Shown here in pieces: positions 1-64,000 of a DNA stretch of 64,000 bases. Each line of letters opens with the position of its first letter. Positions within the stretch are counted from its first letter, which is position 1. Source of the stretch: an uncultured Bacilli bacterium. Its GTDB lineage: Bacteria > Bacillota_I > Bacilli_A > RF39 > UBA660. The stretch covers positions 9,885-73,884 of the forward strand of contig CANQST010000002.1 of assembly GCA_947626595.1 (NCBI GenBank). The letters run 5' to 3'. The position numbers were made by a program, and so were the translations under genes. Below the pieces are notes generated by a model. That model was given only the letters and a program-made list of their open reading frames with translations. It had not been told where the DNA came from and did not search any database.

Positions 1-1224
1 AGAACTTGTTTTTATGCTGAATCTGGTGGTCAAGTTAGTGATACAGGTATGATTATTGGTAAAAACTTTAAGGCTCGAGTTGTTGATGTATTTAAAGGTC
101 CTAATGGACAACATATTCATAAAGTAAGACTTTTAGATGGAGTAATTAGAGAAAATGATGATTGTGAGTTAGTGGTTGATAAGGATCGACGTGTTAGGAT
201 AGAAGCTAATCACTCAACAGTCCATATTTTACAATATTCTCTTCAACAAGTTGTTTCTAATACTATTAAACAGGCTGGTAGTTATGTCGATAGTGAAAAG
301 TTGCGTTTTGATTTTACTTATTCTGGTAAAATGACAGAGGATTTAATTGTTGAAGTTGAGAAGTTTGCTAATGATATGATAAGTAAAAATTTAATTGTAT
401 CAACAGAAATTATGCCTCTTGATAAAGCAAAGGCTCTAGGGGCCATGGCACTATTTAGTGAGAAGTATGGCGAGAAGGTAAGAGTTGTTAAGATAGGAAA
501 GTCTATTGAATTATGTGGTGGAACGCACGCTAGTAATACAAAAGATATTAAGAGAATGGCTATTATTAATTGTGAGTCTAAAGGAAGTAACGTTTATAGA
601 ATAGAAGCTGTTACTAATGAAAAAATAGAAAAAGCTTTGTTTGATGCGATTAAACCTTATAATGACGAGATGGTTAAAAATCTTCTTAAGGCTAGAGAAA
701 TAATTGACAGTGCTAAAAGAGAAGGAATAAAGCTTACTTTTGATGTTGATATTAATAATGATAAACCTCTTTCTTATAAAGATATAATCTTTAATAGAAA
801 TGAAGCTTCTTATGTTGCTTCAGAATTAAAGGATTTAGAAAAGAAGTATTTTGAAGAAAGAGAAAAGAAAACTTTAGAGAATTTGGATTTTTATAGAGAA
901 AAGATAAAAGATTATAATGGTACTCTTGGCTTAATAGTAGAAGTTAAGAATAAAGATGTTAATTTATTAAAGAGTGTTGCGGATAATATGATTAATGAAA
1001 TGAAAGAGGGAGTTGTTTTCATAGCCAATACTAAAGATAATTCTGTTAACTTTATATGTCGTAGTAATACTTTTGCTAATGCTGGTTTACTTGTTAAGGA
1101 TGCATCTATTTCTTCTAATGGTAATGGAGGAGGAAGTCCTACTTTTGCACAAGGTGGAGGTAAGGATATTAGTATGCTTCCAGAAATATTTAAACATGTA
1201 GAGAAAGTTTTAAGAAATGAATAA
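1..1224 (+). CDS. alaS: alanine--tRNA ligase, C-terminal part (5' end lies outside the window)
   Basis: Frame 1 is open from base 1 and reads ...FYAESGGQVSDTGMI... (AlaRS core motif). It continues through the editing-domain HxxxH...CGGTH motif and the C-terminal DHHA1-like GGGSPTFAQGGG motif. Stop at 1224. Confidence 0.9.
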   Translation, partial: RTCFYAESGGQVSDTGMIIGKNFKARVVDVFKGPNGQHIHKVRLLDGVIRENDDCELVVDKDRRVRIEANHSTVHILQYSLQQVVSNTIKQAGSYVDSEKLRFDFTYSGKMTEDLIVEVEKFANDMISKNLIVSTEIMPLDKAKALGAMALFSEKYGEKVRVVKIGKSIELCGGTHASNTKDIKRMAIINCESKGSNVYRIEAVTNEKIEKALFDAIKPYNDEMVKNLLKAREIIDSAKREGIKLTFDVDINNDKPLSYKDIIFNRNEASYVASELKDLEKKYFEEREKKTLENLDFYREKIKDYNGTLGLIVEVKNKDVNLLKSVADNMINEMKEGVVFIANTKDNSVNFICRSNTFANAGLLVKDASISSNGNGGGSPTFAQGGGKDISMLPEIFKHVEKVLRNE

Positions 1225-2140
1225 TTATTTATTAGAGTTAGCTGATAGTAAAGCTTTAGAAGAAAATATAAATAGATTAATAAAAGAAAATAATTTTGCT
1301 AGTGCAACTGTTAGTACTTATGATTTAGAAGAGACATTATTAGATAAGGCTATAGAAGATTTAAATACTTATAGTTTTCTTAGTTCCAAGAAAGTAATTA
1401 TTATTAAAAAAATAGAAGTAATTAAAGATGAAAAAGAAATAGATAAATTACTAAAGTATTTAGATAATCCAAGTAGTGATAATTTAGTTATTGTTACTAG
1501 TGGTAAGCTTAATAATACTTTAAAGGTTACAAAGGAACTTAAGAAGAGATTAACTTGTATAGATGGAAAAATTGATGTAGATAAGTTTATTAAAGATACT
1601 TTTAAAGATTATACTTTAGAACCTGGAGTAGTTAGAATGCTTGAAGATTATTGTAAGGATGACTTTACGAAGTTAAGTAATGAGTGTAGTAAGTTAAAAG
1701 ACTATGCTTATGATACAAGGAAGATTACTAAGATGGATGTAGAGGATTTAGTGGTAGAAAAGTTGGGTGATTCTAGGGATTTAACTTTTTCTTTTGTTAG
1801 AAGTTTAGCTGAAAAAAATAAGAAAGAGGCTTTAAGAAAATATAAAGAGTTACTTGATTATAATATTGAACCTATTATGATTATTGGGTTGGTGGCAAGT
1901 CAAATTAGAATTATGTATCAAGTTAAGGTTTTAGAAGATAGAAAACTTTCTACTAGAGAAATTGCTGATACTTTAAAGGAGAAGGAATTTAGAATAACTA
2001 AGACAAAAGAGTTAACTAGGTTTTATAGTAAGGATGAGTTGTTAAGATTAATGATAGAACTTGAAGGAATTGATTTAAGGGCTAAAAGCCAAGATGTGGA
2101 TGCTAATTTTTTGATAGATATGTTTATTATAAATATGTAG
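1217..2140 (+). CDS. holA: DNA polymerase III delta subunit-like protein
   Basis: 307 aa. The start overlaps the alaS stop (translational coupling). N-terminal region has the usual HolA length and pattern (LVIVTSGKL..., helical C-terminal domain). Assignment is from recollected family features only. Confidence 0.5.
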   Translation: MNNYLLELADSKALEENINRLIKENNFASATVSTYDLEETLLDKAIEDLNTYSFLSSKKVIIIKKIEVIKDEKEIDKLLKYLDNPSSDNLVIVTSGKLNNTLKVTKELKKRLTCIDGKIDVDKFIKDTFKDYTLEPGVVRMLEDYCKDDFTKLSNECSKLKDYAYDTRKITKMDVEDLVVEKLGDSRDLTFSFVRSLAEKNKKEALRKYKELLDYNIEPIMIIGLVASQIRIMYQVKVLEDRKLSTREIADTLKEKEFRITKTKELTRFYSKDELLRLMIELEGIDLRAKSQDVDANFLIDMFIINM

Positions 2141-2293
2141 TTAATGTAAAGAGACTTCTAAGAAGATGGTTGAGTGAAAAGCAAATGTCTGTTTAAATTC
2201 TAAAGTAGTCAAATGAAATAGAAGATAAAAATATATTATGTTTTATTTCAACTAGTTCTAAGGCTGATAAATATAATTTTTTTGTAAATACAC

Positions 2294-2325
2294 GCAACTT
2301 TTAAGTACTTAGAAGTTGCTTTTTC
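2294..2325 (+). terminator. intrinsic terminator after holA
   Basis: GCAACTT-N12-AAGTTGC hairpin followed by TTTTT. Confidence 0.6.
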
Positions 2326-2367
2326 AAAATTACTATACTATAATTTAAATATAAGGTAGGTTTTTTT

Positions 2368-3156
2368 ATGAAAAGTATTAATTATTTAAAGGAAAATAAG
2401 GTTAATATTGATAAGAGCTTGGAAATTTTTGGGGATATTGAAACTTATAATGATACAATAGGAGAATTTTTACTTAGTATTGAAGAAAAGTTGGCTAAGT
2501 TAAGGAATTATTTAAATTTAAAGGATATGGCTAATTACGCTATATATGTACATTCACTAAAAAGTGATGCGAGAAACTTTGGGTTTGAGGAATTAGAAAG
2601 TATAGCTTTTGATCAAGAACAAAAAAGTAAAATAAATGATTATTACTATATAATTGAAAACTTTGATAAACTATCTGATATGGTAGAAAAAGCTAAAGGT
2701 ATTGTTAGGACTTATATGAATGAAAATGATACTGTAGAAGATAGCAAAACTGATACTTTGGAGTATAGTAAGAAAACAATATTAGTAGTTGATGACTCTA
2801 ATATTATAAGAAATTTTGTTAAGAGAATTTTTAGTGATACTTATGATGTGGGATGTGCATCTGATGGGAAAGAAGCTATTGATATAATTGATAGGAATAA
2901 GAATAATGGAAAGATTGTCGCAATACTACTTGATTTAAATATGCCTAAAGTAGATGGTTTTAAGGTATTAGATTATATGAAAGAAAATGATTTATTAGAA
3001 AAAATTCCAGTATCTATTATTACAGGAGATAGTTCAAAGGAAACAATAGATAGAGCTTTTACTTATGATATAGTTGATATGTTAGGAAAGCCTTTTAATA
3101 ATAATGATGTTAAAAGAGTAGTAGAAAAAACGATTATGTATCAAGAGATAATTTAA
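2368..3156 (+). CDS. Hpt (histidine phosphotransfer) domain - response-regulator receiver fusion protein
   Basis: N-terminal HSLKSDARNFGFEELESIA matches the Hpt phosphorylatable-His motif HxLKGSxxxxG. C-terminal ILVVDDS...ILLDLNMPKVDGF...IITGD is a CheY-like receiver with the conserved DD, D and K positions. RBS AAGGTAGG lies upstream. Confidence 0.6.
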   Translation: MKSINYLKENKVNIDKSLEIFGDIETYNDTIGEFLLSIEEKLAKLRNYLNLKDMANYAIYVHSLKSDARNFGFEELESIAFDQEQKSKINDYYYIIENFDKLSDMVEKAKGIVRTYMNENDTVEDSKTDTLEYSKKTILVVDDSNIIRNFVKRIFSDTYDVGCASDGKEAIDIIDRNKNNGKIVAILLDLNMPKVDGFKVLDYMKENDLLEKIPVSIITGDSSKETIDRAFTYDIVDMLGKPFNNNDVKRVVEKTIMYQEII

Positions 3157-3194
3157 AATACCAATAGCTATAATACTATTGGTATTTTTTTTCC
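3157..3194. terminator. bidirectional terminator between convergent genes
   Basis: ATACCAATAG-ctataat-ACTATTGGTAT hairpin followed by a T8 run. Confidence 0.6.
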
Positions 3195-3488
3195 TATTGT
3201 TAAGTATTTAGAAGTTCCTAGAGGTAGGAAGTAAATATTTTTAGTTTTAAATTTAAAGATATATTTTTCAGATTTAACGTTTTCCATGATAGAGATGATT
3301 ATGTTATCTTTATCAGTTAAAACGATATCTATATTTTGACATAGGAAGTTAGTACTAATCCATCTTTTATTAGGAAAGTATAGACCATAATCAATTGGCT
3401 CTAAAATAAATTTAAGTCCTTTAAAGCGTTCAGTAAATTTAGTTAGTTTATAAATTTCTATTTTTTTATTTTTAATTTTCAAATACAT
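3168..3488 (-). CDS. hypothetical protein, possibly DUF192-like
   Basis: 106-aa ORF. The NIDIVLTDKDNIII segment resembles the DUF192 'LDIiFiDkdGkVv' core. Weak assignment. Confidence 0.4.
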   Translation of the reverse strand: MYLKIKNKKIEIYKLTKFTERFKGLKFILEPIDYGLYFPNKRWISTNFLCQNIDIVLTDKDNIIISIMENVKSEKYIFKFKTKNIYFLPLGTSKYLTIGKKIPIVL

Positions 3489-3591
3489 ATAATCACCAAA
3501 TATATTTTAATTTTAACATATTTAAAAGAAAAAAGAAACTTTATAATATTGAAAAAGTATGGTATTATATAGAGAAAGAGGAGGAATATTT

Positions 3592-4314
3592 ATGAGTGGA
3601 CATTCTAAATGGGCAACGATACATCGTAAGAAAGGTTTATTAGATGCCGCAAGGGGTAAAGTTTTTCAAAAGCTTGCGAAGGAAATAATGGTTGCGGCTA
3701 GAGGAGGTAGTCCTGACCCTAGTCAAAATGCAGCACTTAGATTAGTAATTGATAAAGCTAAGGCACAGAATATGCCAAAAGATAATATTCAAAAAGCTAT
3801 TGATAAGGCAACTGGTACAACAGAAGGGGCTAATTATGAGAATGTAAGATATGAGGGCTATGGTCATGGTGGAGTTGCTTTTATGGTTGACTGTTTAACT
3901 GATAATAGAAATAGAACAGCTTCACAAGTAAGAAGTGCTTTTACAAAAGCAGGTGGTAATCTAGGAACTGATGGGTCAGTAAGTTATATGTTTACTAGAA
4001 AAGGTTCTATTGTAATACCAGCTGATTATGACGAAGATACTATTATGATGTGTGTCTTGGATGCGGGAGCCGAAGATTTTGAGAAAGTAGAAAATACTTA
4101 TATAATTACAACACCCCAAGAGGCTTTTGTAGATGTAAAAGATGCTTTAGAAAAGGAAAATGTAAAAGAGTTTTTAGAGTGTGAGTTAACATATGTACCT
4201 ACAATGGAAGTAAGTCTTGACGAAGAAGGTTGTGAAAAAGTTCAGAAATTGGTTGACACTTTGGAAGACTTAGATGATGTTCAAGATGTTTATTATAATT
4301 TAAAAGAAGATTAA
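3592..4314 (+). CDS. yebC: YebC/PmpR family DNA-binding transcriptional regulator
   Basis: MSGHSKWATIHRKKG... is the canonical YebC N-terminus, and the protein is about 240 aa. RBS AGAGGAGGA precedes the ATG at 3592. The track ORF starts 33 nt earlier. Confidence 0.85.
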   Translation: MSGHSKWATIHRKKGLLDAARGKVFQKLAKEIMVAARGGSPDPSQNAALRLVIDKAKAQNMPKDNIQKAIDKATGTTEGANYENVRYEGYGHGGVAFMVDCLTDNRNRTASQVRSAFTKAGGNLGTDGSVSYMFTRKGSIVIPADYDEDTIMMCVLDAGAEDFEKVENTYIITTPQEAFVDVKDALEKENVKEFLECELTYVPTMEVSLDEEGCEKVQKLVDTLEDLDDVQDVYYNLKED

Positions 4315-4336
4315 GGAAAACTAATCTTCTTTTTTG
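4303..4336 (+). terminator. intrinsic terminator after yebC
   Basis: AAGAAGATTA-N8-TAATCTTCTT hairpin followed by TTTTT. Confidence 0.6.
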
Positions 4337-4361
4337 CATAATGAGATTAAATATAGATAGA

Positions 4362-4595
4362 TTAAATTTTTCTTTCTATATTTTTTGTGTTGATTTCTTC
4401 ATTAGTGTTATCATTTTTAAAAATTATTTTAAAGTCGTAAGCATTTGCCAATTTTTCTATTATTTCAAAAGTAGGCTGTATTTTTCCTGTTTCGTATTGT
4501 GATATTGTGTTTTGTGGGATATTAGTTATCTTTGATACATCGCTTTGTTTTAACTGTTTACTTTCTCTCATTACTTTTAATATTTGTCCAATCAT
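4362..4595 (-). CDS. XRE-family helix-turn-helix transcriptional regulator
   Basis: 77 aa. LKQSDVSKITNIPQNTISQYETGKIQP is a Cro/C1-type HTH signature. It is divergent from the surface-protein paralog at 4717. Confidence 0.7.
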   Translation of the reverse strand: MIGQILKVMRESKQLKQSDVSKITNIPQNTISQYETGKIQPTFEIIEKLANAYDFKIIFKNDNTNEEINTKNIERKI

Positions 4596-4639
4596 TTTAC
4601 ATCACCGAAAAAATTATCTCATTTTTAGATTGAAAATAC

Positions 4640-4696
4640 TTGATATATCTGTAATGCAGATATATAATAGAATTGAAATATCTGTAATAAAGATAT
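4640..4696 (+). promoter_or_regulatory. sigma-A-type promoter with two palindromic operator sites upstream of the paralog at 4717
   Basis: TTGATA (4640-45), a 17-bp spacer, TATAAT (4663-68). Palindrome ATATCTG-taatg-CAGATAT (4645-4663) occupies the spacer. A second copy ATATCT-gtaataa-AGATAT is at 4678-4696. Confidence 0.55.
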
Positions 4697-4716
4697 AAAA
4701 ATGATAGGTGATTGAA

Positions 4717-6723
4717 ATGATTAATAAGTTTAACAAGTGTATTCCAATTATAATTGTTTTTATAATTACTATTATGACTATAGGTTATTCTGTTTTAAAT
4801 AAGGAATTAAATATAAGTGGTGAAGTTAATTATAGACCACAAGGTGATATGAGAATTACTAATGTCAAGCAAGAAGATATTAATAATGCAACTATAGAGT
4901 ATTTTGATTTTTCTAGGAAAGAAATTAAATTAGCTTATAGTAGTAGTGGGAGTGCTTTTCTAAAGTTTACAGTAGAAGTAACTAATTATAGTAATACTGA
5001 AATGGGTATTTTAAACATTGATGGATTAGATGGAGGTATAGTAGAAGGTTATACTTTAGGAACGAAACTAGTAGGAGAAGATAATAATAGTAAAGCTGGT
5101 ATGACGAAAGAGTTTACCATTACTTATAATTCAAGTGAAGTTGAAACAAAAAGTTTATTATTAAAGTTTGACTTTGAAGAAGTTTTTACTATTACATATA
5201 AAAATATAGTAGGTAATTATCAAAAAGAAATATTAAATAGTGATAATTTAAATATAACACTATTAAATCCGCCTAAAGATTTAGTAATAACTATGAATGG
5301 TGTTAATATTGATACTTATATTTATGATTATGTAACTGGCAAATTATCAATAAATAATGTAACTGGTAATTTAGTTATAGAACCATCTATACCAAATGAA
5401 CCAGTATTAAGTGATGGAATGATACCAGTATATTATGACGAAAATAATAAAGTATGGAAGAAAGCAGATGCGAAAAATGAAAATAATAACTGGTATAACT
5501 ATGATAATCAAATGTGGGCTAATGCTGTTACAGTAACTGCTACTAATAGATCAACTTATGTAAATGGCAATGTAGGAATTACAATACCAATGGAAGATAT
5601 AAATACAATGTGGGTATGGATACCAAGATATAGTTATACTATTAAAAGTGAAGATGGTAAAGATTATTTTGGAAAAAAAGAAACGGGTAGAATTGATATG
5701 CCAACTAAACAATTGCCAGGAGAAATAGATGTTAAATTTATTAGAGTAAATGATAAAGATACGGGAAATGCTCAGTATACAGGAGATATAGTAAATGAGT
5801 ATTTTACACCACCAGGCTTTACATTTGGGACAAAAGAGTTAAGTGGAGTATGGTTTGGTAAATTTGAAGCAGGGAGTATTAATGGGACAATTCCTGGAGA
5901 TGTAGAAACTGATAACTTGTTGGCAATTAGACCAGATATAAAATGTTGGAGAGGTATAAGAGTATCAACACTTGAATTAATCTCAACTGGAATTACTAAG
6001 CCATCGAATATTTATGGCTTTGGTAATAATATTTTTGATGCACATGCCACTAAAGATAGTGAATATGCTTTAGCAAGCTATATTACTCAAAGTAAATATG
6101 GAAAGTATGGTAATTCCCTATATACTGGAGAAAATAAAGAAGTTTATATCAATAGTTATAATGGCTATGTAACTGGTTGCTCAAGTGGTACTCCATTTGC
6201 CCCAACGAGTACTACCTGTAATTATAAGTATAATGATTTAACAAATAAGGGTCCTGGTACAGGATATGCTGGAGCAGGTGCTTCTACAACTGGTAATGTG
6301 TATGGTATATATGATATTAATGGAGGAGCATTTGAATATGCAATGGGAGTTCTTACTTTAAATGGTATAAGATATTCTGGTAATAGTTTGAGTTATAATT
6401 CGGGCTATACAGGGCAGACAATGTTAGATAATAGTATTTTTAACGGTAGAAATTGGCTTGATGACAAGTACTATGATTTTTATATTTCAAGTGACCCTAT
6501 GACTGCCTGTGGTGGAAAACCTTGCAAAGGCTATTCTATGGGAGAAACTGCAGCTTGGTATGATGACCACACTGGATTACCAAGAGACACTTATAGTACT
6601 TGGAGTTTAAGGTCATGTTATTTTGCTAGAGAGAAAAATGGTGGTATTTTTTCCTATGACGAAAATGGTGGTGCAGCTGGAGAATATCTTACAACTTTTA
6701 GAGTTATTTTAACCCCACAATAA
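4717..6723 (+). CDS. secreted/surface paralog-family protein: signal peptide, beta-rich N-domain, C-terminal FGE-sulfatase / C-type-lectin-fold-like domain (N-type III, C-type A)
   Basis: N-terminal K-rich region, then a hydrophobic stretch, then GYSVL. TMWVWIPRYSYTIK resembles the FGE 'MVxIPxGxFxMG' start. The C-terminus ends ...FRVILTPQ, matching the FGE-like terminal GFR motif. Shares the conserved HAxKxxEYALASYITQSKYGKYGN and GAGASTTGNVYGIYD blocks with the six other paralogs. RBS AGGTGA precedes ATG 4717. Confidence 0.8.
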   Translation: MINKFNKCIPIIIVFIITIMTIGYSVLNKELNISGEVNYRPQGDMRITNVKQEDINNATIEYFDFSRKEIKLAYSSSGSAFLKFTVEVTNYSNTEMGILNIDGLDGGIVEGYTLGTKLVGEDNNSKAGMTKEFTITYNSSEVETKSLLLKFDFEEVFTITYKNIVGNYQKEILNSDNLNITLLNPPKDLVITMNGVNIDTYIYDYVTGKLSINNVTGNLVIEPSIPNEPVLSDGMIPVYYDENNKVWKKADAKNENNNWYNYDNQMWANAVTVTATNRSTYVNGNVGITIPMEDINTMWVWIPRYSYTIKSEDGKDYFGKKETGRIDMPTKQLPGEIDVKFIRVNDKDTGNAQYTGDIVNEYFTPPGFTFGTKELSGVWFGKFEAGSINGTIPGDVETDNLLAIRPDIKCWRGIRVSTLELISTGITKPSNIYGFGNNIFDAHATKDSEYALASYITQSKYGKYGNSLYTGENKEVYINSYNGYVTGCSSGTPFAPTSTTCNYKYNDLTNKGPGTGYAGAGASTTGNVYGIYDINGGAFEYAMGVLTLNGIRYSGNSLSYNSGYTGQTMLDNSIFNGRNWLDDKYYDFYISSDPMTACGGKPCKGYSMGETAAWYDDHTGLPRDTYSTWSLRSCYFAREKNGGIFSYDENGGAAGEYLTTFRVILTPQ

Positions 6724-6895
6724 AAAATAAATGAAAACTCTAATTTTTCGCAAATAATAAATATGAGGAACTAATTTTATGTAAAATTGATGTAAATGGT
6801 TGAGAAGATATTTATTATAATTTGCATAAATTGTTAAGAATATGTTATTATTAGTAAGTAGTGAGACATAAAATATTTACGTGAGGAAGATTTTT

Positions 6896-7393
6896 ATGAA
6901 ATATGATAATGAAGAGTTTTTTGATATTATAAAGCCTATCATTGGAAATAGCGAATTTCAAAAATTAAAGAATATAAAACATCATGGTATAACAAGATAT
7001 GATCATTGTTTGAGAGTTGCTTATTTTTCTTATAAGGTTACTAAGGCTTTAAAGTTAGATTATATAGAAGTAACTGAGGCTGCTTTATTACATGACTTTT
7101 TCTTTGATGAAGCAGATAGTGAAGATAGTTTAAAGATTTTAAAGAACCATCCAAATATTGCGGTAGAAAATGCTAAGAAGTATTTCTTCTTAACTGATAA
7201 GCAACAAGATATAATAGAAAAGCATATGTTTCCAATTGGCTTAAAACCACCACTTTATTTGGAAAGTTGGGTTGTTGATATAGTAGACGATGTTGCGGCT
7301 ATTTATGAGAAGACTAAATCAACAAAAAAAGAAATACAGGCTGCGATTACATTTTTAATGCTTATTGTTATTAATTTTATCAAGTATCGTTAA
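6896..7393 (+). CDS. HD-domain phosphohydrolase-like protein
   Basis: HHGITRYDHCLRVA....LLHDFF is an H...HD...D metal-binding pattern. RBS GAGGAAG precedes ATG 6896. Confidence 0.55.
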   Translation: MKYDNEEFFDIIKPIIGNSEFQKLKNIKHHGITRYDHCLRVAYFSYKVTKALKLDYIEVTEAALLHDFFFDEADSEDSLKILKNHPNIAVENAKKYFFLTDKQQDIIEKHMFPIGLKPPLYLESWVVDIVDDVAAIYEKTKSTKKEIQAAITFLMLIVINFIKYR

Positions 7394-7401
7394 AAACAAA
7401 A

Positions 7402-7431
7402 AATGTTGTAATATTTCATTACAACATTTTT
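7402..7431. terminator. bidirectional terminator
   Basis: ATGTTGTAAT-atttc-ATTACAACAT hairpin followed by TTTT. Confidence 0.55.
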
Positions 7432-8701
7432 ATACTTTTAGAGAACCTATTGGTACAACGTATATTCCATCTTCTCTTTGATATGCATATTCGCCTTTTG
7501 CTGTTAGTATCATTAGAAAAGTTGGATTATTCATTTTTTTAGTATCTATTTTGTCTTTTAATTTTAATAAGTTTTCAGCAGCTTCATTTATTAATTTATC
7601 GCCACCTAGTTTAATTTCAATTAAACCATATTTTCCATCTCTTAAGTGAATAACGGCATCACATTCTAAATCCAAAGCATCTTTGTAGTGATAGACATTA
7701 CCATTTATGGCTTCAGCATAAACTCTTAAATCTCTTATACATAGTGTTTCAAAGATTAGACCAAAAGTGTTTAAATCATTTATTAAATCGTTAGGTCCAA
7801 TTCCTAGTGTTGCCGTTGCGATGGATGGATCAACGAAGTATCTTGTTTCTGATGTTCTTATTGCGGTTTTACTTCTTAGGTTAGGGTTCCAAGCTGGGGC
7901 ATCTTCAATGACAAATAATTTTTTAAGGGCATTTATGTAGGACAATACTGTATCAGCATCTAAAGAAAATAAGTCGTTATTTATCATATCTTTTCTTATT
8001 GTTTCAGTAGAGGCTTGAGTTCCGGTATTTCTGGCATAACTTTTCATTAAATTTTTAACTCGTTCAGGGTTTCTTGTTGTATTATCTACATTTGATGCAT
8101 CTGATTTTATAATACCATAACAATAATCGAATGGTTCTTCTAAAGCAATATCTTTTTCTAGAAAAATACTTCTTGGCCAACCACCTCTACAACAAAGATA
8201 TGCAATATCTTCTAGTGATAGGTTGCTGGTACCTTTTATTTTTGCTTTGTTTTCAAATAAATCAGTAAGACTTACTGTACCAGTTGACTCACCAGACTCA
8301 TATAAACTCATTGGTCTCATAGTTAACCAAGCAAAACGGCCAGTTCCGGTATGTGTCACTTCGTCCATATTGCCTGGAACTGAAGAACCTGTTAATATGA
8401 ATTGCCCTTCTTTTCCACGGTGGTCTACTTCAAATCTTACGGCATCCCATAATTTGGTTGCGATTTGCCACTCGTCAATAAGTCTTGGTGTTTCTCCCTC
8501 TAATAAAATAGAAGGATTTAAATCAGCTAGTATCAGGTTTTGCTCTTTATCTTCAGGCTTACTCATATAAAGAATACTTTTAGAAATTTGTTCAGCTGTT
8601 GTTGTTTTGCCACACCATTTTGGTCCTTGGATTAAAACAGCTCCTTTTCCTTTTAATTTTTTTTCTAATAAACTATCGATAATTCTCTTTCTATATTCCA
8701 T
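7430..8701 (-). CDS. AAA+ ATPase, DUF4143-type (ATP-binding protein)
   Basis: Walker A GPKWCGKTT. PMSLYESGESTG and FVDPSIA are motifs shared with the paralog at 37200. RBS AAGGAGG precedes ATG (complement of 8699-8701). The track ORF begins 51 nt further upstream. Confidence 0.7.
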   Translation of the reverse strand: MEYRKRIIDSLLEKKLKGKGAVLIQGPKWCGKTTTAEQISKSILYMSKPEDKEQNLILADLNPSILLEGETPRLIDEWQIATKLWDAVRFEVDHRGKEGQFILTGSSVPGNMDEVTHTGTGRFAWLTMRPMSLYESGESTGTVSLTDLFENKAKIKGTSNLSLEDIAYLCCRGGWPRSIFLEKDIALEEPFDYCYGIIKSDASNVDNTTRNPERVKNLMKSYARNTGTQASTETIRKDMINNDLFSLDADTVLSYINALKKLFVIEDAPAWNPNLRSKTAIRTSETRYFVDPSIATATLGIGPNDLINDLNTFGLIFETLCIRDLRVYAEAINGNVYHYKDALDLECDAVIHLRDGKYGLIEIKLGGDKLINEAAENLLKLKDKIDTKKMNNPTFLMILTAKGEYAYQREDGIYVVPIGSLKV

Positions 8702-8758
8702 ATAAATGCCTCCTTTTGTTAGAATTATACCATTAATATACATATAAATCAATATATT

Positions 8759-8850
8759 TTCGGTTATTTGTGGAAAAATCGTTCGGTTATTTGTAGAAAT
8801 TTCATTCGGTGATTTGTAGAAAAATTATTCGGTTATTTGTAAATTTTCTA
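8759..8850. repeat. four direct repeats with exact 23-bp phasing (TTCGGTTATTTGTAGAAA core) in the divergent intergenic region
   Basis: Copies start at 8759, 8782, 8805 and 8828. Confidence 0.8.
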
Positions 8851-8930
8851 TACTTGTAATCTTGTAGATAATTAAGTCTTTTTTTCATTTGAAATTTATG
8901 TTATACTTTTATAAGAAAGAAGGATTAAAT

Positions 8931-10547
8931 ATGGGTAAGACTTATATATTTGGACATAAAAAGCCTGATACTGACTCTGTATTATCCGCTATTTCTCTTT
9001 CATATTTAAAGAATGAATTAGGGGAAGAAACTGAAGCTAGAATACTAGGAGATATTAATAAAGAGACAGCTTTTGCACTAAATTATTTTAATCTTGATAC
9101 ACCTAGATATTTAAATGATGTTAAATTACAGTTAAAAGATATTTCATATCATAAAGGTTTTTTTATTAAAGATACAGCTTCTATTTATGAAGGTTATCAG
9201 TTAATGCTTAAAGAGGGTTTAACAGGACTTCCTGTTGTAGATAAAGATAATATTTTTACTGGGTTAATTACAATTAAAGATTTATCACATACTATTATTA
9301 ATGAAAATATAGAAGACTTATGTACTTCATATGATAATTTAATGCTTGTTTTAAAGGGAGAAGAAGTATTAAGATTTGATAATGATATAATTGGTAAATT
9401 ACTAGTCGCAGCTTATCGTAGTACTACTTTTATTGAAAATATTGCTTTAGATAAAGATATGATACTGATAGTAGGAGATAGGCATAGTGTTATTGAATAT
9501 GCTGTTCAAAGAGGAGTTAAATTAATTATTTTATCAGGAGATGCTGATATAAAAGAAAGGCATATTGAAATAGCTCGTAAAAATAAAGTTAATATAATAA
9601 GAACACCTTATGATACATATCATGTTACTAGATTAGTTTGTTTAACTAATTATATAAAGACAATGCTTAGAAGTTTTAATCCAATAAAATTTGAAAATAC
9701 AGAATTTGTTGATACAGTTGTTGATATAAATAATAAACTAAAACATACTAATTATCCTATTGTTGATAAGAAAAATAAATGTTTAGGCTTATTAAAAATA
9801 ACAGATCTTTCCGAGAAAAGTCCTAAGAAAGTTATCTTGGTTGATCATAATGAAAAGGCTCAAAGTGTTGAGGGAATTGAAGAAGCAGAAATATTAGAGA
9901 TAATAGACCATCATAATTTAGGTAGTATTACAACTAATAATCCTATTAATTTTAGAAATATGGCAGTTGGCTCTACTTGTACGATTGTTTATACAATGTT
10001 TATGGAAAGAAGTGTTACTATTCCTTATAAGATAGCAGGAGCTTTAATTTCAGGAATAATTTCTGATACTTTGATTTTAAAAAGTCCAACTACAACAAAA
10101 AAGGATATTGAAGCAGTGGAATATCTAAGTAATATTATTAATTTTAATTATAAAGATTATGGAATGGAACTTTTAAAAGCTGGTACTTCTTTAGAGGGTA
10201 TGAGTAAAGAAGATGTTTTATATAATGACTATAAGCTTTATACTGTTAATAATAAGACTTTTGCGATAGGGCAATTCTTTACTATGAATTTTGCTGATAT
10301 AGAAGCTGAAATGGAAGAATATATTCATGTTTTAGACGAAGTAGCACTTGCGAATAATTATGTTTTAGTAGCTTTGTATGTTACAGATATTATTAAGAAT
10401 GGTAGTTATGTTTTATATAATAGAAAAGCTAAAGATATAATGGATGTTATCTATGAAATAGATTGTTATGAGGGATATTTCGTAGAGGGATGTTTATCTC
10501 GTAAAAAGCATATTGTACCTGAAGTAATGAGTATATTAGAAAGTTAG
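8931..10547 (+). CDS. ppaC: CBS-domain-containing family II (DHH/DHHA2) inorganic pyrophosphatase
   Basis: N-terminus YIFGHKKPDTDS (DHH motif I), DHNE, tandem CBS pair, C-terminal DHHA2. RBS AAGAAAGAAGGA precedes ATG 8931. Confidence 0.7.
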   Translation: MGKTYIFGHKKPDTDSVLSAISLSYLKNELGEETEARILGDINKETAFALNYFNLDTPRYLNDVKLQLKDISYHKGFFIKDTASIYEGYQLMLKEGLTGLPVVDKDNIFTGLITIKDLSHTIINENIEDLCTSYDNLMLVLKGEEVLRFDNDIIGKLLVAAYRSTTFIENIALDKDMILIVGDRHSVIEYAVQRGVKLIILSGDADIKERHIEIARKNKVNIIRTPYDTYHVTRLVCLTNYIKTMLRSFNPIKFENTEFVDTVVDINNKLKHTNYPIVDKKNKCLGLLKITDLSEKSPKKVILVDHNEKAQSVEGIEEAEILEIIDHHNLGSITTNNPINFRNMAVGSTCTIVYTMFMERSVTIPYKIAGALISGIISDTLILKSPTTTKKDIEAVEYLSNIINFNYKDYGMELLKAGTSLEGMSKEDVLYNDYKLYTVNNKTFAIGQFFTMNFADIEAEMEEYIHVLDEVALANNYVLVALYVTDIIKNGSYVLYNRKAKDIMDVIYEIDCYEGYFVEGCLSRKKHIVPEVMSILES

Positions 10548-10555
10548 GTGTTAAA

Positions 10556-11422
10556 ATGAAAGATACAATTTTTTTGGTTATAAAAGGCTTTATCATGGGA
10601 ATTGCTAATATTATTCCAGGAGTAAGTGGTGGTACTTTGGCTTTAACACTCGGTATTTATGAAAAGTTTATTGAAGCGATAAGTCATTTCTTTAAAAAAT
10701 TAAAAGAAAATATAAAATTTTTAATACCAGTATTTATTGGTATGGGATTATCTATTCTTACTATGAGTAGTGTTATAGATAGCAGTTTTAAACATTTTCC
10801 AGTACCAACAACTTTGTTTTTTATGGGATTAGTTATAGGAGGGGTACCTCTTTTATATAGGAAAGTTTCTAAGAGTAAAGAAAAAAAGCAAGTATCTAGT
10901 TATATAATAATGTTAATTACTTTTTTGATAGTTATTTCGATGGCAATTATTCCTATTATCTTTGATAATGTGGGAGATGCTAATTTTAGTAATTTAAGTA
11001 TATCTGGATATGTAATATTATTTTTGGTAGGTGTCATAGCGGCGGCAACGATGGTTATACCGGGTGTTAGTGGTTCTTTAGTTTTGATGCTTTTAGGTTA
11101 TTATTTTCCAGTAGTTTCAACGATTAAGAATTTAACACATTTTAAAAATGTCTTTTCTAATTTGGTTATTTTAGGAGTATTTGGATTAGGTATTTTGCTT
11201 GGCATTGTTGTTATTGCGAAGGTAATAGAGTTCTTGCTTAAGAAGTATGAAGCTAAAACTTACTTTGGAGTACTTGGGTTTATCCTCGCAAGTATTATTG
11301 CGATACCAATATCTGTTTATAATGAAGTAGGTAGTTTAAGTATTACTGTACTAGAGATACCTGTTAGTGTGATTTTACTATTATTAGGAATAATAATTGG
11401 TTATAAGTTAGGAGATGTTTAA
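10556..11422 (+). CDS. DUF368 family membrane protein (candidate undecaprenyl-phosphate translocase)
   Basis: Polytopic membrane protein with internally duplicated PGVSGGTLAL / PGVSGSLVLML motifs, which are diagnostic of DUF368. Confidence 0.6.
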   Translation: MKDTIFLVIKGFIMGIANIIPGVSGGTLALTLGIYEKFIEAISHFFKKLKENIKFLIPVFIGMGLSILTMSSVIDSSFKHFPVPTTLFFMGLVIGGVPLLYRKVSKSKEKKQVSSYIIMLITFLIVISMAIIPIIFDNVGDANFSNLSISGYVILFLVGVIAAATMVIPGVSGSLVLMLLGYYFPVVSTIKNLTHFKNVFSNLVILGVFGLGILLGIVVIAKVIEFLLKKYEAKTYFGVLGFILASIIAIPISVYNEVGSLSITVLEIPVSVILLLLGIIIGYKLGDV

Positions 11423-11424
11423 TT

Positions 11425-12243
11425 ATGAAATTTTTATCAATATTTATTTTATCATTAATTCAAGGAATTGCTGAATTTTTACCTATTTCTTCTTCAGCAC
11501 ATTTAATTATTTTTAGAGACCTTTTTGGTATTGGAAAAGGAATGAGTGCCAATATGGAACTTACTTTTGATATAGCACTTCATTTAGGAACTTTACTAGC
11601 AATAGGAGTATTTTTCTTCAAGGACTTTATTAATATGATTGCGAAGGGATTTACTAAGGGAGTTAAGGATAAAGATGGAAAAATTCTTTGGTATTTAGTT
11701 GCGGCTACTATTCCAGCGGCAATAGTAGGAGTATTATTTGAAGACCCTATTGAAAATATTGTTAGAAAGAATTACTTAGTTATTGCTTTAGCACTTCTTA
11801 TTATGGGTGTTATTATCTATTTAGCTGATAAGTATGGTAAAAATAAGAAAGAAATAAAAGATATTTCTTTAAAGGATGCTATTTTAATAGGATGTAGTCA
11901 AGTGTTTGCTTTAATACCTGGATTTTCTAGGAGTGGTACAACTATTGCGACAGGAAGAATTCTTGGTATTGAAAGAGAAAACGCGGCAAAATTTTCTTTC
12001 TATTTAAGTGCTCCTGTTGTTTGTGGGGCAGTTATTTTAAAACTTCTTGATAAAGAAACATGGGCTATTATATTAGGGGCACCTTTTACTTTCTTACTTG
12101 GTATTTTCTTATCATTTGTAGTTGGATTAATTTGTATTAAGTGTTTATTAAAATACTTAGATAATCATAACTTTAAGATATTTATGATATATCGTGTAAT
12201 ACTTGCCTTAGTTGTAATTGGTTATCTATTAATAGGAGCTTAG
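11425..12243 (+). CDS. uppP: undecaprenyl-diphosphate phosphatase
   Basis: LPISSSAHLII and SRSGTTI motifs of BacA/UppP. 272-aa polytopic protein. Confidence 0.8.
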   Translation: MKFLSIFILSLIQGIAEFLPISSSAHLIIFRDLFGIGKGMSANMELTFDIALHLGTLLAIGVFFFKDFINMIAKGFTKGVKDKDGKILWYLVAATIPAAIVGVLFEDPIENIVRKNYLVIALALLIMGVIIYLADKYGKNKKEIKDISLKDAILIGCSQVFALIPGFSRSGTTIATGRILGIERENAAKFSFYLSAPVVCGAVILKLLDKETWAIILGAPFTFLLGIFLSFVVGLICIKCLLKYLDNHNFKIFMIYRVILALVVIGYLLIGA

Positions 12244-12244
12244 T

Positions 12245-12997
12245 ATGCAGAAGGTTCAGTTAGGTTTAATTACGACATTATTATTAGGAGTATTTATTGT
12301 AATAGGGGCATTAATTGCCTTTTTAGTAAAGAAGAAACAAAAGGTAGTTGATTTTTCAATAGGACTAGCTTTTGGAGTAATAGTTTTTCTAATTATTATG
12401 GATTTATTACCTGAGATAATAGAGAATTTATCTATTCGTTATCTTCATATATTTATAATTTGTACAGTTTTAGGGTACTTTATTTTGAAACTTTTAGATA
12501 ATTTTATACCAGACCATGAGGAAGATAATATGACTAAAAAAGAGCTTAAAAATAATTTAGCTCATATTGGAATAGTTACTTCTTTGGCAATTGTTTTGCA
12601 TAATATTATAGAAGGTATGGCAATATATTCTAGTATTTTATCTAATACTTCATTAGGTATGGCAGTAACTCTTGGAGTAGGATGTCATAATATTCCATTA
12701 GGTATTGTTATTGCGGGAAGTTTTTATCAAAGTAATCAAAATATGAGTAAGACAATCCTTTCTATTTTATTAGTTTCTCTTTCTACTTTTGTAGGAGGAA
12801 TAATTATGTTTTTCCTAAATATTAATACTATTAATTCATTGGTTTTAGGAATATTACTTTCTATTACTTTAGGTATGTTGCTTTTCTTGGTTATATCAGA
12901 ATTATTCCCTAGAATTAGACAAACTAAAGATAAGAAGACTTCTTTTATAGGGGTAGTAATTGGTGTTATATTAATACTTTTAGCTAGTTTATTTTAA
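12245..12997 (+). CDS. ZIP-family divalent metal transporter
   Basis: HNIIEGMAIY....GCHNIPLGI are ZupT-like metal-binding helices. Confidence 0.55.
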   Translation: MQKVQLGLITTLLLGVFIVIGALIAFLVKKKQKVVDFSIGLAFGVIVFLIIMDLLPEIIENLSIRYLHIFIICTVLGYFILKLLDNFIPDHEEDNMTKKELKNNLAHIGIVTSLAIVLHNIIEGMAIYSSILSNTSLGMAVTLGVGCHNIPLGIVIAGSFYQSNQNMSKTILSILLVSLSTFVGGIIMFFLNINTINSLVLGILLSITLGMLLFLVISELFPRIRQTKDKKTSFIGVVIGVILILLASLF

Positions 12998-13018
12998 ATT
13001 ATTATAAAGGGTGATTTA

Positions 13019-13810
13019 ATGTATAATTTAAGTTATTTGTTTTTACAATTTATGTTTTTTTCTATAGTTGGTTATTTAGCTGAAGTAATTTATGTAAGTA
13101 TAATAAATAAAAAGATAAATTTTTCAAGAGGCTTTTTAATTGGACCTTACTTACCTATATATGGAGTATCTTCTGTTTTAATGATTATTTTTCTTTCTAG
13201 ATATAAAAATGATTTATTTGCTTTATTTGTAATGAGTGCTTTTGTATGTAGTTTATTAGAGTATTTAACCAGTTTAGTACTGGAGAAGATATTTAAACTT
13301 AGATGGTGGGATTATTCAGATAAGAAATTTAATATAGAAGGAAGAATATGTTTACGTAATTCACTTTTATTTGGAATAGGTGGAGTATTGGTAGTAAAAA
13401 TAGTTAATCCTTTTTTAGTAAAATATTTAAATATGTTAAGTGTTTTTGCCTTAGAGGTGTTGGCGTTAGTTCTTTTAATTGCCTTTGTTGTTGATTTGAC
13501 TTTATCAGTGTTTATTCTAGTAAGATTAGAAATAAATGTTAATAAGTTTAATAGAATGGATGCGACTAAAGAGATAAAGAAAGAAGTAAAACAGTCTTTA
13601 GAAAAGTATACAGCTTTAACTATTAGATTACTTAACTCTTTCCCAAGTTTGAAGTATCCTAATGTTAAGAATTTTGAAAATTTTAAGGCTTCTCTTCTTA
13701 AGACTAAAGAGGAGTTAAAGAAGTTAAAACAAAAAGTAGATAGGAAAATTGATGATGAGGTAAAAGCGGTTGAAGATAAGATTAAAGAAGTAGAAAGGGA
13801 AAAGCAATGA
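13019..13810 (+). CDS. membrane protein (ABC_trans_CmpB/DUF1113-like) with a charged coiled-coil tail
   Basis: Four TM helices and a WWDYS motif. Lys/Glu-rich C-terminus. Confidence 0.4.
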   Translation: MYNLSYLFLQFMFFSIVGYLAEVIYVSIINKKINFSRGFLIGPYLPIYGVSSVLMIIFLSRYKNDLFALFVMSAFVCSLLEYLTSLVLEKIFKLRWWDYSDKKFNIEGRICLRNSLLFGIGGVLVVKIVNPFLVKYLNMLSVFALEVLALVLLIAFVVDLTLSVFILVRLEINVNKFNRMDATKEIKKEVKQSLEKYTALTIRLLNSFPSLKYPNVKNFENFKASLLKTKEELKKLKQKVDRKIDDEVKAVEDKIKEVEREKQ

Positions 13811-15177
13811 AAATAAAAGAAAATATTAATAAGTTTATTTTTAGGGGGTATGATATAAGAGGTAAGGTGCCTGAAGAGTTAGACGAAGATACGGCTTATA
13901 CTATTGGTCTTGGATTTGGTTCTTATATAAAAAGATTAAATAAAAAAGTATGTATAGTGGGACATGATAATAGAGTAAGTAGTCCTATGCTTTATAATGC
14001 TTTAGTTAAAGGAATAATTGAGACGGGGATTGATGTTTATTCTTTAGGACTTTGTACAACACCAATGTATTATTATGCTTGTATAAAGTTAAATATTTTT
14101 AGTGGAGTAATGGTTACAGCCTCACATAATCCTAAAGATGATAATGGTTTTAAATTTGCTTTTAATGAAAGTGGTAATTGTAAAGGAAAAGAAATTACTG
14201 ATTTTTTAGATTTTATTTTAAAAGGAGATTTTGAAAAGGGACAAGGTTTCATTGAAGAAGTTGATATAAAGGAAGATTATTTTAATTTATTTAGAAATAA
14301 TTTCTCTTTTGGTAAGAGATTAAAAGTAGTAATAGACCCAGGTAACGGAACGACTAGTATTATTGCGAAAGATTTATATAGTATGTTTCCAATAGATTTG
14401 ATTAGTATTAATGATGTTAGTGATGGAACTTTTCCTAATCACCATCCTGATCCTTGTGTTGAAGAAAACTTGGAGCAATTAAAAAAGAAAGTTTTAGAAG
14501 AGAAGGCTGATATTGGTTTGGCTTTTGATGGTGATGGTGATAGATGTGGAGTTGTTTCTAATAAGGGGAAGTTTATTCCTACTGATAAAGTAATGATAAT
14601 TATTATTAGAGATATTATTAATAAGGTTGAGAGAAAAGAATTTTTATATGATGTAAAGTGTTCTAAAAGTTTAAGTGATGAAATAGAAAAATTAGGTGGT
14701 AAAGGTGTTTGTTACAGGACAGGAAATTCTTATACTAAAGCTAAGGTAAGGGATGCTGATTTACCTTTTGGAGGAGAACTTTCTGGACATGTTTATTTTA
14801 GAGATAAGTGGCCTGGATTTGATAGTGGACTTTATGCTGGGCTTAGAATTTTAGAGATATTATCTAATACTGATAAGAGTTTAGAGGAGTTATTAGATGG
14901 AATAAATGAGTATTATTCAACAGACGAGATAAAAATAGAAAGTCCTGATAGTAAGAAGTTCCAAGTAATAGAAAAAGTAAAGGAATATGCTTTAAGCAAA
15001 AATTATAAATTACTGGATATTGATGGAGTTAAGGTGTTGTTTGAAGATGGCTGGGCTTTAGTTAGAGCAAGTAATACAGGACCAAATATAACGGTAAGAT
15101 TTGAAGCTAGGACGAAAGAAAGATTGAAAGAAATACAGGAAGAATTTAGTAATATAGTTAATCAATATAATGCTTGA
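13807..15177 (+). CDS. phosphomannomutase/phosphoglucomutase-family phosphohexomutase
   Basis: GVMVTASHNPKDDNGFK active-site loop (TASHNP type, not the SASHNP of GlmM). GDGDR metal loop. 456 aa. Confidence 0.8.
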   Translation: MKIKENINKFIFRGYDIRGKVPEELDEDTAYTIGLGFGSYIKRLNKKVCIVGHDNRVSSPMLYNALVKGIIETGIDVYSLGLCTTPMYYYACIKLNIFSGVMVTASHNPKDDNGFKFAFNESGNCKGKEITDFLDFILKGDFEKGQGFIEEVDIKEDYFNLFRNNFSFGKRLKVVIDPGNGTTSIIAKDLYSMFPIDLISINDVSDGTFPNHHPDPCVEENLEQLKKKVLEEKADIGLAFDGDGDRCGVVSNKGKFIPTDKVMIIIIRDIINKVERKEFLYDVKCSKSLSDEIEKLGGKGVCYRTGNSYTKAKVRDADLPFGGELSGHVYFRDKWPGFDSGLYAGLRILEILSNTDKSLEELLDGINEYYSTDEIKIESPDSKKFQVIEKVKEYALSKNYKLLDIDGVKVLFEDGWALVRASNTGPNITVRFEARTKERLKEIQEEFSNIVNQYNA

Positions 15178-15226
15178 CTTTAGGGTTTCTACTCTTTATA
15201 ATAAAAGGCTAGAAAAGAGGGAAATT

Positions 15227-15937
15227 ATGTATTGTTTAAGAGATGTCATTTTTGGCTTAAGAAATGAATATTTAGAAAATGAAAAGAGGTTACAAGCATT
15301 AAAAAAATTTTTAGTAGTAGATAGGAGCAAGGTAAAAGATTTTGATGTTAGAACTGTTTTGAATGAAGATGTTATAAGAGTAATTGTCGCTATTGAAGAA
15401 AAACAGAGTTTTATTAGAAGATTTTTAAAGGAGCAAGATACTTCTTTAGAAGTAAGGAAGGGTGCCGATAATAGATATGGTATTCAACCTAATAAGTATT
15501 TACTACAAGTGATTGAGGCTTATCAGAGAGTGTTTGATAGGAAGGTTAGGGAAATAAAGAGTAGTGATACAGTTTATAATATCGGATTGTATAGGAAAGC
15601 TTATTTAGAAAATTCTCTTTCTAAGAGTTTAGAGATTAATCCTAACTTTACTTCTTTTACAGTAATGGATGATAGTACTTATACTACTTGTATGTACTTG
15701 CCAAAGGAAGATAGTATTTCTTTAAAGACTAATCGTGGGGTTATTGATAAGGATTTTTGTTTAGAGTTTTTGGATGAGAAAATTTCTGAGGAGGAAATAC
15801 CTTTATATAATAGGATTATAATTGATAAGTGTGAGAAGAAAGATGTATGTGTTCATATGGATGGTGTTAAGGAGAAGGTAAAACTTTTAGTAAGAGAAGA
15901 CGATGAGGGGTATTATTTAAGAAAGAAGAGAAAATAG
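15227..15937 (+). CDS. hypothetical protein
   Basis: 236-aa ORF. RBS AGAGGGAAAT precedes ATG 15227. Translationally coupled to the next gene. Confidence 0.5.
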   Translation: MYCLRDVIFGLRNEYLENEKRLQALKKFLVVDRSKVKDFDVRTVLNEDVIRVIVAIEEKQSFIRRFLKEQDTSLEVRKGADNRYGIQPNKYLLQVIEAYQRVFDRKVREIKSSDTVYNIGLYRKAYLENSLSKSLEINPNFTSFTVMDDSTYTTCMYLPKEDSISLKTNRGVIDKDFCLEFLDEKISEEEIPLYNRIIIDKCEKKDVCVHMDGVKEKVKLLVREDDEGYYLRKKRK

Positions 15938-15938
15938 T

Positions 15939-16382
15939 ATGGATAAGTTGTCAATAAGTTATAGTGTAGGAAAAGATAAGCCCCATTTAGCGAAATATGC
16001 GAATTGTGATGTAGGAAAGCTAAGTGATTTAAAGATACCTAATGAAGTTAAGGTGGCTTATCTATCGGTTACGCATTATAATGGGCATACTATTAGGAAT
16101 ATTGATACTTATATTTATATAGTTGGTAAAGTAGAGGATTGTCGTAATGTTTTAGGAGATAAGGGTAATTATAGATTGCTGAATACTAAGGAGTTTATCG
16201 ATATCTGTTTAGAAAATAATGGCAAAATGGTAGTCTGTGATGGAGAAGATAGTAAGAACGATGTCTTTCCTATGACAGAGTTTACTAGATGCTTTTCAAC
16301 TAGTGAGGAATTAAGTAATGGAGTAGTAGAATTTACTAAGAAGTTTTTAGAAGATAAGGGAAAGGTATATTTAAAGAGTTAA
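15939..16382 (+). CDS. hypothetical protein
   Basis: 147-aa ORF. Its start lies 2 nt after the preceding stop. Confidence 0.5.
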   Translation: MDKLSISYSVGKDKPHLAKYANCDVGKLSDLKIPNEVKVAYLSVTHYNGHTIRNIDTYIYIVGKVEDCRNVLGDKGNYRLLNTKEFIDICLENNGKMVVCDGEDSKNDVFPMTEFTRCFSTSEELSNGVVEFTKKFLEDKGKVYLKS

Positions 16383-18115
16383 ATGCTTTTCCTTTTTTTA
16401 TAATCTCTGTAGAATTCTCTGCAGGAATGTAGGTGATTGATGTATCTTTATTTTCAGCAACAGATACCATTTTCCCCAAGTGGGGAAAATGGTCTAATAC
16501 GTTGATATTACTACAAATGACAAGAATGCTTTTGACTTTATATCTTTATAAATTAAGGATTTTATTTAAAAATTTTTTAGTTGTTTTATAGATTTGTTTT
16601 ATGATCTCTGCAGAGATATTGTAGAGTTTTGTGCAGTATTTATGAGCATTTGATACAGCCTATCAAATACCATTTTCCCCACTTGGGGAAAATGGTCTAA
16701 TACGTTGGTATTATTACAAATGATAAGAGTGTTTTTGACTTTATGACTTTATAAATTAAGGATTTTATTTAGAAATTTTTTAGTTGTTTTATCAATCTGT
16801 TTTATAATCTCTGCAGAGATGCTGCAGAGTTTTGTGCAGGAATGTAAGCAGTTGATGTATCTTTATTTTCAGCACCAAATACCATTTTTCCGACGTCGGA
16901 AAAATGGTCTAATACGTTGATATTACTACAAATAATAAGAATGCTTTTAACTTTATATCTTTATAAATTAAGAACTATATTTAAGTCCTTTTACTGATTT
17001 AATTTATAGTCTCTGCAGAATTTTCTACAGAAAAATGGAAAACTCTGCAGAGATATTGTAGAGTTTTGAACAGTATTTATGAGCATTTGATGCAGCCTAT
17101 CAAATACCATTTTTCCCAAGTGGGAAAAATGGTCTAATACGTTGATATTACTACAAATTCAGAAATATTCTTGACTTTATATTTTTATGAATTATAAAGC
17201 CTTATTTAAGTTCTTTTATCAATTTGATTTATAGTCTCTACAGAATTCTCTGCAGAGATGCTGCAGAATTTTGTGCAGGAATGTAGGTATTTGATGTATT
17301 TTTATTTTTAGCAACAGATACCATTTTGCCGACGTCGGAAAAATGGTCTAATGCGTTGATATTACTACAAATTCAGAAATATTCTTGATTTTATATTTTT
17401 ATAAATTATAAAGCCTTATTTAAGTTTTTTTATCAATTTTATTTATAATTTCTGCAGAATTCTCTGCAAAGATGCTGCAGAATTTTGTGCAGGAATGTAG
17501 GTATTTGATGTATCTTTATTTTTAGAAGCAAATACCATTTTCCCCACTTGGGGAAAATGGTCTAATATGTTGATATTACTAAAAATAATAAGAATGCTTT
17601 TTACTTTATATCTTTATGAATTAAGAACCATATTTAAGGTCTTTTACTACTTTAATTTATAGTTTCTGCAGAAGAACTGTTAAACTCTGTAGAGATACTG
17701 CAAAGTTTTGTGCGGTAATATAAGTATTTGATGTATCTTTATTTTTAGAAGTAAATACCATTTTTCCGACGTCGGAAAAATGGTCTAATACATTGATATT
17801 ACTACAAATAATAAGAATGCTTTTGACTTTATATCTTTATAAATTAAGGATTTTTATTTATAAATTTTTTAATTGTTTTATAGAGTTGTTTTATGATTTT
17901 TGCATAATTCTCTGCAAAAAATGGAAAACTCTGCAGAGATACTGCAGAGCTTTGTGCAGTAATGTAGGTATTTGATGTATCTTTATTTTAGAAATAAATA
18001 CCATTTTTCCGACGTCGGCAAAATGGTCTAATACGTTGATATTACTATAAATTCAAGAATATTATTTGGTTTATACTTTTATAAATTATGAAAATTTCTT
18101 TAAGACTTTTTTAGT
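16383..18115. repeat. tandem array of 8 repeat units of roughly 203-233 bp, each containing a 26-bp perfect palindrome
   Basis: Palindromes start at 16466, 16669, 16881, 17106, 17320, 17534, 17767 and 18000. Every unit also contains TCTAATACGTTGATATTACTACAAAT, TTGACTTTATATCTTTATAAATTA-like and CTCTGCAGAG....CTGCAGAG segments. Confidence 0.9.
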
Positions 18116-18943
18116 TTAATTTTTAATCATAACATTTTTTTCTTTTTCTAATTCTTTAAGACTTTTTTTAGGTGTAGGTAAATTTTCAGGCATTGTTCCA
18201 CCATTTTTATTAATAACTTCTCTAATGTTTTTTCCGATATTGTAATGTGCCGCATTTGCTTTACTTTCTGTTTTAATATTTTCTCTTTTTAATTTTGACT
18301 CTGTTTGTGTAATTCGAAATAAATTTGCAGCTAGTTCTTCACTACCCATATTATCTAAAATATCTTCTCTATATCTTAGTTCTTTTCTTTTAGCAATATC
18401 GTCTGCTGTTTCGCCATTATATAAACCTTTATAACCGAAATTATGAAATTTATCAAAATTTTTAACACCTGAGTTTTTTGCTGTTTGATTTAATGAATAA
18501 TTACCTTTTTTAGTTAATTTTCTTTGATAAAGTCTCTTTTCATCTTCAGAAAGTTCACTATATTCTTTTTCGATTATTTCTTGTTTCCTAGTTTGTACTG
18601 CAAAATATGTTTGAGCTAAAGCAATGACTTGTTTTCTATTATCTCCATTTTGAGCAATTAAATAGCAAGCATATCTTGATAATTTGTAATCTTTTTGTTT
18701 TCTTTTGGAATTTGAACCTATAGATACTATTTTGTCAACGTCGATAAAATGGTCATCAATGTTATTATTGCTTAAATTACAAGTGTTTTTTGCTTTATCG
18801 ATAACACCTATAAAGTTTTTCCATTTTGAGTACTCAAGCGCTATCATTAACTCACGTGCAAGCCAGTATTCTTGATTATATTCATCAAGATGTTTGATAT
18901 TTTCAAAATTTGTTTTGCTGTATTCTTTTAGCGTATCTTCCAT
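18116..18943 (-). CDS. dinD: DNA-damage-inducible protein D homolog
   Basis: Strong recollected similarity to E. coli DinD along the whole length: EYWLAREL, LSRYACYLIAQNGD, QTYFAVQTRKQE, DEKRLYQRKL, HNFGYKGLYNGE, MGSEELAANLFRITQTESKLKRE, GGTMPENLPTP. RBS AAGGAG precedes ATG (complement of 18941-43), giving 275 aa against 274 aa for E. coli DinD. Confidence 0.85.
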   Translation of the reverse strand: MEDTLKEYSKTNFENIKHLDEYNQEYWLARELMIALEYSKWKNFIGVIDKAKNTCNLSNNNIDDHFIDVDKIVSIGSNSKRKQKDYKLSRYACYLIAQNGDNRKQVIALAQTYFAVQTRKQEIIEKEYSELSEDEKRLYQRKLTKKGNYSLNQTAKNSGVKNFDKFHNFGYKGLYNGETADDIAKRKELRYREDILDNMGSEELAANLFRITQTESKLKRENIKTESKANAAHYNIGKNIREVINKNGGTMPENLPTPKKSLKELEKEKNVMIKN

Positions 18944-19420
18944 TTTTACATCTCCTTTTTTTGTTTTTTTCTTTCTTATTAATATTGTACCAAATAATTC
19001 TTGATTATGCAAATGACTTTAGTTACTCATTTGTTCCTGTTGCTTTTTCTTTATTTATTACATTATTTTGTAATTTATGTAGAATTATCTATAGAAAAAC
19101 TGAAAAAAACTCTGCAGAGATACTGTAGAGTTTTGTGCAATAATATAAGTATTTGATGTATCTTTATTTTTAAAAGCAAATACCATTTTTCCGACGTCGG
19201 AAAAATGGTCCAATGCATTGATATTACTACAAATAGTAAGAATGCTTTTGACTTTATATCTTTATAAGTTTATAGTCTCTGAAGAAAAACTGTTAAACTT
19301 TGCAGAGATACTGCAAAGTTCTGTGCAGGAATGTAAGTACTTGATGTAGCCTATCAAATACCATTTTTCCCACTTGGGAAAAATGGTCTAATACGTTGAT
19401 ATTATTAGATATAATTAATT
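18944..19420. repeat. continuation of the tandem array (2 more units) on the far side of dinD
   Basis: Palindromes at 19182 and 19370. 19060-19180 aligns with the CTCTGCAGAG....TTTGATGTATCTTTATTTT part of the unit. Confidence 0.85.
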
Positions 19421-19582
19421 ATTGAAACTTGTTATTTCTGTTAGAGTGCTATAGCTAATTAACTGTAAAACATTATGTAAAATAAATTTAGCTTTATTGA
19501 AAAATAATGAAAATTTTGTTATATTCTAGATAGAAGAAAAACTACACATGGTTGTAGTTTTTCAAGTGTCTTGGAGGAGTAT

Positions 19583-21613
19583 ATGGCTATTAGTGAAGTA
19601 GAATTTAAAAAGGAAGAAAAAATATTAAATAAAGTAGGTAAATTACTTAATGAAACGCTAGATAGTTTAGGCTTTGATGTTAATAAGGAAGAAGAAGAGC
19701 TAAAGGAATTTAAAAAACTAGTTTGGGAAGACGCTAGTAATTTTGATAGTGGAGAAGAAGCTCAAGCAATTATGCTTACTAATGAAGAAGAAAATAAAGC
19801 AATAATGAAAAGAAATTATTTTAGAAGACTTTTACAAATAAAGAAAAAACCTTATTTTGCTTCTATTGTTTTTAAAGATGATGATGGGGATATTTTTAAT
19901 ATTTATATGTCTTTAACTTACTTAAAAGATAAAGACGCTAATAATATTTTATATGATTGGCGTAGTCCAATATGTAGTTTATTTTATGATTATGAAACAG
20001 GTCCATGTGAATATAGTGCTCCTGGAGGTACTTTTCATGGTGAATTAAAAAGAAAAAGACAATATAAAATAGATAATAATAAGTTAGTAGGAGTTTTTGA
20101 TAACTCATTAAATATAGATGATGAGGTTTTACAAGAAGTATTGGCAAATGGTTCTGATGAGAGAATGAAAAATGTTGTTAATACAATTCAACAAGAACAG
20201 AATAAAGTAATTAGAAATTTGGAAGATAATAATTTAATTGTTCAAGGAATTGCTGGTAGTGGTAAAACAACAGTTGCTTTACATAGAATAGCTTTTTTAC
20301 TATATCGTTTGGAAAGATTGTCTAGTAATAATATTTTGATTTTTTCACCTAATAATATTTTTACAGAATATATATCAGAAGTTTTACCATCTCTAGGTGA
20401 AGCTAATACCTTACAAACAACTTTTAATGATTATTTAGCAAGTTTTATTAATGAATATAAAGATGTTGAAGAGTTTACAGAATTTATTTCAAGGTATTAT
20501 TCTTATAAAGAAGAATATCCAGAGCTAGTTAAGTATAAACAGAGTGATGAAATTATAGAAGATTTTAAAGCTTACTTAGATCAATATGTAAGTAAGGCTT
20601 GTTTTGTAAATGATATAGTTGAAAATGAAAAGAATATTGTTACTAAGGAAGAATTAAATGAACTTCTTCATAATAAATATGATAGATTACCTTTATTTGA
20701 AAGATTAGACGAAATGGCTTTAAAGTTATCTAATAACTTTTATAAGGGCTCTTCTAAAAAGAAAGCTACTTTCTTAAAATTATTGGGAAAAGCGGCGAAT
20801 TTTAAGAAAGATTATAAAGAAATATATAAGAATTTCTATTTAAGTTCTTTTTGTAAGATAAAATTAACTGAAGGTATTGTTAATTCTTTTGTTAAGAAAG
20901 ATATTATTAATTATGAAGATGCTTTGCTTTTTGCTTATATGAAAGGAATACTAGAAGGATTTATTTATGAAGCTACTATTAAGCAAGTTATTATTGATGA
21001 AGCACAAGATTATAATAGACTTCAATATATTATTATAAATAATATATTTAAAAAAGCTGATTTTACTATTTTAGGAGATATTAATCAAAATATAAATCCA
21101 TATTATTCTTATAATTCTTTGGAAGATCTAAAAGATTTATTTAGAGGAGATACTAAGTATTTAGAATTATTAAAGACTTATAGGTCTTCTCCTGAAATAA
21201 TTGATTATACTAATAAGATACTTAATTTGAAACATGTTAATGCTATTAGAAAAGATAATAATAAACCAGTAATAATAAGAAAGAATTTAGAGGATTTAAA
21301 GACTAGTTTAGTTAATGATATTAAGACTTTACAGGAAAGATATAAGAGTACTGCTATTATTACTAAAGATGGGGTGGAAGCTAATAAGCTTTATGAGTTG
21401 ATTAAAGATAATGTTGATATATCTTTGTTGGATGCTAATACAAAAAGTTTTAGAAAAGATTTAGTTATTATTCCGGCATATACAGCTAAGGGGTTAGAGT
21501 TTGATAGTGTTATTATATATAATGATAGAGAGAATTCTTATAAGAATAATGAGCGTAATTTATTATATGTTGCTTGTACTAGAAGTCAGCATGAATTATA
21601 TATTTATAATTAG
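19583..21613 (+). CDS. helD: HelD-like UvrD-family DNA helicase
   Basis: IVQGIAGSGKTTVALHRIAFLLY is the Walker A region typical of HelD/helicase IV. QIIIDEAQD is motif II. RBS GGAGGAG precedes ATG 19583. Confidence 0.7.
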   Translation: MAISEVEFKKEEKILNKVGKLLNETLDSLGFDVNKEEEELKEFKKLVWEDASNFDSGEEAQAIMLTNEEENKAIMKRNYFRRLLQIKKKPYFASIVFKDDDGDIFNIYMSLTYLKDKDANNILYDWRSPICSLFYDYETGPCEYSAPGGTFHGELKRKRQYKIDNNKLVGVFDNSLNIDDEVLQEVLANGSDERMKNVVNTIQQEQNKVIRNLEDNNLIVQGIAGSGKTTVALHRIAFLLYRLERLSSNNILIFSPNNIFTEYISEVLPSLGEANTLQTTFNDYLASFINEYKDVEEFTEFISRYYSYKEEYPELVKYKQSDEIIEDFKAYLDQYVSKACFVNDIVENEKNIVTKEELNELLHNKYDRLPLFERLDEMALKLSNNFYKGSSKKKATFLKLLGKAANFKKDYKEIYKNFYLSSFCKIKLTEGIVNSFVKKDIINYEDALLFAYMKGILEGFIYEATIKQVIIDEAQDYNRLQYIIINNIFKKADFTILGDINQNINPYYSYNSLEDLKDLFRGDTKYLELLKTYRSSPEIIDYTNKILNLKHVNAIRKDNNKPVIIRKNLEDLKTSLVNDIKTLQERYKSTAIITKDGVEANKLYELIKDNVDISLLDANTKSFRKDLVIIPAYTAKGLEFDSVIIYNDRENSYKNNERNLLYVACTRSQHELYIYN

Positions 21614-21666
21614 TATTGCATTATAAATTAAAAAGTAGTAAGATAATCATTAATCGAGGTGAAAGT

Positions 21667-22149
21667 ATGGTAGAATATAATAAACTTTCTGATATGGTTA
21701 TAGGTAAGTCTAGTATTGATGGGGCTATTTCTCCGATTAGTGATTTTGCTTTTACTAATAGAAGTCAAATAAATGATTATGTTAGATTTACTAATGAGAT
21801 AGATACAGTAGAGGCATTTTTACCTGTAGATGGAAGTTTTACTGTTGATAAGAAGAATAATCTTATTATTGGTGAAGATGGGGCAGTGTTTGATGCTTTT
21901 GATTTAAATGGTTATACTATTAAACAAGTAAATAATATTCTTATGACTATTTTAGTTACTAGGAAGTATAAATATCCTTTATATGAGTTTAGTATTAAAG
22001 AAGGAAGTATTCCTATTAATATAAGTGGAAGTCATACAGTAAATGGAGAGGTAAAGATAGGTATTACTTCTAATATGTCTACTCATATATTGTATTTAAC
22101 TAATTATAAAGATTTTTTACCAAAAAAGAAGAAAGTATATAGAAAATAG
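21667..22149 (+). CDS. hypothetical protein
   Basis: 161-aa ORF. RBS GAGGTGAAAGT precedes ATG 21667. Confidence 0.45.
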   Translation: MVEYNKLSDMVIGKSSIDGAISPISDFAFTNRSQINDYVRFTNEIDTVEAFLPVDGSFTVDKKNNLIIGEDGAVFDAFDLNGYTIKQVNNILMTILVTRKYKYPLYEFSIKEGSIPINISGSHTVNGEVKIGITSNMSTHILYLTNYKDFLPKKKKVYRK

Positions 22150-22195
22150 TTTAAGGTTCCTTAGGGGACTTTTTCATTTTTAAGTGGTGAATTGT

Positions 22196-22603
22196 ATGTT
22201 TAATTTAGATTTATATGATATTGGATATTGTTCAGAGAAAGAATATACAAGAGTTGTATGTGTATCTAGATATAAAGGAAAATATTTGTTTTCTTATAAT
22301 AAGGTGAGAAAAGGGTGGGAAATACCAGGTGGTCATATTGAAGAAGGGGAAACATGGATGGAAGCTGCTAGAAGAGAAATGTATGAAGAGACAGGGGCGA
22401 CTAAGATAAAGATTGAGCCAATTTGTGTATATAAGATAACTACTTTTGGATTGCTTTGTTATTGTGAAATTGAAAGATTGGAAAAATTACCTGATGAATA
22501 TGAAATGTCTAAAATAATGTTATCAGATAAATTGCCTCATAATATGACTTTTCCTAGTTCCTCTCGAATTTATTTTAATAAGGTTATTAAAGTAAAGGGT
22601 TAG
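22196..22603 (+). CDS. NUDIX hydrolase
   Basis: Nudix box GGHIEEGETWMEAARREMYEETG (Gx5Ex7REUxEExGU). Confidence 0.75.
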   Translation: MFNLDLYDIGYCSEKEYTRVVCVSRYKGKYLFSYNKVRKGWEIPGGHIEEGETWMEAARREMYEETGATKIKIEPICVYKITTFGLLCYCEIERLEKLPDEYEMSKIMLSDKLPHNMTFPSSSRIYFNKVIKVKG

Positions 22604-22638
22604 ATAATTAATCAAAATAAAAAGTAGAACTTAGTGCT

Positions 22639-22812
22639 CTACTTCTTTTCTTCTGGATTTTTCATGTTGTTTTCTTGACGACTTTTGTCTAGGAATTTTA
22701 GAACTATGGTTTCTATTAGATTAGACAAAGTTCTATTTTCTTCTAGAGCTATGTTGTCAAGGGCTTTTTTGACTTCTTCAGTTGTTCTGAAAGTTATAGT
22801 CGTTGTTTCCAT
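22639..22812 (-). CDS. ribbon-helix-helix (CopG-like) small DNA-binding protein
   Basis: Absent from the ORF track. Minus strand encodes METTTITFRTTEEVKKALDNIALEENRTLSNLIETIVLKFLDKSRQENNMKNPEEKK (57 aa). Strong RBS GAGGTGG precedes the ATG. The beta-strand then two helices with an 'RTLSNLIE' pattern is typical of RHH proteins. Confidence 0.55.
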   Translation of the reverse strand: METTTITFRTTEEVKKALDNIALEENRTLSNLIETIVLKFLDKSRQENNMKNPEEKK

Positions 22813-22931
22813 AATTTACCACCTCACGTTTACAAATATTATAAATTGTTTATATTTTACTTGCAATGTATACATGTGTATGTTATTATTGTATTGTACA
22901 CAAAATATAATGAATGTGTATACAAAAGTAG

Positions 22932-25559
22932 GTGGGAAATTTGAAAAGACTAAATTTAATTTTACCGATGGTTATAATTGGGATAATTTTTTCTATGAGT
23001 ATTGGATTTTCCGCATTAAATAAGGGTTTGAGCATATCTGGAGAAGTAAATTATAGACCAGAAAATGACATTAGAATTACAAAAATCACTCCAGAAAAAG
23101 TGGAAAATACGACGTTAGAATACTTCGATTTTTCTAAAAAAGAGGTAAAATTGGCCTTTAAAAAAAATTTAAATTTATGTGTAAAGTTTACACTCGAAAT
23201 CACTAATTTTAGCAATTCTGAGATGGGAATTTTAAAAATTAAGGGGTTAGATGGGGGTGTAATTGATGGTTATACCCTTGGTGAAAAGTTAGTTGGAGAG
23301 GATGGAAATAGTAAAGCTGGGATGATTAAGAAATTTAGTATTACTTATAATTCTAGTGAAGAAGATGTTAAAAGTTTACTATTAAAGTTTGATTTTGAGC
23401 CTGTATATAAGATTAATTATGAAGGGTTTGATGATACTAGTAGTTTTAAAAAAGAGATATTAAGAAATGATAAGTTAGTTCAAAACTTTGGAGATAATCC
23501 TCCTAAGAAAGTAGAAGTTACTATGAATGATGAAGTAATAACACCTAATTATAGTAATGGAGTACTTACAATAGATAATGTAACTGGTGATATAAAGATA
23601 AAGCCTGTGTTCTATGATGAAAGTGGAGCAAATGAACCAGTACTTAGTGATAACATGATACCAGTATATTATGATGAGAATAATAAAGTATGGAAGAAAG
23701 CTGATAAATATAATAGAAATAATAATTGGTGTGATTATAATAATCAAAAGTGGTGTAATGCAGTTACGGTAAAGAATGTTGTAAGAGATTTATCAGGAAA
23801 TGGTAATGATGGAGAAATACATGGAGCAGTTATAGAAAATGGTGAGGCATATTTTGATGGTAAAGATGATTATATAGATACAGGTATAAAAGGCCATGAA
23901 TTCAATCAAATTACTTACATAGCTAAGTTTACTTTGCTTTCATATCAAAATATAAATCAAAGTATTATAGCAAATACTGATGGTAGTGGGAGTGCAATTT
24001 ATATTCCTGGGAAAAATAATAAACTTTTTTTTACATTATATGATGGTAGTAAAAATGGTTATAATTACATTTATGGTGATACTATAATTGAGTTAAATAA
24101 AGAATATTTAGTAGTTGCGGTGTATGATGGTAAAAATATGAAAATATTTATTGATGGAGAGCAAGTTGCAGAAGGTGCAGGCCCAGTCAACTTTAAGCAA
24201 TCTCTTTCTAAAACACTATTAGGAGGTGATCCATTAGGTGAGTCTGATGCTATTGGCGAGCCTTCAAATATTAAAATAAATGATGTATTAATATTTGATA
24301 AAGCATTAACTTTAGAAGAAATAAAAACTCATTATAGTAATAAAGTTACTTTAGGAGAAACTAAACCATTGATTTATTATGATTTTGAAGAGACAAATAG
24401 AGAAATATATAGAAATGGTAATATCGGTACAACAATACCAATGGAAGAAATAAATACCATGTGGGTATGGATTCCAAGATATTCATATACAATAAAACAA
24501 CCATATGGTAAAGCAAGCGCTGATAATCAAAGCCCCTCACAAGAATTACCTGGAGAAATAGACGTTAAGTTTATTCCAGCAAGTCAAAATGATAGTGAAG
24601 GATTGGCACAATATACAGGTAGTGATACAAGTGGATGGTTTACCCCACCTGGATTTAAATTTGGAGATAAAGATTTATCAGGAATATGGATAGGAAAGTT
24701 TGAAACCGGTTATTTGGGTGCAAGTACAGAAAATGAAGCCCAACATGATACACAAGAGTCAAATAAGGTTATTATTAAGCCAGATGTGATAAGTTGGCTT
24801 GGAATAAGAGTTTCAACAATAGAATTGGTTTCTATGGGAATTATAAAAGAAAAAAATCCTTTTGGATTTAATCAAAGCATATATGATAGTCATGCAATAA
24901 AAAATAGTGAATGGGCTTTGATGTCATATTTAACTCAAAGTAGATATGGAAAATATGGAAATACTTTATATGTGGGAGATAACAAACAAACTTACATGAA
25001 TAATTATATTGGAAATCTCTGTGGATGTTCAGCTGGGATACCACATACTAATGAGGCTTCGTTATGTGCTTATAGATATAATGATTTAACAAATATTAGT
25101 TCTGGAGCTGGGTATGTTGGAGCAGGAGCGTCAACAACGGGCAATATTTATGGGATTTACGATGTCAATGGCGGATCTTTAGAAAGTGTAATGGGTGTTT
25201 ATGATAATCCTGAAAGAAGAAGTGGTTATTCAACATCAGATAATTCGGGTTATACAGGATTACTAGACGATGGTAAAATATTTGAAGGTAGAGAATGGCA
25301 AGATGATAAATACTATGATTTTTATAGCACAGATAATTGGATGACTGCATGTGATGGAAACCCATGTAAAGGTCATGCTTTGAATGAAACGAATGCATGG
25401 TACAATAATCCAGTGAATATATTATGGGGTAGATATCCATGGAATTGGAGAAGCGGTTATTGGAAGGATAAAAATGGTGGAGTTTTCATGCATAATAATT
25501 GGGATGGCAGTGCTAATGCTGAAGCTTCATTTCGCATCGTCTTAACTCCAAATAATTAA
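22932..25559 (+). CDS. surface paralog-family protein with inserted LamG/ConA-like lectin domain and C-terminal FGE/C-type-lectin-fold-like domain (N-type III, C-type A)
   Basis: LSGNGNDGEIHGAV...YFDGKDDYID...VVAVYDGKNMKIFIDGEQV...INDVLIFDKALTLEEI is a Laminin_G_3 pattern. The C-domain has the MWVWIPRYSYTIK ... FRIVLTPNN blocks. Start is GTG 22932 or TTG 22941, the latter following RBS AGGTGG. Confidence 0.8.
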   Translation: MGNLKRLNLILPMVIIGIIFSMSIGFSALNKGLSISGEVNYRPENDIRITKITPEKVENTTLEYFDFSKKEVKLAFKKNLNLCVKFTLEITNFSNSEMGILKIKGLDGGVIDGYTLGEKLVGEDGNSKAGMIKKFSITYNSSEEDVKSLLLKFDFEPVYKINYEGFDDTSSFKKEILRNDKLVQNFGDNPPKKVEVTMNDEVITPNYSNGVLTIDNVTGDIKIKPVFYDESGANEPVLSDNMIPVYYDENNKVWKKADKYNRNNNWCDYNNQKWCNAVTVKNVVRDLSGNGNDGEIHGAVIENGEAYFDGKDDYIDTGIKGHEFNQITYIAKFTLLSYQNINQSIIANTDGSGSAIYIPGKNNKLFFTLYDGSKNGYNYIYGDTIIELNKEYLVVAVYDGKNMKIFIDGEQVAEGAGPVNFKQSLSKTLLGGDPLGESDAIGEPSNIKINDVLIFDKALTLEEIKTHYSNKVTLGETKPLIYYDFEETNREIYRNGNIGTTIPMEEINTMWVWIPRYSYTIKQPYGKASADNQSPSQELPGEIDVKFIPASQNDSEGLAQYTGSDTSGWFTPPGFKFGDKDLSGIWIGKFETGYLGASTENEAQHDTQESNKVIIKPDVISWLGIRVSTIELVSMGIIKEKNPFGFNQSIYDSHAIKNSEWALMSYLTQSRYGKYGNTLYVGDNKQTYMNNYIGNLCGCSAGIPHTNEASLCAYRYNDLTNISSGAGYVGAGASTTGNIYGIYDVNGGSLESVMGVYDNPERRSGYSTSDNSGYTGLLDDGKIFEGREWQDDKYYDFYSTDNWMTACDGNPCKGHALNETNAWYNNPVNILWGRYPWNWRSGYWKDKNGGVFMHNNWDGSANAEASFRIVLTPNN

Positions 25560-25627
25560 TTATTTAAACAATTAAGATGGTATTAATAAAATTTATATGT
25601 AAATAATAATTGTAGGTGAAGTGTATT

Positions 25628-28228
25628 ATGAATAGTAGAAAAACTAAATTAATTATAATAGTTGCCTTGTGTTTGGTAGTAATATGTTTAACAGTGGGTT
25701 ATGCAATTCTTTCTGCTAACCTTAATATAAGTGGTCAGGCCTCAGTTAATGGTGGTAGATGGGATGTTGTGTTCTTAAAGAATGATGCTAAAGTAGTAGG
25801 AGAAGGTAGAGCTAAGTGTAACCTTGGTACTATAGAAAATTCTTCTATTAAGGATTTAACTGTTTCTTTAGAAGAAGCAGGTGATAGTTGTACTTTTACT
25901 ATTCCAATACAAAATACGGGTACTGTAGAAGCTTATTTAACAGATGTTGTTGGTAAAGATAATTCTTTAACTTTTAATTCTACATCAGTATCAGATATAG
26001 AAAAAATAAAACCTTTAGTTACATATGAAGTAAAGTATGGAGATATGCAGATAAATAGTCAAACAGATTTTAGTAAGATACCAGTATTAAAAGCAGATGC
26101 TAAGGAGACAGTAACATTAAAAGCTATGATAAATGCAGATGATAGTATTGGAAAAACTAATCCTATAACTATAGGAGGATTTGATAGAACTTTTGTGTTT
26201 AATTCTAATTCATTAGAAGAAGGTTCAACAGATAGTGTAGTACCATTAGGAAGTCCAAATAAGCCAGTATTAAATGGAGATATGATACCAGTATATTATG
26301 AGAAAACAAGTGATACAACAGGAAATTGGGTTAAAGCTGATACAACGAATAGTGATAATAACTGGTATGATTATGATAGTCAAAAGTGGGCTAATGCTGT
26401 AACAGTAAAGAATACTGTAAAAGATTTGTCAGGTAACAATAATGATGGAGTAGTTCATGGAGCAGTAGTAGGAAATGGTGAAGCTAGTTTTGATGGAGAA
26501 GACGATTATATAGATGTTGGGTTAGCTGGTCATGATTTTAGGCAAATTACGTATGTGGTGAAATTTACTTTACATCATTATATTTCCGATCATCATCAGA
26601 TTATTATTGGTAATACTGAAAATGCTGGCGCTTCAATTCAGTTGAGTTCAGATGATAACAAAAGGCTTCTATTTATGGTGCTTGATAATAATACAGGCAC
26701 TTATCTCAAAGTTAGCAGCGATGCCAGTTTAATTGATTTAGAAAAAGAGTATATTGTTGTTGGCACTTGTGATGGTGGTTCAATGAAATTATATCTTAAT
26801 GGTACTTTGGTGGCTGAAAATAAAAAATCTATTAATATAAGAAATTCGATTTCTAGAGTATTGATAGGAGCAGATCCTTCTGATAATTTTGGCTTTGATT
26901 CACCATCAAATATTTCAGTAAATGATGGCTTAGTATTTGATAAGTCATTAACAGAAGAAGAAATAAAGCAACACTATAGTAATGAAGTTACTTTAGGAGA
27001 AACAAAGCCATTAGTCTATTACAATTTTGAAGATGCTAATAGAGAATATTATAAAGAAGCAAAAGCTGGAACAACAATATCAATGGATGATATAAACACA
27101 ATGTGGGTATGGATACCAAGATACTCATATACAATTAAACAACCTTATGGTAAAGCAAGTTCTGAGAATGAAAATCCAACTCAAGCTTTACCAGGAGAAA
27201 TAGATGTTAAGTTTATACCATCAACTATAACAGAAACTGGTTCAGCTCAGTATACAGAAGCTAGTCCTAGAAATTGGAGAACGAACGCTGCCTTTGATTT
27301 TGATAATAAAAAGCGAGCAGGAATATGGGTGGCAAAGTTTGAGCCTACAGGTACTTTGGGTTCTGCTTGTGTAAATGATACTTGTGATATAAATACTGTA
27401 ACGATAAAACCAAGTACTGCTTCAATAAGATTTCAAAAGGTAAGTAGTTTCTTCTATATGGCAAGAAGTATGCAAAAAGTTGATAATCCATATGGTTTTA
27501 GTTCTACAAGTGGTGATTTACACATGATTAAAAATGACGAATGGGGAGCAGTAGCTTATCTATCTCAAAGTAAGTATGGAAAATATGGTAATTCAGCTTA
27601 TACTGGAGCTAATAAAGAAATTTATCAAAATAAATCAAGTGATTATATAACTGGAAATAGTAATGGTACACCAAGCATTAGTACAATAAATACACAGTAT
27701 ACATATAATAATCTAACAAATTTAGGAACTGGTGCTGGTCAAGCAGGACCGGGAGCAAGTACAACAGGAACAATATATGGAGTATACGATATGTCGGGTG
27801 GTGCTTATGAATATGTAATGGCAGCAATAGCATATGATAATGATGATTTAGTTCCAATGTCAGGTAATAATAGCACAGGTACTAGTAATTCTGGATTTAA
27901 TGGAAAGTTTAATGATGGTACTGATTATAATGCTGGCATACCTTTTCCGAATATTAAGTATTATACTATGTATAAAACGCAAAATCCAAATTCTAGTGAT
28001 TTTACTAATTCTTTATCAGCGTGTGGTAATAGCGTTTGCTATGGATGTGCTTTGTCAGAAACAAAATCATGGTATGATGATGTTGCCCTTTTTGTATCTA
28101 GTTACTATCCATGGGTTCAGCGTGGTGGTTATTATGGTGATAAACTAGATGCTGGTATATTCGATGCTGGTTATGGTCATGGAGGTTCTTATAATTCTTA
28201 TTCCTGTCGATTAGCGTTAGTATCATAA
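25628..28228 (+). CDS. surface paralog-family protein with LamG-like insert and C-terminal FGE/C-type-lectin-fold-like domain (N-type IV, C-type B)
   Basis: LSGNNNDGVVHGAV...SFDGEDDYIDVG...YIVVGTCDGGSMKLYLNGTLV...VNDGLVFDKSLTEEEI. The C-domain is of type B (KPSTASIRFQKVSSFFYMARSMQKVDNPYGF..., end ...CRLALVS). RBS AGGTGA precedes ATG 25628. Confidence 0.8.
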   Translation: MNSRKTKLIIIVALCLVVICLTVGYAILSANLNISGQASVNGGRWDVVFLKNDAKVVGEGRAKCNLGTIENSSIKDLTVSLEEAGDSCTFTIPIQNTGTVEAYLTDVVGKDNSLTFNSTSVSDIEKIKPLVTYEVKYGDMQINSQTDFSKIPVLKADAKETVTLKAMINADDSIGKTNPITIGGFDRTFVFNSNSLEEGSTDSVVPLGSPNKPVLNGDMIPVYYEKTSDTTGNWVKADTTNSDNNWYDYDSQKWANAVTVKNTVKDLSGNNNDGVVHGAVVGNGEASFDGEDDYIDVGLAGHDFRQITYVVKFTLHHYISDHHQIIIGNTENAGASIQLSSDDNKRLLFMVLDNNTGTYLKVSSDASLIDLEKEYIVVGTCDGGSMKLYLNGTLVAENKKSINIRNSISRVLIGADPSDNFGFDSPSNISVNDGLVFDKSLTEEEIKQHYSNEVTLGETKPLVYYNFEDANREYYKEAKAGTTISMDDINTMWVWIPRYSYTIKQPYGKASSENENPTQALPGEIDVKFIPSTITETGSAQYTEASPRNWRTNAAFDFDNKKRAGIWVAKFEPTGTLGSACVNDTCDINTVTIKPSTASIRFQKVSSFFYMARSMQKVDNPYGFSSTSGDLHMIKNDEWGAVAYLSQSKYGKYGNSAYTGANKEIYQNKSSDYITGNSNGTPSISTINTQYTYNNLTNLGTGAGQAGPGASTTGTIYGVYDMSGGAYEYVMAAIAYDNDDLVPMSGNNSTGTSNSGFNGKFNDGTDYNAGIPFPNIKYYTMYKTQNPNSSDFTNSLSACGNSVCYGCALSETKSWYDDVALFVSSYYPWVQRGGYYGDKLDAGIFDAGYGHGGSYNSYSCRLALVS

Positions 28229-28266
28229 TGAAATTTTTAATTTTGATAAATGTAGGTGATATATAA

Positions 28267-30255
28267 ATGAATAATAGAAAACAAAAATATATTATAATTG
28301 GTGCATTATGTTTAGTGGTAACTTTACTATCTATAGGTTATGCTGTTTTGTCAGCTAACTTAAGAATTGATGGAACTGCTAAAGTATCAGGTGAGAAATG
28401 GAGTGTTGAGTTTGTAGAAAAACAAGCTAAAACTATTCCAAAAGGAAAAGCTACTTGTGATATAGGTACAATTCAAAATACTTCAGTAACAAACTTATCA
28501 GCTAAAGTAAAAGTACCAGGAGATAGTTGTACATTTACTATACCAGTAGAAAATACTGGAACTTTAGATGCCAGTTTAGTTGATGTAACTAATAGAGGTT
28601 TATCTTTATCATATGATGGTAATCCTGGTGATATAGATATAATAAGTAGTTATATAACTTACGATGTTAGATATGGTAGTACACAAATAAATAATGAAAC
28701 TAATTTTGAAGAAATTGATATTTTAGAACCAGGAGAAAGAGAGACAATAACTTTAAAAGTAGAGTTTAAAGAAGAAGCTACACAAATATCAAATGCAGTT
28801 GTAACAATAACAGGCTTAGATAGAACATTTAATTTTGAAAATAAGTTAGGTTCAAGTAGTACTAGTCCAACACCAGAAACTGTACCAGTTTACCATGATA
28901 CTAGTGGAGCTAATCAACCTGTTTTGAGTGATAATATGATACCAGTAGTATATGACGAAACAAGAAAAGAATGGGTAAAGCAAGATTTAGATAAAAGTTA
29001 TGATTATTCACAACAAGTATGGGCAAATGCTGTAACTGTAGTTGAAGATGGAACACAAACAAGAAGTTATTATAAGAAAGCAAAGGCTGGAACAGTAATA
29101 TCAATGAATGATATAAATACGATGTGGGTATGGATACCAAGATACTCATATACTATTAAGAGTGAAGATGGTGGAGATAACTACTTCGGAAAGGCAAGTT
29201 CTGATAATCTAAATCCATCACAGGCTCTACCAGGAGAGATAGATGTTAAATTTATTCCAGTAAGTGAAAATGATAGTGAAGGCTCAGCTCAATATACAGA
29301 AGGGGAAGCAAGTGGATGGTTTACGCCACCAGGATTTAAGTTTGGAGAGAAAGATTTATCGGGAGTGTGGATGGGAAAGTTTGAAACGGGTAATATAGGG
29401 GATTGCCAAGCGACAACTGGAGATGTAAATAATGGATGTGATTTAGAAACGTTAGTTCCACAAATTAAGCCAAATTTAACAAGTTTGAGGGGTATAAGAG
29501 TATCAACATTGGAATTAGTTTCTATAGGTTTAACTAAAGGTGGAAATATCTATGGTTTTGATAATACATATGATAGTCATGCTTCCAAAAATACAGAATG
29601 GGCATTAATTAGTTATTTAACTCAAAGTAAATATGGAAAGTATGGAAATTATTTATACAAAGGAGAAAATAAACAAGTGTATATGAATAATTATAGTGAA
29701 TATATGACAGGATGTTCTTCTGGAATACCAACAGCTGAAAGTTCAGATAAATGTACTTACGAGTATGACAATTTAACTTCTAATGGAGAAGGTACCGGCT
29801 ATTTGGGAGCGGGTGCTTCAACAACAGGAACAATATATGGGATATATGATGCAAATGGTGGAAGTTGGGAATATGTAATGTCTGTTTTTGCAAATCCAAG
29901 CAAATATTCTGGAAATACGCTAGAGTTAAATTCTGGATATAAAGGACTATTAACAGATGAAATTGAGTTTAGCGATAATGCTCGTTCTTGGTTAAGTGAT
30001 AAGTATTATGATTTTTATGCATCAGATGATGTAAAGACAGCGTGTAATGATACTTTATGCAAAGGTTATGCATTAAATGAGACGTCTGGATGGTATGGTG
30101 ATAGAAAGAATATGGTTCACAATATTTATCCTTGGATGGATCGTGGTGGATACCAACGAAAAAATGATGGGACATCTGGGGTGTTTGCATATATTAATGG
30201 AGAAGGAAGCTCTTCAAATTACCGTTCTTTCCGTATCGTCCTAACCCCACAATAA
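28267..30255 (+). CDS. surface paralog-family protein (N-type I, C-type A)
   Basis: The first ~300 aa are ~95% identical to the 52049 paralog. The C-domain carries the conserved blocks and ends ...FRIVLTPQ. Confidence 0.8.
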   Translation: MNNRKQKYIIIGALCLVVTLLSIGYAVLSANLRIDGTAKVSGEKWSVEFVEKQAKTIPKGKATCDIGTIQNTSVTNLSAKVKVPGDSCTFTIPVENTGTLDASLVDVTNRGLSLSYDGNPGDIDIISSYITYDVRYGSTQINNETNFEEIDILEPGERETITLKVEFKEEATQISNAVVTITGLDRTFNFENKLGSSSTSPTPETVPVYHDTSGANQPVLSDNMIPVVYDETRKEWVKQDLDKSYDYSQQVWANAVTVVEDGTQTRSYYKKAKAGTVISMNDINTMWVWIPRYSYTIKSEDGGDNYFGKASSDNLNPSQALPGEIDVKFIPVSENDSEGSAQYTEGEASGWFTPPGFKFGEKDLSGVWMGKFETGNIGDCQATTGDVNNGCDLETLVPQIKPNLTSLRGIRVSTLELVSIGLTKGGNIYGFDNTYDSHASKNTEWALISYLTQSKYGKYGNYLYKGENKQVYMNNYSEYMTGCSSGIPTAESSDKCTYEYDNLTSNGEGTGYLGAGASTTGTIYGIYDANGGSWEYVMSVFANPSKYSGNTLELNSGYKGLLTDEIEFSDNARSWLSDKYYDFYASDDVKTACNDTLCKGYALNETSGWYGDRKNMVHNIYPWMDRGGYQRKNDGTSGVFAYINGEGSSSNYRSFRIVLTPQ

Positions 30256-30330
30256 AAAAATAAAAAAAGTTATAAAAAAAAGATTAAAACCTCTTAATTT
30301 TTTCTAATAATAAAGTAGGAGGTATTTTTT

Positions 30331-31029
30331 ATGACATTTAAGTATCGGTATAGGAAACAAATTATTATTGGAGTTATTTTACTTCTTATTGTTTCTTTAG
30401 GAGGCTTTTTTACTTATAAAGAGTTATCTAAAAAGAAAGATAAGGAAGATGATAAGGCTATTGCGAAGTTTATTAAGAAAGAGGATAAGGATAATTCTAA
30501 GGGAAAAGATAAATCTAAAGAAGAAAAGATAATGTATAAAGTGGATATTAAAGGACAAATAAATAATCCTGGTATTTATTCACTAGAGGCTGGTTCTAGG
30601 GTAATTGATGTTATTAATATGGCGGGTGGTCTTACTGAAAATGCTAATACGACAGTAATTAACTTAAGTAAAAAGATAATTGATGAGATGGTTATTATAA
30701 TTTATTCTAATTATGAAGTAGAAAATTTTGAAGCAACTAAGGAAATAGAAAAACAAGTTCAAGAGAAATGTTTAGGTGATACGATTAAGAATGATGCTTG
30801 TATTGAGGATAATACTGATACTTCTAGTGATATTTCTACTTTAATATCTATTAATACGGCAACTAAAGAAGACTTAACTAAATTACCAGGAATAGGTGAA
30901 GCTAAAGCTCTAGATATTATTAAATATAGAGAAGAAAATGGTGATTTTAAAGATATTGAGGAGATTAAAAATGTATCAGGAATAGGAGATAGTTTGTTTG
31001 CTAAAATTAAGGATTACATTACTATCTAA
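30331..31029 (+). CDS. comEA: competence protein ComEA (SLBB + helix-hairpin-helix DNA-binding)
   Basis: C-terminal INTATKEDLTKLPGIGEAKALDIIKYREENGDFKDIEEIKNVSGIG is a tandem HhH. N-terminal TM segment. Confidence 0.8.
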   Translation: MTFKYRYRKQIIIGVILLLIVSLGGFFTYKELSKKKDKEDDKAIAKFIKKEDKDNSKGKDKSKEEKIMYKVDIKGQINNPGIYSLEAGSRVIDVINMAGGLTENANTTVINLSKKIIDEMVIIIYSNYEVENFEATKEIEKQVQEKCLGDTIKNDACIEDNTDTSSDISTLISINTATKEDLTKLPGIGEAKALDIIKYREENGDFKDIEEIKNVSGIGDSLFAKIKDYITI

Positions 31030-32998
31030 TTATTTATATGTAATACTTTTATGTTTAGTAGGAATTATTTCTATAGTTAGAATATCATTACCTAAGAAAA
31101 CAAATTATAGTGTTAATGATACTTACTTAACAGGAACTCTTATAAAAAAAGAAATAACTCCTGATAAAGTAACACTTTATATTAAAAATAAAGAAACAGT
31201 AATAGGATATTTTTATATTGATAATAAGCAATTTAAGGAAGTTTCTTTAGGAGATAAATTAATTATTAAAGGAAAATTCAGTAGAGTAAGTAAAAGTAGA
31301 ACTAAAAATACTTTTAATTATAGAAAATATTTAGAAAGAAAAAATATTTTTTATATAGTGGAAATAGATAAATATAAAGTTATTTCTAAAAATAAGAATA
31401 TTTATTATAAAATTAAAGATTTAATATATAAAAGAGTTGGTAGGGATGCTTATTTAAATACTTTTCTTTTAGGAAATAAAACTTATTTAGATAAAGAAGT
31501 AAAGAATTCCTATCAAGAGATAGGAATATCACATTTATTTGCGATAAGTGGTATGCATATAAGTATTTTGTCTATGTTATTACTTAAAATTTTAAAGAAG
31601 AAAGATAGAAGCTATTTTATTGTAAGTATCTTTTTACTCTTATATTTGTTTTTAATTGAAACATCAGCATCTTCTATTAGAGGAGTATTATTCTTTATAT
31701 TATTTTCTATTAATAAAATATTTTATTTTTATATTCCTCCTATAAAGATATTTATTTTAACTTTAGTAATTGTTTTATTAATTAATCCTTTTTATATTTT
31801 TGATATAGGTTTTTTATATTCTTTTAGTATTTCTTTTTCTTTATTATTTTTAAGTGAAGAATTAAAAGGAGGTAATTACTTTAAAGGTTTATTAAAGGTG
31901 TCATTTCTTTCATTTTTAATAAGTATACCTATTAGTTTATATAGCTTTTGTCAAATTAATTTATTAAGTATACTTTATAATCTTTTTTATGTACCATTTA
32001 TTTCTTTGATACTATTTCCTCTTACTTTAATTAGGTTTATTGTTCCTTTAAAAATAGATTTTTTAATAAATATATTGGAAAAAAGTAGTTTATTTTTAAG
32101 TAAAATAAATACTTTTAAATTTATTTTTTATAAGGGTAATATAATTATTTATATTTTATACTTTTTGTTTATAATAGTCTTTTTAATAGATTATAAGAAA
32201 AGAAGAAAGAAAAGGTTCTTTTTAGTAATAATTGTTTTGTTAGTAGTTCATTATTTTTATAGAGATAATGGAAGTTTTATTAAAATGTTAGATGTAGGAC
32301 AGGGGGATAGTATTTTGGTTTATTCTAAAGGATGTAGTATGTTAGTTGATACTGGTGGAGTATATGGTAATGAAGGAGGGGTTGTGAAGAATGTAACAAT
32401 ACCTGTTTTAAAGAGTTTAGGGATAAAGAAAGTGGACAAATTACTTATCAGTCACGGGGATTTTGATCATGTTGGGGATGCGTTATATTTAGTTAATCAT
32501 TTTAAAGTAGGAGGCATTTTAATTAATAATAATGAAGCTAATTATTTTGAAAAAGAACTTTTGAAAAAGAAGGCTCATAAAGCTAAAGAAGGTTTAGTTA
32601 TTAAGTGTGGTGATGTTAGTTTAATAGAGATTAATAAAAATATGGTTTTGGAAAATGATAGTTCAAGTGTTTATTTAGGTATTTATAAAGATAGAAGGTT
32701 CTTATTGATGGGAGATGCATCTAGTAAAACAGAAGAATATTTAATTAAAAATTATAATTTAGAAGATGTTGATATTTTAAAAGTAGGTCATCATGGCTCT
32801 AATAGTAGTAGTTCAAAGAAATTTATTGATATAGTTAATCCCAAGATAAGTTTAATATCAGCGGGTATTGATAATAAGTTTGGACATCCTCATAAAGAAA
32901 TAATACAAAGATTAGATAATTCTTATGTTTTTGTTACTAAAGATGTGGGAAGTATTACAGTTAATTTAGATAGTTTAAAGGTAGAAGTAGGGCTATAA
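30998..32998 (+). CDS. comEC: DNA internalization-related competence protein ComEC/Rec2
   Basis: Polytopic membrane domain plus C-terminal metallo-beta-lactamase fold (MLDVGQGDSILV...HGDFDHVGD...KVGHHGS). The track start overlaps the comEA end, and the true start is uncertain. Confidence 0.7.
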   Translation: MLKLRITLLSNYLYVILLCLVGIISIVRISLPKKTNYSVNDTYLTGTLIKKEITPDKVTLYIKNKETVIGYFYIDNKQFKEVSLGDKLIIKGKFSRVSKSRTKNTFNYRKYLERKNIFYIVEIDKYKVISKNKNIYYKIKDLIYKRVGRDAYLNTFLLGNKTYLDKEVKNSYQEIGISHLFAISGMHISILSMLLLKILKKKDRSYFIVSIFLLLYLFLIETSASSIRGVLFFILFSINKIFYFYIPPIKIFILTLVIVLLINPFYIFDIGFLYSFSISFSLLFLSEELKGGNYFKGLLKVSFLSFLISIPISLYSFCQINLLSILYNLFYVPFISLILFPLTLIRFIVPLKIDFLINILEKSSLFLSKINTFKFIFYKGNIIIYILYFLFIIVFLIDYKKRRKKRFFLVIIVLLVVHYFYRDNGSFIKMLDVGQGDSILVYSKGCSMLVDTGGVYGNEGGVVKNVTIPVLKSLGIKKVDKLLISHGDFDHVGDALYLVNHFKVGGILINNNEANYFEKELLKKKAHKAKEGLVIKCGDVSLIEINKNMVLENDSSSVYLGIYKDRRFLLMGDASSKTEEYLIKNYNLEDVDILKVGHHGSNSSSSKKFIDIVNPKISLISAGIDNKFGHPHKEIIQRLDNSYVFVTKDVGSITVNLDSLKVEVGL

Positions 32999-33067
32999 AA
33001 AGTACTTTAAGCGTTGACTTTTAATATTGATTATAGTATACTAGTAGTGTACTTGAAGTAGTGCAAT

Positions 33068-33170
33068 ATTTAGAAAATGCTCTCGCTCCCAGATGGTGCG
33101 AGTAATAAATTATTCTGGGTGACAATGTTTCTCGCTCTCGGGTGGTGCGAGCAATAAATTATCCCGAGTG
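33068..33170. repeat. tandem pair of ~50-bp hairpin-bearing repeat units (same family as 61893-61990, opposite orientation)
   Basis: TCTCGCTCCCAGATGGTGCGAGTAATAAATTATTCTGGGTGA followed by CTCGCTCTCGGGTGGTGCGAGCAATAAATTATCCCGAGTGA. Each has a CTCGC..GCGAG stem and a CCCAGA..TCTGGG stem. Confidence 0.75.
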
Positions 33171-33245
33171 AAAATATTTTGAAAACTTCTATCTAGTGAT
33201 AGAGTTTTCTTTTTCAAAAAGTATAAAAAATATCACTTTGTTCTA

Positions 33246-33280
33246 TTGACAAAATAAAAACATTTGTTTTATAATAAAAT
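33246..33280 (+). promoter_or_regulatory. sigma-A-type promoter upstream of the mtaB-like gene
   Basis: TTGACA, 17 bp, then TTATAA(T). Confidence 0.5.
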
Positions 33281-33356
33281 TGTTAGAGAAAATACTTTAA
33301 TAGCTTTAAAAAAAGTCTTATTTTTGGTATAATATGTTTGTTAGGAGCGTGCCTAT

Positions 33357-34634
33357 ATGCGAAGCGTTGGAATTTTAACTTTAGGGTGTAAGGTAAATAC
33401 TTATGAAAGTGAGTATGTAATTAATTTATTAAAAGATGCTGGTTATGTAATAAAAGATTTTCAAGATGTTTGTGATGTTTATATAATTAATACTTGTACA
33501 GTTACTAATACTAGTGATATAAAGTCTAAAAAAATGATTAGAAAAGCAATAAAAATGAACCCACATGCTTGTGTAGTAGCGATGGGATGTTTTATTGAAG
33601 CTAATAAAGATATTGAAATAGAAGGATTAGATATTATTATTGGTAATAAGGATAAATCTTCTATTGTTTCAATATTGGATGAGTATTTTGAAAAGAAGGA
33701 AGCAATAAAGAGATTGTATGACAAGGAATTAAACGAGTTTGAAGATATGTATATTACTGATTTTCCTGGTAGGACAAGGGCTTTTGTAAAAATACAAGAT
33801 GGATGTGAAAACTTTTGCAGTTATTGTATAATTCCTTATGTTAGAGGGAAATGTCGTAGTAAAGATTTTAATAAAGTAATAGAAGAAATAAAGACATTAG
33901 TAAATAATTCTTATCAAGAAATAGTTTTGACTGGTATTCATACAGGTAATTATGGAATTGATTTAGATTGTAGTTTTGCTGATTTATTAAGAGAAATTGT
34001 TAAGATAAAAGGACTTAAAAGATTAAGAATATCTTCTATTGAAATAACTGAATTGACGGATGAGGTTTTAGATATAATAAAAGAAAATAATGTAATTGTA
34101 AATCATTTACATATACCTTTACAATCTGGCAGTGACGAGATATTAAAAGCAATGAATAGAAAATATGATTTAGCTTATTTCTTTGATAAAATTAAAAAGA
34201 TTAGAGAAATTAGAAAAGATATAGCTATTTCAACAGATGTAATTGTAGGATTCCCTGGTGAAAATGAAGAATTATTTCAAAAAAGCCTTGATACATGTAG
34301 AAAATTAGCTTTTAGTAAAATACATGTTTTTCCTTTTAGTGAAAGAAAAAATACTAAGGCTTGTATGTTACCTAATAAGATAGATAATAATACAAAGAAG
34401 GAAAATGCTAGGAGACTTATTTTATTATCAAAAGAGTTGGAAATTGATTATATGAAGAAGTTTTTAAATAAAGAAGTAGAGGTTTTAATTGAAGAAGTAA
34501 AAGATAATGTAAGTATGGGACATACAGGAGAATTTCTTCATGTTAAAATAAATGCTCGGTTAGAAAGAAATACTTTTGTTAAAGTAAAAGTTGTAGATAT
34601 AGAATACCCATATTGTATTGGAGAATTATTATGA
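33357..34634 (+). CDS. mtaB: MiaB-like tRNA methylthiotransferase (MtaB/YqeV family)
   Basis: MTTase N-domain, radical-SAM CENFCSYCIIP, C-terminal TRAM. 425 aa. Confidence 0.65.
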   Translation: MRSVGILTLGCKVNTYESEYVINLLKDAGYVIKDFQDVCDVYIINTCTVTNTSDIKSKKMIRKAIKMNPHACVVAMGCFIEANKDIEIEGLDIIIGNKDKSSIVSILDEYFEKKEAIKRLYDKELNEFEDMYITDFPGRTRAFVKIQDGCENFCSYCIIPYVRGKCRSKDFNKVIEEIKTLVNNSYQEIVLTGIHTGNYGIDLDCSFADLLREIVKIKGLKRLRISSIEITELTDEVLDIIKENNVIVNHLHIPLQSGSDEILKAMNRKYDLAYFFDKIKKIREIRKDIAISTDVIVGFPGENEELFQKSLDTCRKLAFSKIHVFPFSERKNTKACMLPNKIDNNTKKENARRLILLSKELEIDYMKKFLNKEVEVLIEEVKDNVSMGHTGEFLHVKINARLERNTFVKVKVVDIEYPYCIGELL

Positions 34635-36829
34635 AAAAGTATATAAAGGGAAATTATCGTAAGAGTATTTTTAAAAGCGAAGCCGGTTATCATATCGGCA
34701 TTTTTAAAGTTGTAGAAACAAATAGTGATGACTTATTAGATTATGTTGGTAAGGCCATTACTTTTACGGGGTACTTTCATGAACTAAATATGGATGATAC
34801 CTATATTTTCTATGGTAAATGTGTTTTACATGATAAGTATGGAGAGCAATTTCAAGTAGAAAGTTATGAAAGATGTAAGCCTGAAGAGAAAGATAGTATA
34901 ATTGAGTTTTTAACTAGTGGTCTATTTAATGGTATTGGTAAGAAGAAAGCTAAAGCTATTTTTGATGTATTAGGAAAAGATACTTTAAAAATAATTGCCG
35001 AAAATCCAGAAAATTTAATTTTGATACCAGGTATAACTAAAGGTAATATTGAAGAACTACATAATAAATTAATGGAATATGAAGAAAGTTATGAGACTAT
35101 TATTTATCTAAGTAATTTAGGATTTTCTACCAAAGATGCAATGATTATTTATAATTTTTATAAAGCAAAGACAAGAGGTACTTTAGAAGGTGATATTTAT
35201 CAATTAATTAGGGATATTAATGATATTAATTTTAGAAAAATAGATAGTATTGCGCTTAGAATGGGAATAGAAAGAAGTGCTTTAATTAGAGTAAAAGCAG
35301 CTATTTTATATATTATGAGTGAAGTAAGTAATGCTTATGGTCATAGTTATTACTATGAAGAAGAACTAAAGGGATATTTGCCGAGAGTATTAGGATTAGA
35401 TATTACAGAAGAAGAGTTTAATATTGCTATTAATGAGTTAATTAAAGATATGGCTATTGTTAGGAATGCTGATAGATATTATTTAAAGGAGATGTATGAG
35501 GCTGAAAAGCTTATTGTTAATAGATTTAGTTTTTTAATGAAACAAAAAGATGAAGAATTTAAAGATTTTGACAAAGTAGTTAAAGAGATAGAAAGTTTAT
35601 TTCAAATAACATATAATGAAGACCAATTAGAGGCAATAAAGAAAAGTTATTTAAAGAAATTTTTAATTATAACTGGTGGTCCAGGTACTGGAAAAACAAC
35701 TATTATGAAAGCTATTGTAGAATTACTTAGTAGAATGCATAGATTATCTTATTCTGATTTGGCTTCTAAAGTAGCACTTTTAGCGCCTACTGGAAGAGCA
35801 GCAAAACGAATGAGTGAAGCAACTAATTTAAAGGCATCAACTATTCATAGATTTTTAAAGTGGCAAAAAGAAACAAATAAATTTATGGTTAATGAGTATA
35901 ATAAAAGTGATGCTTCTGTTCTTATTATAGATGAGGCAAGTATGATAGATACTTATTTGATGGCTAATTTGTTGAGGGGAATATCGACTAATTGTAAGAT
36001 AATAATGGTAGGTGATGATCATCAATTACCATCAGTTGGACCAGGGCAAGTATTACATGATTTAATAGAAAGTAAAAAAATAGAAGTGGTAGAACTAAAA
36101 AAATTATATCGTCAAGGGTGTGACTCTAATATAATTAGTTTAGCTTATGGAATAAGAGATGGAAAAGTAGATAGAAGTATTTTTAATAAAGAAGATGATT
36201 TGACTTTTATAAGTTGTCAAAATAATGAAGTGTTAGAACATATAAAAGATGTTTGTAGTACTTATAAAGATTTATCTTATAAAAATTTCCAAGTATTGGC
36301 ACCTATGTATAAAGGATTAAATGGAATAGACGCTATAAATAAAGAGGTTCAACAAATATATAACAAAAAAGATAAAAGAAAAAATGATATGATTATTGGG
36401 GAATTTACTTTTAGAGAAGAAGACAAGGTTATTCAACTTACTAATATGCCTGATGAAAATGTTTATAATGGAGATATTGGTTTGGTTGAAGAAGTTTCAA
36501 CTTCTCCTAGAGAAATATGTATTGATTTTGACGATAATTTTGTTAGATATACGCCGTCTAATTTTTCTAATTTTAGATTGGCTTATGCTATATCTATACA
36601 TAAAGCTCAAGGTAGTGAGTTTAATGTAGTTGTTTTACCTTTAGTAAAGGCTTATAAAAAGATGCTTTATCGAAAATTAGTTTATACGGCTGTTACTAGA
36701 GCTAAGAAAAAACTATATTTAATAGGTGATATAGATGCTTTAGATATGGCTGTTGATAATATAGATACGGATATTAGAAGAACGACTATAAAAGATTTAC
36801 TAATTAGTAGTATAAAAACTTCTAAATAG
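34631..36829 (+). CDS. recD2: ATP-dependent RecD-like DNA helicase
   Basis: ITGGPGTGKTT Walker A and DEASM motif II. N-terminal HhH region. About 733 aa, typical for RecD2. RBS GGAGAA precedes ATG 34631. Confidence 0.8.
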   Translation: MKKYIKGNYRKSIFKSEAGYHIGIFKVVETNSDDLLDYVGKAITFTGYFHELNMDDTYIFYGKCVLHDKYGEQFQVESYERCKPEEKDSIIEFLTSGLFNGIGKKKAKAIFDVLGKDTLKIIAENPENLILIPGITKGNIEELHNKLMEYEESYETIIYLSNLGFSTKDAMIIYNFYKAKTRGTLEGDIYQLIRDINDINFRKIDSIALRMGIERSALIRVKAAILYIMSEVSNAYGHSYYYEEELKGYLPRVLGLDITEEEFNIAINELIKDMAIVRNADRYYLKEMYEAEKLIVNRFSFLMKQKDEEFKDFDKVVKEIESLFQITYNEDQLEAIKKSYLKKFLIITGGPGTGKTTIMKAIVELLSRMHRLSYSDLASKVALLAPTGRAAKRMSEATNLKASTIHRFLKWQKETNKFMVNEYNKSDASVLIIDEASMIDTYLMANLLRGISTNCKIIMVGDDHQLPSVGPGQVLHDLIESKKIEVVELKKLYRQGCDSNIISLAYGIRDGKVDRSIFNKEDDLTFISCQNNEVLEHIKDVCSTYKDLSYKNFQVLAPMYKGLNGIDAINKEVQQIYNKKDKRKNDMIIGEFTFREEDKVIQLTNMPDENVYNGDIGLVEEVSTSPREICIDFDDNFVRYTPSNFSNFRLAYAISIHKAQGSEFNVVVLPLVKAYKKMLYRKLVYTAVTRAKKKLYLIGDIDALDMAVDNIDTDIRRTTIKDLLISSIKTSK

Positions 36830-36856
36830 TAAATAATATAGTTAGAGGTGAAGAAT

Positions 36857-37018
36857 ATGAAGAAAGGTACAATGATGGCCATGTTATTAGGGGGATTAGG
36901 AGTTATCGGTTATATGTATATGCAGAAAAATCCAGAAGCAAAGCAAAATGTGCGTAATATGGCTAAAAGTGCTGTGAAGAAGGCTTATAATAAACTAGAT
37001 GATATGGAAGAGGCTTAG
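36857..37018 (+). CDS. small membrane protein (53 aa), hypothetical
   Basis: Absent from the ORF track. RBS GAGGTGA, ATG 36857, MKKGTMMAMLLGGLGVIGYMYMQK... (one TM helix followed by a basic tail). Confidence 0.3.
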   Translation: MKKGTMMAMLLGGLGVIGYMYMQKNPEAKQNVRNMAKSAVKKAYNKLDDMEEA

Positions 37019-37040
37019 GCCTTTTTCTTTTCTCATAAAT

Positions 37041-37132
37041 TTAAAATTTGTATATTAAAAAGCTTAAAAATTGTATATCAAAAGTCTTAAAAAATGTATA
37101 TTAAAATCCTTAAAATTTGTATATTGATATTG
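37041..37132. repeat. four direct repeats with exact 23-bp phasing (TTAAAATTTGTATAT core) upstream of the second DUF4143 ATPase
   Basis: Copies start at 37041, 37064, 37087 and 37110. Confidence 0.8.
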
Positions 37133-37199
37133 AAAAATTACTATAAATATGGTATTATTTTATTGGTGATGATTAGTGAATTTTAATGAAAAGGAATAT

Positions 37200-38450
37200 A
37201 TGCCTAGGTTAATTGATAAAAACATAGATAGATATTTAGAAGTTTTTGGAGCTGTTTCTGTTGAGGGACCAAAATGGTGTGGTAAGACTTGGGCATCTTT
37301 GAGGCACGCTAAAAGTGTTGCTTATTTGGATGATGAAAGTACTAAACAAAGAGCTTTATTAGATTTGGAATTGATTTTAAATGATCAACAACCAGAACTT
37401 ATTGATGAGTGGCATTTAATTCCGGAAATTTGGGATAGAGTTAGAAGAAAGTGTGATTTAGATAGTAAAAAAGGAAAATATATTTTGACTTGTTCTACGC
37501 AACTTGATGATGAAAGAAGAAAACACATTTATCATTCTGGTGCTGGTAGAATTGGTAAACTTAAAATGTATCCTATGAGTTTGTATGAGTCTGGTGAGTC
37601 TACAGGAGATGCATCTTTGATGGATATGTTTAATGGTAAACAAAAAAATAAAAATGTTAAAATTCCTAGTTTAGAAGAAATAGCTAATTTAATAGTAAGA
37701 GGTGGATGGCCTGATAATATTAAAGTTTCTAAAGATAAAATCAATATAATTCCCAAGAGTTATATTGCCTCAGTCCTTGATAAAGATATTGATGATGGTA
37801 AAAAACGTGATAAAGAAAAAATGAATATGCTTATTAAATCACTCGCACGTAATGAGTCTACCATTGTTAGTAATCAGACGTTATTAACTGATATAGGTAC
37901 TTATAATAATAACGAAGAATTAATAGAAAGCAGAGTAACACTAAGTGATTATTTAGATGTTTTAGATAGACTTCACTTTACTGAAAATCAAAGTGCTTAT
38001 AGTGAGAATTATCGTTCAAGAGAAAGACTTGGCAAAACACCTAAAAGACATTTAATAGACCCATCTTTAGCTTGTGCCGCTTTAAATTTAACTAGTGATA
38101 AATTACTTAGTGATTTGAGAACTTTTGGTTTCTTGTTTGAGTCTTTAGTAGAAAGAGATTTAAGAATTTATATAGAATATTTAGATGGAAATATTTATCA
38201 TTTTAGAGATAATGTAAGTGGATTAGAAGTTGATAGTATACTGGAATTTCCGGGAGGAGATTATGCCGCAGTTGAAATAAAGTTAGGTTTTAACGCTATT
38301 GAAGAAGCTAAGGCTAATTTAGTAAAGTTTGCGAGTAATATGACTAAAAAACCTAAATTTATGTGTATTATTACTGGTAATTTTGATGCTGTAGCAAAAG
38401 ATCCAGATACGGGAATATATATTGTTCCTATAACAGCTTTAAAACCATAG
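37200..38450 (+). CDS. AAA+ ATPase, DUF4143-type (paralog of 7430-8701)
   Basis: GPKWCGKTW Walker A. PMSLYESGESTG and IDPSLA are shared with the other copy. Confidence 0.7.
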   Translation: MPRLIDKNIDRYLEVFGAVSVEGPKWCGKTWASLRHAKSVAYLDDESTKQRALLDLELILNDQQPELIDEWHLIPEIWDRVRRKCDLDSKKGKYILTCSTQLDDERRKHIYHSGAGRIGKLKMYPMSLYESGESTGDASLMDMFNGKQKNKNVKIPSLEEIANLIVRGGWPDNIKVSKDKINIIPKSYIASVLDKDIDDGKKRDKEKMNMLIKSLARNESTIVSNQTLLTDIGTYNNNEELIESRVTLSDYLDVLDRLHFTENQSAYSENYRSRERLGKTPKRHLIDPSLACAALNLTSDKLLSDLRTFGFLFESLVERDLRIYIEYLDGNIYHFRDNVSGLEVDSILEFPGGDYAAVEIKLGFNAIEEAKANLVKFASNMTKKPKFMCIITGNFDAVAKDPDTGIYIVPITALKP

Positions 38451-38577
38451 ATTAAGCCAAAAGGCTTTTTTTTCATGTTTATGTGGCTTTTTGCTTGTCA
38501 AATTAAGTCAAGCAAAGTTGAAAAATAAAAATATTTCCCTTATAATAAGTAGTAGTGAGATTAGGAGTGAAGTTAAT

Positions 38578-40479
38578 ATGGCTTTAAAATATGATGAGTC
38601 AACAATTAAAATATTAGAGGGCTTAGAGGCTGTTCGTAAAAGACCTGGTATGTATATTGGTTCTACTGATAAAAGAGGCTTACATCATTTAGTATGGGAA
38701 ATTGTCGATAATTCTATTGATGAAGCTATTAATGGTTTTGGAGATTATATTAAAATAATTCTTCATAAAGATAAATCAGTTAGTGTTGAAGACCATGGAA
38801 GAGGTTTACCTACAGGTATGCATGCCTCTGGAAGAACAACACCGGAAGTTATTTTTACGGTTTTACATGCTGGTGGTAAGTTTGAACAAGATGGTTATAA
38901 AGTTTCTGGTGGTTTGCATGGTGTTGGTTCAAGTGTTGTTAATGCTTTATCTAAGTGGTTAGAAGTAACTATTAAACATGATAGGGAAGAATATTATATT
39001 CGTTTTGAAAATGGTGGAGAAGTTAGTGTACCTTTAAAGAAAGTTGGAACGACTAATAAAACAGGTACAACAGTACGTTTTCTACCAGACGAAGAAATAT
39101 TTTCAACAACTAATTTTTCTTATACGACAATATGTGAGAGAATGCAAGAGTCAGCTTTTTTACTTAAAGGTATTACTATTGAAGTAATAGATGAAGAGGA
39201 TGAAAGACAAGCTAAATTCCATTATGAAAGGGGAATTGAAGAGTTTGTTGAAGAATTAAATAAAGGTAAAAATACTCTTCATAAGGTTTTACCTATTACT
39301 GGCTCTAAAGATAAAATAGAAGTAGAAATTGCTTTACAATATACTGATACTTATAATGAAAATATTGTTAGTTTTGTTAATAATGTAAAGACTATTGATG
39401 GTGGTTCACATGAGGTTGGTTTTAAAACAGCTTTAACGAGAGTTTTTAATGATTATGCTAAAAGCAATGGCTTTGTTAAAGAAAAAGATAAAGCTTTAGA
39501 AGGCAGTGATGTTCGTGAAGGTTTAACGGCAGTTATTAGTTTGAAAATACCAGAGAACATTTTACAGTTTGAAGGACAAACAAAGGGTAAACTCGGAACA
39601 CCAGCTGCTAAGAATGTTGTTGAAGCTATTACAACAGAGCAATTAAGGGTTTACTTAGAAGAAAATAAAACTATCGCAACAGAGATAATTAATAAAAGTT
39701 TACGCAGCAAAGTTGCGAGAGAAGCAGCTAGGAAGGCTCGTGAAGAGGCTCGTAAAGGAACGAAAAAGAATGCTAAAGAAAGGTCTCTTTCTGGTAAGTT
39801 AGCACCAGCTCAAACAAAAGATAAAACAAGAAATGAATTGTTCTTAGTTGAGGGAGATTCTGCAGGTGGTTCTGCTAAACAGGGAAGAGATAGAAAATAT
39901 CAAGCTATCTTGCCATTACGTGGTAAAGTTTTAAATACTGAAAAAACAAAAGAAGAAGATATTTTAAAAAATGAAGAGATTAATACAATGATTTATACTA
40001 TAGGAGCAGGATATGGTTCTAATTTTGATATCAAAGACTGCGAGTATAATAAGGTAATTATCATGAGCGATGCTGATGAAGATGGTGGTCATATTCAATG
40101 CTTATTACTTACTTTCTTTTATCGTTACATGAGACCTTTAATCGAAGATGGAAGACTTTTTGTAGCGTTACCACCACTTTTTAAAATTCAATGTGGTAAG
40201 GAAATAGAGTATGCTTATACTATTGAAGAAATGCAAGAAAAATCAAAAGGTAGAAAATGCGAAATTCAAAGATATAAAGGTCTTGGTGAAATGAATGCTG
40301 ATCAGTTATGTGAGACAACTATGAAACCAGGCAGTAGAACTTTAATTAGAGTTAATATTGAAGATGCTCAATTAGCAGAAAAAAGGGTGTCTATTCTTAT
40401 GGGAGATGATGTTCCACCTCGTAAGGAATGGATAGAAGAAAATGTTGAATTTTCTTTAGAAGATAGTTATGAAATATAG
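38578..40479 (+). CDS. parE: DNA topoisomerase IV subunit B
   Basis: GHKL ATPase and Toprim domains. N-terminus ...ILEGLEAVRKRPGMYIGSTD. Called parE rather than gyrB because the downstream partner has the ParC-type signature. RBS AGGAGTGA precedes ATG 38578. Confidence 0.75.
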   Translation: MALKYDESTIKILEGLEAVRKRPGMYIGSTDKRGLHHLVWEIVDNSIDEAINGFGDYIKIILHKDKSVSVEDHGRGLPTGMHASGRTTPEVIFTVLHAGGKFEQDGYKVSGGLHGVGSSVVNALSKWLEVTIKHDREEYYIRFENGGEVSVPLKKVGTTNKTGTTVRFLPDEEIFSTTNFSYTTICERMQESAFLLKGITIEVIDEEDERQAKFHYERGIEEFVEELNKGKNTLHKVLPITGSKDKIEVEIALQYTDTYNENIVSFVNNVKTIDGGSHEVGFKTALTRVFNDYAKSNGFVKEKDKALEGSDVREGLTAVISLKIPENILQFEGQTKGKLGTPAAKNVVEAITTEQLRVYLEENKTIATEIINKSLRSKVAREAARKAREEARKGTKKNAKERSLSGKLAPAQTKDKTRNELFLVEGDSAGGSAKQGRDRKYQAILPLRGKVLNTEKTKEEDILKNEEINTMIYTIGAGYGSNFDIKDCEYNKVIIMSDADEDGGHIQCLLLTFFYRYMRPLIEDGRLFVALPPLFKIQCGKEIEYAYTIEEMQEKSKGRKCEIQRYKGLGEMNADQLCETTMKPGSRTLIRVNIEDAQLAEKRVSILMGDDVPPRKEWIEENVEFSLEDSYEI

Positions 40480-40491
40480 GAGGCTGTAGTT

Positions 40492-43050
40492 ATGCCAAGA
40501 AAGAAGACAGAAACACAAGAAGTAATTGAGAAAATATTTGATTATACTCTAGAAGATATCATGGGTGAGCGTTTTGGAAGTTATTCTAAGTATATTATTC
40601 AAGATAGAGCTATTCCAGATGCTAGAGATGGTTTAAAACCGGTTCAAAGAAGAATACTTTATTCTATGCATAAGGAAAAAAATACGTATGATAAACCTTA
40701 TAGGAAGAGTGCTAAAACAGTAGGAGATGTCATAGGTAATTACCATCCTCATGGAGATACTTCTATATATGATGCGATGGTTAGAATGAGCCAACCATGG
40801 AAAACGAGACTTCCTTATATTGATATGCACGGAAATAATGGTTCTATTGATGGTGATAGTCCAGCGGCTTATCGTTATACTGAGGCAAGACTTTCAAAGA
40901 TTTCTAATGAAATGCTTAGGGATATTGATAAAGATACGGTTCTTTTTGCGCCTAACTTTGATGACTCCACGGTTGAGCCAACTGTTTTACCGGCAAGATT
41001 TCCAGCTCTTTTAGTTTATGGTGCTCAAGGAATTTCGGCTGGGTATGCAACTAATATTCCTCCTCATAATTTATCTGAAGTAATAGATGCGACTATTTAT
41101 CGTATTGATAATCCTAATTGTGAGTTAGATACTTTAATGAAATATGTTAAGGGACCAGACTTTCCAACAGGAGGAATTGTTGAAGGTATTAGTGGTATAA
41201 AAGAAGCTTATGAAACAGGTAAAGGTCGTATTATTATTAAAAGTAAATATACGATAGAAGAAAGTAAAAATAATAAATCAATTGTTATTACAGAAATACC
41301 TTTTGAAGTAAATAAAGCTTTAATGGTTAAAAAAATAGATGATATAAGAATAGATAAAAAAATAGATGGTATTATTGAAGTAAGAGATGAGTCAGCTAGC
41401 GATATAAGAGTAGTAATAGATATTAAGAAAAGCGCTAATAGTGATTTAATAATTAATTATTTACTTAAAAATACGGATATGCAGATTAGTTATAACTTTA
41501 ATGTTGTATCTATCGTTAATAGAAGACCAAAGCTATTAGGATTAAAAGCTGCTATAGATGCCTTTATTGCTCATCAAAAAGAAGTTGTTAGAAAAAGAAC
41601 TGAGTTTGATTTAAAACATGCTAAAGCAAGATATCATATTGTTGAAGGTCTAATTAAATGTATTTCTATATTAGACGAAGTAATTAAAGTAATAAGAGCT
41701 TCTAAAAATAAGACTGATGCGAAAGAAAATTTAGTAAAAGAGTTTGCTTTTTCAGAAGAACAGGCGGAAGCTATTGTTACTTTACAATTATATCGTTTAA
41801 CTAATACTGATGTTGTAGCTTTAGAAAATGAATTAGCTGCTTTAGAAAAAATTATTAATGGATTAAGTGCTATTCTAGGTAGTGAAGATGTTTTGAAAAG
41901 TGTTATGAAAAAAGATTTAAGAGATGTAAAGAAAGAGTATGATACGCCTCGTCTTACAGAAATAAAAGAAGAAATTACGGAAATAAAAATAGAAGCTAAA
42001 GAATTAATTCCTAAAGAGGATGTTGTTGTTATGTTTACTAAAGATGGTTATGTAAAAAGAACATCTCTTAGAAGTTATAGTGCTACTAAGGATGAGGATG
42101 TTGTTATTAAAGAGAATGACTACATTTTAGGTATGTATGAAATGAGTACTCTTGATACTTTATTAATCTTTACATCAGGTGGTAATTATTTACATATTCC
42201 AGTTCATATAATACCTGATTTGAAATGGAAAGATATGCCTAAACATGTAAGTAATATTATAGAACTTCCTAAGGAAGAAGAGATTGTTGCGGCTATACCG
42301 GCATATGATTTTTCTTCTGATAAAAATGTTATTATAACTACTAAGAATAGTATAATTAAGCGTTCTAAGTTAAAGGATTTTAAATTACAAAGATATAATA
42401 AAGCTACTTCTTGTATGAAATTAAAAGAAGATGATCAAGTAATAGATGTATTCTTAGAGGAAAAGCCTTATCTTTTCTTAACTACTAATACTGGTTATGG
42501 ATTAAGTTTTAATGTTAAAGAGGTACCACTTATTGGAGTTAAGGCTGCTGGTGTTAAGGGAATGAAATTAAAGGACGATTATGTTGTTAGTGTAAATAAT
42601 TTCTCTTATAATGATGATGAGTTTATTTCTATTGTTACTAATAAAGGTACTGGTAAAAGAGTAAGGTTAAATGAGTTTGAAGTATCTTCTAGAACAAGGA
42701 GAGGTTTACTAGTAATTAGAGAGGTTAAGACTAATCCTTATAGAGTAGTTAAGACTTTTGTTACGGATAGTAGAAACCACATTGGTATTAAGAATGGAGA
42801 TATTAGTTACTTGAAGTTGACAGAGTTAGGTATAGCTGATAGATATTCTACAGGAAATCAAATATCTAAGCATAAGATAGATACGGCTTTTGTTGAAGCT
42901 ACTTTAACTAAGAGGAATGTAAGTAGTGAAGAAAGTAGGGAAGAAGGGCAAGAAGTTGTAGAAGAAGATAAGGTTATTCCTAAAAAAGATAAGATATCTT
43001 TAAAAGAGATAGACGATAGATTAATGACAATAGACGATTTTTTAAAGTAA
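40492..43050 (+). CDS. parC: DNA topoisomerase IV subunit A
   Basis: EDIMGERFGSYSKYIIQDRAIPDARDGLKPVQRRILYSM closely matches streptococcal ParC (VQRRILY), not GyrA (VHRRVLY). HPHGD is present and there is no GyrA box. Confidence 0.75.
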   Translation: MPRKKTETQEVIEKIFDYTLEDIMGERFGSYSKYIIQDRAIPDARDGLKPVQRRILYSMHKEKNTYDKPYRKSAKTVGDVIGNYHPHGDTSIYDAMVRMSQPWKTRLPYIDMHGNNGSIDGDSPAAYRYTEARLSKISNEMLRDIDKDTVLFAPNFDDSTVEPTVLPARFPALLVYGAQGISAGYATNIPPHNLSEVIDATIYRIDNPNCELDTLMKYVKGPDFPTGGIVEGISGIKEAYETGKGRIIIKSKYTIEESKNNKSIVITEIPFEVNKALMVKKIDDIRIDKKIDGIIEVRDESASDIRVVIDIKKSANSDLIINYLLKNTDMQISYNFNVVSIVNRRPKLLGLKAAIDAFIAHQKEVVRKRTEFDLKHAKARYHIVEGLIKCISILDEVIKVIRASKNKTDAKENLVKEFAFSEEQAEAIVTLQLYRLTNTDVVALENELAALEKIINGLSAILGSEDVLKSVMKKDLRDVKKEYDTPRLTEIKEEITEIKIEAKELIPKEDVVVMFTKDGYVKRTSLRSYSATKDEDVVIKENDYILGMYEMSTLDTLLIFTSGGNYLHIPVHIIPDLKWKDMPKHVSNIIELPKEEEIVAAIPAYDFSSDKNVIITTKNSIIKRSKLKDFKLQRYNKATSCMKLKEDDQVIDVFLEEKPYLFLTTNTGYGLSFNVKEVPLIGVKAAGVKGMKLKDDYVVSVNNFSYNDDEFISIVTNKGTGKRVRLNEFEVSSRTRRGLLVIREVKTNPYRVVKTFVTDSRNHIGIKNGDISYLKLTELGIADRYSTGNQISKHKIDTAFVEATLTKRNVSSEESREEGQEVVEEDKVIPKKDKISLKEIDDRLMTIDDFLK

Positions 43051-43091
43051 GTGTAAATTGACAGGTTGTTTAGATTGTTGATATGAAAGAG

Positions 43092-43130
43092 AAAAAGAAA
43101 TGTTGATAAAAAAATATTTCTTTTCTTTTT
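43092..43130 (+). terminator. intrinsic terminator after parC
   Basis: AAAGAAAT-N14-ATTTCTTT hairpin followed by a T-run. Confidence 0.55.
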
Positions 43131-43150
43131 GCAATTTTCTTGACACCGTA

Positions 43151-43161
43151 GGGGGGGGGGG
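43151..43161. repeat. G11 homopolymeric tract in the promoter region of the paralog at 43274
   Basis: TTGACACCGTAGGGGGGGGGGGTAGTAAGATATTATTATAAAT. Eleven consecutive G in a ~28% GC genome. Confidence 0.9.
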
Positions 43162-43273
43162 TAGTAAGATATTATTATAAATAATTTTATTGTGGAAAAG
43201 TACTAGCCTGTTGCTGGTTTTATTTACAATTTCGGTAGCAACAAAATGGTACTGATTTAGGAATGGTGAGATA

Positions 43274-45238
43274 ATGGACGGTCGAAAACAAAAATTAATA
43301 ATTATAGGTGCTTTATGTTTAGTCGTAGTTTGTTTATCAATTGGATATGCAACTTTATCTTCAATGTTAAAGATAGATGGAACAGCTAATGTAGGAGGAG
43401 AGAAATGGAGTGTTGAGTTTGTAGAAAAACAAGTTAAAACTATTCCAAAAGGTAAAGCAACTTGTGAAATAGGAGATATCACTGGTACAGGTATTACTAA
43501 TATGTCTGCAGTATTTCAATTACCAGGTGACTCTTGTACATTTACAATACCAGTAGAAAATACAGGAACATTAGATGCTAGTCTAGTTGATGTAGAAGGA
43601 AAAGCTACACCTTTAAATTTAGTTGGAAGTCAAGAAGATATATCTAAATTAAATAATCAAATAACATATGATGTATCATATGGAGATACTAAAATAGATA
43701 ACCTAACTAGTTTCGATAATATTGACACTCTAGAACCAGGGGAAAGAGAAACAATAACATTAAAAGTAGAATTTAAATTAGAAGCAACTCAGATACCAAG
43801 TGAAGCAGTAACAATAACAGGATTAGATAGAACATTTAACTTCCAAAATAAAGTTGGTTCAAGTAGTGTTAGTCCAACACCTGATACAACTCCAGTGTTC
43901 AATGATACAAGTGGAGCGAATGCTCCAGTATTAAGTGGAGATATGATACCTGTTGTGTATGACGAAACAAAAAAGCAATGGGTAAAACAAGACTTAAATA
44001 AAAGTTATGATTATTCTCAACAAGTATGGGCAAATGCAGTAACTGTAGTTGAAGATGGAATTCAAACAAGAAGTTATTATAAAAAGGCTAAGGCGGGAAC
44101 AGTAATATCAATGAGTGATATAAACACAATGTGGGTATGGATACCAAGGTATAGTTATACTATCCAAGGTACATATGGAAAAGATGGAACAGGTGCTGCT
44201 ACTCCTGGAGAAATAGAAGTTAAGTTTGTTGGAGCAGGTACAACTGATACAGGAAGTGCAACATATACTGAAGGAGAAGCAACAGGATGGAGAACTAGTG
44301 GAGCTTTCAATTTTGGAGGAGAAGATAAAGCTGGTATATGGGTTTCAAAGTTTGAACCAACTGGTTCAGCTCCAGTTTGTACTACTGCAGATTGTGATAT
44401 AAGTAAAGTAACAGTAAAACCAGGTATTGCCTCAATTAGAAGTAAAACGGTAAGTGACTTCTTCTATATGGCAAGAAGTATGCAAAAAGTAAACAATCCA
44501 TATGGGTTCAATTCAATAAGTGCAGACTTGAATATGTTGAAGAATGATGAATGGGGAGCAGTGGCTTATCTATCACAAAGTAAATATGGAAAGTATGGAA
44601 ATAGTAATTATAGTGGGGCAAATAAAGAAGTTTACATGAATAATAATAGTAGTTATATAACTGGAACTAGTAGTGGCTTACCAAGTGCCAGTAGTTCTGC
44701 AGCTGTTGCCTATGCATATGATAATATGAAAGACTTAGGTGATGGAAAAGGATTAGCTGGACCAGGTGCTTCAACAACAGGAACGATATATGGAGCATAT
44801 GACATGAATGGTGGAGCGTGGGAATATGTAATGGGTGTGCTTGAGTATGATAGTCAAACAGAAAGTGCATACCCAGGAAGATTAACTACGTTTTCTTCTG
44901 GATTTAAAGGATTAAGCAATACTGGTGTAGAAATAGGAACAATTGATTTACCTGATTATAAGTATTATAATACTTATAAAAGTGCTAATCCGACATCAAG
45001 TACATGGTCTTCAGCATTAGCAGAAAAGGCATGTGATGGTGAAATATGTTATGGGCATGCTTTATCAGAAACAGCTGGTTGGTACGGGGATTACGCGAAC
45101 TTTGTGCCACGTTCTTCTCCTTGGGTTCTTCGCGGTGGCTACTATACTGATGGCTTGGGTGCTGGAGTGTTCGACGTAGGTAGTGCCTATGGCGGATCAC
45201 ACAACTATGTATCTTGCCGTCTCACTTTAGTCCCATAA
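43274..45238 (+). CDS. surface paralog-family protein (N-type II, C-type B)
   Basis: The N-terminal ~290 aa are ~90% identical to the 50056 paralog. The C-domain is of type B and ends ...CRLTLVP. The last ~170 bp are markedly GC-rich. Confidence 0.8.
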   Translation: MDGRKQKLIIIGALCLVVVCLSIGYATLSSMLKIDGTANVGGEKWSVEFVEKQVKTIPKGKATCEIGDITGTGITNMSAVFQLPGDSCTFTIPVENTGTLDASLVDVEGKATPLNLVGSQEDISKLNNQITYDVSYGDTKIDNLTSFDNIDTLEPGERETITLKVEFKLEATQIPSEAVTITGLDRTFNFQNKVGSSSVSPTPDTTPVFNDTSGANAPVLSGDMIPVVYDETKKQWVKQDLNKSYDYSQQVWANAVTVVEDGIQTRSYYKKAKAGTVISMSDINTMWVWIPRYSYTIQGTYGKDGTGAATPGEIEVKFVGAGTTDTGSATYTEGEATGWRTSGAFNFGGEDKAGIWVSKFEPTGSAPVCTTADCDISKVTVKPGIASIRSKTVSDFFYMARSMQKVNNPYGFNSISADLNMLKNDEWGAVAYLSQSKYGKYGNSNYSGANKEVYMNNNSSYITGTSSGLPSASSSAAVAYAYDNMKDLGDGKGLAGPGASTTGTIYGAYDMNGGAWEYVMGVLEYDSQTESAYPGRLTTFSSGFKGLSNTGVEIGTIDLPDYKYYNTYKSANPTSSTWSSALAEKACDGEICYGHALSETAGWYGDYANFVPRSSPWVLRGGYYTDGLGAGVFDVGSAYGGSHNYVSCRLTLVP

Positions 45239-45242
45239 CAAA

Positions 45243-45280
45243 AAAATAACTTTAGTTTTAATTCACTAGAGTTATTTTTC
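45243..45280. terminator. bidirectional terminator
   Basis: AAAATAACT-N18-AGTTATTTT hairpin followed by T-runs. Confidence 0.5.
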
Positions 45281-46183
45281 TTTTTCTAATAAACTTATAA
45301 TAGGTTTTAATGTTTTTTCTTTACCTTTTTCTTTTAATATAAAATTGTAAGTATTATCTATATCTTCACTAGTTATTTTAGTTTTATTATTTTCAAAACG
45401 ATTACTTAGATTTAATAATTCTTTATCTAATATTTTATCATTAATAATATTTTTTAATAAATACTTAGTAAAGTTAACAGCAAATTCATTGGCATACATT
45501 TCACTATAGAAATTATTATGATTTTCATTATAAAAATACTCATTAAAATATGAAACAACTATTTCTCTAAAAAGATTATTTTTTTCATTTTTATCTTTTT
45601 CTATGTAACGATAAATAGCGGTATGAGCGAATTCATGGCATAAAGAGAAAACTTCTTTAATAGCTAAAGTATAAAATAATTCTTTAGAAATTTTTTTACT
45701 AGAAGCATTAGTTATAATATCTCTTGGTACTTCTAAATACATTTTTTGATGGAAATAGTACACTTTATATATAAAGCTTTTCTTTTGTATTTCTATACTT
45801 TCAAAGGGTTTATTAAAACAATTCATTAGATAAATATATGATGCTTGAAATAATATATTTAAATCATCATAAGTAAATGTTTCTTTCTTTAGAAAATAAT
45901 TATTAAAATAAGTATTAAAGGCATCTATATCAATATATAATTCATTTATAAATCTTAATCTATTAATTAAAGTAAAACTTTCTATTTCATTTTTACTTAG
46001 ATTATTATTTTTAGCTTTTATATCTAAGTAGTCCATTAAATTTTCGAAGTTTTGTAATGTTTTCTTTTCTGTTAAAAATCTTCTAGTTTTATTAATTTTT
46101 AATATATTAGAAATTTTTTTAAGTATTTTTTCTTTATCTTTTATAGGTAAATTACAAAATTTATTAAAGTCTTTTATGTACAT
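45272..46183 (-). CDS. hypothetical protein with HExxH motif (putative metallopeptidase-like)
   Basis: 303 aa. LCHEFAHTAIY is a zincin HExxH motif. Confidence 0.45.
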   Translation of the reverse strand: MYIKDFNKFCNLPIKDKEKILKKISNILKINKTRRFLTEKKTLQNFENLMDYLDIKAKNNNLSKNEIESFTLINRLRFINELYIDIDAFNTYFNNYFLKKETFTYDDLNILFQASYIYLMNCFNKPFESIEIQKKSFIYKVYYFHQKMYLEVPRDIITNASSKKISKELFYTLAIKEVFSLCHEFAHTAIYRYIEKDKNEKNNLFREIVVSYFNEYFYNENHNNFYSEMYANEFAVNFTKYLLKNIINDKILDKELLNLSNRFENNKTKITSEDIDNTYNFILKEKGKEKTLKPIISLLEKEK

Positions 46184-46262
46184 AGTCCTTTCCCCCTTTA
46201 AAATTTCTACATATTATAACATATTTTTCTACTTAATTCAATAAAATTTAATGGTGATATAG

Positions 46263-46574
46263 ATGTCTAAAGAAACATTTAAGTTATTTGCAAGGAAGCA
46301 TCCAGAGTTAGCTAGTAGAGTTACGAGAAATGAAGTTAGTTGGCAGAAATTATATGAAATATATGATATATATGGAGAAGATAGTTCGGTATGGGATAGT
46401 TATTTTGCAAATGATAATTTATTTTCTTTTATTAAAAATATTGATGTTAAATCAGTTCAAAAGGGTATTTCTAATATAGAAAGAGTTATTAATTTACTTC
46501 AAGAGTTAGGCTTTTCTAATAAGAAAGAAGATTATTATGAACCAAGACCAATATATAAAAGATTTGAGGATTAA
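46263..46574 (+). CDS. hypothetical protein
   Basis: 103-aa ORF. Confidence 0.45.
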   Translation: MSKETFKLFARKHPELASRVTRNEVSWQKLYEIYDIYGEDSSVWDSYFANDNLFSFIKNIDVKSVQKGISNIERVINLLQELGFSNKKEDYYEPRPIYKRFED

Positions 46575-46576
46575 TT

Positions 46577-46792
46577 ATGGAGTTATATACAATTAATTAT
46601 ATAAAGAGTAATCCTTACATATATAATTATTTAAGAGAAAATTCTTTTCATTATAAGGAATTAAATAGAGATGGTAGTTATATTAGTAAGATAGAAGAGC
46701 TTGCGAAGGAAAAGTATAAGTTGAGATTTACTGATAAGTTAGATAGAGTTAGTAGTTATATTAATTTGATATTTTCATTAATAGATAAGTGA
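46577..46792 (+). CDS. hypothetical protein
   Basis: 71-aa ORF beginning 3 nt after the previous stop. Confidence 0.4.
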   Translation: MELYTINYIKSNPYIYNYLRENSFHYKELNRDGSYISKIEELAKEKYKLRFTDKLDRVSSYINLIFSLIDK

Positions 46793-46836
46793 TAAAAACT
46801 AATGACTTTTCTAAAGAAAATTGATACAATAAATAC

Positions 46837-47115
46837 ATGGAAGAGTTATATGAAAAGATTGACAATTTAATAGAAGTTTTGGAAGAAGAAAATATTGTTA
46901 AGGAGATAAAGGCTCTTAATAGTAAAGTATTAAAAGATAAAGAGTTACTTGCTTTAATAGATAATTATAAGATTTATAAAAATAATTTAAAAGAAATAGA
47001 GGAAAATAAGTTATTTCAAGAATATAAAGAGAAAGAGACTGATTTAAATATTTTGATATTACAAATAAATAATAAATTAAAAGAAATAACTAAAAAGGAT
47101 AAGTGTCATTTATGA
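46837..47115 (+). CDS. hypothetical coiled-coil protein (possibly YlbF/YmcA-like, given synteny with rsmD)
   Basis: 92-aa helical Lys/Glu-rich ORF immediately upstream of rsmD. Confidence 0.35.
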   Translation: MEELYEKIDNLIEVLEEENIVKEIKALNSKVLKDKELLALIDNYKIYKNNLKEIEENKLFQEYKEKETDLNILILQINNKLKEITKKDKCHL

Positions 47116-47642
47116 AAGTAATTAGTGGTATATATAAAGGGAGAAATTTAGAAGGATTTGATATTATAGGGACTAGGCCTACTATGGATAGGGTAAAGGA
47201 GAGTTTATTTGCTACTATTCAAGATTATATTAGAGATAGTGTAGTATTAGATTTGTTTGCTGGTAGTGGTAATTTAGGGATAGAAGCTTTAAGTAATGGA
47301 GCTAGTTATGTATACTTTGTAGATAATAATAAGAAAGCAATTAATACTATAAAAATTAATTTAAGTAATTTAAATATTGATAAAGCTTTAGTAATTAAAA
47401 GTGATTTTAGAGAGGTACTTAGGAAGAAAGAAAAGTTTGATATTATATTTTTAGATCCTCCTTATAAGAGTGATTATATAGAAGAAAGTATTAATTTAAT
47501 AGAAGAAAATGATTTAGTAAATAAAAATGGTATTGTTGTATGTGAAAGTAGTGATATAGATAAAATTAATAGTAATAAGTATAAAATTATTAAAGAAAAA
47601 AAATATGGTGATAAATGGGTAGTTATTCTTAAAAATATATGA
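47112..47642 (+). CDS. rsmD: 16S rRNA (guanine966-N2)-methyltransferase
   Basis: LDLFAGSGNLGIEALS and FLDPPY are class I MTase motifs typical of RsmD. About 177 aa. Confidence 0.75.
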   Translation: MKVISGIYKGRNLEGFDIIGTRPTMDRVKESLFATIQDYIRDSVVLDLFAGSGNLGIEALSNGASYVYFVDNNKKAINTIKINLSNLNIDKALVIKSDFREVLRKKEKFDIIFLDPPYKSDYIEESINLIEENDLVNKNGIVVCESSDIDKINSNKYKIIKEKKYGDKWVVILKNI

Positions 47643-47673
47643 TACAATTTATATAGAATTGGTGGTTAGAAAT

Positions 47674-49530
47674 ATGAAGGTAAAGAATAGTAAAGGGTTT
47701 GCTGTTTCAACATTATTGTATGGTTTATCAATAATGGGTTTTTTAATTGTCATTTTACTTATGAGTATTGTTTCTTCTAATAGAGTAAATACTAAGAATT
47801 TTGTTAATCAAATAGAGGATGATTTAAATAGATATAGTTTAACTGAGGTTAGTTTTTCTTCTAAAGATAGTGGTGATTTGGCTCAAGAATATTTTGTTCC
47901 TTATGGGCAAGAGGGTTGGTATAAAATAGAATTATGGGGTGCTGGTGGTGGAGGTGCTACTGGTGGTAAGGGCGCTTATACATCTGGTTTGATATATTTG
48001 GATGCTAATACACATTTATATTTCTATATAGGTAAAAAGGGTGGAACATCGGCAGCTGGTGTTAATAATGGTGGTCCAGCTAGTGGTGGCTACTATGGTG
48101 GTGGTGGAGAGACTGATGTAAGGTTGGAATCAGGAAATAGCAATGACGATAGATCCATGAAAACTAGAATAATGGTTGCGGCCGGAGGCGGAGGCGCTAA
48201 GGGTAGTACGAAAGGTGGCAATGGTGGAGATTTGCAAGGTTACAAAGGTGATGGCACGGCTGGTAGTGCAACACAAAATGCTGGCAATCTGCCAACGGTT
48301 TTATCGAGTGGCGGAGGTGGTGGCTTTCGTAATGGAGGTGCAGGTGAAGGTGGCAGTTCTTATATATCGGGTTATGCTGGGGGTAGCTCTTATGTTTTAA
48401 ATCCTCAAAAGGATCAACTTGGTGAATGGGATTGGGATTATAAAGGAGAAGATTTTCAACTTGTTCCTGGTAAATTAACAATTCATTATTTGTATCCGGT
48501 TTATAAAGAGGTAGGAGAGGAAGCTGTTCTTGATAGATATGACCCTCCACAACATGCTTTTAGGTTTGTTAATGGTTTAATGATACCGGGAGTTAATGAT
48601 GGAGATGGTAAAGCTAATATAGAAAGAGTTGATTTAAAAGGCGCAACAGAATTAGCTAAGAAAGATAATATAAAGCTTAGTAGAATTACGAGAATTGTTG
48701 ATTGTGTTGATGGTAATAGTGGAACTTGGAAAGAAATACAAGCTGTTTCTAATGGAGAGAATGTTATTAAAAGTAGTGGTACTGTAACGGGCTCTGGTTT
48801 GGCTAACGGCAATAATCTTAAGGATGGTTTATTAAATACAGAAGCTAGTATTGCTGGTAGTGTGGCTGAGAAATGTATAACAGTAACTTTCTCTACGCCA
48901 CAAGATTTAGACGAGATAGCTGTTTGGCATAAAGTAGGAAATATCGCTAAACATAATTTAGAAGTTTGTGACCAAAGTGGTGGGTGTTACAGTTTGAGTA
49001 ATAGAACGGCAGTTGATAATTCACCAGTTGTAGAGACAAGTAATGGACTTCATTATTCGGCATATCGAGGAAATGAAACGCAAAATATTGCGAATGGTAC
49101 TTATTTAATTATTCCAGTAAGCAATGCTTCAATGGTATTTACAACGGGAAATGCAGCTTTGTCTGACCATGACATGATGCTTAAACTTGCTAAGTATGAA
49201 GCTAATAGATATCAGATGTGGGATATTCAAAATGTAGGTGATAACAAATATACAATAGTTGAAACACAAAATCATTATTCTTTACAAGTTGATACAGTTG
49301 TTGGAAATTCAGAGGGAGATGTAATTAATGCTCGAGCGAGATTAGTTGATAGTGATAGAGAAAGATGGCATATTACACCGACTGGTAATGGAACATATAT
49401 TATATCGTCGTTCTTGGATCCAGAAAATAAATGTTGTAGATTAGCTTATTCAGCTGGTAATATACGAACAGCTATGAATAGTAATACTACTTTAAATACT
49501 AAATTTTATCTTATAAATGTTGATTATTAG
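47674..49530 (+). CDS. secreted multi-domain protein: prepilin-like N-terminus, glycine-rich domain, ricin-B (beta-trefoil) lectin C-terminus
   Basis: MKVKNSKGFAVSTLLYGLSIMGFLIVILL (KGF + hydrophobic helix, no Glu5). Then ~230 aa of GGxGG repeats (GAGGGGATGGKGAY...GGGGGFRNGGAGEGG). The C-terminus has QxW-type repeats (RYQMWDIQ, RERWHI). RBS GGTGG precedes ATG 47674. Confidence 0.6.
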   Translation: MKVKNSKGFAVSTLLYGLSIMGFLIVILLMSIVSSNRVNTKNFVNQIEDDLNRYSLTEVSFSSKDSGDLAQEYFVPYGQEGWYKIELWGAGGGGATGGKGAYTSGLIYLDANTHLYFYIGKKGGTSAAGVNNGGPASGGYYGGGGETDVRLESGNSNDDRSMKTRIMVAAGGGGAKGSTKGGNGGDLQGYKGDGTAGSATQNAGNLPTVLSSGGGGGFRNGGAGEGGSSYISGYAGGSSYVLNPQKDQLGEWDWDYKGEDFQLVPGKLTIHYLYPVYKEVGEEAVLDRYDPPQHAFRFVNGLMIPGVNDGDGKANIERVDLKGATELAKKDNIKLSRITRIVDCVDGNSGTWKEIQAVSNGENVIKSSGTVTGSGLANGNNLKDGLLNTEASIAGSVAEKCITVTFSTPQDLDEIAVWHKVGNIAKHNLEVCDQSGGCYSLSNRTAVDNSPVVETSNGLHYSAYRGNETQNIANGTYLIIPVSNASMVFTTGNAALSDHDMMLKLAKYEANRYQMWDIQNVGDNKYTIVETQNHYSLQVDTVVGNSEGDVINARARLVDSDRERWHITPTGNGTYIISSFLDPENKCCRLAYSAGNIRTAMNSNTTLNTKFYLINVDY

Positions 49531-49550
49531 AAAAAGAAAAATTCGGCTAG

Positions 49551-49799
49551 TTATTGTCGAATTTTTTCTTCTTCAGTAATTCCTTTTGGATATGGACTTT
49601 TACAATCAGTTCGCTCTAGTATGTAATCTACAGAAACATTATAGATATCAGCTATCTTATCTAGTAGATCTATTGGTATAGTTCTTTTACCGTTTTCATA
49701 TAATCCGTACACTTGTCTTCTTATATGTAATTCTTCAGCAATCTGCTTTTGTAATAAGTCATTATCTTCTCTTAAATTTCTTAATCTCTTTAGGTACAT
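49551..49799 (-). CDS. XRE-family HTH transcriptional regulator
   Basis: 82 aa. LLQKQIAEELHIRRQVYGLYENGKRTIPIDLL is a Cro/C1 HTH. Divergent from the paralog at 50056. Confidence 0.7.
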   Translation of the reverse strand: MYLKRLRNLREDNDLLQKQIAEELHIRRQVYGLYENGKRTIPIDLLDKIADIYNVSVDYILERTDCKSPYPKGITEEEKIRQ

Positions 49800-49827
49800 T
49801 TTACACCTCTTTAACTTATTTTCTCAC

Positions 49828-49900
49828 GCAATTAATAAATTGCATTGACAAGCAACCATTTGCTTGCTAAAATGTTTATCGAAGAAACTAAATGGTTGCA
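49828..49900 (+). promoter_or_regulatory. promoter plus nested inverted repeats in the XRE / paralog-50056 intergenic region
   Basis: TTGACA (49845-50), 17 bp, TAAAAT. Palindrome GCAATTAATAAATTGC (49828-43). CAAGCAA-acca-TTTGCTTG lies in the spacer. 10-bp inverted repeat GCAACCATTT (49852-61) / AAATGGTTGC (49890-99). Confidence 0.5.
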
Positions 49901-50055
49901 TTTTTTCTTCAATAACACTAAAAAAGGTTAAAAAATATCAAAAATATGAGTGCTAACAGAGTTTAGCTTAGTTTTTTAACCTTTGCAGCAGCAAATCACT
50001 ACTAATGTAGTATTAAAATAAATAATATGTAAACAATAATTGTAGGTGGAGTATT

Positions 50056-52017
50056 ATGGATAGTAGAAAGCAGAAACTAATTTTAATTGGTGTTTTATGT
50101 TTAGTTGTAGTTTGTTTATCAATTGGATATGCGATGCTATCTTCAATGTTAAGGATAGATGGAACAGCTAATGTTGGAGGAGAAAAGTGGAGTGTTGAGT
50201 TTGTAGAGAAACAGGCAAAGACTATTCCTAAGGGAAAGGCAACTTGTGAAATAGGAAATATCACTGGTACAAGTATTACTAATATGTCAGCAGTATTTCA
50301 ATTACCAGGAGACTCTTGTACATTTACTATACCAGTAGAAAATACTGGAACATTAGATGCCAGTTTAGTTGATGTAGATGGTAAAGCTACACCTTTAAAT
50401 TTAGTTGGTAGTCAAGAAGATATAGCTAAATTAAATAGCCAAATAACATATGATGTTCAATATGGAAATACAAAAATAGATAACTTAACTACTTTTGATA
50501 ATATTGATACTTTAGAACCAGGTGAAAGGGAGACTATAACTTTAAAAGTAGAGTTTAGGGAAGAAGCAACACAAATACCAGCAGCCGCTGTTACAATAGA
50601 AGGATTAGATAGAACATTTAACTTTCAAAATAAAACTAATTCAAGTAGTACTAATCCATCTCCAACTACAACACCAGTTTACCACGATAATAGTGGTGCA
50701 AACAAGCCAATTTTGAGTGAAAATATGATACCTGTAGTTTATGACGAGACAAAAAGAGAGTGGGTAAAGCAAGATTTAGATAAAAGTTATGATTATTCAC
50801 AACAAGTATGGGCAAATGCAGTAACTGTAGTTGAAGAGTATCAAAATAAGACTAGAAATTATTATAAACTAGCAAAACCAGGTACAGTAATACCGATGGA
50901 TGCTATAAACACAATGTGGGTATGGATACCAAGATATAGCTATACTATAAAGAGTGAAGATGGAAATAACTATTATGGCAAAGCAAGTTCTGATAATGAA
51001 AATCCAACCCAAGCTTTACCAGGAGAAATAGATGTTAAGTTTATACCAGTAAGTGAAAATGATACTGAAGGTAGTGCACAATATACAGGAGAAGAAGCAA
51101 GTGGATGGTTTACCCCACCAGGTTTTACTTTTGGAGATAAAGATTTATCAGGAGTTTGGATAGGAAAGTTTGAAACAGGTTCAATTGATGGAACAAGTCC
51201 AGGAGATGTAGAAACTGATAACTTAGTGGCAATAAAACCAAATATAACATCTTGGAGAAATATTAGAGTATCTACATTAGAACTTGTGTCTATGGGATTA
51301 ACTAAAGATGGAAATATTTATGGTTTTGATCAAAATACTTATGATGCACATGCTTCGAAAAATAGTGAATGGGCGTTAATGTCATATTTAACACAAAGTA
51401 AATATGGTAAATATGGCAATTCTTTATATACAGGTGAAAACAAACAAGTATATATGAATAACTATGGTGGATATATGACAGGATGTTCTTCAGGTAAGGC
51501 GACAGCAGGTAATGAAACAACTTGTGAAAATACTTATGATGTAATGGTAAATCGTCAAAATGGTCAAGGATATGCTGGAGCAGGTGCTTCAAGTACTGGA
51601 AATATTTATGGTATATATGATGCTTCAGGAGGAGCATGGGAATATACAATGGGTGTACTAAACAAGATGTCAGGAAATACACAAAGTTGGAATTCAGGTT
51701 ATCCTGGCTTACTTACTGATGGGACTAGTTTTACAGGAAATCGAGAATGGCCAGCTGATAAATATGTAGATGTTTATATGTCAGAAGATACCAAAATTGC
51801 CTGTAAAGGAACTTCATGTAATGGCCATGCTTTAAATGAAACATCAGGATATTATGGTGATTATTATGTTATGGTAGACACTGCAAAAATGTGGCTAGTT
51901 AGAGGAGGCGGTAGCCGTTATAGTAATTCTGGTGTAGGAATCTTCTCATTTGGAAATAATTATGGTAATGCGTATTCTGATAACTCATTTCGTATTGTTT
52001 TAGCACCAAATAATTAA
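50056..52017 (+). CDS. surface paralog-family protein (N-type II, C-type A)
   Basis: RBS AGGTGGAG. The N-terminal half matches 43274. The C-domain has the conserved type-A blocks and ends ...FRIVLAPNN. Confidence 0.8.
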   Translation: MDSRKQKLILIGVLCLVVVCLSIGYAMLSSMLRIDGTANVGGEKWSVEFVEKQAKTIPKGKATCEIGNITGTSITNMSAVFQLPGDSCTFTIPVENTGTLDASLVDVDGKATPLNLVGSQEDIAKLNSQITYDVQYGNTKIDNLTTFDNIDTLEPGERETITLKVEFREEATQIPAAAVTIEGLDRTFNFQNKTNSSSTNPSPTTTPVYHDNSGANKPILSENMIPVVYDETKREWVKQDLDKSYDYSQQVWANAVTVVEEYQNKTRNYYKLAKPGTVIPMDAINTMWVWIPRYSYTIKSEDGNNYYGKASSDNENPTQALPGEIDVKFIPVSENDTEGSAQYTGEEASGWFTPPGFTFGDKDLSGVWIGKFETGSIDGTSPGDVETDNLVAIKPNITSWRNIRVSTLELVSMGLTKDGNIYGFDQNTYDAHASKNSEWALMSYLTQSKYGKYGNSLYTGENKQVYMNNYGGYMTGCSSGKATAGNETTCENTYDVMVNRQNGQGYAGAGASSTGNIYGIYDASGGAWEYTMGVLNKMSGNTQSWNSGYPGLLTDGTSFTGNREWPADKYVDVYMSEDTKIACKGTSCNGHALNETSGYYGDYYVMVDTAKMWLVRGGGSRYSNSGVGIFSFGNNYGNAYSDNSFRIVLAPNN

Positions 52018-52048
52018 TTTAGTAGATAATTAAGGAGGTAATGCGATT

Positions 52049-54034
52049 ATGAATAATAGAAAACAAAAGTTAATAATTATAGGTGCATTATGCTTAGTGG
52101 TAACACTTTTATCAATAGGTTACGCTATTTTGTCATCTAACTTAAGGATTAATGGAACTGCAAAAGTATCAGGAGAAAAATGGAGTGTTGAGTTTGTAGA
52201 AAAACAAGCTAAAACTATTCCAAAAGGAAAAGCTAATTGTGATATAGGTACAATTCAAAATACTTCAGTAACAAACTTATCAGCTAAAGTAAAAGTACCA
52301 GGAGATAGTTGTACATTTACTATACCAGTAGAAAATACTGGAACATTAGATGCAAGTTTAGTTGATGTAACTAATAGAGGTTTATCTTTATCGTATGATG
52401 GTGATCCGGGTGATATAGACATCATAAGTAGTTATATAACTTATGATGTAAGATATGGTAATACAGAAATAAATAATGAAACTTCTTTTGATACTATTGA
52501 TATTCTAGAACCAGGAGAAAGAGAGACAATAACATTAAGAGTTGAGTTTAAAGAAGAAGCAACTCAAATACCAAATGATGTAGTAACAATAACAGGATTA
52601 GATAGGACATTTAACTTTGAAAATAAAGTTGGTTCAAGTAGTGAAACTTCACCTACACCAGAAACTGTACCAGTTTACCACGATACTAGTGGAGCTAATC
52701 AACCTGTTTTAAGTGATAATATGATACCAGTAGTATATGACGAAACAAGAAAAGAATGGGTAAAACAAGACTTAGATAAAAGTTATGATTATAGTAGTCA
52801 AGTTTGGGCCAATGCAGTAACTGTAGTTGAAGACGGAACCCAAACTAGAAGTTATTATAAGAAAGCCAAAGCTGGAACAGTAATATCAATGAGTGATATA
52901 AATACAATGTGGGTATGGATACCAAGATATTCATATACAATAAAACAACCATATGGAAAAGAAAGTTCTGATAATCTAAGTCCTTCGCAAGAATTACCAG
53001 GAGAAATAGATGTTAAGTTTATTCCAGCAAGTGAAAATGATAGTGAAGGTTCAGCTCAATATACTGAGGGAGAGGCAAGTGGATGGTTTACCCCACCAGG
53101 ATTTAAGTTTGGTGACAAAGATTTATCAGGAATATGGATAGGAAAATTTGAAAGCAGTAATATTGAGAACTGTTCTGCTACTAATAATGATGTAGATAAT
53201 GGCTGTGATTTAGAAAATTTAACCGTTCAAATTAAACCTAATGTAACAAGTTGGAGGGGAATAAGAGTATCAACATTAGAATTAGTTTCTATGGGACTAA
53301 CAAAAGATGAAAATATTTATGGCTTTGATAATACATATGATAGTCATGCAATTAAGAATACCGAGTGGGCACTTATGGCATATTTAACTCAAAGTAAATA
53401 TGGTAAGTATGGAAATGTTTTATACACTGGAAATAATAAGCAAGTGTATATGAATAATTATAGTGGCTTTGTAACAGGATGTTCTTCAGGACTTCCAATT
53501 GCTGATACTTCTGATACGTGTACTTATCGCTATGATAATCTGACTAAGCAGGATAATATAGGATATTTAGGTGCAGGCTCTTCCGTGACAGGAAATATTT
53601 ATGGTATATATGATACTAATGGAGGTGCTTGGGAATATGTAATGGGAATATATCAAAATCAAGACGTAAGGTATACGGGATATTCTACCACAAGTAATTC
53701 CGGTTATACTGGGCGTACTGGTATTAATGATGAACAGTTTACTGGAAGAGAGTGGCAGAATGATAAATATTATGATTTTTATTCAACAACAAATGTATTA
53801 ACAGCTTGTATGCTATCAGGAAATGGAAATGCACCTTGCAAGGGACACGCTCTTAATGAATTAGCAGGATGGTATGGAGATTATTCAAGTATGGTTCAGA
53901 AGACTGATCCTACAATAGTACGAAGTGGTAATTATAATTATGGTAGTAATGCAGGTAGTTTTAATTTTAATCACTCACGTAGTTACGCAATTTGGGATGT
54001 TTCATTTCGTCAAGTTTTAACTCCCAATAATTGA
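52049..54034 (+). CDS. surface paralog-family protein (N-type I, C-type A)
   Basis: RBS AAGGAGG. The N-terminal half matches 28267. The MWVWIPRYSYTIKQPYGK segment is ~90% identical to 22932. Ends ...FRQVLTPNN. Confidence 0.8.
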   Translation: MNNRKQKLIIIGALCLVVTLLSIGYAILSSNLRINGTAKVSGEKWSVEFVEKQAKTIPKGKANCDIGTIQNTSVTNLSAKVKVPGDSCTFTIPVENTGTLDASLVDVTNRGLSLSYDGDPGDIDIISSYITYDVRYGNTEINNETSFDTIDILEPGERETITLRVEFKEEATQIPNDVVTITGLDRTFNFENKVGSSSETSPTPETVPVYHDTSGANQPVLSDNMIPVVYDETRKEWVKQDLDKSYDYSSQVWANAVTVVEDGTQTRSYYKKAKAGTVISMSDINTMWVWIPRYSYTIKQPYGKESSDNLSPSQELPGEIDVKFIPASENDSEGSAQYTEGEASGWFTPPGFKFGDKDLSGIWIGKFESSNIENCSATNNDVDNGCDLENLTVQIKPNVTSWRGIRVSTLELVSMGLTKDENIYGFDNTYDSHAIKNTEWALMAYLTQSKYGKYGNVLYTGNNKQVYMNNYSGFVTGCSSGLPIADTSDTCTYRYDNLTKQDNIGYLGAGSSVTGNIYGIYDTNGGAWEYVMGIYQNQDVRYTGYSTTSNSGYTGRTGINDEQFTGREWQNDKYYDFYSTTNVLTACMLSGNGNAPCKGHALNELAGWYGDYSSMVQKTDPTIVRSGNYNYGSNAGSFNFNHSRSYAIWDVSFRQVLTPNN

Positions 54035-54205
54035 TAATAGATTTATCCTTAGGGGTAGATCTATTTTTATATTTAAAAGTATAATAAATTTGTTATAATA
54101 GGTAAAAAGCAAATATTCTTTGCTTTAAAAATGCTTTATGTAAAGATAATTTGATAGAAAAAAATATAAATAAATATAAAATGGTAAGTGAAAGGAGGAA
54201 TATTT

Positions 54206-54934
54206 ATGAATTTGGGTAAACAAATATTAAAATTAAGAAAGGATAATGAAATGTCTCAAGAAGATTTTGCAGAAATTTTCAATGTAACTAGACAAACTAT
54301 ATCTAGTTGGGAAAATTCTAAGAGTTACCCAGATATCGAAACACTTGTAAAGATAAGTGATAAATTTAATATTTCTTTAGACATTTTATTAAAAGGTGAT
54401 AAAGAAATGATTAAGAATATGGATAAGAATTTAAGAAATACTTCTAAGTATAAGAAAATATTAATAAGTATTGGTATTTTTCTAGGTAGTATTATCTTAG
54501 TATTTGGAATTTATACAGTGAAGTATAGTATTACTAAAAGTAAATTAGAAAGTAATTTTAAAGATGCTTTAGAAGAAAATAATTTTAAAAAGAATAGAGA
54601 TGGTTATTATTCTTATAAGTTTAATGAAGAAATTACTTTTAGTGTTCCTAATCAAAAAATGCCTAATTTATTAGATTTTACTTTACATTTTCATAATAGT
54701 AATATTTATTGTGATGGTGTTTTAGAAAATGGAAAAGTTCTTAGTGGTACTTGGTATTCTTATAATAATTATAACTTTTCAGTAGAAGATAACGGTACTA
54801 TAGTAGGTTCTTCTAGTAGTATTAAGGATAAGAGAGATATTCATTTACTAAGTAAGGAATTAGGTATAGAAGAGGAAGAGTTAAAAAAGATAATAGATAA
54901 GGGTAATTATTTATATAAAGATTTTTATATTTAG
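54206..54934 (+). CDS. membrane-anchored XRE-family HTH regulator
   Basis: N-terminal LRKDNEMSQEDFAEIFNVTRQTISSWEN (HTH), one TM helix (ILISIGIFLGSIILVFGIY), extracytoplasmic C-domain. RBS AAAGGAGGAA precedes ATG 54206. Confidence 0.6.
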   Translation: MNLGKQILKLRKDNEMSQEDFAEIFNVTRQTISSWENSKSYPDIETLVKISDKFNISLDILLKGDKEMIKNMDKNLRNTSKYKKILISIGIFLGSIILVFGIYTVKYSITKSKLESNFKDALEENNFKKNRDGYYSYKFNEEITFSVPNQKMPNLLDFTLHFHNSNIYCDGVLENGKVLSGTWYSYNNYNFSVEDNGTIVGSSSSIKDKRDIHLLSKELGIEEEELKKIIDKGNYLYKDFYI

Positions 54935-55012
54935 ATTAAGCTGTAGTTGTTACAGCTTTTTCAAATATTTTACTTGTTATTATGGAAAAGGTAATTTATA
55001 ATATTAAGTAGG

Positions 55013-55819
55013 GTGGTTAAATTGTTGAGTGTAGAGAAATTAGAAGAATTAAAGAAAAGTATTTTAGAACTAAAACAAGATACTAGTAAGATTATTTTAC
55101 CTGGTAATAAGAAAATAGTTATAAGTACTAGTATATTTGATCAAGATAATTCTAAAGTAAGTGAAGATATTAAAAATTATAGTGGTATTAAAGAAAATGA
55201 AAAGAATAATTCATACTTAGATGCCTTAATTAAATATTATAATTTAGAGTATGGTATTAATGGAGTTATTAATTATTTCCCTTTACAAGATAAAATTTAT
55301 CATAATTTAAGTAAGGCTTATATTGGGAGTTATTATTTGGATAAAGATTTTAGAAAGTATTTAAAAGATGTAGATGCTTTATTATATATACATTTGAAGT
55401 ATGCAGGATATAATTTTTCAAATGATGTATCTGTAAGAGAGGGTATGAGTACTTTTAGTTTTCTAGGTTGTAGTGGAATATCTAGGGAGTTATATAAAGA
55501 TTATCTTTTACATGATTATGATGCATCTATTTGTTATGGTGGAACTATTACTAAGAATGAATTTTTAGAGGAATATGAGTTTACTGATGATGTTATTACT
55601 TGTTGCTCTGAACATGATTTAGGTCAGTCAAAGTATGCAAGAGTAGAAAAAGATAAGATGTGGCCTAGGACTTTAGAAGTTAGTTTCAAAAGTAAGAAAG
55701 ATATGGAAGAGTTATGTGATATTTTTCAAATATTAGGTGATTTTTTAGAAAAAGCTAATAAAAAATTTGAAGAGGAAGATGTATATGAAGTATTTTCTCC
55801 TATGAAAGTAAAAAAATGA
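55013..55819 (+). CDS. hypothetical protein
   Basis: 268-aa ORF. Start codon uncertain (GTG 55013 or TTG 55022). Confidence 0.45.
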   Translation: MVKLLSVEKLEELKKSILELKQDTSKIILPGNKKIVISTSIFDQDNSKVSEDIKNYSGIKENEKNNSYLDALIKYYNLEYGINGVINYFPLQDKIYHNLSKAYIGSYYLDKDFRKYLKDVDALLYIHLKYAGYNFSNDVSVREGMSTFSFLGCSGISRELYKDYLLHDYDASICYGGTITKNEFLEEYEFTDDVITCCSEHDLGQSKYARVEKDKMWPRTLEVSFKSKKDMEELCDIFQILGDFLEKANKKFEEEDVYEVFSPMKVKK

Positions 55820-55864
55820 CTTTAAAAATTACTATTTATGGTGTAAAATATTAATAAATTACAT

Positions 55865-55939
55865 TGCCCTATAGCCAAGTGGTAAGGCAGTGCGCTCTGA
55901 CCGCATTACGCGTTAGTTCGAATCTAACTAGGGCAACCA
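55865..55939 (+). tRNA. tRNA-Gln (anticodon CUG)
   Basis: Hand-folded cloverleaf. Acceptor TGCCCTA/TAGGGCA (U1-A72), D-stem GCC/GGC, anticodon stem GTGCG/CGCAT, loop CT-CTG-AC, variable loop TACGC, T-arm GTTAG-TTCGAAT-CTAAC, discriminator A, CCA encoded. Confidence 0.8.
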
Positions 55940-56005
55940 ATTTGTATTATAGGAAAAATTAGAGATAATTATTTCTATTTTTTGTCCTTTTAAGAGGTGA
56001 TATAT

Positions 56006-64000: not shown

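Follow-up and report, generated by a model that had tools for sequence, protein, structure and literature searches.

Two paralogous genes for DUF4143-type ATPases lie within the 64-kb stretch of DNA analysed here (the window), both in a chromosomal setting among housekeeping genes and with no defence island around them. Paralogue 1 (positions 7430–8701, minus strand) translates to 423 aa, and its original call of about 420 aa stands. Paralogue 2, on the plus strand, would encode 416 aa if the ATG at 37200 were used (37200–38450), as originally proposed; the GTG at 37176 is the likelier start because homologues begin MNFN.DEYMPRLID, which would give a protein of 424 aa (37176–38450). The two proteins are 39% identical and have GPKWCGKT, PMSLYESGESTG and DPS(I/L)A blocks in common. 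Pfam confirmed the predicted family membership, placing AAA_14 ahead of DUF4143 in both proteins at scores above the gathering cut-offs (27 and 28.1, respectively): 58.0 bits (1.3e-15) and 102.5 bits (2.5e-29) for paralogue 1, and 43.8 and 103.0 bits for paralogue 2. Both also matched the PADLOC model PDLC04790 (PDC-S01) over the full length (6.1e-59 and 2.5e-58, respectively); a search of the proteins against NCBIfam gave no match.

Paralogue 1 comprises, in order, an AAA+ NTPase module (Walker A, GPKWCGKT; Walker B, LIDEW), a helical lid, a winged helix (approximately residues 210–292) and a PD-(D/E)XK nuclease, the class to which DUF4143 has been assigned (PMC3424549). Across 70 diverse homologues, G26, G31, K32 and E77 were invariant, and T33 and D76 were at least 90% conserved. 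The nuclease motif consists of E318, D348 and E362-I-K364; all four charged residues were invariant in a 25-sequence alignment, and among the 70 homologues E318 and D348 retained at least 90% conservation. An AF2 model based on the larger alignment reached a pLDDT of 96.5, superseding an earlier run on the shallow 25-sequence alignment in which the N-terminal half was poor (pLDDT 67). The top Foldseek match was the archaeal AAA+ ATPase SSO1545 (2fna, Arch_ATPase; E 1.3e-6, TM 0.40–0.47), which pairs an AAA+ module with a winged helix. Orc1/Cdc6 on origin DNA (2qby; E 5.6e-5, TM ~0.23) and DnaA (1l8q; E 1.6e-3) gave significant but partial matches, ORC, MalT (8bob) and NLR NB-ARC domains were also hit, and the winged-helix segment searched by itself retrieved PerR, PadR and ArsR-type wHTH regulators. 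PDB sequence and profile searches matched nothing past the P-loop, and detected no sequence-level relationship to 2fna or to the Orc1/Cdc6–DnaA type. As modelled, the protein is an AAA+, lid, winged-helix and PD-(D/E)XK protein resembling Orc1/Cdc6, STAND proteins and MalT, with the winged helix as its predicted sequence-specific DNA-binding domain.

Each gene is preceded by four direct repeats in exact 23-bp phase, with unit starts as given in the original prediction. Array 1 (8759–8850, minus strand) has plus-strand unit starts at 8759, 8782, 8805 and 8828, and array 2 (37041–37132, plus strand) at 37041, 37064, 37087 and 37110; their TRF scores were 124 and 114, respectively, and they were the sole period-23 arrays among the 92 TRF rows for the window. 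In gene orientation, the array 1 unit is T(C/T)(T/C)ACAAAT(A/C)ACCGAA followed by an A/T spacer of 8–9 nt (reading TCTACAAATAACCGAAnnAnnTT) and conforms to the logo of its clade (clade 1), GCCAAATnnCCGAAnAAA. The array 2 unit, TTAAAAWWTGTATATYAAAAnnn, conforms to the clade 2 logo, TT(A/G)AAAAnTG(T/C)A(C/T)AnTAAAA. A degenerate partial unit (TCTACAAG) occurs further upstream of array 1, at about 8860–8868. Within the window, the core ACAAATAACCGAA was found at 0–1 mismatch, and the core TTAAAAWWTGTATAT at 0 mismatches, in four array positions each and nowhere else; other matches to the two cores were at chance level, and cognate cores were likewise rare elsewhere in the homologue loci that we fetched. 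It had been suggested that both arrays contain a shared core, ATTTGTA(G/T)A. This string is indeed present on the plus strand of both arrays, but the genes are oppositely oriented and the string is therefore inverted relative to them. We rejected it as a homologous element and regard it as a strand coincidence: the logos and intermediate clades (e.g., TCAAAATATCACGGAAT) align the arrays in the same orientation and in another register. Unlike CRISPR repeats, the units are contiguous and lack unique spacers, and an Rfam scan of the window returned one tRNA only and no family at either array.

The repeated sites overlap or adjoin the predicted core promoter of both genes (promoters throughout this work are consensus matches only). 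For paralogue 1, a promoter-like site at 8724–8752 (minus strand; TTGATT, 17 nt, TG-n-TATAAT) matches the consensus at 10 of 12 positions with an extended −10, its start lying 6 nt downstream of the final core. The equivalent site of paralogue 2 (37130–37158, plus strand; TTGAAA, 17 nt, TG-n-TATTAT; also 10 of 12 with an extended −10) overlaps the end of unit 4 of array 2. Comparison with the logo points to a degenerate fifth unit here (TTGAAAAATTACTATAAATATGG; 37131–37153, plus strand), offset by 21 nt from unit 4, which would cover the −35 hexamer and the spacer. A terminator-like hairpin assigned to the preceding 56-aa ORF (37006–37027, plus strand) means that array 2 is not part of the preceding transcription unit but sits between terminator and promoter, and a second terminator-like hairpin directly 3' of paralogue 2 (38454–38467, plus strand) marks the boundary of the cassette there. 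On the paralogue 1 side, a 14-bp perfect inverted repeat (AAAAATGTTGTAAT / ATTACAACATTTTT; 7399–7431) separates the 3' end of paralogue 1 from a convergent HD-domain gene and is likely a bidirectional terminator marking a cassette boundary. The terminator scan, which depends on G+C, did not score this inverted repeat.

We assessed whether such arrays accompany homologous genes (45%–80% identity, many phyla). A lag of 23 bp gave the best self-similarity in 144 upstream regions out of 153 (~94%), while the best lag was scattered in 1,894 control tiles, where 23-bp arrays occurred in ~0.2%; the claim that the repeats exceed chance AT-rich repetition is borne out by this difference. TRF arrays with periods of 22–24, 46 or 69 were likewise found in 127/156 upstream regions and 4/1,897 tiles, a ~400-fold enrichment. 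The result was replicated independently in viral contigs from IMG/VR (lag 23 best at 24 of 26 loci), and homologues with only 24%–32% identity had arrays of three to four direct repeats with a 22- or 23-bp period, so that the check proposed in the original prediction, a search for repeats at homologous loci, came out in its favour. Other clades have palindromes in this position. Arrays also occur in G+C-rich hosts. We conclude that such arrays are conserved in the AAA_14+DUF4143 gene family.

The geometry of the arrays was strongly constrained. Core-to-core spacing was exactly 23 bp in 294/323 cases, orientation was fixed in 115 of 118 arrays, and the array ended a median of 68 nt from the start codon, adjoining or over the −35 element. 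As 23 bp corresponds to ~2.2 helical turns, successive sites would lie on different faces of straight B-DNA. Each unit consists of a ~14-bp core and a loose 8–9-bp spacer: positions 2–15 were 85%–100% identical among copies of one array, compared with 54%–81% for positions 16–23, and selection therefore acts on the core, not the spacer. Between arrays, positions 6–12 and 15 vary. The last repeat itself provides a TTGAAA −35 in one group of loci (L135–L143), and in alphaproteobacterial homologues both −35 and −10 match the consensus inside the units; in Salipiger, Tateyamaria and Sulfitobacter, TTGACT-16-TACTTT falls within the last two 22-bp units. Clade 1 arrays adjoin the −35 without covering it, an arrangement equally compatible with activation. 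Copy number had a median of 3.5 (range 2 to ~20) and differed between close relatives; the upper end of this range exceeds the need of a simple operator.

The unit conserved between loci is the array plus the gene. In cassettes that were 80%–99% identical and sat in different contexts, homology spanned about −100/−220 to +2/+170, and flanking genes were housekeeping genes that differed from locus to locus; nothing else was common to near-identical cassettes. The conserved cassette is ~1.5 kb long and contains no other replication or partition gene. Since near-identical cassettes share the array and gene alone, the array binder is probably the encoded ATPase itself. The original prediction had left the choice between the ATPase and an unseen partner open; cassette boundaries make the ATPase the sole co-transferred protein and thereby favour it over the partner. 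Amino acid identities of 60%–77% extended across Clostridia, Bacilli, Bacteroidota, Spirochaetota, Fibrobacterota and Verrucomicrobiota, and cassettes with 95%–99% identity occurred in unrelated contexts. Judged by sequence, the cassette clearly moves horizontally. The genomes of the nearest homologues were MAGs of uncultured gut Clostridia and Bacilli, and the family was also present on plasmids and some viral contigs. Cassette ends in the L135–L143 group were ragged and nested, with no defined termini found. Extra arrays past the 3' end of the gene were present at two of ~160 loci. At one (L077), the gene is flanked by arrays of the same type in direct orientation; at the other (L060), a 1.74-kb insert bearing one paralogue has copies of the second paralogue's 97-bp array on both sides, and vice versa. 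Arrays in such positions past the gene are not accounted for by autoregulation alone.

Array sequence diverges in step with the protein. Mantel correlations between array and protein distances ranged from 0.18 to 0.67, with the AAA+ domain lowest and the winged helix and nuclease higher, in a signal that is confounded by phylogeny. In clade 1, the winged helix contributed 12 of the top 30 covarying columns (51 of the 259 columns tested); among these were residues 248, 250 and 253, at the recognition helix (about 248–261). In clade 2, where phylogeny dominates, column-level covariation showed no enrichment of any domain, the winged helix included, and the nuclease domain correlated with the array at least as well as the winged helix did.

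With moderate confidence, we interpret the arrays as self-encoded operator and assembly sites that are probably autorepressing. Each locus would be a self-contained single-gene cassette made up of a 23-bp array, a promoter and a gene for an AAA+/winged-helix/PD-(D/E)XK protein, with the repeats serving as cognate DNA sites of the cassette's own product. The C-terminal half of one protomer (the winged helix, possibly together with the nuclease domain) would read each ~14-bp core, and the rigid head-to-tail spacing would let adjacent protomers touch through their AAA+ modules, so that the protein assembles on its own upstream region cooperatively and in a nucleotide-dependent manner, in the way that Orc1/Cdc6, DnaA and MalT do on direct repeats. 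Autoregulation would be the simplest outcome given that the array lies at or over the −35 and, in distant relatives, contains both −35 and −10; repression, its most likely form, would limit a nuclease that may be toxic to a low set level. The distinct cores of the two paralogues in one genome would insulate each from the other. Protein–array binding, ATP-dependent assembly and the direction of regulation are what we infer from these patterns, and the original view of co-evolved, iteron-like arrays gains support from selection on core over spacer, from rigid spacing and from array–protein co-divergence.

This proposed arrangement resembles several known systems. MalT and related STAND/AAA+ transcription factors similarly combine an ATP-dependent oligomerising NTPase with a DNA-binding domain whose targets are direct repeats preceding a sigma-70 promoter; however, MalT activates other operons via LuxR-type HTH boxes, whereas the predicted cognate sites found here are confined to the promoter of the gene itself and the encoded protein carries a nuclease effector domain. 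Orc1/Cdc6 with its ORB sites and DnaA with its boxes (also where DnaA autoregulates the dnaA promoter) resemble the modelled protein in part, in the order of AAA+ module, lid and DNA-binding helix or winged-helix domain, and resemble the loci in having several repeats, here presumed cognate sites, beside the protein's own gene and an expected head-to-tail assembly. The window loci differ from both in the extra C-terminal PD-(D/E)XK nuclease, in strictly tandem 23-bp units, in being horizontally moving single-gene cassettes and in lacking origin evidence. The same ATPase plus PD-(D/E)XK composition (AAA_14 + DUF4143, COG1373) is described for PADLOC PDC-S01, a defence candidate in a set for most of which validation is pending (PMC12988326); the papers found treat it as an unvalidated single gene. 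AAA_14/DUF4143 reportedly ranks fourth in abundance among prokaryotic defence candidates and, in rumen microbiomes, first among single loci (PMC12988326, PMC13356809). Searches of the PDB and the literature found no solved structure, validated function or known ligand for it, and no report of upstream repeats for DUF4143, COG1373 or PDC-S01 was found in the literature searched; the array is new information on the PDC-S01 family, of which about 39,000 loci are reported. Being clade specific, it offers a first concrete molecular handle on the family, as it predicts the DNA bound, the domain used, regulation or assembly at the protein's own promoter and insulation of paralogues by core sequence. 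Arrays and proteins together would constitute a natural set of orthogonal protein–DNA pairs with fixed geometry, and surveys that score PDC-S01 as "defence" may in fact tally a cassette that regulates itself and moves horizontally.

We also considered a variant, which we think improbable, in which the array is a nucleation track for an ORC- or DnaA-like head-to-tail filament and doubles as a recombination or landing site, making the cassette an autonomous selfish or defence module. The 23-bp step would rotate each protomer by ~69 degrees, near hexameric pitch, and cassettes would insert next to or into one another via their arrays. Filament and landing sites together would account for the reciprocal arrays at L060, the flanked gene at L077 and arrays of ~20 copies; if true, PDC-S01 would be no conventional defence gene but a minimal mobile element of a new class, consisting of one gene and targeting itself. 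A related but separate account, also unlikely in our judgement, holds that the arrays are first of all cis sites for cassette mobility (integration, excision, or hot spots for a trans-acting recombinase or the nuclease of the cassette) and that their promoter-proximal position is secondary. Transfer across phyla, near-identical cassettes in unrelated contexts, the intact nuclease motif, copy number differences between close relatives and the same two unusual loci all fit mobility. Yet flanking arrays are confined to those two loci, homology breakpoints are ragged and usually fall 20–100 bp outside the array, away from its edge, and the window cassettes have no terminal inverted repeats or target-site duplications beyond chance-level 11-nt matches (e.g., 7430/8901). 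Fixed orientation, start-codon distance and promoter overlap are unneeded by a recombination site.

The position of the arrays is also where UP elements and upstream activator sites lie, and the coding strand of the units is rich in A (45%), with one A-tract per spacer, features that could indicate host-factor sites or protein-independent elements (phased A-tracts, curvature) boosting transcription of an incoming gene. We consider this quite unlikely, however, since the best-kept positions belong to the non-A-tract core, which varies in step with the protein, and since the arrays move with the gene across phyla with different transcription machineries. A 23-bp period is moreover out of helical phase for additive curvature, and two paralogues in one genome retain different cores.

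Plasmid iterons (pSC101, P1, F, R6K, RK2) are bound by Rep proteins, replicon specific and autoregulatory, and lie beside the gene of their binder as three or more direct repeats, each with a conserved core and a variable spacer, at about two helical turns (22–23 bp). The window arrays have this geometry, with ~17–23-bp direct repeats phased at ~22–23 bp and adjoining the gene of the presumed binder. This layout, also that of ORB sites and cdc6, a fold resembling Orc1/Cdc6, ORC and DnaA and the occurrence of the family on plasmids and some viral contigs would suit origin- or partition-like iterons, in which the protein would serve an excised cassette or mobile element, either as a centromere binder or as an initiator similar to Orc1/Cdc6 or DnaA. 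That role seems very unlikely to us. Here the binder would be an AAA+ ATPase-nuclease that falls outside the Rep families by Pfam, not a winged-helix Rep protein, and the arrays are chromosomal and promoter proximal, apparently with no AT-rich unwinding region; matches resembling DnaA boxes were at chance level, with no enrichment. The window cassettes occur twice in 64 kb amid housekeeping genes, their 1.5-kb unit includes no other replication or partition gene, and arrays were tied to the promoter in every clade examined. Finally, non-functional tandem duplication or chance, which might be suspected in an AT-rich window where TRF lists many short low-score repeats, is scarcely credible and is already contradicted by the ~400-fold enrichment, exact spacing, differing conservation of core and spacer, and recurrence of the arrays in viral contigs, in G+C-rich hosts and at 24%–32% protein identity.

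Each of the two ATPase genes in the window is preceded by four direct repeats, confirming the original prediction in position and sequence. The 23-bp units of array 1 start at 8759, 8782, 8805 and 8828 on the plus strand (TTCGGT(T/G)ATTTGT(G/A)(G/A)AA...), upstream of paralogue 1 (7430–8701, minus strand), and those of array 2 at 37041, 37064, 37087 and 37110 (TTAAAAWWTGTATAT...), upstream of paralogue 2 (37200–38450, plus strand). Tandem Repeats Finder (TRF) scored them 124 and 114, respectively, and they were the only period-23 arrays among 92 TRF rows for the 64-kb window. A window-wide scan at 0–1 mismatch found the array cores only within the arrays, and weaker core matches elsewhere in the window were no more numerous than in shuffled controls. 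Both genes encode proteins that passed Pfam thresholds for AAA_14 and DUF4143, with a full-length identity of 39% between them. The start of gene 2 is probably GTG 37176, because homologues begin MNFN.DEYMPRLID.

We looked for repeats at other DUF4143 loci, a check that the original prediction had suggested, using 80 genome loci with relatives of paralogue 1 (60–77% identity; Clostridia, Bacilli, Bacteroidota, Spirochaetota, Fibrobacterota, Verrucomicrobiota and Lentisphaerota), 80 metagenome loci with relatives of paralogue 2 (45–68% identity), and 30 IMG/VR loci. TRF detected an array of period 23 (or 46/69, rarely 22–24) in 127 of 156 upstream regions, versus 4 of 1,897 control tiles (400 bp, from the same loci), all four of which were extra arrays of the same 23-bp kind. 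Independently of TRF, the best self-similarity lag was 23 in 144 of 153 upstream regions, while best lags in control tiles were spread over coding periodicities; lag 23 was also found in 24 of 26 loci of the independent viral-contig (IMG/VR) set. The step between consecutive cores was exactly 23 bp in 294 of 323 cases (46 bp in 7), orientation relative to the gene was constant (115/118 arrays), and the median distance from array end to start codon was 68 nt. Copy number had a median of 3.5 (range 2–11), apart from one locus (L133, 2328–2782) with ~20 consecutive units (AGAAAAGTGCTCAAC...) upstream of the gene.

In gene orientation, the clade 1 (paralogue 1 relatives) logo read G-C-C-A-A-(A)-(T)-n-n-C-(C/G)-G-A-A-n-(A/G)-A-A-A-n-n-n-n and that of clade 2 (paralogue 2 relatives) T-T-(A/G)-A-A-A-A-n-T-G-(T/C)-A-(C/T)-A-n-T-A-A-A-A-n-n-n, and each window array matched the logo of its clade. 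Copies within one array were 85–100% identical at positions 2–15 and 54–81% at positions 16–23; between loci, positions 3–5, 13 and 17 were near-universal, while positions 6–12 and 15 differed. The unit therefore comprises a ~14-bp core, with invariant anchor positions and locus-specific positions, and an 8–9-bp spacer fixed in length and free in sequence, the pattern that purifying selection leaves when it acts both on a site for protein binding and on its spacing. The core ATTTGTA(G/T)A, originally taken as shared between the two arrays, proved coincidental: in gene orientation it falls on different strands at the two loci, and intermediate clades, such as TCAAAATATCACGGAAT, join both logos in one orientation.

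Promoter-like sequences lie at or inside the arrays. At locus 1, a consensus match (TTGATT-17-TGnTATAAT, 8752–8724, minus strand) starts 6 nt past the last core, and at locus 2 the match (TTGAAA-17-TGnTATTAT, 37130–37158) overlaps the end of unit 4, with a degenerate fifth unit covering the -35 and spacer. A terminator-like hairpin (37006–37027) stands between array 2 and the gene before it, which makes transcription into the array from upstream unlikely. In one group of homologous loci (L135–L143), the -35 is the TTGAAA of the last repeat, followed after 17 nt by TAGAAT, and in a Bacteroides plasmid copy a TAnnTTTG -7 box follows closely on the array's end.

Among sixteen plasmid-borne homologues, three 23-bp units preceded the genes of Bacteroides ovatus (63% identity), Prosthecochloris (32%) and Asticcacaulis (a weaker match, ~24% over part of the protein). 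Three or four 22-bp direct repeats occurred at 24–27% identity in Novosphingobium, Tateyamaria, Salipiger, Sulfitobacter, Sinorhizobium, Agrobacterium and Phyllobacterium, with a TTGACT-16-TACTTT promoter match within the last two units in Salipiger, Tateyamaria and Sulfitobacter. Members of a Thermus/Meiothermus/Dinoroseobacter type and two others carried an inverted repeat in the array's place instead. The former, shorter plasmid homologues (~388 aa), had no direct repeats; for these the region considered was the 40 nt leading up to the start codon, and a CCTTGC(N about 22)GCAAGG inverted repeat spanned the start codon in Meiothermus (L172) and Dinoroseobacter (L175), the match being only partial in Thermus (L165). 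Treponema succinifaciens (L167) and Azotobacter (L168) had other palindromes at the same place. From these arrays and palindromes, DUF4143 ATPase genes in general appear to carry an operator-like element at their own promoters, and the 22–23-bp direct-repeat form of it is widespread.

An AlphaFold2 model based on a 70-sequence alignment of diverse representatives (pLDDT 96.5, pTM 0.94) comprised an AAA+ alpha/beta core (residues 1 to ~175; Walker A G26–T33, Walker B D76–E77), a helical lid, a winged helix (~residues 210–292) with a recognition helix (249–261) and a conserved basic wing (LRSK...R..PKR), and a PD-(D/E)XK domain (E318, D348, E362-x-K364). Sequence and profile searches identified no PDB relatives beyond the P-loop. 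Foldseek matched the archaeal AAA+ ATPase 2fna (E 1e-6), plant NLR NB-ARC modules, ORC, RFC, MalT (8bob), an Avs STAND protein, Orc1/Cdc6 bound to origin DNA (2qby), and DnaA (1l8q).

In cassettes with 80–99% nucleotide identity in unrelated contexts, homology was confined to array, promoter and gene (from about -100/-220 to +2/+170 relative to the gene), and no second ORF is conserved across the family. Arrays travel with the gene between phyla, and their cores diversify. As the sole protein co-travelling with the array, the ATPase is its putative reader, in line with one of the two binders that the original prediction had suggested. Array divergence correlated with protein divergence in both clades (Mantel r in clades 1 and 2, respectively: AAA+, 0.18 and 0.48; winged helix, 0.42 and 0.62; nuclease, 0.31 and 0.67). 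In clade 1, the winged helix held 12 of the top 30 columns covarying with unit positions (versus 51 of 259 tested), including residues 248, 250 and 253 at the predicted recognition helix; in clade 2 this enrichment was absent and phylogenetic structure dominated. We regard the covariation as suggestive only. The selection pattern and co-divergence support the co-evolved arrays originally proposed, and the comparative evidence supports the interpretation as a whole, the shared core excepted.

The analysis established that the arrays exist and are conserved, how selection acts on them, their co-divergence with the protein, the limits of the cassette and the protein's fold; from there, we infer that the protein binds its array in an ATP-dependent manner, as well as the direction of regulation. 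Protomers would bind cores via their C-terminal half, with AAA+ modules of neighbours touching head-to-tail at a fixed 23-bp step, and the oligomer, on or against the -35, would set expression of its own gene. Repression seems likeliest, given that several clades have the promoter within the array, and distinct cores would keep this genome's two paralogues insulated from each other. This mechanism leaves unexplained copy numbers of up to ~20 and a step of 23 bp rather than 21 bp.

The arrays may also, less probably, have a role in recombination or mobility, since the mechanism does not account for extra arrays past gene 3' ends in two MAGs. In a Bacteroidales MAG (L077), same-type 23-bp arrays in the same orientation lie upstream (2821–2928, ~5 units) and directly past the stop codon (4290–4375, ~4 units), so direct repeats of the gene's own array lie on both sides of it. 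A Hallerella sp. MAG (L060) encodes two divergent DUF4143 paralogues, each with its own upstream array and, beyond its 3' end, a partial copy of the other's (arrays at 960–1005, 2483–2579, 2874–2960 and 4318–4414); a 1.74-kb segment that contains array A, gene A and a small ORF has a copy of the 97-bp B-type array on either side. The L135–L143 cassettes are 95–99% identical in different contexts (about -220 to +310 around the gene), with a conserved small ORF (MSKLIHFKYDKYVEVEGDKISL...) downstream of the ATPase gene, and that of L140 lies directly past the 3' end of a tRNA gene.

The arrangement would work like iteron/Rep, ORB/Orc1-Cdc6, DnaA-box/DnaA and MalT-box/MalT systems; however, we do not count it among them because origin features are absent at the window arrays and the protein belongs to a different family and has a nuclease domain. 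Two sites at array 1 (TTTTCCACA, TTATCTACA; 8769–8777 and 8863–8871, minus strand) are one mismatch from the DnaA box TTATCCACA, a level of similarity found at chance frequency across the window (21 versus 22 expected). Recent duplication as the origin of the arrays does not match the conservation signature of the units. We rate the arrangement as a putative self-encoded, co-evolving operator or assembly array on a widespread, uncharacterised ATPase-nuclease cassette.

PADLOC models assigned both window proteins to PDC-S01, a candidate defence family. The searchable PDC-S01 literature describes an ATPase–PD-(D/E)XK fusion (PMC12988326) that is extremely abundant, has passed between domains of life and awaits experimental validation, and it makes no mention of upstream repeats. 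The family numbered 8,700 clusters at 50% identity (E ≤ 1e-3). With the arrays, an anonymous, very abundant gene family gains a specific, testable candidate DNA partner. On a Sulfitobacter plasmid (L164, 2715–4050), a restriction endonuclease gene and qatA, from the Qat anti-phage system, lie downstream of the DUF4143 gene, a defence-island context, whereas Pfam identified housekeeping neighbours in the window (an HD-domain protein, a CBS-DRTGG pyrophosphatase, RecD2, and a GyrB/ParE-type topoisomerase subunit). Elsewhere in the window, a large tandem repeat (16407–18089; 214-bp unit, ~7.7 copies, TRF score ~1200, 76–78% matches), with a hairpin in its unit (CCATTTTTCC...GGAAAAATGG), occupies a 1.7-kb stretch without an ORF of at least 100 aa, and a single tRNA gene (55865–55936) was the sole Rfam match at the gathering threshold.

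Follow-up and report, generated by a model that had tools for sequence, protein, structure and literature searches.

Organization of the locus

The array consists of ten units arranged head to tail on the minus strand, each opening, in forward coordinates, with a 28-bp palindrome. It lies in a chromosomal housekeeping setting, flanked by a 147-aa open reading frame on one side and by helD on the other. A pattern scan of the 64-kb window (the whole stretch of DNA analysed) finds ten copies of the palindrome ACCATTTTnCCnnnnnnGGnAAAATGGT, where none are expected from shuffled sequences, starting at 16466, 16669, 16881, 17106, 17320, 17534, 17757, 18000, 19182 and 19360. No palindrome copies fall outside the array in the window. 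The adjoining 33-mer is likewise present in ten copies with at most three mismatches each. Tandem Repeats Finder reports a period of 214 bp (7.7 copies, 76% matches), which together with the palindrome counts confirms the periodicity claimed in the preliminary description, and a second, higher-order period of 437 bp. The units can be aligned end to end, and the full-length alignment bears out the order of modules proposed earlier, including two alternative tail modules. The sequence between the palindromes is itself repeated (76–78% matches at period 214) instead of alternating with unique spacers. No cas genes are present in the window, and the window open reading frames checked in Pfam and NCBIfam scans are housekeeping genes or give no match. 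As first proposed, then, this is no CRISPR but a satellite-like tandem array with a structured, mosaic make-up.

At the left edge a partial unit (16383–16465) follows immediately on the stop codon that ends the 147-aa gene. It carries only CTGCAG repeats and a tail module, and can be aligned to the 3' portion of complete units. Unit 1 (16466–16668) has its palindrome at 16466–16493 (CCCC-AAGT-GGGG), while the palindrome of unit 2 (16669–16880; palindrome 16669–16696) has the loop ACTT, the mirror image of that in unit 1. Unit 3 (16881–17105; palindrome 16881–16908, TCCG-ACGT-CGGA) and unit 4 (17106–17319; palindrome 17106–17133, TCCC-AAGT-GGGA) are followed by unit 5 (17320–17533), whose palindrome (17320–17347) contains one mismatch (G..A). 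Unit 6 (17534–17756; palindrome 17534–17561) and unit 7 (17757–17999; palindrome 17757–17784) precede unit 8 (18000–18115). The palindrome of unit 8 (18000–18027) also has one mismatch (T..C, the mirror image of that in unit 5), and the unit abuts the stop codon of an intact dinD-family gene. On the far side of this gene lie unit 9 (19182–19359; palindrome 19182–19209) and unit 10 (19360–19412), which is reduced to the core, with palindrome 19360–19387 and a 25-nt flank. Eight of the ten unit starts given previously were correct, whereas those placed at 17767 and 19370 belong at 17757 and 19360, each having been off by 10. The palindromes had also been called perfect, and this holds for all except units 5 and 8.

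The second conserved module of the units is a CTGCAG-rich, terminator-like hairpin. In unit 1 it is found at 16606–16626, with an 8-bp stem that is terminator-like on both strands. In units 2 to 7 it occupies 16809–16829, 17043–17063, 17248–17268 (inside a 12-bp sub-repeat run at 17235–17278), 17462–17482, 17685–17705 and 17929–17949, respectively. Further examples occur upstream of the dinD gene (19110–19130) and in unit 9 (19298–19318), the latter with a compensatory change from C-G to T-A. Across units, some of the stem pairs are G-U, and a single compensatory change is seen. CTGCAG motifs recur every 11–12 bp within units, about one helical turn, and 14 of the 19 CTGCAG sites in the window fall in the array.

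In two samples, short-read contigs of this strain terminate precisely at the two array edges: contigs L006 and L007 stop in unit 1, and contig L008 begins in unit 9. The failure of short-read assemblies to cross the region could be taken as a sign of a collapsed or chimeric repeat. However, both edges are reproduced in independent samples, which speaks against a chimera, the unit sequences diverge by ~22% and carry their modules in an ordered mosaic, and the protein encoded by the embedded dinD gene has a 100% identical copy (P0001) in public assemblies. An assembly artefact, named at the outset as something that would overturn the description, is hardly credible.

The resident dinD gene and the source of the units

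The array had been presented as an uninterrupted, gene-free stretch of 3 kb. It is instead split into eight and two units by the overlooked dinD-family gene (18116–18943, minus strand), which is intact and encodes 275 aa. The gene matches the NCBIfam model for DNA damage-inducible protein D (PRK11525, E = 3.7e-102) and the PADLOC candidate defence gene PDC-S13, and its product carries an N-terminal Bro-N domain (Pfam). A consensus scan places a promoter-like site for the gene at 18984–19013 (minus strand; TTTGCA, an 18-nt spacer and TG-TACAAT). The region upstream of this (19014–19181, minus strand) ends in a unit tail, with CTGCAG repeats, the hairpin noted above and a tail module, and aligns with the 3' parts of units. 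Palindromes 8 and 9, 1182 bp apart, enclose the gene, which also contains a degenerate palindrome of its own (18726–18753, minus strand; 11 of 14 positions complementary) coding for DHFIDVDKIV.

The units are oriented as the resident gene is, and part of each is homologous to dinD. The part that matches dinD codons ~38–78 measures approximately 75 nt of the minus strand in each unit, or 123 nt in unit 8, and stops exactly at the palindrome edge. A tblastn search finds SNINVLDHFxDVGKMV, matching residues 81–96 of the DinD reading frame, in all ten units. The sequence (S)NINVLDHF-x4-KMV is coded across the dyad on the minus strand in 10 of 10, and positions 55–78 of the DinD protein profile (HMM) are matched in every unit. 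At the nucleotide level a stretch of 48–75 nt is 83–94% identical to dinD of Clostridia, and nhmmer gives a match to model positions 167–242 (E = 5.6e-13). The longest homology is that of unit 8, which covers protein-profile positions 38–78 and includes in-frame stops. Overall, the dinD-like part of the units amounts to 25–41 codons with stops and frameshifts, and the head-to-tail units thus combine the homology and the disabling mutations of a tandemly amplified pseudogene fragment. Judged from these alignments, each unit is a decayed dinD fragment, non-coding but coding-derived. The earlier statement that the array lacks coding capacity therefore stands for the units themselves, but it missed both their descent from coding sequence and the dinD gene.

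Beyond the unit core, local alignments to dinD are mostly non-significant when compared with shuffles, and the only hints of further likeness are the 11-mer TGGTGCTGAAA and GCACAAAA. An nhmmer search with a unit against 2 Mb of dinD loci matched the palindrome region alone. No source was traced for the remaining ~90–140 nt of the unit, of which only ~75–123 nt is demonstrably dinD-derived. A protein search with a unit-derived open reading frame, aimed at miscalled reading frames in related arrays, found no protein sharing words with it.

A dyad within genes of the DinD/Bro-N family

The palindrome has a counterpart inside dinD genes. A set of 129 distinct dinD-family genes, sampled independently via motifs elsewhere in the protein and ranging from 24 to 70% GC, carries a dyad of 13+2+13 nt at the same ten codons (64–73). 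On average, 11.2 of the 13 pairs are complementary. Redrawing the codons for identical peptides gives 7.97 (sd 0.10), permuting halves between genes gives 8.02, and elsewhere in these genes in-frame windows give 2.6–4.3. Paired cells make up 89.9% of the alignment versus 71.6% in shuffles, with none of 500 shuffles reaching the observed value. Two-sided compensatory changes are seen at 12 of 12 stem pairs (280 compensatory cells versus 78 in shuffles), and pairing extends to within 1–2 nt of the centre. The residues encoded there covary in pairs whose codons are complements (H/M, W/P, Q/L, A/G and V/N). On this comparative evidence, compensatory changes preserve the dyad and drag the encoded amino acids along with them.

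E. coli K-12 dinD carries the dyad, as do seven of eight named phage and satellite genes and antirepressor genes of phages infecting actinobacteria. A second Bro-N subfamily carries it at codons 63–72, a homologous position. It is single-copy in each genome checked. The sequences differ widely between family genes, and the dyad is kept as a structure and not as a sequence. The palindromes of the array have the same form, with 12–13-bp arms, a 1–4-nt centre and codons homologous to DinD 64–73. By this homology, the array palindrome was copied from a dyad that almost every DinD/antirepressor (Bro-N) gene contains. No description of the dyad was found in Rfam, E. coli annotation or the searchable literature, and the family-wide dyad is apparently new and, to our knowledge, undescribed.

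Mismatches within the dyad (56 G-T and 75 A-C) show no strand-specific wobble bias. Since the two strands look equivalent in this respect, the dyad presumably acts at the DNA level, and the mismatch pattern favours a DNA-level element. A cause of the symmetry at the protein level was rejected on two grounds: residues 64–73 in the AlphaFold model form a short helix end and one strand of a beta-hairpin, with no symmetric hairpin, and codon redrawing takes away much of the excess complementarity. A multi-site phage operator was likewise rejected, no further copy of the dyad or its half-site being present in a 50-kb prophage genome. A TAL-effector match to DinD residues 63–111 (E = 1.4e-8) was dropped when the family profile failed to reproduce it.

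Conservation and variation along the units

Only two of 120 stem pairs in the array are broken, while two stem positions vary via paired changes. Mirror-image variants occur both in the loop (AAGT/ACTT) and in the mismatches of units 5 and 8. Column identity is 75–96% over the ~55 nt following the palindrome and 70–86% over the CTGCAG hairpin, and 15–53% in the middle of the unit. Decay along the unit is therefore not even. Neutral junk should decay evenly, and the uneven conservation calls for some selection or for strongly localized gene conversion.

This pattern may suggest that the array is a working multi-copy cis-element, selected for multiplying the dyad and its 25–55-nt flank around the resident gene. 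Whatever recognizes the dyad, possibly the Bro-N domain of DinD, would find in it a decoy, a sink or a recruitment platform, and dinD expression or DNA transactions nearby would be tuned in this way. The far better conservation of two modules per unit, the palindromes kept perfect by paired changes, and the helical spacing and clustering of CTGCAG sites are all consistent with such a role. The dyad of the resident gene is degenerate, as if relieved of its task, but a score of 11/14 is common in single-copy genes. Baculovirus hr arrays of 30-bp palindromes act in this manner, and BRO proteins bind DNA (PMC2830988). However, the array is seen in one lineage only, whereas a useful device should recur, and the prophage genome mentioned above contains no further dyad or half-site copies. 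In addition, dyad sequences differ so widely between genes that they cannot all be recognized by one conserved binding protein. We regard a functional array of this kind as a tentative possibility.

The units might also be transcribed. Their folds are much more stable than those of shuffled sequences (z-scores of −6 to −7), and the array contains 12 terminator-like sites where 1.1 are expected, the terminator-like stem being followed by TTTT on the plus strand. Each unit offers a strong hairpin and a terminator-like stem, the latter with G-U pairs and a compensatory change. These features would suit a series of sRNA genes, or one processed precursor, giving 12-bp hairpin RNAs that end at the CTGCAG terminator and act as mimics or antisense RNAs of dinD-type mRNAs. 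However, no Rfam family is matched: at the gathering threshold, Rfam 15 returns only a tRNA for the window, the array and four dinD loci, and at E-values up to 10 only sub-threshold chance matches. Promoter-like sites are not enriched (20 found, 21.2 expected) and none is conserved across units, and the mismatches in the gene family lack the wobble bias towards one strand. Furthermore, the unit core is only ~66% identical to the resident dinD over 47 nt, which would make for poor antisense pairing. An sRNA array, one of the classes put forward in the preliminary description, is unlikely.

Distribution and evidence for mobility

A core-pattern scan of 185,579 species genomes found no array and only three true matches, all of them single copies inside dinD genes. 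BLAST with the array as query matched none of 50,697 phage or 72,556 plasmid records, and a scan of viral contigs for the CTGCAG-hairpin pattern was likewise without a match. Among 162 dinD loci, a free extra palindrome was seen once, upstream of dinD in L139, where its flanks are unrelated. The 64-kb window encodes no integrase, transposase, tyrosine or other recombinase, and specifically no Y1 transposase or RAYT (REP-associated transposase). It also contains no reverse transcriptase, and differences among the ten units are not confined to A, unlike those of a diversity-generating retroelement. Two further classes proposed at first fare poorly. Nested MITE or IS200-IS605 hairpins are disfavoured by the nature of the palindrome, which is not element-specific but copies a site internal to dinD genes of many taxa, by the lack of a transposase or further copies in the window, and by the absence of arrays from the genomes, phages and plasmids searched. 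A partition or replication site is at odds with the chromosomal housekeeping context, in which no par or rep genes lie beside the array.

Site-specific recombination at the palindrome could have assembled 'empty' 214-bp cassettes around a single dinD cassette, or miniature mobile elements could have inserted in tandem. The palindrome has an 11-6-11 or 13-2-13 architecture like that of dif, lox or serine-recombinase sites, the dinD homology ends precisely at its edge, and the gene itself lies between two copies. Units 5 and 8 resemble reciprocal half-site hybrids, loops occur in both orientations, and a palindrome stands free in L139. Against this, the window has no recombinase, and neither the window nor public collections hold further copies. 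The attC core motifs RYYYAAC/GTTRRRY are absent, the dyad arms reading ACCATTTT.../...AAAATGGT and being perfect in eight of ten cases, and dyad sequences are too variable for one recombinase. The ends of high-identity segments between related dinD loci do not cluster at the dyad, which lends no support to a recombinogenic role. A cassette array is distinctly unlikely.

Patches of ~225–400 bp around the dyad differ sharply between otherwise near-identical dinD alleles in four lineages. In E. coli dinD the patch spans positions −149 to +75, counted from the dyad block, and the other allele pairs with hypervariable patches are L131/L133, L275/L276 and L139/L001. (L001 initially gave the impression of a dinD gene interrupted by a prophage, but the insertion proved to be in a tRNA gene.) The units, similar in size at ~214 bp, adjoin the dinD gene in the same orientation, and could be imagined as silent donors, a gene-conversion archive for the hypervariable N-terminal (Bro-N) segment of dinD comparable with the pilS or vls cassettes used in antigenic variation. 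However, they cover only 25–41 codons, interrupted by stops and frameshifts, and are not diverse, translatable versions of the segment. Their cores are nearly identical and so have little diversity to donate, and the likeness of the hypervariable patches to alleles from other taxa is what ordinary allelic exchange would produce. We consider silent donor cassettes highly improbable.

Proposed origin of the array

The reading we favour, at a probability of roughly 0.55, is a lineage-specific tandem amplification of a decayed dinD segment (codons ~38–78) together with the CTGCAG hairpin, nucleated on a DNA-level dyad. The dyad would be a hairpin- or cruciform-prone DNA site. Copies bearing the palindrome may then have misaligned, slipped or exchanged unequally, multiplying the pseudogene fragment into an array, and the same events would have shuffled the modules of the units and flipped some palindromes. 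Between palindromes 8 and 9 lies a unit of 1182 bp that contains dinD, and the short units can be pictured as versions of it that would have lost the promoter and the reading frame. In genes, the dyad may be kept perfect by selection for structure or by arm-to-arm templated correction, and the same agent would be at work in the array. Apart from multiplying a cis element in the neighbourhood of the dinD gene, the array itself probably serves no function. Some observations weigh against this account: at 13 bp the arms are short for breakage induced by cruciforms, homology breakpoints between related dinD alleles do not gather at the palindrome, the conserved part of each unit extends past it, and a dinD origin is demonstrable for only part of the unit.

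It is also conceivable, and offered here with reserve, that the 26–28-bp dyad is an ancient, selected cis-acting DNA element of the Bro-N genes that bacteria and their phages share (DinD, phage antirepressors and defence-island genes), forming a site for the gene's own product or for a structure-specific enzyme. The array would then be its working multi-copy version and a bacterial counterpart of the baculovirus hr. Both hr and the array consist of tandem units with a palindrome of ~30 bp in each and belong to genomes rich in Bro-N (bro) genes; in baculoviruses, the products of these bro genes bind DNA and the genes mark regions of rearrangement (PMC2830988). In contrast, hr are dispersed, multi-locus enhancers and replication origins of eukaryotic viruses, are bound by IE-1, and have palindromes that are imperfect and conserved in sequence. 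The likeness is an analogy only.

Comparison with known systems

Several other systems share individual features with the dyad or the array. In Bacillus subtilis a parS site lies inside the spo0J/parB coding sequence and, like the dinD dyad, is a palindromic site within the gene for a DNA-binding protein. However, parS has a conserved sequence, a known binder and several chromosomal locations, while the dinD dyad is conserved as a dyad only, with one per genome checked. Rickettsia palindromic elements are dispersed, selfish in-frame gene insertions that decay after insertion. They too are palindromic nucleotide elements translated within a protein, but the dinD dyad differs in occupying one homologous position family-wide and in being upheld by compensatory change.

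Integron attC arrays resemble the present array in that hairpin-forming sites, recognized more by structure than by sequence, bound successive units. Here, however, there is no IntI or attI, the dyad is perfect without extrahelical bases or GTTRRRY, and nine of ten units are gene-free. In E. coli, agrA and agrB are two antisense sRNA genes with promoters that lie beside the SOS gene dinQ. In both cases repeated fragments of a DNA-damage-inducible gene adjoin that gene, but the array comprises ten sense-oriented relics with no promoters detected. Finally, quasipalindrome template-switch mutagenesis copies one arm of an inverted repeat onto the other, and would likewise yield paired changes and could flip loops. 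This is a mutational process and not an element, and it leaves unexplained both the complementarity up to the central 1–2 nt and the retention of the dyad at a single position across phyla.

Significance

The array itself is probably a local curiosity. The dyad is a palindrome inside the reading frame of a gene family with thousands of members, in which symmetry overrides protein conservation. Genes that carry it range from the SOS gene dinD of E. coli K-12 to the antirepressors of mycobacteriophages and other phages and to PADLOC PDC-S13. It opens the cis requirements of dinD and phage antirepressor genes to direct testing in E. coli. Repeats described as non-coding and structured may, as a caution, be amplified relics of intragenic elements of this type. 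In the family as a whole, the dinD dyad is a clear natural case in which nucleotide structure dictates amino-acid sequence.

Structure of the array

The array occupies positions 16383–19420 and is laid out as eight units followed by two, flanking a gene. Ten copies of a 28-bp motif, ACCATTTTnCCnnnnnnGGnAAAATGGT, lie within it, starting at 16466, 16669, 16881, 17106, 17320, 17534, 17757, 18000, 19182 and 19360; the rest of the 64-kb window has no copy, and the number expected in shuffled sequence is zero. The adjoining 25-nt stretch, CTAATACGTTGATATTACTACAAAT, is also present in 10 copies, each with three mismatches or fewer. Tandem Repeats Finder reports a period of 214 bp (7.7 copies, 76% matches) together with a higher-order period of 437 bp, and a multiple alignment of the units shows a constant module order with two alternative tail modules. 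Both the ten-unit periodicity and the module order of the preliminary description are thus reproduced. Eight of its unit starts are also correct, while those at 17757 and 19360 had been placed ten bases away; most of the palindromes are perfect, as it had stated, but two carry one mismatch. The region is not the gene-free 3 kb without coding capacity that had been described, since a 275-aa gene sits on the minus strand between units 8 and 9.

Two sequencing runs yielded short-read contigs of this strain that end within unit 1 and begin within unit 9. Both edges are therefore reproduced independently, as would be expected of a genuine repeat confronting an assembler, and an assembly artefact is extremely unlikely.

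In the features tested, the array does not conform to the definitions of CRISPR (as had been noted), integron cassettes, retroelement-based diversification or silent-cassette systems. Nor does it show, within the 64-kb window, the tested features of an IS200/IS605 MITE, which had been proposed, and the genes identified in the window include no integrase, transposase, cas gene or reverse transcriptase. A site-specific cassette array is quite improbable as an explanation of the units, and a set of silent donor cassettes is more improbable still. The array does correspond to a tandemly amplified pseudogene fragment, save for its uneven decay.

The resident gene and its chromosomal setting

The gene between units 8 and 9 (18116–18943, minus strand) encodes a member of the NCBIfam family 'DNA damage-inducible protein D' (E 3.7e-102) with a Bro-N domain. 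A sequence scan places a promoter-like site at 19013–18984 on the same strand. The nearest relatives of this dinD are in metagenome-assembled Clostridia genomes. PADLOC lists DinD as the candidate single-gene defence system PDC-S13. In addition, the first 267 of the 717 positions of PADLOC model PDLC03083, a type I restriction specificity subunit, match DinD (E 7.5e-83), which implies that natural DinD–HsdS fusions are likely to exist.

The window is otherwise ordinary low-GC (28%) chromosome with a strong GC skew, carrying holA, yebC, comEA, comEC, recD2, parE/parC, gltX, bacA, zupT and a phosphomannomutase gene. Directly to the left of the array are two co-directional genes (15170–15937, 255 aa, and 15939–16382, 147 aa) for which Pfam, NCBIfam, PHROGs and PADLOC give no match. 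The array is directly adjoined on its right by helD, and a hairpin with an 11-bp stem, GAAAAACTACAACCATGTGTAGTTTTTC, lies between the two at 19536–19563, overlapping the helD leader just 3' of a good promoter-like site (19497–19525). Seven paralogous genes for proteins of 650–875 aa (4708–6723, 22932–25559, 25616–28228, 28267–30255, 43274–45238, 50056–52017 and 52049–54034) are dispersed among the housekeeping genes and share long DNA repeats of 60–90% identity; of three scanned against Pfam, two gave no match and one a Laminin_G_3 domain only. Two paralogous AAA_14/DUF4143 ATPases are encoded 30 kb apart at 7430–8752 (minus strand) and 37176–38450 (plus strand), and a 623-aa protein (47659–49530) carries a glycine-rich domain of the ALK/LTK type (PF12810, E 2.8e-25).

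The units are copies of a dinD fragment

Translated on the minus strand, every unit contains (S)NINVLDHFxxxGKMV, corresponding to residues 81–96 of the DinD reading frame. Over 48–75 nt, each unit is 83–94% identical to the dinD genes of other Clostridia (loci L002 and L001/L005), whereas its identity to the resident gene over those nucleotides reaches only about two thirds. An nhmmer model of the unit matches dinD genes over model positions 167–242 (E down to 5.6e-13). All units match a DinD protein profile at approximately positions 55–78; in unit 8 the match spans positions 38–78 and includes in-frame stop codons. This homology extends to the downstream edge of the palindrome and breaks off precisely there; collinear similarity past that point is no more than hinted at. 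What has been copied in the units is a fragment of dinD containing the palindrome, which is itself a feature of the dinD family and is referred to below as the dyad. The derivation covers only part of the unit, with about 90–140 nt lying outside it. The middle ~140 nt has no counterpart among 2 Mb of dinD loci.

The second conserved module is a stem formed by CTCTGCAG and CTGCAGAG, with runs of A and T on its flanks. It resembles a bidirectional terminator and lies amid CTGCAG motifs spaced at 11–12 bp. Column identity is 0.75–0.96 across the palindrome and the next ~55 nt and 0.70–0.86 at the CTGCAG hairpin, falling to 0.15–0.53 between the two modules. This unevenness is the main reason to retain a functional reading, in which the array would present the dyad in many copies, as a platform or decoy, to whatever recognises it; that reading is possible but unlikely.

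The unit modules resume in sequence on both sides of the resident gene, so that the short units look like shortened versions of a 1182-bp unit running from palindrome 8 to palindrome 9. We infer that they are this longer unit minus its promoter and reading frame.

The dinD of Clostridium sp. 27_14 (L001, 6708–7090) has three in-frame stops in its 5' half (GAA to TAA, CAG to TAG and GAA to TAA relative to L005). This gene is 0.8 kb from a tRNA gene that carries an integrase-bearing prophage.

A covarying dyad within dinD genes

On five unrelated contigs, single-copy dinD genes have a palindrome at matching codon positions, and the changes among them are compensatory (for example GAT...ATC with Val to Ile, and ACT...AGT with Gly to Ser). 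To avoid selecting for the palindrome, 160 loci were gathered from metagenome and viral contigs through motifs elsewhere in the protein (EDILDNM, QTYFAVQ and YREDILD). The 30 nt aligned to DinD residues 64–73 gave 129 distinct sequences, from loci of 23–70% GC. The mean number of complementary arm pairs is 11.2 of 13. Keeping each peptide but resampling its codons according to the usage of its gene lowers the mean to 7.97 (sd 0.10), and permuting 3' halves between genes lowers it to 8.02; seven further in-frame windows taken from these genes give 2.6–4.3. Pairs 2–14 are 74–98% complementary, the central pair 33% and the outer pair 25%, a profile that defines a 13+2+13 architecture.

In a phylogenetically uncorrected pair count, 89.9% of cells are paired; the value for shuffles is 71.6%, with none of 500 as high as the observed figure, and sliding the partners gives 31–50%. 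Two-sided changes occur in all 12 stem pairs, with 280 compensatory cells against 78 in shuffles, and most positions show three or four pair types. Because the 129 sequences share ancestry, the shuffle counts are not probabilities; the conclusion is nevertheless made robust by the variety of pair types, by the excess at synonymous sites and by the controls with slid partners. Residues that mirror each other across the dyad have complementary codons (H/M, W/P, C/T, Q/L and D/I, and further V/N, V/D, A/S, A/G, T/S, P/R, P/G and R/T), and the amino acids at the dyad follow the symmetry of the DNA. In an AlphaFold model (pLDDT 83), residues 64–73 span the last part of a short helix and the first of the two strands in a beta hairpin, a predicted placement in which the peptide itself is not symmetric. 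A single-sequence match of residues 63–111 to a TAL effector segment (PDB 3ugm_A, E 1.4e-8) is probably spurious, as the family profile finds nothing.

Dyads in E. coli, phages and a second Bro-N subfamily

The dinD of E. coli K-12 type, in a viral-contig locus with 99.9% identity to K-12 dinD, has the dyad ACCATTTCGAGGA-GA-TCCTCGATATGGT, complementary at 12 of its 13 pairs; no feature is annotated inside the K-12 gene in its RefSeq record. The DinD N-terminal domain is matched by 253 deposited phage records, mostly Mycobacterium and Gordonia phage antirepressors. In seven of eight phage or satellite genes examined, the best palindrome of the gene coincides with the homologous position or overlaps it. 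Such palindromes include CAATTTCCCGGCGCCGGGAAATTG in a Mycobacterium abscessus prophage gene and those of Gordonia phage Sidious, mycobacteriophage OwlsT2W and a cyanophage.

Beside dinD at L009 (5092–5553) lies a gene of a second Bro-N subfamily (~150–260 aa), which is distantly related. Relatives are present at four further loci (L292, L295, L296 and L297), and members often adjoin XRE-type repressors or RhuM/Fic genes. The best palindrome is at codons 63–72 in all five genes examined. The five dyads differ in sequence, coding for ELSSITRQL, TVTNCHG, ELATICSQL, VSEKIGH and ELVTNCRQL.

A hypervariable patch around the dyad

In four lineages, alleles that are 96–100% identical elsewhere fall to ~45–70% identity around the dyad. 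One pair consists of the K-12 allele and the second common allele of E. coli, with the patch running from -149 to +75 as counted from the dyad block; the others are loci L131 and L133, L275 and L276, and L139 and L001. The dyads of L275 and L276 differ at two pairs, both compensated. At least two alleles of E. coli dinD exist (K-12 dinD, L291, and L229), 97–100% identical outside a sharply bounded patch of ~225 bp of the Bro-N domain, where identity is ~55–60%. Of 4714 genomes, 2761 match K-12 dinD at just 80–90% overall identity. The Bro-N domain thus evolves as an exchangeable, fast-changing module. Segments of high identity shared by related dinD loci show no clustering of their ends at the dyad.

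Level of action

An RNA hairpin transcribed from one strand should tolerate G-U far above A-C. Among the non-complementary cells, G-T (56) and A-C (75) are about equally frequent and other mismatches are commoner still; the near-equal counts favour a dyad at the DNA level. Complementarity also reaches within 1–2 nt of the centre, and the second subfamily has 12-bp arms around a single nucleotide, closer pairing than a hairpin can exploit, which points the same way. Action at the DNA level is favoured by these patterns, though unproven. That the units, with their terminator-like stems, are sRNA genes is improbable. In a 50-kb prophage genome the dyad has no second copy, and in this window it has none outside the array, which rules it out as one of several operators.

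Origin and rarity of the array

Only 2 of 120 stem pairs are broken in the array dyads, and two stem positions vary through paired changes. Mirror-image forms also occur, with AAGT and ACTT loops and with G..A (unit 5) and T..C (unit 8) mismatches. The array dyads are still being maintained.

The most economical mechanism would be one in which a hairpin- or cruciform-prone dyad promotes misalignment and unequal exchange between dinD copies. Such exchange would amplify the pseudogene fragment together with the adjacent terminator hairpin, and the amplified modules would continue to be reshuffled, in keeping with their mosaic arrangement and with the higher-order period of 437 bp. For origin from a dinD fragment, amplification in this way and lack of a dedicated function taken together, we estimate a probability of roughly 0.55; the origin is near-certain, and the mechanism and the lack of function are both uncertain.

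Palindromes inside genes have partial precedents in parS within spo0J and in the in-frame Rickettsia palindromic elements. In architecture, the array seems closest by analogy to the baculovirus hr regions, both having tandem palindromic units. The hr regions consist of 30-bp palindromes in tandem, and the genomes that carry them abound in bro genes, whose products bind DNA and which mark regions of rearrangement (PMC2830988).

A search of 185,579 species genomes with the core pattern gave three true matches only, all single copies inside dinD genes, and no array was found in phage and plasmid collections or by protein-level search. One of 162 dinD loci, L139, has an extra free-standing palindrome. 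This perfect dinD-type palindrome (11–40) lies at the end of a metagenome contig, 52 nt 5' of the dinD start; compared with L001, the 3' half of this dinD is nearly identical and the 5' half different. The array is lineage-specific.

As a tandem amplification, the array is a known type of phenomenon. The dyad appears to be undescribed so far, no account of it having been found in the literature searched on dinD with palindromes, Bro-N or RNase III, or on Bro-N with inverted repeats. The dyad is a more important result than the array that amplifies it.

Follow-up and report, generated by a model that had tools for sequence, protein, structure and literature searches.

Relics of an intragenic dinD palindrome in a tandem array: a candidate structure-forming, recombination-prone site at the DNA level

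The repeat region described here lies in a 64-kb window (the whole stretch of DNA that was analysed), between an unknown 147-aa ORF and helD, and its units flank on both sides an intact gene for DNA-damage-inducible protein D (Table 1). The product of this resident dinD contains a Pfam Bro-N domain and is identified as an NCBIfam NF008573 equivalog (341.9 bits, cut-off 242); the gene also matches PADLOC PDC-S13, and the AF2 model of the protein has a pLDDT of 86. dinD is known as a classic SOS gene from E. coli K-12. The array has a period of about 214 bp (TRF, 6.7–7.7 copies) and a two-unit super-period of 437 bp, and each unit of its left block consists of a decayed internal fragment of dinD, in the same orientation as the gene, and an AT-rich spacer. 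The repeat units have no match in phage and plasmid collections, where the dinD ORF alone is matched. In contigs that carry the flanking 147-aa gene, only the first 130 bp or so of the array are present, short-read assemblies breaking at this point.

Table 1. Positions in the window of dinD, the array blocks, the palindromes (cores as left arm-centre-right arm; dG in kcal/mol) and the second inverted repeat
Feature	Position	Strand	Details
dinD, intact	18116..18943	minus	275 aa from ATG at 18943; inside the array
Left array block	16407..18115	minus	8 units of ~203-243 bp (TRF, unit alignment, translation)
Right array block	19060..19420	minus	units 9 and 10, between dinD start and helD (unit alignment)
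Palindrome 1	16466..16493		CCCC-AAGT-GGGG, perfect; dG -12.4, z -6.1
Palindrome 2	16669..16696		CCCC-ACTT-GGGG, perfect
Palindrome 3	16881..16908		TCCG-ACGT-CGGA, perfect; dG -12.0, z -6.4
Palindrome 4	17106..17133		TCCC-AAGT-GGGA, perfect
Palindrome 5	17320..17347		GCCG-ACGT-CGGA, one G.A mismatch, pair 9/20; dG -9.2
Palindrome 6	17534..17561		CCCC-ACTT-GGGG, perfect
Palindrome 7	17757..17784		TCCG-ACGT-CGGA, perfect
Palindrome 8	18000..18027		TCCG-ACGT-CGGC, one T.C mismatch, pair 9/20; dG -8.3
Palindrome 9	19182..19209		TCCG-ACGT-CGGA, perfect
Palindrome 10	19360..19387		TCCC-ACTT-GGGA, perfect
Palindrome 11 (resident dinD's own)	18726..18753	minus	degenerate, 11/14 pairs; codons DHFIDVDKIV; dG -3.5, z -1.1
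Second inverted repeat, once per unit	16809..16829 (example)		CTCTGCAGAG-N-CTGCAGAG
Second inverted repeat, further copies	16606-16626, 17249-17267, 17463-17481, 17925-17953, 19295-19321

An earlier note on this DNA had drawn attention to ten palindromes, and a pattern search against shuffled sequence bore out both their number and their listed cores: 11 matches with at most one mismatch were found in the window, where 0.02 are expected, and all of them are confined to the single 3-kb array (16466-19387), the eleventh being the copy that the resident dinD has let decay. Several details required correction. The ten palindromes have the form ACCATTTT-N12-AAAATGGT and are 28 bp long (ACC...GGT) rather than 26; the centre comprises four nucleotides instead of three (AGT or ACT), and is either AAGT or ACTT, which are reverse complements of one another, or the self-complementary ACGT; and two copies, not one, are imperfect. 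Folded as single-stranded DNA, the ten give -8 to -12 kcal/mol (z -4 to -6). GC content is 69% in their cores and 25% in the remainder of the array, and the outer arms are sequence-invariant at 16 of 16 columns, compared with 43% of flank columns. Pair 12/17 is C-G in five copies and G-C in five; at pair 9/20, U-A occurs five times, C-G three times and the two remaining copies are mismatched. When the ten copies are aligned, covariation appears at these two of the 12 stem pairs, the other ten being constant, and as the units are tandem duplicates very few independent covariation events are represented. Taken alone, the array provides weak evidence of covariation; it is in homologous dinD genes elsewhere that the evidence is strong.

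Translation on the minus strand identifies the units. All ten read ...ICSNINVL-DHF..VGKMV-F.SKNKDTSNTYIPAQN..., with stop codons around, which matches ...C.NS....LDHF.DV.KMV.IGSGA.R...LSRYACYLIAQN of DinD. Alignment to dinD had been set as the test of identity, and the DinD motif C.N....L-DHF....KMV-...AQN is aligned by ten of the ten units, in one frame and one orientation. The dinD-derived part of each unit amounts to about 110 nt, internal, decayed and built around the palindrome. We conclude with high confidence that dinD-fragment units repeated in tandem make up the region, and that their 28-bp palindrome is the intragenic palindrome of the DinD family itself. The array subtypes defined around the palindrome by unit alignment are present in all four combinations of upstream and downstream type. 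A CRISPR array was rejected since there are no unique spacers, the sequences between palindromes being repeated too (77% mean pairwise identity). The second, smaller inverted repeat in each unit has as its basis a scan that found 12 hairpin-like sites against 0.9 expected. An array of small-RNA genes, each unit with its own sigma-70 promoter, was likewise rejected, promoter-like sites numbering 20 against 20.2 in shuffles.

The DinD codons for D-H-F-x-x-x-x-K-M-V (GAC CAT TTT nnn nnn nnn nnn AAA ATG GTC) form a palindrome in many phyla, and a self-complementary stretch of 28–30 bp is found within the dinD coding sequence in Proteobacteria (E. coli), Clostridia and Bacteroidota. When the 14 inner bases were left free, a pattern scan returned 102 loci from many phyla, the majority falling in DinD ORFs and most having 5–7 of the seven inner pairs; of the 15 pairs possible in the E. 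coli K-12 gene, 13 are formed (dG -12.2, z -5.9). An unbiased set of 55 dinD genes was collected through the peptides RYACYL and AQTYFA, motifs other than that of the palindrome. Among these genes 90.2% of stem positions are paired, against 74.7% after shuffling; double-change stem cells number 115 against 29.7; and the covariation score is 0.458 against 0.159, a value as high being reached in 0 of 500 shuffles. In slid registers pairing drops to 31–52%. Resampling of synonymous codons gives 8.1 of 13 pairs where 11.3 are observed, the observed value being the higher one in 55 of 55 genes, and in 53 of the 55 no other 30-mer of the gene is as palindromic as the motif window. The selection on pairing suggested by the earlier note is thus supported, on this wider set of genes.

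The codons on the two sides of the palindrome are coupled accordingly: GAC is found with V in 59 of 59 cases and GAT with I in 19 of 19, while TTT accompanies K in 86 of 90 and TTC accompanies E or D in 11 of 15. Pairing is retained even at the price of amino-acid changes, so that in dinD nucleotide pairing overrides amino-acid conservation, a synonymous change from TTT to TTC being accompanied by K to E or D, and one from GAC to GAT by V to I. Across phyla the outer arms are fixed, and the 12-nt core varies freely yet symmetrically and is GC-rich, at 58–66% in every bin of genome GC, whereas the gene flanks follow the genome (31–54%). A GC-rich core combined with invariant arms points to selection, not to drift alone. 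An internal start codon at the conserved Met of KMV, with a Shine-Dalgarno-like motif, was considered and rejected, the preceding codons being too variable. No description of an intragenic dinD palindrome was found in the searchable literature, and this feature of the coding region has apparently not been described before.

Copies of the palindrome also occur outside dinD, in only about 3% of dinD loci selected by protein, and for that reason the brackets and arrays that they form are best regarded as rare by-products and not as the reason why most genes keep the palindrome. Many dinD fragments begin or end exactly at the palindrome. Palindromes bracket genes of defence type, namely those for YhcG/DUF1016 (locus L038), AAA_14 with DUF4143 (L014), Abi_2 (L123) and, in the window, dinD; at L013 a palindrome follows RhuM in a type I restriction-modification operon. 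Arrays are found in other phyla, with ten copies spaced at about 125 bp in Desulfovibrionaceae and five at 180 bp in Brumimicrobium. Some dinD genes are mosaic: by max-chi-square analysis 55 of 98 breakpoints between mosaic pairs fall 30–90 nt after the start of the palindrome, a count to be read with the reservation that the pairs are phylogenetically non-independent and that such positions are drawn toward a locally conserved block. The breakpoints lie 10–45 nt 3' of the palindrome, outside the palindrome itself. In E. coli two 5' modules, about 40% divergent and present in 2809 and 1898 genomes respectively, are joined to a shared 3' part that is about 97% identical.

Relatives of dinD occur in type I restriction-modification operons, prophage lysogeny modules and defence islands. 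On prophage contigs dinD sits between a CI-like repressor and a tyrosine integrase, the integrase often following dinD. Integration into dinD, with the palindrome as phage attP/attB, was nevertheless rejected, because the gene occupies the usual moron place of the lysogeny module and not a junction. No recombinase, nuclease, Y1 or RAYT gene is conserved beside 280 related loci, whose neighbours are heterogeneous, and IntI is absent from the window and from the loci examined. The site is constantly accompanied by one protein alone, DinD, which joins an N-terminal Bro-N domain to a DdrC-like body.

We put at roughly 0.5 the probability of the reading that takes these observations together, namely an array of dinD fragments generated around a structure-forming, recombination-prone site that acts at the DNA level. 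As to mechanism, we tentatively infer, at somewhat less than even odds, a strand-symmetric DNA element selected for its capacity to form a fold-back, recombination-prone joint. Single strands of the palindrome would form a hairpin, or the palindrome would extrude a cruciform, and such folding may lead to breaks, to template switching, and to exchange of an illegitimate or homeologous kind. Template switching across the fold would produce new core variants on both arms at once, together with a centre that reads AAGT, or ACTT as its reverse complement, or ACGT as the symmetrised form. The predicted products are fragments of dinD with an end at the palindrome, short pieces of dinD that bracket accessory genes nearby, mosaic dinD alleles, and tandem arrays such as that in the window, which would later evolve by unequal crossing-over. 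It counts against this mechanism that a GC-rich centre between A/T tracts disfavours extrusion of a cruciform from duplex DNA, and so do the position of the mosaic breakpoints outside the palindrome, the rarity of extragenic copies, the lack of a conserved recombinase or nuclease neighbour, and the decay of the palindrome in the resident dinD. A more specific version, in which dinD across bacterial phyla carries a structure-specific site resembling attC or REP hairpins that either is read by DinD, as its own DNA, or serves as the joint of a hitherto unrecognised cassette system with no linked recombinase, seems to us quite doubtful. Were the cassette version true, dinD-fragment sites would bracket and shuffle the defence-type genes Abi_2, YhcG, the DUF4143 ATPase, RhuM and DinD, and arrays like that in the window would be footprints of the activity of the site. 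If DinD reads the site, as a candidate Bro-N and DdrC-like binder of DNA lesions or structures, the gene would be one that recognises its own DNA.

Several known systems share part of this behaviour. Like integron attC sites and CALINs, the dinD palindromes keep structure while sequence drifts, have one orientation per array, occur on either side of single accessory genes and can be arrayed as very short 'cassettes'; unlike attC, they lack R''/R' boxes (RYYYAAC...GTTRRRY), extrahelical bases and bulges, lie in the middle of a protein-coding gene, and have outer arms conserved in sequence across phyla. REP and BIME elements are likewise palindromes of 20–40 nt with lineage-specific cores and clustered copies flanking an associated gene, but the dinD palindrome differs from them in its low copy number at a single locus, in lying inside the associated gene, and in units that are direct tandem repeats of 125–214 bp. 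Arrays of tRNA-gene fragments, the remains of successive integrative elements, offer another parallel, in that repeated partial gene copies with dyad symmetry mark past recombination and bracket foreign genes, although the units in the window are too short to be integrative elements. Baculovirus hr regions are tandem repeats with an imperfect palindrome of about 30 bp, often near bro (Bro-N) genes, and the likeness lies in tandem units centred on a palindrome of about 28–30 bp together with Bro-N genes; the hr repeats, to which IE-1 binds, function as enhancers or origins and do not derive from bro coding sequence. A dif/Xer-like 11-6-11 site was rejected, the palindrome having no known resemblance to dif consensus sequences.

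The earlier note had favoured single-stranded hairpins recognised by a Y1 (HUH) transposase or RAYT, as in REP/BIME or IS200/IS605 elements, and the retention of structure with a variable core, in copies that cluster and flank a gene, is what such a system would show. This interpretation is now largely refuted and hardly credible. A Pfam scan of the 40 ORFs of the window found no Y1 transposase, RAYT, integrase or other transposase; neither tnpA nor tnpB has a match there, dinD being the sole gene flanked by palindromes; the GTAG head is absent, copies in the window starting ACCA; every copy in the 64 kb lies within the one array; and the palindrome is demonstrably dinD coding sequence, the array copies being relics of it and not autonomous hairpins. 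The same note had placed the structure in RNA or in single-stranded DNA, and of these the RNA alternative is not favoured. A hairpin in dinD mRNA could serve as a translation pause, RNase site or stabiliser, with the array copies as inherited relics, perhaps functioning as weak terminators or stabilisers; a stem of 12–14 bp with a GC-rich apical part is typical of stable RNA hairpins, the palindrome is always transcribed within dinD, and a loose terminator scan passes three of the ten array palindromes, which have a T-rich tail on the minus strand. The expected sense-strand signature is nevertheless missing: a tally from per-position counts gives about 41 G.U-type mismatches against about 59 of A.C type, and the lack of a G.U excess favours DNA over sense RNA. 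The palindromes moreover stay perfect in non-coding arrays, in either orientation to neighbouring genes; the palindrome inside dinD genes is not followed by a T tract; and Rfam finds only a tRNA at 55865 in the window at gathering score, and no credible match in 16300-19600 at E-values up to 5. An RNA hairpin is accordingly judged rather improbable.

The assertion that a sequence-specific duplex operator would not behave in this way proved too strong, as the invariant arms fit such a site. A symmetric homodimer, for which DinD is the obvious candidate, might bind the outer arms, giving a self-contained feedback (by roadblock or loop) that moves with the gene, and the extragenic copies and arrays would be extra operators or relics. 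The arms are invariant even in the non-coding array, the mismatch types have no strand asymmetry, flanking copies at L077 and L101 have the same inner sequence as the intragenic copy, at several loci palindrome copies are located some 100 bp ahead of the start codon, and a binder with drifting specificity also predicts symmetric changes across lineages. Intragenic operators such as gal OI in galE and lac O2 in lacZ are similarly symmetric sites in coding sequence, sometimes with an upstream partner; these conserve sequence and not pairing, and have neither a covarying GC-rich core nor arrays. Binding to the outer arms would leave unexplained a self-complementary, GC-rich 12-nt core in genomes of 24–60% GC; different cores coexist in one array, none of them equal to that of the resident dinD; no dinD is found within 3 kb of the arrays at L014 and L031; and with a single site in most dinD genes looping is not the general mode. 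We therefore consider a dimer site unlikely. It might also be proposed that the palindrome is non-adaptive and perpetuates itself, template switching during replication converting one arm to match the other, so that symmetric 'compensatory' changes arise from mutation bias alone and slippage makes the arrays. Quasi-palindrome correction is an established mutational mechanism (associated with Ripley and Lovett), and at hot spots of this kind double substitutions are expected to be symmetric and the centre to be inverted or symmetrised; the process accounts for both, and for the charge-reversing K to E that tracks the synonymous TTT to TTC. Such hot spots are, however, single-gene curiosities, whereas the dinD palindrome is conserved throughout the family, and its GC-rich core and fixed arms imply selection. 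Invariant arms where the array flanks are 23% divergent, a core of 60–69% GC maintained against strong AT pressure, and persistence across phyla in a coding context, where the codon-resampling baseline itself denotes biased codon choice, are left unexplained, and mutation bias by itself is a very unlikely cause.

For the annotation of genomes the present case is a caution, in that intergenic 'covarying hairpin arrays' can be pseudogene relics of an element embedded in a coding sequence. For the family, the signal that the dinD palindrome gives of a second code, at the DNA level, within a coding region is strong and unusual, and the presence of the palindrome in E. coli dinD offers an experimental handle on the role of DinD, on the mosaic alleles, and on the bracketing and moving of small defence genes.

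The pattern ACCATTTT-N12-AAAATGGT occurs ten times in the window, which has a GC content of 28.9% and looks like a Firmicutes-type chromosome. All ten copies lie between 16466 and 19387; permitting one mismatch brings in an extra copy at 18726, and these 11 matches, against 0.02 expected from shuffled sequence, establish the palindrome as real and non-random. The copies recur with a period of ~214 bp and a two-unit super-period of 437 bp, in an array that is broken up by a single minus-strand ORF and flanked by a 147-aa ORF of unknown function and by helD. Eight of the ten form perfect 12+4+12 hairpins; the folding energy of the array copies as single-stranded DNA is -8 to -12 kcal/mol (z -4 to -6), and their centre is either self-complementary (ACGT) or one of the reverse-complement pair AAGT and ACTT. 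The earlier note was right that symmetry is preserved, but it counted one imperfect copy where there are two, 17320 (G.A) and 18000 (T.C), each with a single mismatch at pair 9/20. Its claim of covariation between the arms holds for only two pairs, 9/20 (U-A, C-G) and 12/17 (C-G, G-C), the other ten of the 12 stem pairs being invariant among array copies; and since the units duplicate one another, the array alone represents very few independent compensatory events. Upstream subtypes of the unit, set apart by a 10-nt indel, and downstream subtypes are present in all four combinations, which shows that recombination around the palindrome has taken place among the units.

The ORF within the array is dinD. 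Its product scores 342 bits against the NCBIfam DinD equivalog (cut-off 242), and matches a DinD-HsdS fusion model of PADLOC as well as a defence candidate. The eleventh palindrome falls at its D-H-F-I-D-V-D-K-I-V codons. Read in the strand and frame of dinD, every array unit translates to ...ICSNINVL-DHF(S/P)(D/H/Q)(V/L)GKMV-F.SKNKDTSNTYIPAQN..., with stop codons around, and matches the DinD segment ...C.NS....L-DHF.DV.KMV-.IGSGA.R...LSRYACYLIAQN. The units are decayed copies of that segment, so that each contains a dinD pseudo-fragment of ~110 nt; the rest is ~100 nt of AT-rich DNA containing a second small inverted repeat. The array therefore consists of relics of dinD fragments, and its palindrome is the coding-embedded palindrome of the DinD family. 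In phage and plasmid collections the dinD ORF alone was matched, and the array units were not. The second inverted repeat, CTCTGCAGAG-N5-CTGCAGAG, contains PstI sites, has TTTTGTG after it on the plus strand and is well conserved among units; none was found in palindrome arrays of other phyla. The palindrome of the resident dinD is the weakest (11/14 pairs, dG -3.5, z -1.1), with a core matched by none of the array cores, so that a decayed palindrome in an intact gene stands against perfect non-coding relic copies (dG ~-12). Two Logan contigs carrying the 147-aa gene (L282 and L283), which are independent short-read assemblies of this locus, stop ~130 bp past that gene, where the array starts; public assemblies probably under-represent or collapse the array.

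Features of the window and of related loci (L-numbers) in other genomes; unprefixed positions refer to the window
Feature	Location	Strand	Remarks
147-aa gene	15939-16382		also in L282, L283
dinD	18116-18943	minus	Pfam Bro-N; NCBIfam equivalog NF008573; PADLOC PDC-S13
Palindrome in resident dinD	18726-18753		
Second inverted repeat	16606-16626, 16809-16829, 17249-17267, 17463-17481, 17925-17953, 19295-19321		
AAA_14+DUF4143 ATPase genes	7430-8752	minus	
	37176-38450	plus	
23-bp tandem repeats	8759-8841; 37041-37125		ahead of AAA_14+DUF4143 genes
Long ORF series	22932-54034	same strand	Laminin_G_3 (Pfam) in 22932-25559 and 25616-28228
dinD-fragment sites	L038		bracket YhcG/DUF1016 nuclease
	L014		bracket AAA_14+DUF4143 ATPase
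	L123		bracket Abi_2, directly 3' of dinD
	L077, L101, window		bracket dinD itself
Extended extragenic palindromes	L082:758-785, L088:7346-7373		
E. coli dinD alleles	L108:5761-6585, L145:3001-3807		L108 is K-12 dinD
Prophage lysogeny-module dinD, examples	L141:1466-5204, L185:3001-5136		

A scan for ACCATTT-N14-AAATGGTCTAAT, with the 14 inner bases free and one genome per species, found 102 loci, distributed among Clostridia, Bacilli, Bacteroidota, Campylobacterota, Desulfobacterota, candidate phyla and a single archaeal MAG. Most matches lie within full-length DinD ORFs, with ~70 codons 5' of the motif and ~215 after it, and the inner bases, highly varied in sequence, are self-complementary at 5-7 of seven pairs in most loci. 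The E. coli K-12 gene carries GACCATTTCGAGGAGATCCTCGATATGGTC at DHFEEILDMV (13/15 pairs, dG -12.2, z -5.9). To counter selection bias, dinD genes were collected from metagenomes through the peptides RYACYL and AQTYFA, both outside the motif. In the resulting 55 distinct sequences pairing across a 13-pair stem reaches 90.2%, where column shuffles give 74.7%, with 115 double-change cells against 29.7 and a covariation score of 0.458 against 0.159, values equalled in none of 500 shuffles; when the stem register is shifted by 1-3 nt, pairing drops to 31-52%. When synonymous codons were resampled from each gene's own usage, with amino acids kept, 8.1 of 13 pairs formed, whereas the real genes have 11.3 and exceed the resampled figure in all 55 cases; in 53 of them the motif window ranks first in palindromy among the 30-mers of its gene. 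Where Asp on one arm is GAC the partner is Val (GTN) in 59/59 cases, and where it is GAT the partner is Ile (ATN) in 19/19; Phe as TTT is partnered by Lys (AAA) in 86/90 and as TTC by Glu or Asp (GAN) in 11/15. Thus the synonymous codon used on one arm predicts which amino acid the opposite arm encodes, even to the point of charge reversal. The variable codons, four in number, pair up as reverse complements (R/T, A/G, V/N, V/D, P/R, P/G, S/G and others). One DinD subfamily (L204, L206-L208, L210, L212, L213, L215, L230, L248) has EHF....KLSKRANNAEV instead of DHF....KMV.IGSGA.R, and keeps the inner palindrome with partial loss of outer pairing (10-11/15 pairs). The palindrome is widespread in dinD genes, that of E. 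coli K-12 included, and apparently undescribed: our literature search found no description of a palindrome inside dinD.

The pairing, the GC-rich core and the fixed arms are under selection. Whatever the genome-GC class, from <30% to >50%, the GC content of the 12-nt core is 58-66%, whereas the adjoining 60 nt of the same genes range from 31 to 54% and track the genome; in the window the array cores have 69% GC and the remainder of the array 25%. Among the array copies 16/16 outer-arm columns are invariant, against 43% of well-aligned flank columns, and mean pairwise identity is 1.00 in the outer arms, 0.77 in the flanks and 0.74 in the core. The core hence changes about as fast as neutral flanks, solely by symmetric, GC-preserving paths. 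A non-adaptive palindrome that corrects itself would also stay symmetric, but arms fixed in sequence and a core so confined argue against a purely mutational origin. Nor is an mRNA hairpin favoured: G.U-compatible mismatches on the sense strand (~41) are not commoner than A.C (~59; tally of per-position counts), so the signature of a sense-strand RNA helix is absent, and no Rfam family matches the array region. Promoter-like sites in the array are at chance level only. The palindrome looks strand-symmetric, that is, DNA-level, which would also suit the rival reading of a duplex binding site for a dimer such as DinD.

We infer that folding back of the DNA itself is how the palindrome works, and this would leave dinD prone to recombination at that point. 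Switching of template across the folded structure may have produced the symmetric substitutions and the AAGT, ACTT and ACGT centres, and the arrays would be products of such a site, reshaped later by unequal exchange. The Y1/RAYT-type identity suggested in the earlier note is not borne out: the units are dinD relics, the REP/Y1 system fails its defining tests, and a Pfam scan of 40 window ORFs revealed neither a Y1 transposase nor a RAYT or integrase. Beside dinD there is no conserved recombinase, nuclease or transposase, and its neighbours in genomes are heterogeneous. Many prophage contigs (IMG/VR, among L109-L201) have dinD between a CI-like HTH+S24 repressor and an integrase; in 37 prophage loci the gene immediately downstream, in dinD's orientation, encodes a tyrosine integrase, and in ~11 a serine recombinase adjoins dinD. 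An att junction at dinD was rejected, since accessory genes of lysogeny modules normally occupy this place.

Pairwise max-chi-square analysis of 157 aligned dinD genes placed the breakpoint 30-90 nt past the palindrome start in 55 of 98 significant, non-independent pairs, mosaicism in such pairs being strong; the segment replacement by EHF....KLSKRANNAEV in the DinD subfamily explains many of the breakpoints ~60 nt after that start. E. coli dinD is both dimorphic and mosaic, with two 5' modules and one common 3' part ~97% identical: the two alleles compared diverge by ~40% over the first ~250 nt and by ~3% afterwards, switching ~40 nt 3' of the palindrome. Among 5426 complete genomes the K-12 type of 5' module was found in 1898 and the other in 2809 (match covering ≥80% of the query).

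The vast majority of dinD genes carry a lone intragenic copy, and 16 loci, the window included, have at least two sites. Copies outside the gene do exist, as arrays and as short dinD-fragment sites that bracket single accessory genes. A Desulfovibrionaceae MAG has a 10-copy array at ~125 bp spacing and Brumimicrobium glaciale a 5-copy array at exactly 180 bp, neither with dinD nearby, and at L013 the stretch between hsdM and hsdS has two sites after RhuM. The literature already documents both DinD-HsdS fusions and DinD lying between core genes of type I R-M systems (PMC9881135, PMC4996451). Many dinD fragments end exactly past KMV or start just ahead of LDHF. At two extragenic sites (L082, L088) CTAATAT on both sides extends the dyad symmetry to ~42 bp, as would result from copying of the upstream dinD flank onto both arms. 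The DUF4143 ATPase, bracketed by dinD palindromes in L014, also occurs twice in the window, each gene directly preceded by ~3.6 tandem copies of a 23-bp repeat; the two repeats differ, and the arrangement looks iteron- or operator-like. The long ORFs elsewhere in the window (~620-875 aa each), several without a Pfam match, may encode large surface or secreted proteins of a single paralogous family.

The feature is thus a tandemly amplified pseudogene relic of a palindrome inside dinD genes, an identity that we judge more interesting than the one first proposed.

Follow-up and report, generated by a model that had tools for sequence, protein, structure and literature searches.

A dinD gene within a tandem array that resembles remnants of its own gene family, and a conserved intragenic hairpin as a possible seed of such arrays

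In a 64-kb stretch of DNA from an uncultured Bacilli bacterium (64,000 nucleotides, hereafter the window), a dinD gene that looks functional and has a promoter-like site and a ribosome-binding site (RBS) of its own lies among ten tandem units of about 214 bp that are best read as remnants of dinD. The explanation preferred here, with modest confidence, is that a hairpin within the dinD coding sequence is both a conserved cis element and a rearrangement hotspot, and that this hairpin seeded the array.

The coding sequence occupies positions 18116–18943 on the minus strand and encodes 275 aa from an ATG at 18943, compared with 274 aa in Escherichia coli. The protein matched the NCBIfam equivalog NF008573 ('DNA damage-inducible protein D') over its full length (profile positions 3–274 of 288; 341.5 bits against a cut-off of 242, E 3.7e–102). 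It carries an N-terminal Bro-N domain (Pfam PF02498, E 2.8e–10), is 50 % identical to E. coli K-12 DinD over 258 aa by BLASTP (E 1e–90) and gave a further match in PADLOC to PDC-S13, a candidate defence family. The invariant motifs of the family, LSRYACYL and A-x-x-Q-x-YFA, are present (columns R90, Y91, A92, C93, Y94 and L95, and Q111, Y113, F114 and A115 of alignment A4), and an identical 275-aa protein is already on record (P0121). No match of DinD to ToxN, AbiEii or CptN was obtained with PADLOC or Pfam. A PDB match of residues 63–111 to a TAL effector (E 1.4e–8) was discarded as compositional or spurious, as no stretch of it passed alone. Taken together, these data identify the minus-strand gene as a true DinD, and the homology proposed in an earlier note on this DNA is borne out. 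The start codon is almost certainly the ATG at 18943, which is preceded by GGAG 8 nt upstream; the gene end at 19012 given in that note is thus too long by 23 codons.

The 106 nt that precede the gene (18944–19049, minus strand) are unique, no homologue of this segment being present in the other units. They contain a promoter-like site at 19013–18984 (TTTGCA-18 nt-(TG)N-TACAAT) as well as the GGAG RBS. The earlier note took the promoter and 5′UTR to be repeat-derived; as both signals are located in unique DNA, they are not. The lack of a LexA box, also noted earlier, was confirmed: GAAC-N4-GTTC is absent from the whole 64 kb, and from 18901–19300 when up to one mismatch is allowed. SOS (LexA) control is a regulatory trait of the E. 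coli gene and not a criterion of the DinD protein family.

The array was detected by TRF as a tandem repeat of period 214 with 7.7 copies at 16407–18089. Ten units of 203–243 nt were recognised in total, on both sides of dinD, which interrupts unit 8. Each contains a 28-nt palindrome, read on the minus strand, starting at 16466, 16669, 16881, 17106, 17320, 17534, 17757, 18000, 19182 and 19360 and ending 27 nt further on; the pattern ACCATTTT-N12-AAAATGGTCYAAT occurs 10 times, against 0 expected in shuffles, and all ten matches in the window are confined to this one array. The left block (16383–18115, minus strand; TRF, repeat families D1–D8, alignments A1 and A2) consists of units 1–7 and the promoter-distal part of unit 8, and starts right after the stop codon of a convergent ORF at 15939–16382. 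The right block (19050–19410, minus strand; repeat families, alignment A1, comparison with relatives) comprises the promoter-proximal part of unit 8, followed by units 9 and 10, and the helD promoter region common to relatives starts at approximately 19455. The related loci that the earlier note had proposed for inspection are informative: six loci whose HelD is 79–84 % identical show an empty site, and the array together with dinD is therefore a lineage-specific insertion of about 3.1 kb upstream of helD. Gene names upstream of glmM were taken from synteny with relatives. The Logan contig of the source strain ends inside unit 9, and a unit-specific pattern gave no match in JGI metagenomes.

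Overall identity between units is only about 77 %, and it is unevenly distributed. A core of about 60 nt is nearly invariant, and the unit middles diverge into three subtypes in the alignments. There is no conserved small ORF in the units. Minus-strand ORFs starting at an ATG in the hairpin (MVFASKNKDTSNTY...) were considered as genes, but frameshifts and indels from one unit to the next disrupt them, and they are therefore not coding. The ten palindromes fold at –13 to –21 kcal/mol (z –2.7 to –4.5); this first hairpin is 98 % paired across units, with two compensated pairs, and its loop flips orientation between units (AAGT versus ACTT). A second hairpin, CTCTGCAGAG-N5-CTGCAGAG followed by TTTTGTG, is also conserved in each unit (plus strand; in unit 7, for example, at 17925–17953). 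It is terminator-like in shape and 92.5 % paired, again with two compensated pairs. The unit 8 palindrome (18000–18027, minus strand) is the first hairpin encountered past the dinD stop codon, at a distance of 88 nt. On the minus strand ATTTATTTCT comes next, and this palindrome is probably the terminator of dinD. No Rfam 15 family was found for the window array; the matches obtained in the Rfam comparisons were at chance level (ceN86, E 0.48; mir-2007, E 0.057).

It is apparent from sequence comparison that the units are related to the gene they surround. Each contains 75–90 nt homologous to dinD codons ~49–79, in gene orientation and including the palindrome, which is perfect. Every unit aligned with these codons of the resident gene at 68–70 % identity over 72–92 nt (E values down to 3e–8); at the protein level, tblastn aligned SNINVLDHFSDVGKMV with SNNNIDDHFIDVDKIV. 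For the unit cores against genuine dinD genes of other genomes, the highest identities were 94 % (48 nt aligned) and 81 % (75 nt aligned). A second unit piece, of about 20 nt, matches codons 258–264 plus the 3′ flank. Here a 17-nt exact direct repeat, TTCTTTAAGACTTTTTT in plus-strand reading, lies at 18096–18112 (minus strand), just past the stop codon in the unit flank, with a second copy at 18152–18168 inside the coding sequence, and thereby ties the 'flank' piece to sequence coding for the DinD C-terminus. The same piece (aa 253–270) is retained by remnants at locus L045 of another genome. The unit middles gave no significant similarity to the 5′UTR plus codons 1–45, nor to the last 30 codons, so a history as internally deleted gene copies rests on two short pieces; complete copies of that kind were rejected as a description of the units, since only the codon 49–79 and 17-nt codon 258–264 pieces are supported. 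Moreover, the unit cores are 74–79 % identical to a dinD lineage of the SNINVLDHF type, as against 63–73 % to the resident gene, which makes simple descent from the latter unlikely. The resident dinD may instead be a later arrival among older remnants rather than their parent, and the sequences lean slightly to this order of events.

The manner in which the gene is inserted was examined at both junctions. Against the middle region of the units, the segment 18050–18115 outscored 300 shuffled sequences in 7 of the 8 units compared (p≤0.007; unit 9, p=0.043), and 19105–19191 shares 85 % identity with the CTCTGCAGAG...GTATTTGATGTATCTTTATTTT block (repeat family D6, alignment A1). Both flanks thus align to parts of a unit, as the earlier note had stated. 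The segment 18116–19049 (the gene and the 106 nt of unique DNA) replaces approximately 15–40 bp within the most variable part of unit 8, where that note gives about 20 bp.

That note had likened the gene to cargo in a repeat-bounded cassette, and only part of this comparison stands: the gene is indeed nested within one unit. On such a hypothesis the units would be cassettes bounded by recombination sites (integron-like, or formed by att-site accretion), and dinD would have been put in by site-specific recombination at the hairpins. The 11-6-11 layout of the 28-bp palindrome, as in a tyrosine-recombinase core, is compatible with this, as are the lineage-specific insertion of the whole block and the difference in lineage between the resident dinD and the unit cores. 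On two viral contigs, moreover, such a hairpin precedes an integrase gene by about 460 nt (L005) or, by eye, adjoins an Xis-like ORF without a Pfam match (L003). The gene, however, is in the unit interior and not at a hairpin, the nearest hairpins lying at distances of 88 and 133 nt on its two sides. No recombinase was detected by Pfam among ORFs of at least 150 aa from ~2.4 to 52 kb (except 30331–31029, 33357–34634 and 37176–38450) and three near 60–64 kb, the scan covering all but twelve ORFs of this size, nine of which lie at the window ends. On reading by eye, R/L boxes of the attC type were not apparent, and the closest DinD relatives (83 % identity) are encoded by single genes whose flanks carry neither hairpins nor an array. 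The hairpins at L005 and L003 were also considered as attP/attB of dinD-targeting elements and rejected as such. On prophage contigs dinD normally lies between a cI-like repressor and an integrase or recombinase gene, so hairpins adjacent to int are better read as dinD remnants than as attP. As the units appear to be the gene family's own hairpin segment multiplied, the array would not be a cargo-carrying cassette system, nor neutral repeat DNA that has captured a foreign gene. Recombination-bounded cassettes are accordingly rated improbable.

Another alternative is that the units are small-RNA genes, or a repeat RNA like that of type III toxin–antitoxin systems, transcribed from the plus strand and pairing with dinD or binding its product. 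The plus strand of the core is antisense to dinD codons 49–79, the RNAalifold consensus fold is more extended on that strand (–29 versus –22 kcal/mol), and a protein gene lies next to the array, as toxN does to toxI. With the resident mRNA, however, complementarity is only about 70 %, with at most 9 contiguous matches. Sigma-70-like promoter sites in the units number 20, against 20.2 expected. The five substitutions in the 3′ strand of the extended plus-strand stem, although all pairing-compatible transitions, are explained by chance. DinD is no known RNase or toxin. Known type III antitoxin repeats measure 34–45 nt, and units of 102–330 nt, the range of array periods described below, are far longer. 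A role of this kind is considered very unlikely, more so than cassettes.

The palindrome extends well beyond this locus. A genome scan with the core motif matched 97 loci, most of them inside DinD ORFs of many phyla, in a set that has an ascertainment bias toward the outer arms of the hairpin. A second set comprised 42 distinct dinD genes chosen via unrelated protein motifs, without reference to the hairpin, plus that of E. coli. The hairpin lies at codons 63–73 (LDHF-x4-KMV), and 90.7 % of 504 stem cells pair. Both-side (compensatory) changes were observed in 9 of the 12 pairs (67 cells), and covariation was 0.396, against 0.154 in shuffled data (0 of 500) and no more than 0.16 when partners were slid. 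The 'free' residues covary in such a way that the arms stay complementary. In E. coli K-12 dinD the hairpin involves the same codons (–24 kcal/mol), with a different inner stem, and its arms read GACCAT-T-TCGAGG and CCTCGA-T-ATGGTC. These results point to constraint on the dinD hairpin at the nucleotide level, and mark the array palindrome as the local form of a hairpin conserved within DinD-family genes of many phyla. The resident gene's own copy (18726–18753, minus strand; codons 64–73, DHFIDVDKIV; repeat family D4, 70 % identity) is degraded and folds no better than shuffles (z 0.12). Literature searches on dinD in connection with attB, tandem repeats, hairpins, Bro-N or PDC-S13 gave no description of the hairpin or of arrays, and the intragenic hairpin appears to be previously undescribed.

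Hairpin-bearing arrays with periods of 102–330 nt were also found adjoining dinD in several unrelated lineages. At L203 (102 nt × 5.8), each unit is a 90–94 % copy of codons ~45–76 of the neighbouring dinD, in which the hairpin is perfect. At L208 (108 nt × 5.2), the array is upstream of a dinD whose own hairpin is degraded, and at L207 three upstream hairpins are identical to the one in the gene. The 330-nt units of L081 and L066 correspond to the 5′UTR plus codons 1–99. Two further arrays, L020 (125 nt × 10.3) and L038 (180 nt × 4.2), had no dinD within the sequence examined around them; no Rfam family was found in either, or in the E. coli dinD region. As in the window, the arrays of L081, L066, L045, L203 and L208 have the hairpin segment amplified in gene orientation beside an intact dinD. 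The periods differ (330, 102 and 108 nt, versus 214 in the window), and the L081 and L066 units are still ORF-like for the N-terminal Bro-N part, whereas those of the window are fully non-coding. Six HSPs of partial dinD copies stop precisely at aa 73, which is the final codon of the hairpin, and four stop at aa 99; breakpoints at aa ~73 and ~99 recur among the partial-copy arrays of other genomes. Arrays are nevertheless rare: among 80 unbiased viral dinD loci, just 3 had more than one hairpin-like match by a strict pattern. At L081, dinD lies directly upstream of an ORF judged by eye to be RecA-like, the sole hint here of a connection with RecA filaments.

These observations can be accommodated by the preferred explanation as follows. 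Each remnant would have kept two dinD pieces in gene order and orientation, one of approximately 80–90 nt (codons ~49–79, possibly to 99) and one of about 20 nt (258–264). The hairpin would be a conserved cis-acting nucleic-acid element of dinD. Being a DNA palindrome, it would in addition be a hotspot at which template switching and unequal recombination take place, such that partial copies ending at or near it may arise, be deleted down and be tandemly amplified. As the remaining unit drifts, the palindrome may be kept perfect, whether through selection or through quasi-palindrome correction together with short-tract conversion. In the window, the first hairpin past the stop codon probably terminates dinD transcription.

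A stronger proposal is that the dinD hairpin (12–14 bp, covarying) is a functional nucleic-acid partner of the system, to which, as RNA or DNA, DinD/Bro-N or a host factor could bind as to a ligand or operator, and that genomes have repeatedly amplified it beside the gene into non-coding regulatory or decoy arrays; this is advanced only tentatively. The related possibility that the array itself functions as a multicopy hairpin element (RNA, or extruded or single-stranded DNA), a ligand or operator whose cognate factor recognises the intragenic copy too, is regarded as slightly more doubtful still. The factor could be an RNase or the Bro-N domain of DinD itself, and the extra copies would form a decoy, sponge, operator array or insulator/terminator set, leaving the in-gene copy free to decay. 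The near-invariance of the core while the middles diverge, the compensated hairpin changes within the window's array, and the pairing of perfect-hairpin arrays with a degraded in-gene hairpin both in the window and at L208 are consistent with array function. So too are the constant presence of the same ~60–90-nt segment in independently arisen arrays of differing periods, and the terminator-like second hairpin of each unit, with 12 terminator-like sites found against 0.9 expected. Unit promoters at chance, the lack of an Rfam match and the rarity of arrays among dinD loci argue against it, however, as does L203, which retains a perfect in-gene hairpin beside its array. Short conversion tracts could equally give high identity near the hairpin, and wobble pairs (26 of antisense type versus 11 of sense type, counts confounded by M to I/T codon changes) pick no strand.

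DinD is the product of a long-known SOS gene and a common prophage moron, is a PADLOC defence candidate (PDC-S13), and has a poorly understood role. A hairpin maintained by compensatory change within its ORF across phyla, E. coli K-12 included, suggests either regulation that has gone unrecognised or a physical ligand. Were the functional-partner proposal true, the arrays would represent an undescribed class of gene-derived cis/trans hairpin arrays on an SOS/phage-defence gene. The repeated, independent appearance of non-coding arrays offers an example of a structured coding segment seeding tandem repeats, and annotators should be cautious, as 'non-coding repeat arrays' near a gene may derive from that gene.

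The E. coli protein (PcsA) is reported to inhibit RecA filaments and to be under SOS regulation (Uranga et al. 2011, as cited in PMC4129442). The window gene belongs to the same family, with similar length, 50 % identity and an intragenic hairpin at the same codons; in contrast to E. coli dinD, it has no LexA box, lies within an array of its own fragments and upstream of helD, and has a degraded in-gene hairpin. Integron attC arrays likewise have hairpin-forming sites spaced along a gene-containing array, some units of which are ORF-less. The window differs in that its Pfam-scanned ORFs include no intI or Phage_integrase domain, its gene is not bounded by sites and its units are homologous to the gene; its hairpin, read by eye, is a perfect palindrome with 12-bp arms, without the bulges or extrahelical bases of attC and without a GTTRRRY core at its ends. 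Unlike ToxIN-like type III systems, it has units of 203–243 nt on both sides of the gene, and the protein is DinD/Bro-N. Cis sites are known inside the genes they serve, such as lacO2 in lacZ and the replication origins in pT181 repC and phiX174 gene A. As with these, the dinD hairpin is a nucleic-acid element that overlaps coding sequence and constrains codon choice, although nothing points to DinD as an initiator or repressor. Enterobacterial REP/BIME elements, finally, are intergenic tandem palindromic units near gene ends that code for no protein and can act as mRNA 3′ stabilisers or terminators, features that the window array shares or may share; no RAYT or Y1 transposase domain was found in the Pfam-scanned window ORFs. 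In contrast to REP/BIME, the window palindrome has its homologue within the coding sequence of the adjacent gene family and is conserved inside ORFs across phyla, and the dinD-type units measure 100–330 nt and are arranged in a single orientation.

The interval between the stop codon of the ORF at 15939-16382 and the helD promoter is occupied by a tandem array of approximately 214-bp units, for which TRF reported a period of 214 and 7.7 copies (16407-18089). A repeat search of the window identified ten copies of an 88-nt core. Every unit contains a perfect 28-nt palindrome, ACCATTTT-N12-AAAATGGT, and a pattern search placed the palindrome starts at 16466, 16669, 16881, 17106, 17320, 17534, 17757, 18000, 19182 and 19360 (10 matches in the window vs 0 in 100 shuffles). 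Successive starts are 178-243 nt apart, but 1182 nt separate the eighth from the ninth; the only real gene occupies this interval and is encoded on the minus strand. Overall unit identity is only ~77%, yet pairing within the hairpin reaches 98%, and two of its pairs are compensated; the loop orientation flips among units (AAGT in units 1 and 4; ACTT in units 2, 6 and 10). The units also contain a second hairpin, CTCTGCAGAG-N5-CTGCAGAG followed by TTTTGTG. A contig from the same strain ends inside unit 9, as short-read assemblies would do.

The gene within the array is dinD, as had been proposed in the earlier note. The ORF scored 341.5 bits against NCBIfam NF008573 (DNA damage-inducible protein D; cut-off 242), and in BLASTP 258 residues aligned with E. 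coli K-12 DinD at 50% identity (E 1e-90). The protein contains a Bro-N domain (Pfam); further matches are to PHROG 8036 and to PDC-S13, a candidate defence family of PADLOC (E 6e-103). The extent previously assigned, 18116-19012, used a TTG start that over-extends the ORF; the ATG at 18943, preceded by GGAG, yields a 275-aa product, to which a protein on record (P0121) is identical. The 106 nt 5′ of this ATG are without counterpart in the other units, so that the dinD promoter, which had been thought repeat-derived along with the 5′ UTR, is not; this region holds TTTGCA-18 nt-TACAAT with an upstream TG, and an RBS. These features indicate a DinD gene with its own predicted promoter-like site. 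The reported lack of a LexA/Cheo box was confirmed: GAAC-N4-GTTC does not occur in the window, and no near-match was found upstream of dinD. The first hairpin past the dinD stop codon (18000-18027), followed on the minus strand by ATTTATTTCT, is probably the dinD terminator.

Alignment of all units and both gene flanks revealed that 18000-18115 is the hairpin-proximal part of one unit, unit 8, and 19050-19181 the rest of that same unit; where the unit is most variable, a short stretch is replaced by 18116-19049. The 3′ flank exceeded shuffles against unit middles in seven of the eight units tested at P≤0.007 (unit 9, P=0.043), and 19105-19191 is 85% identical to the CTCTGCAGAG...TTGATGTATCTTTATTTT block. 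The nesting of dinD in one unit was thus borne out. The accompanying proposal of cargo in a repeat-bounded cassette was not: a model with dinD as cargo at recombination sites is improbable, since the geometry is wrong and no recombinase was found among the ORFs scanned with Pfam (all but three of those of ≥150 aa from about 2.4 to 52 kb, plus three near 60-64 kb), and prophage contexts explain the hairpins situated next to integrases as what remains of dinD in the moron slot between repressor and integrase.

The window is otherwise ordinary chromosome (glmM, helD, comEC, recD2, and gyrase or topo IV subunits), with almost all genes on the plus strand and a strong GC skew. In relatives, the comparison with which had been suggested in the earlier note, the site is empty: at six loci, with HelD 79-84% identical, only ~120-155 nt extend from the upstream ORF to helD. 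On this comparison of sequences, the short gap identifies the array and dinD (~16383 to 19455, ~3.1 kb) as a lineage-specific insertion.

Additional features were observed in the window. Two adjacent large paralogous ORFs at 22932-30255 (875 and 870 aa), with Laminin_G_3/concanavalin-like domains, are followed by a 662-aa ORF that matches DUF11 weakly. In the relatives, the large proteins encoded between glmM and helD are different ones, of N_methyl (pilin-like) type, and these differences imply that the whole neighbourhood is variable. An AAA_14 and DUF4143 ATPase gene (7430-8752, minus strand) lies between HD and DHH genes, which are adjacent in relatives lacking it, such as that with locus L109; after it are 3.6 copies of a 23-nt repeat, TTCGGTTATTTGTAGAAAAATCA (8759-8841). 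The same ATPase family flanks a hairpin array (L020) and a lone hairpin (L025) in other genomes. A second 23-nt tandem repeat, TTAAAAATTGTATATTAAAAACC (3.7 copies, 37041-37125), just 5′ of the ORF at 37176-38450, resembles an operator or promoter element in iterated form.

The repeat search also detected an eleventh core copy, 70% identical, inside dinD at 18720-18783. In tblastn of DinD against the array, SNNNIDDHFIDVDKIVSIGSN aligned with SNINALDHFSDVGKMVSVAKN, and similar strings are found in every unit. In blastn, all units aligned to dinD codons 49-79 (68-70% over 72-92 nt, best E 3e-8), in the orientation of dinD. A 17-nt exact repeat is shared by 18096-18112, in the unit piece just past the stop codon, and 18152-18168 (codons 258-264); no other dinD parts were detectable in the units. 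A core-motif scan of one genome per species gave 97 loci, with most matches within DinD ORFs (Bacillota, Bacteroidota, Pseudomonadota, Campylobacterota and one archaeon). Some foreign dinD genes are closer to the units than is the resident gene, with identity as high as 94% (48 nt) and 81% (75 nt). Across the 75-nt unit core, identity is 74-79% with those genes and 63-73% with the resident gene. The unit cores share the SNINVLDHF type with loci L023, L080 and L050; the resident gene is of the NNNIDDHF type, as in its 83%-identical relatives, which are without arrays and near Abi_2 and type I R-M genes. These alignments show that the units are derived from dinD. An antisense or type III-like RNA model is highly improbable, as complementarity is only 70% and promoter support is lacking.

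DinD genes contain the motif LDHF-x1-x2-x3-x4-KMV, in which the x1 and x4 codons are reverse-complementary (R..T, V..N/D, S..G, A..G, P..R/G). To avoid ascertainment bias, viral-contig dinD loci were fetched via the unrelated motifs LSRYACYL and AFAQTYFA; 496 of those contigs (IMG/VR) encode a DinD relative and 80 were kept (L116-L195). Among 43 distinct sequences, 88% of stem positions were Watson-Crick, vs 21-39% with a shifted centre. Of the 504 stem cells in a 42-sequence alignment, to which E. coli, L112 and the window gene belong, 90.7% pair, with both-side changes in 9 of 12 pairs (67 cells). The covariation score was 0.396 vs 0.154 for shuffles (0 of 500 reached it), and ≤0.16 with slid partners. 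Some genes have wholly different yet complementary arms and different residues (DEQLVEVNKLS, ECFVDVNKTS, DHFVHVHEMV). The E. coli K-12 gene has an inner stem of its own and folds at -24 kcal/mol; in the resident dinD the fold is lost (-5 kcal/mol, z 0.12), and the array units beside it fold at -13 to -21 kcal/mol. It is apparent from this covariation that the palindrome represents a family-wide intragenic hairpin of dinD, for which no description was found in Rfam or the searchable literature.

In several of 14 viral loci inspected, dinD had a cI-like HTH repressor on one side and an integrase or serine recombinase on the other (both by eye, N-terminal sequence), and viral DinD often has an N-terminal extension of ~25 aa (MNDREFEEQL...).

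The sequences further indicate that similar arrays recur elsewhere. On metagenome contig L203 (GC 0.41), 102-nt units (5.8 copies, 99% identity) lie ~220 nt downstream of dinD, each consisting of a 90-94% copy of codons ~45-76 of that dinD and a linker of ~25 nt. L208 (metagenome contig, GC 0.44) has 108 nt×5.2 directly upstream of a dinD with a degraded in-gene hairpin, and in L207 (metagenome contig, GC 0.33) three upstream hairpins equal the in-gene hairpin. Hairpins flank dinD on both sides in L083 (Bacteroides sp. MAG) and L101. The 330-nt units of L081 and L066 (uncultured Tenericutes/Bacilli) comprise the 5′ UTR and codons 1-99, and L045 (Bacillales MAG) holds several internally deleted dinD copies that keep the hairpin region and aa 253-270. 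Arrays in Desulfovibrionaceae (L020, 125 nt×10.3) and Brumimicrobium (L038, 180 nt×4.2) have no dinD in the DNA examined around them. The hairpin segment is the amplified part in all these arrays, and the differing periods argue for independent origins. Among partial dinD copies, six HSPs stop precisely at aa 73, where the hairpin has its final codon, and four stop at aa 99. In L198 (1314-1560) and L199 (566-836), non-coding hairpin copies have lengthened to perfect or near-perfect palindromes whose arms are 20-24 bp.

Taken together, these data make it somewhat probable that the arrays are a by-product of the conserved dinD hairpin. The hairpin would be a functional cis element of dinD that, as a DNA palindrome, may provoke template switching and unequal recombination; these would leave truncated copies and deletions that begin at the hairpin, flip loops, lengthen palindromes and amplify segments in tandem. 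The main rival, that the arrays themselves are selected as multicopy hairpin elements (decoy, operator or insulator), is a lesser possibility, to which the strong conservation of the core relative to unit middles, and the coincidence of arrays with degraded in-gene hairpins at two loci, lend weight.

Several individual loci are of interest. In the L199 palindrome, the coding 5′ flank is mirrored by the 3′ arm, exactly where the dinD fragment stops, a pattern that looks like fold-back or template-switch synthesis. Human-gut contigs L197, L200 and L201 carry one dinD allele in which aa 74-215 are deleted, beginning right past the hairpin, with a second hairpin 222 nt upstream. In L045 (274-3474), a DGR-type reverse transcriptase (by eye, IGxxxSQ and YMDD motifs) adjoins the dinD-remnant cluster; the probable DGR target, encoded upstream of it, is a pilin-like protein of 595 aa whose C-terminus is of lectin type, and a YhcG-like nuclease gene (by eye) lies between dinD copies.

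In phmmer against PDB sequences, DinD residues 63-111 matched the C-terminal region of the TAL effector PthXo1 (3ugm; E 1.4e-8), with weak TALE-repeat matches too (IVSIGSNSKRKQ resembles VAIASNxGGKQ); as no single stretch passes alone, this similarity is probably compositional. DinD matches the first ~267 of 717 positions of PADLOC model PDLC03083 (Specificity_I, 'type I specificity subunit'; E 7.5e-83), which implies either that type I R-M loci include fusions of DinD to HsdS or that models were misjoined; likewise, the hairpins of L019 lie between a RhuM gene and hsdS. In L081 (858-2896; uncultured Tenericutes MAG), where the ORF pattern suggests that UGA is read as Trp, dinD follows the 330-nt partial copies and is directly upstream of a RecA-like ORF (by eye), an arrangement that fits DinD's reported action on RecA.
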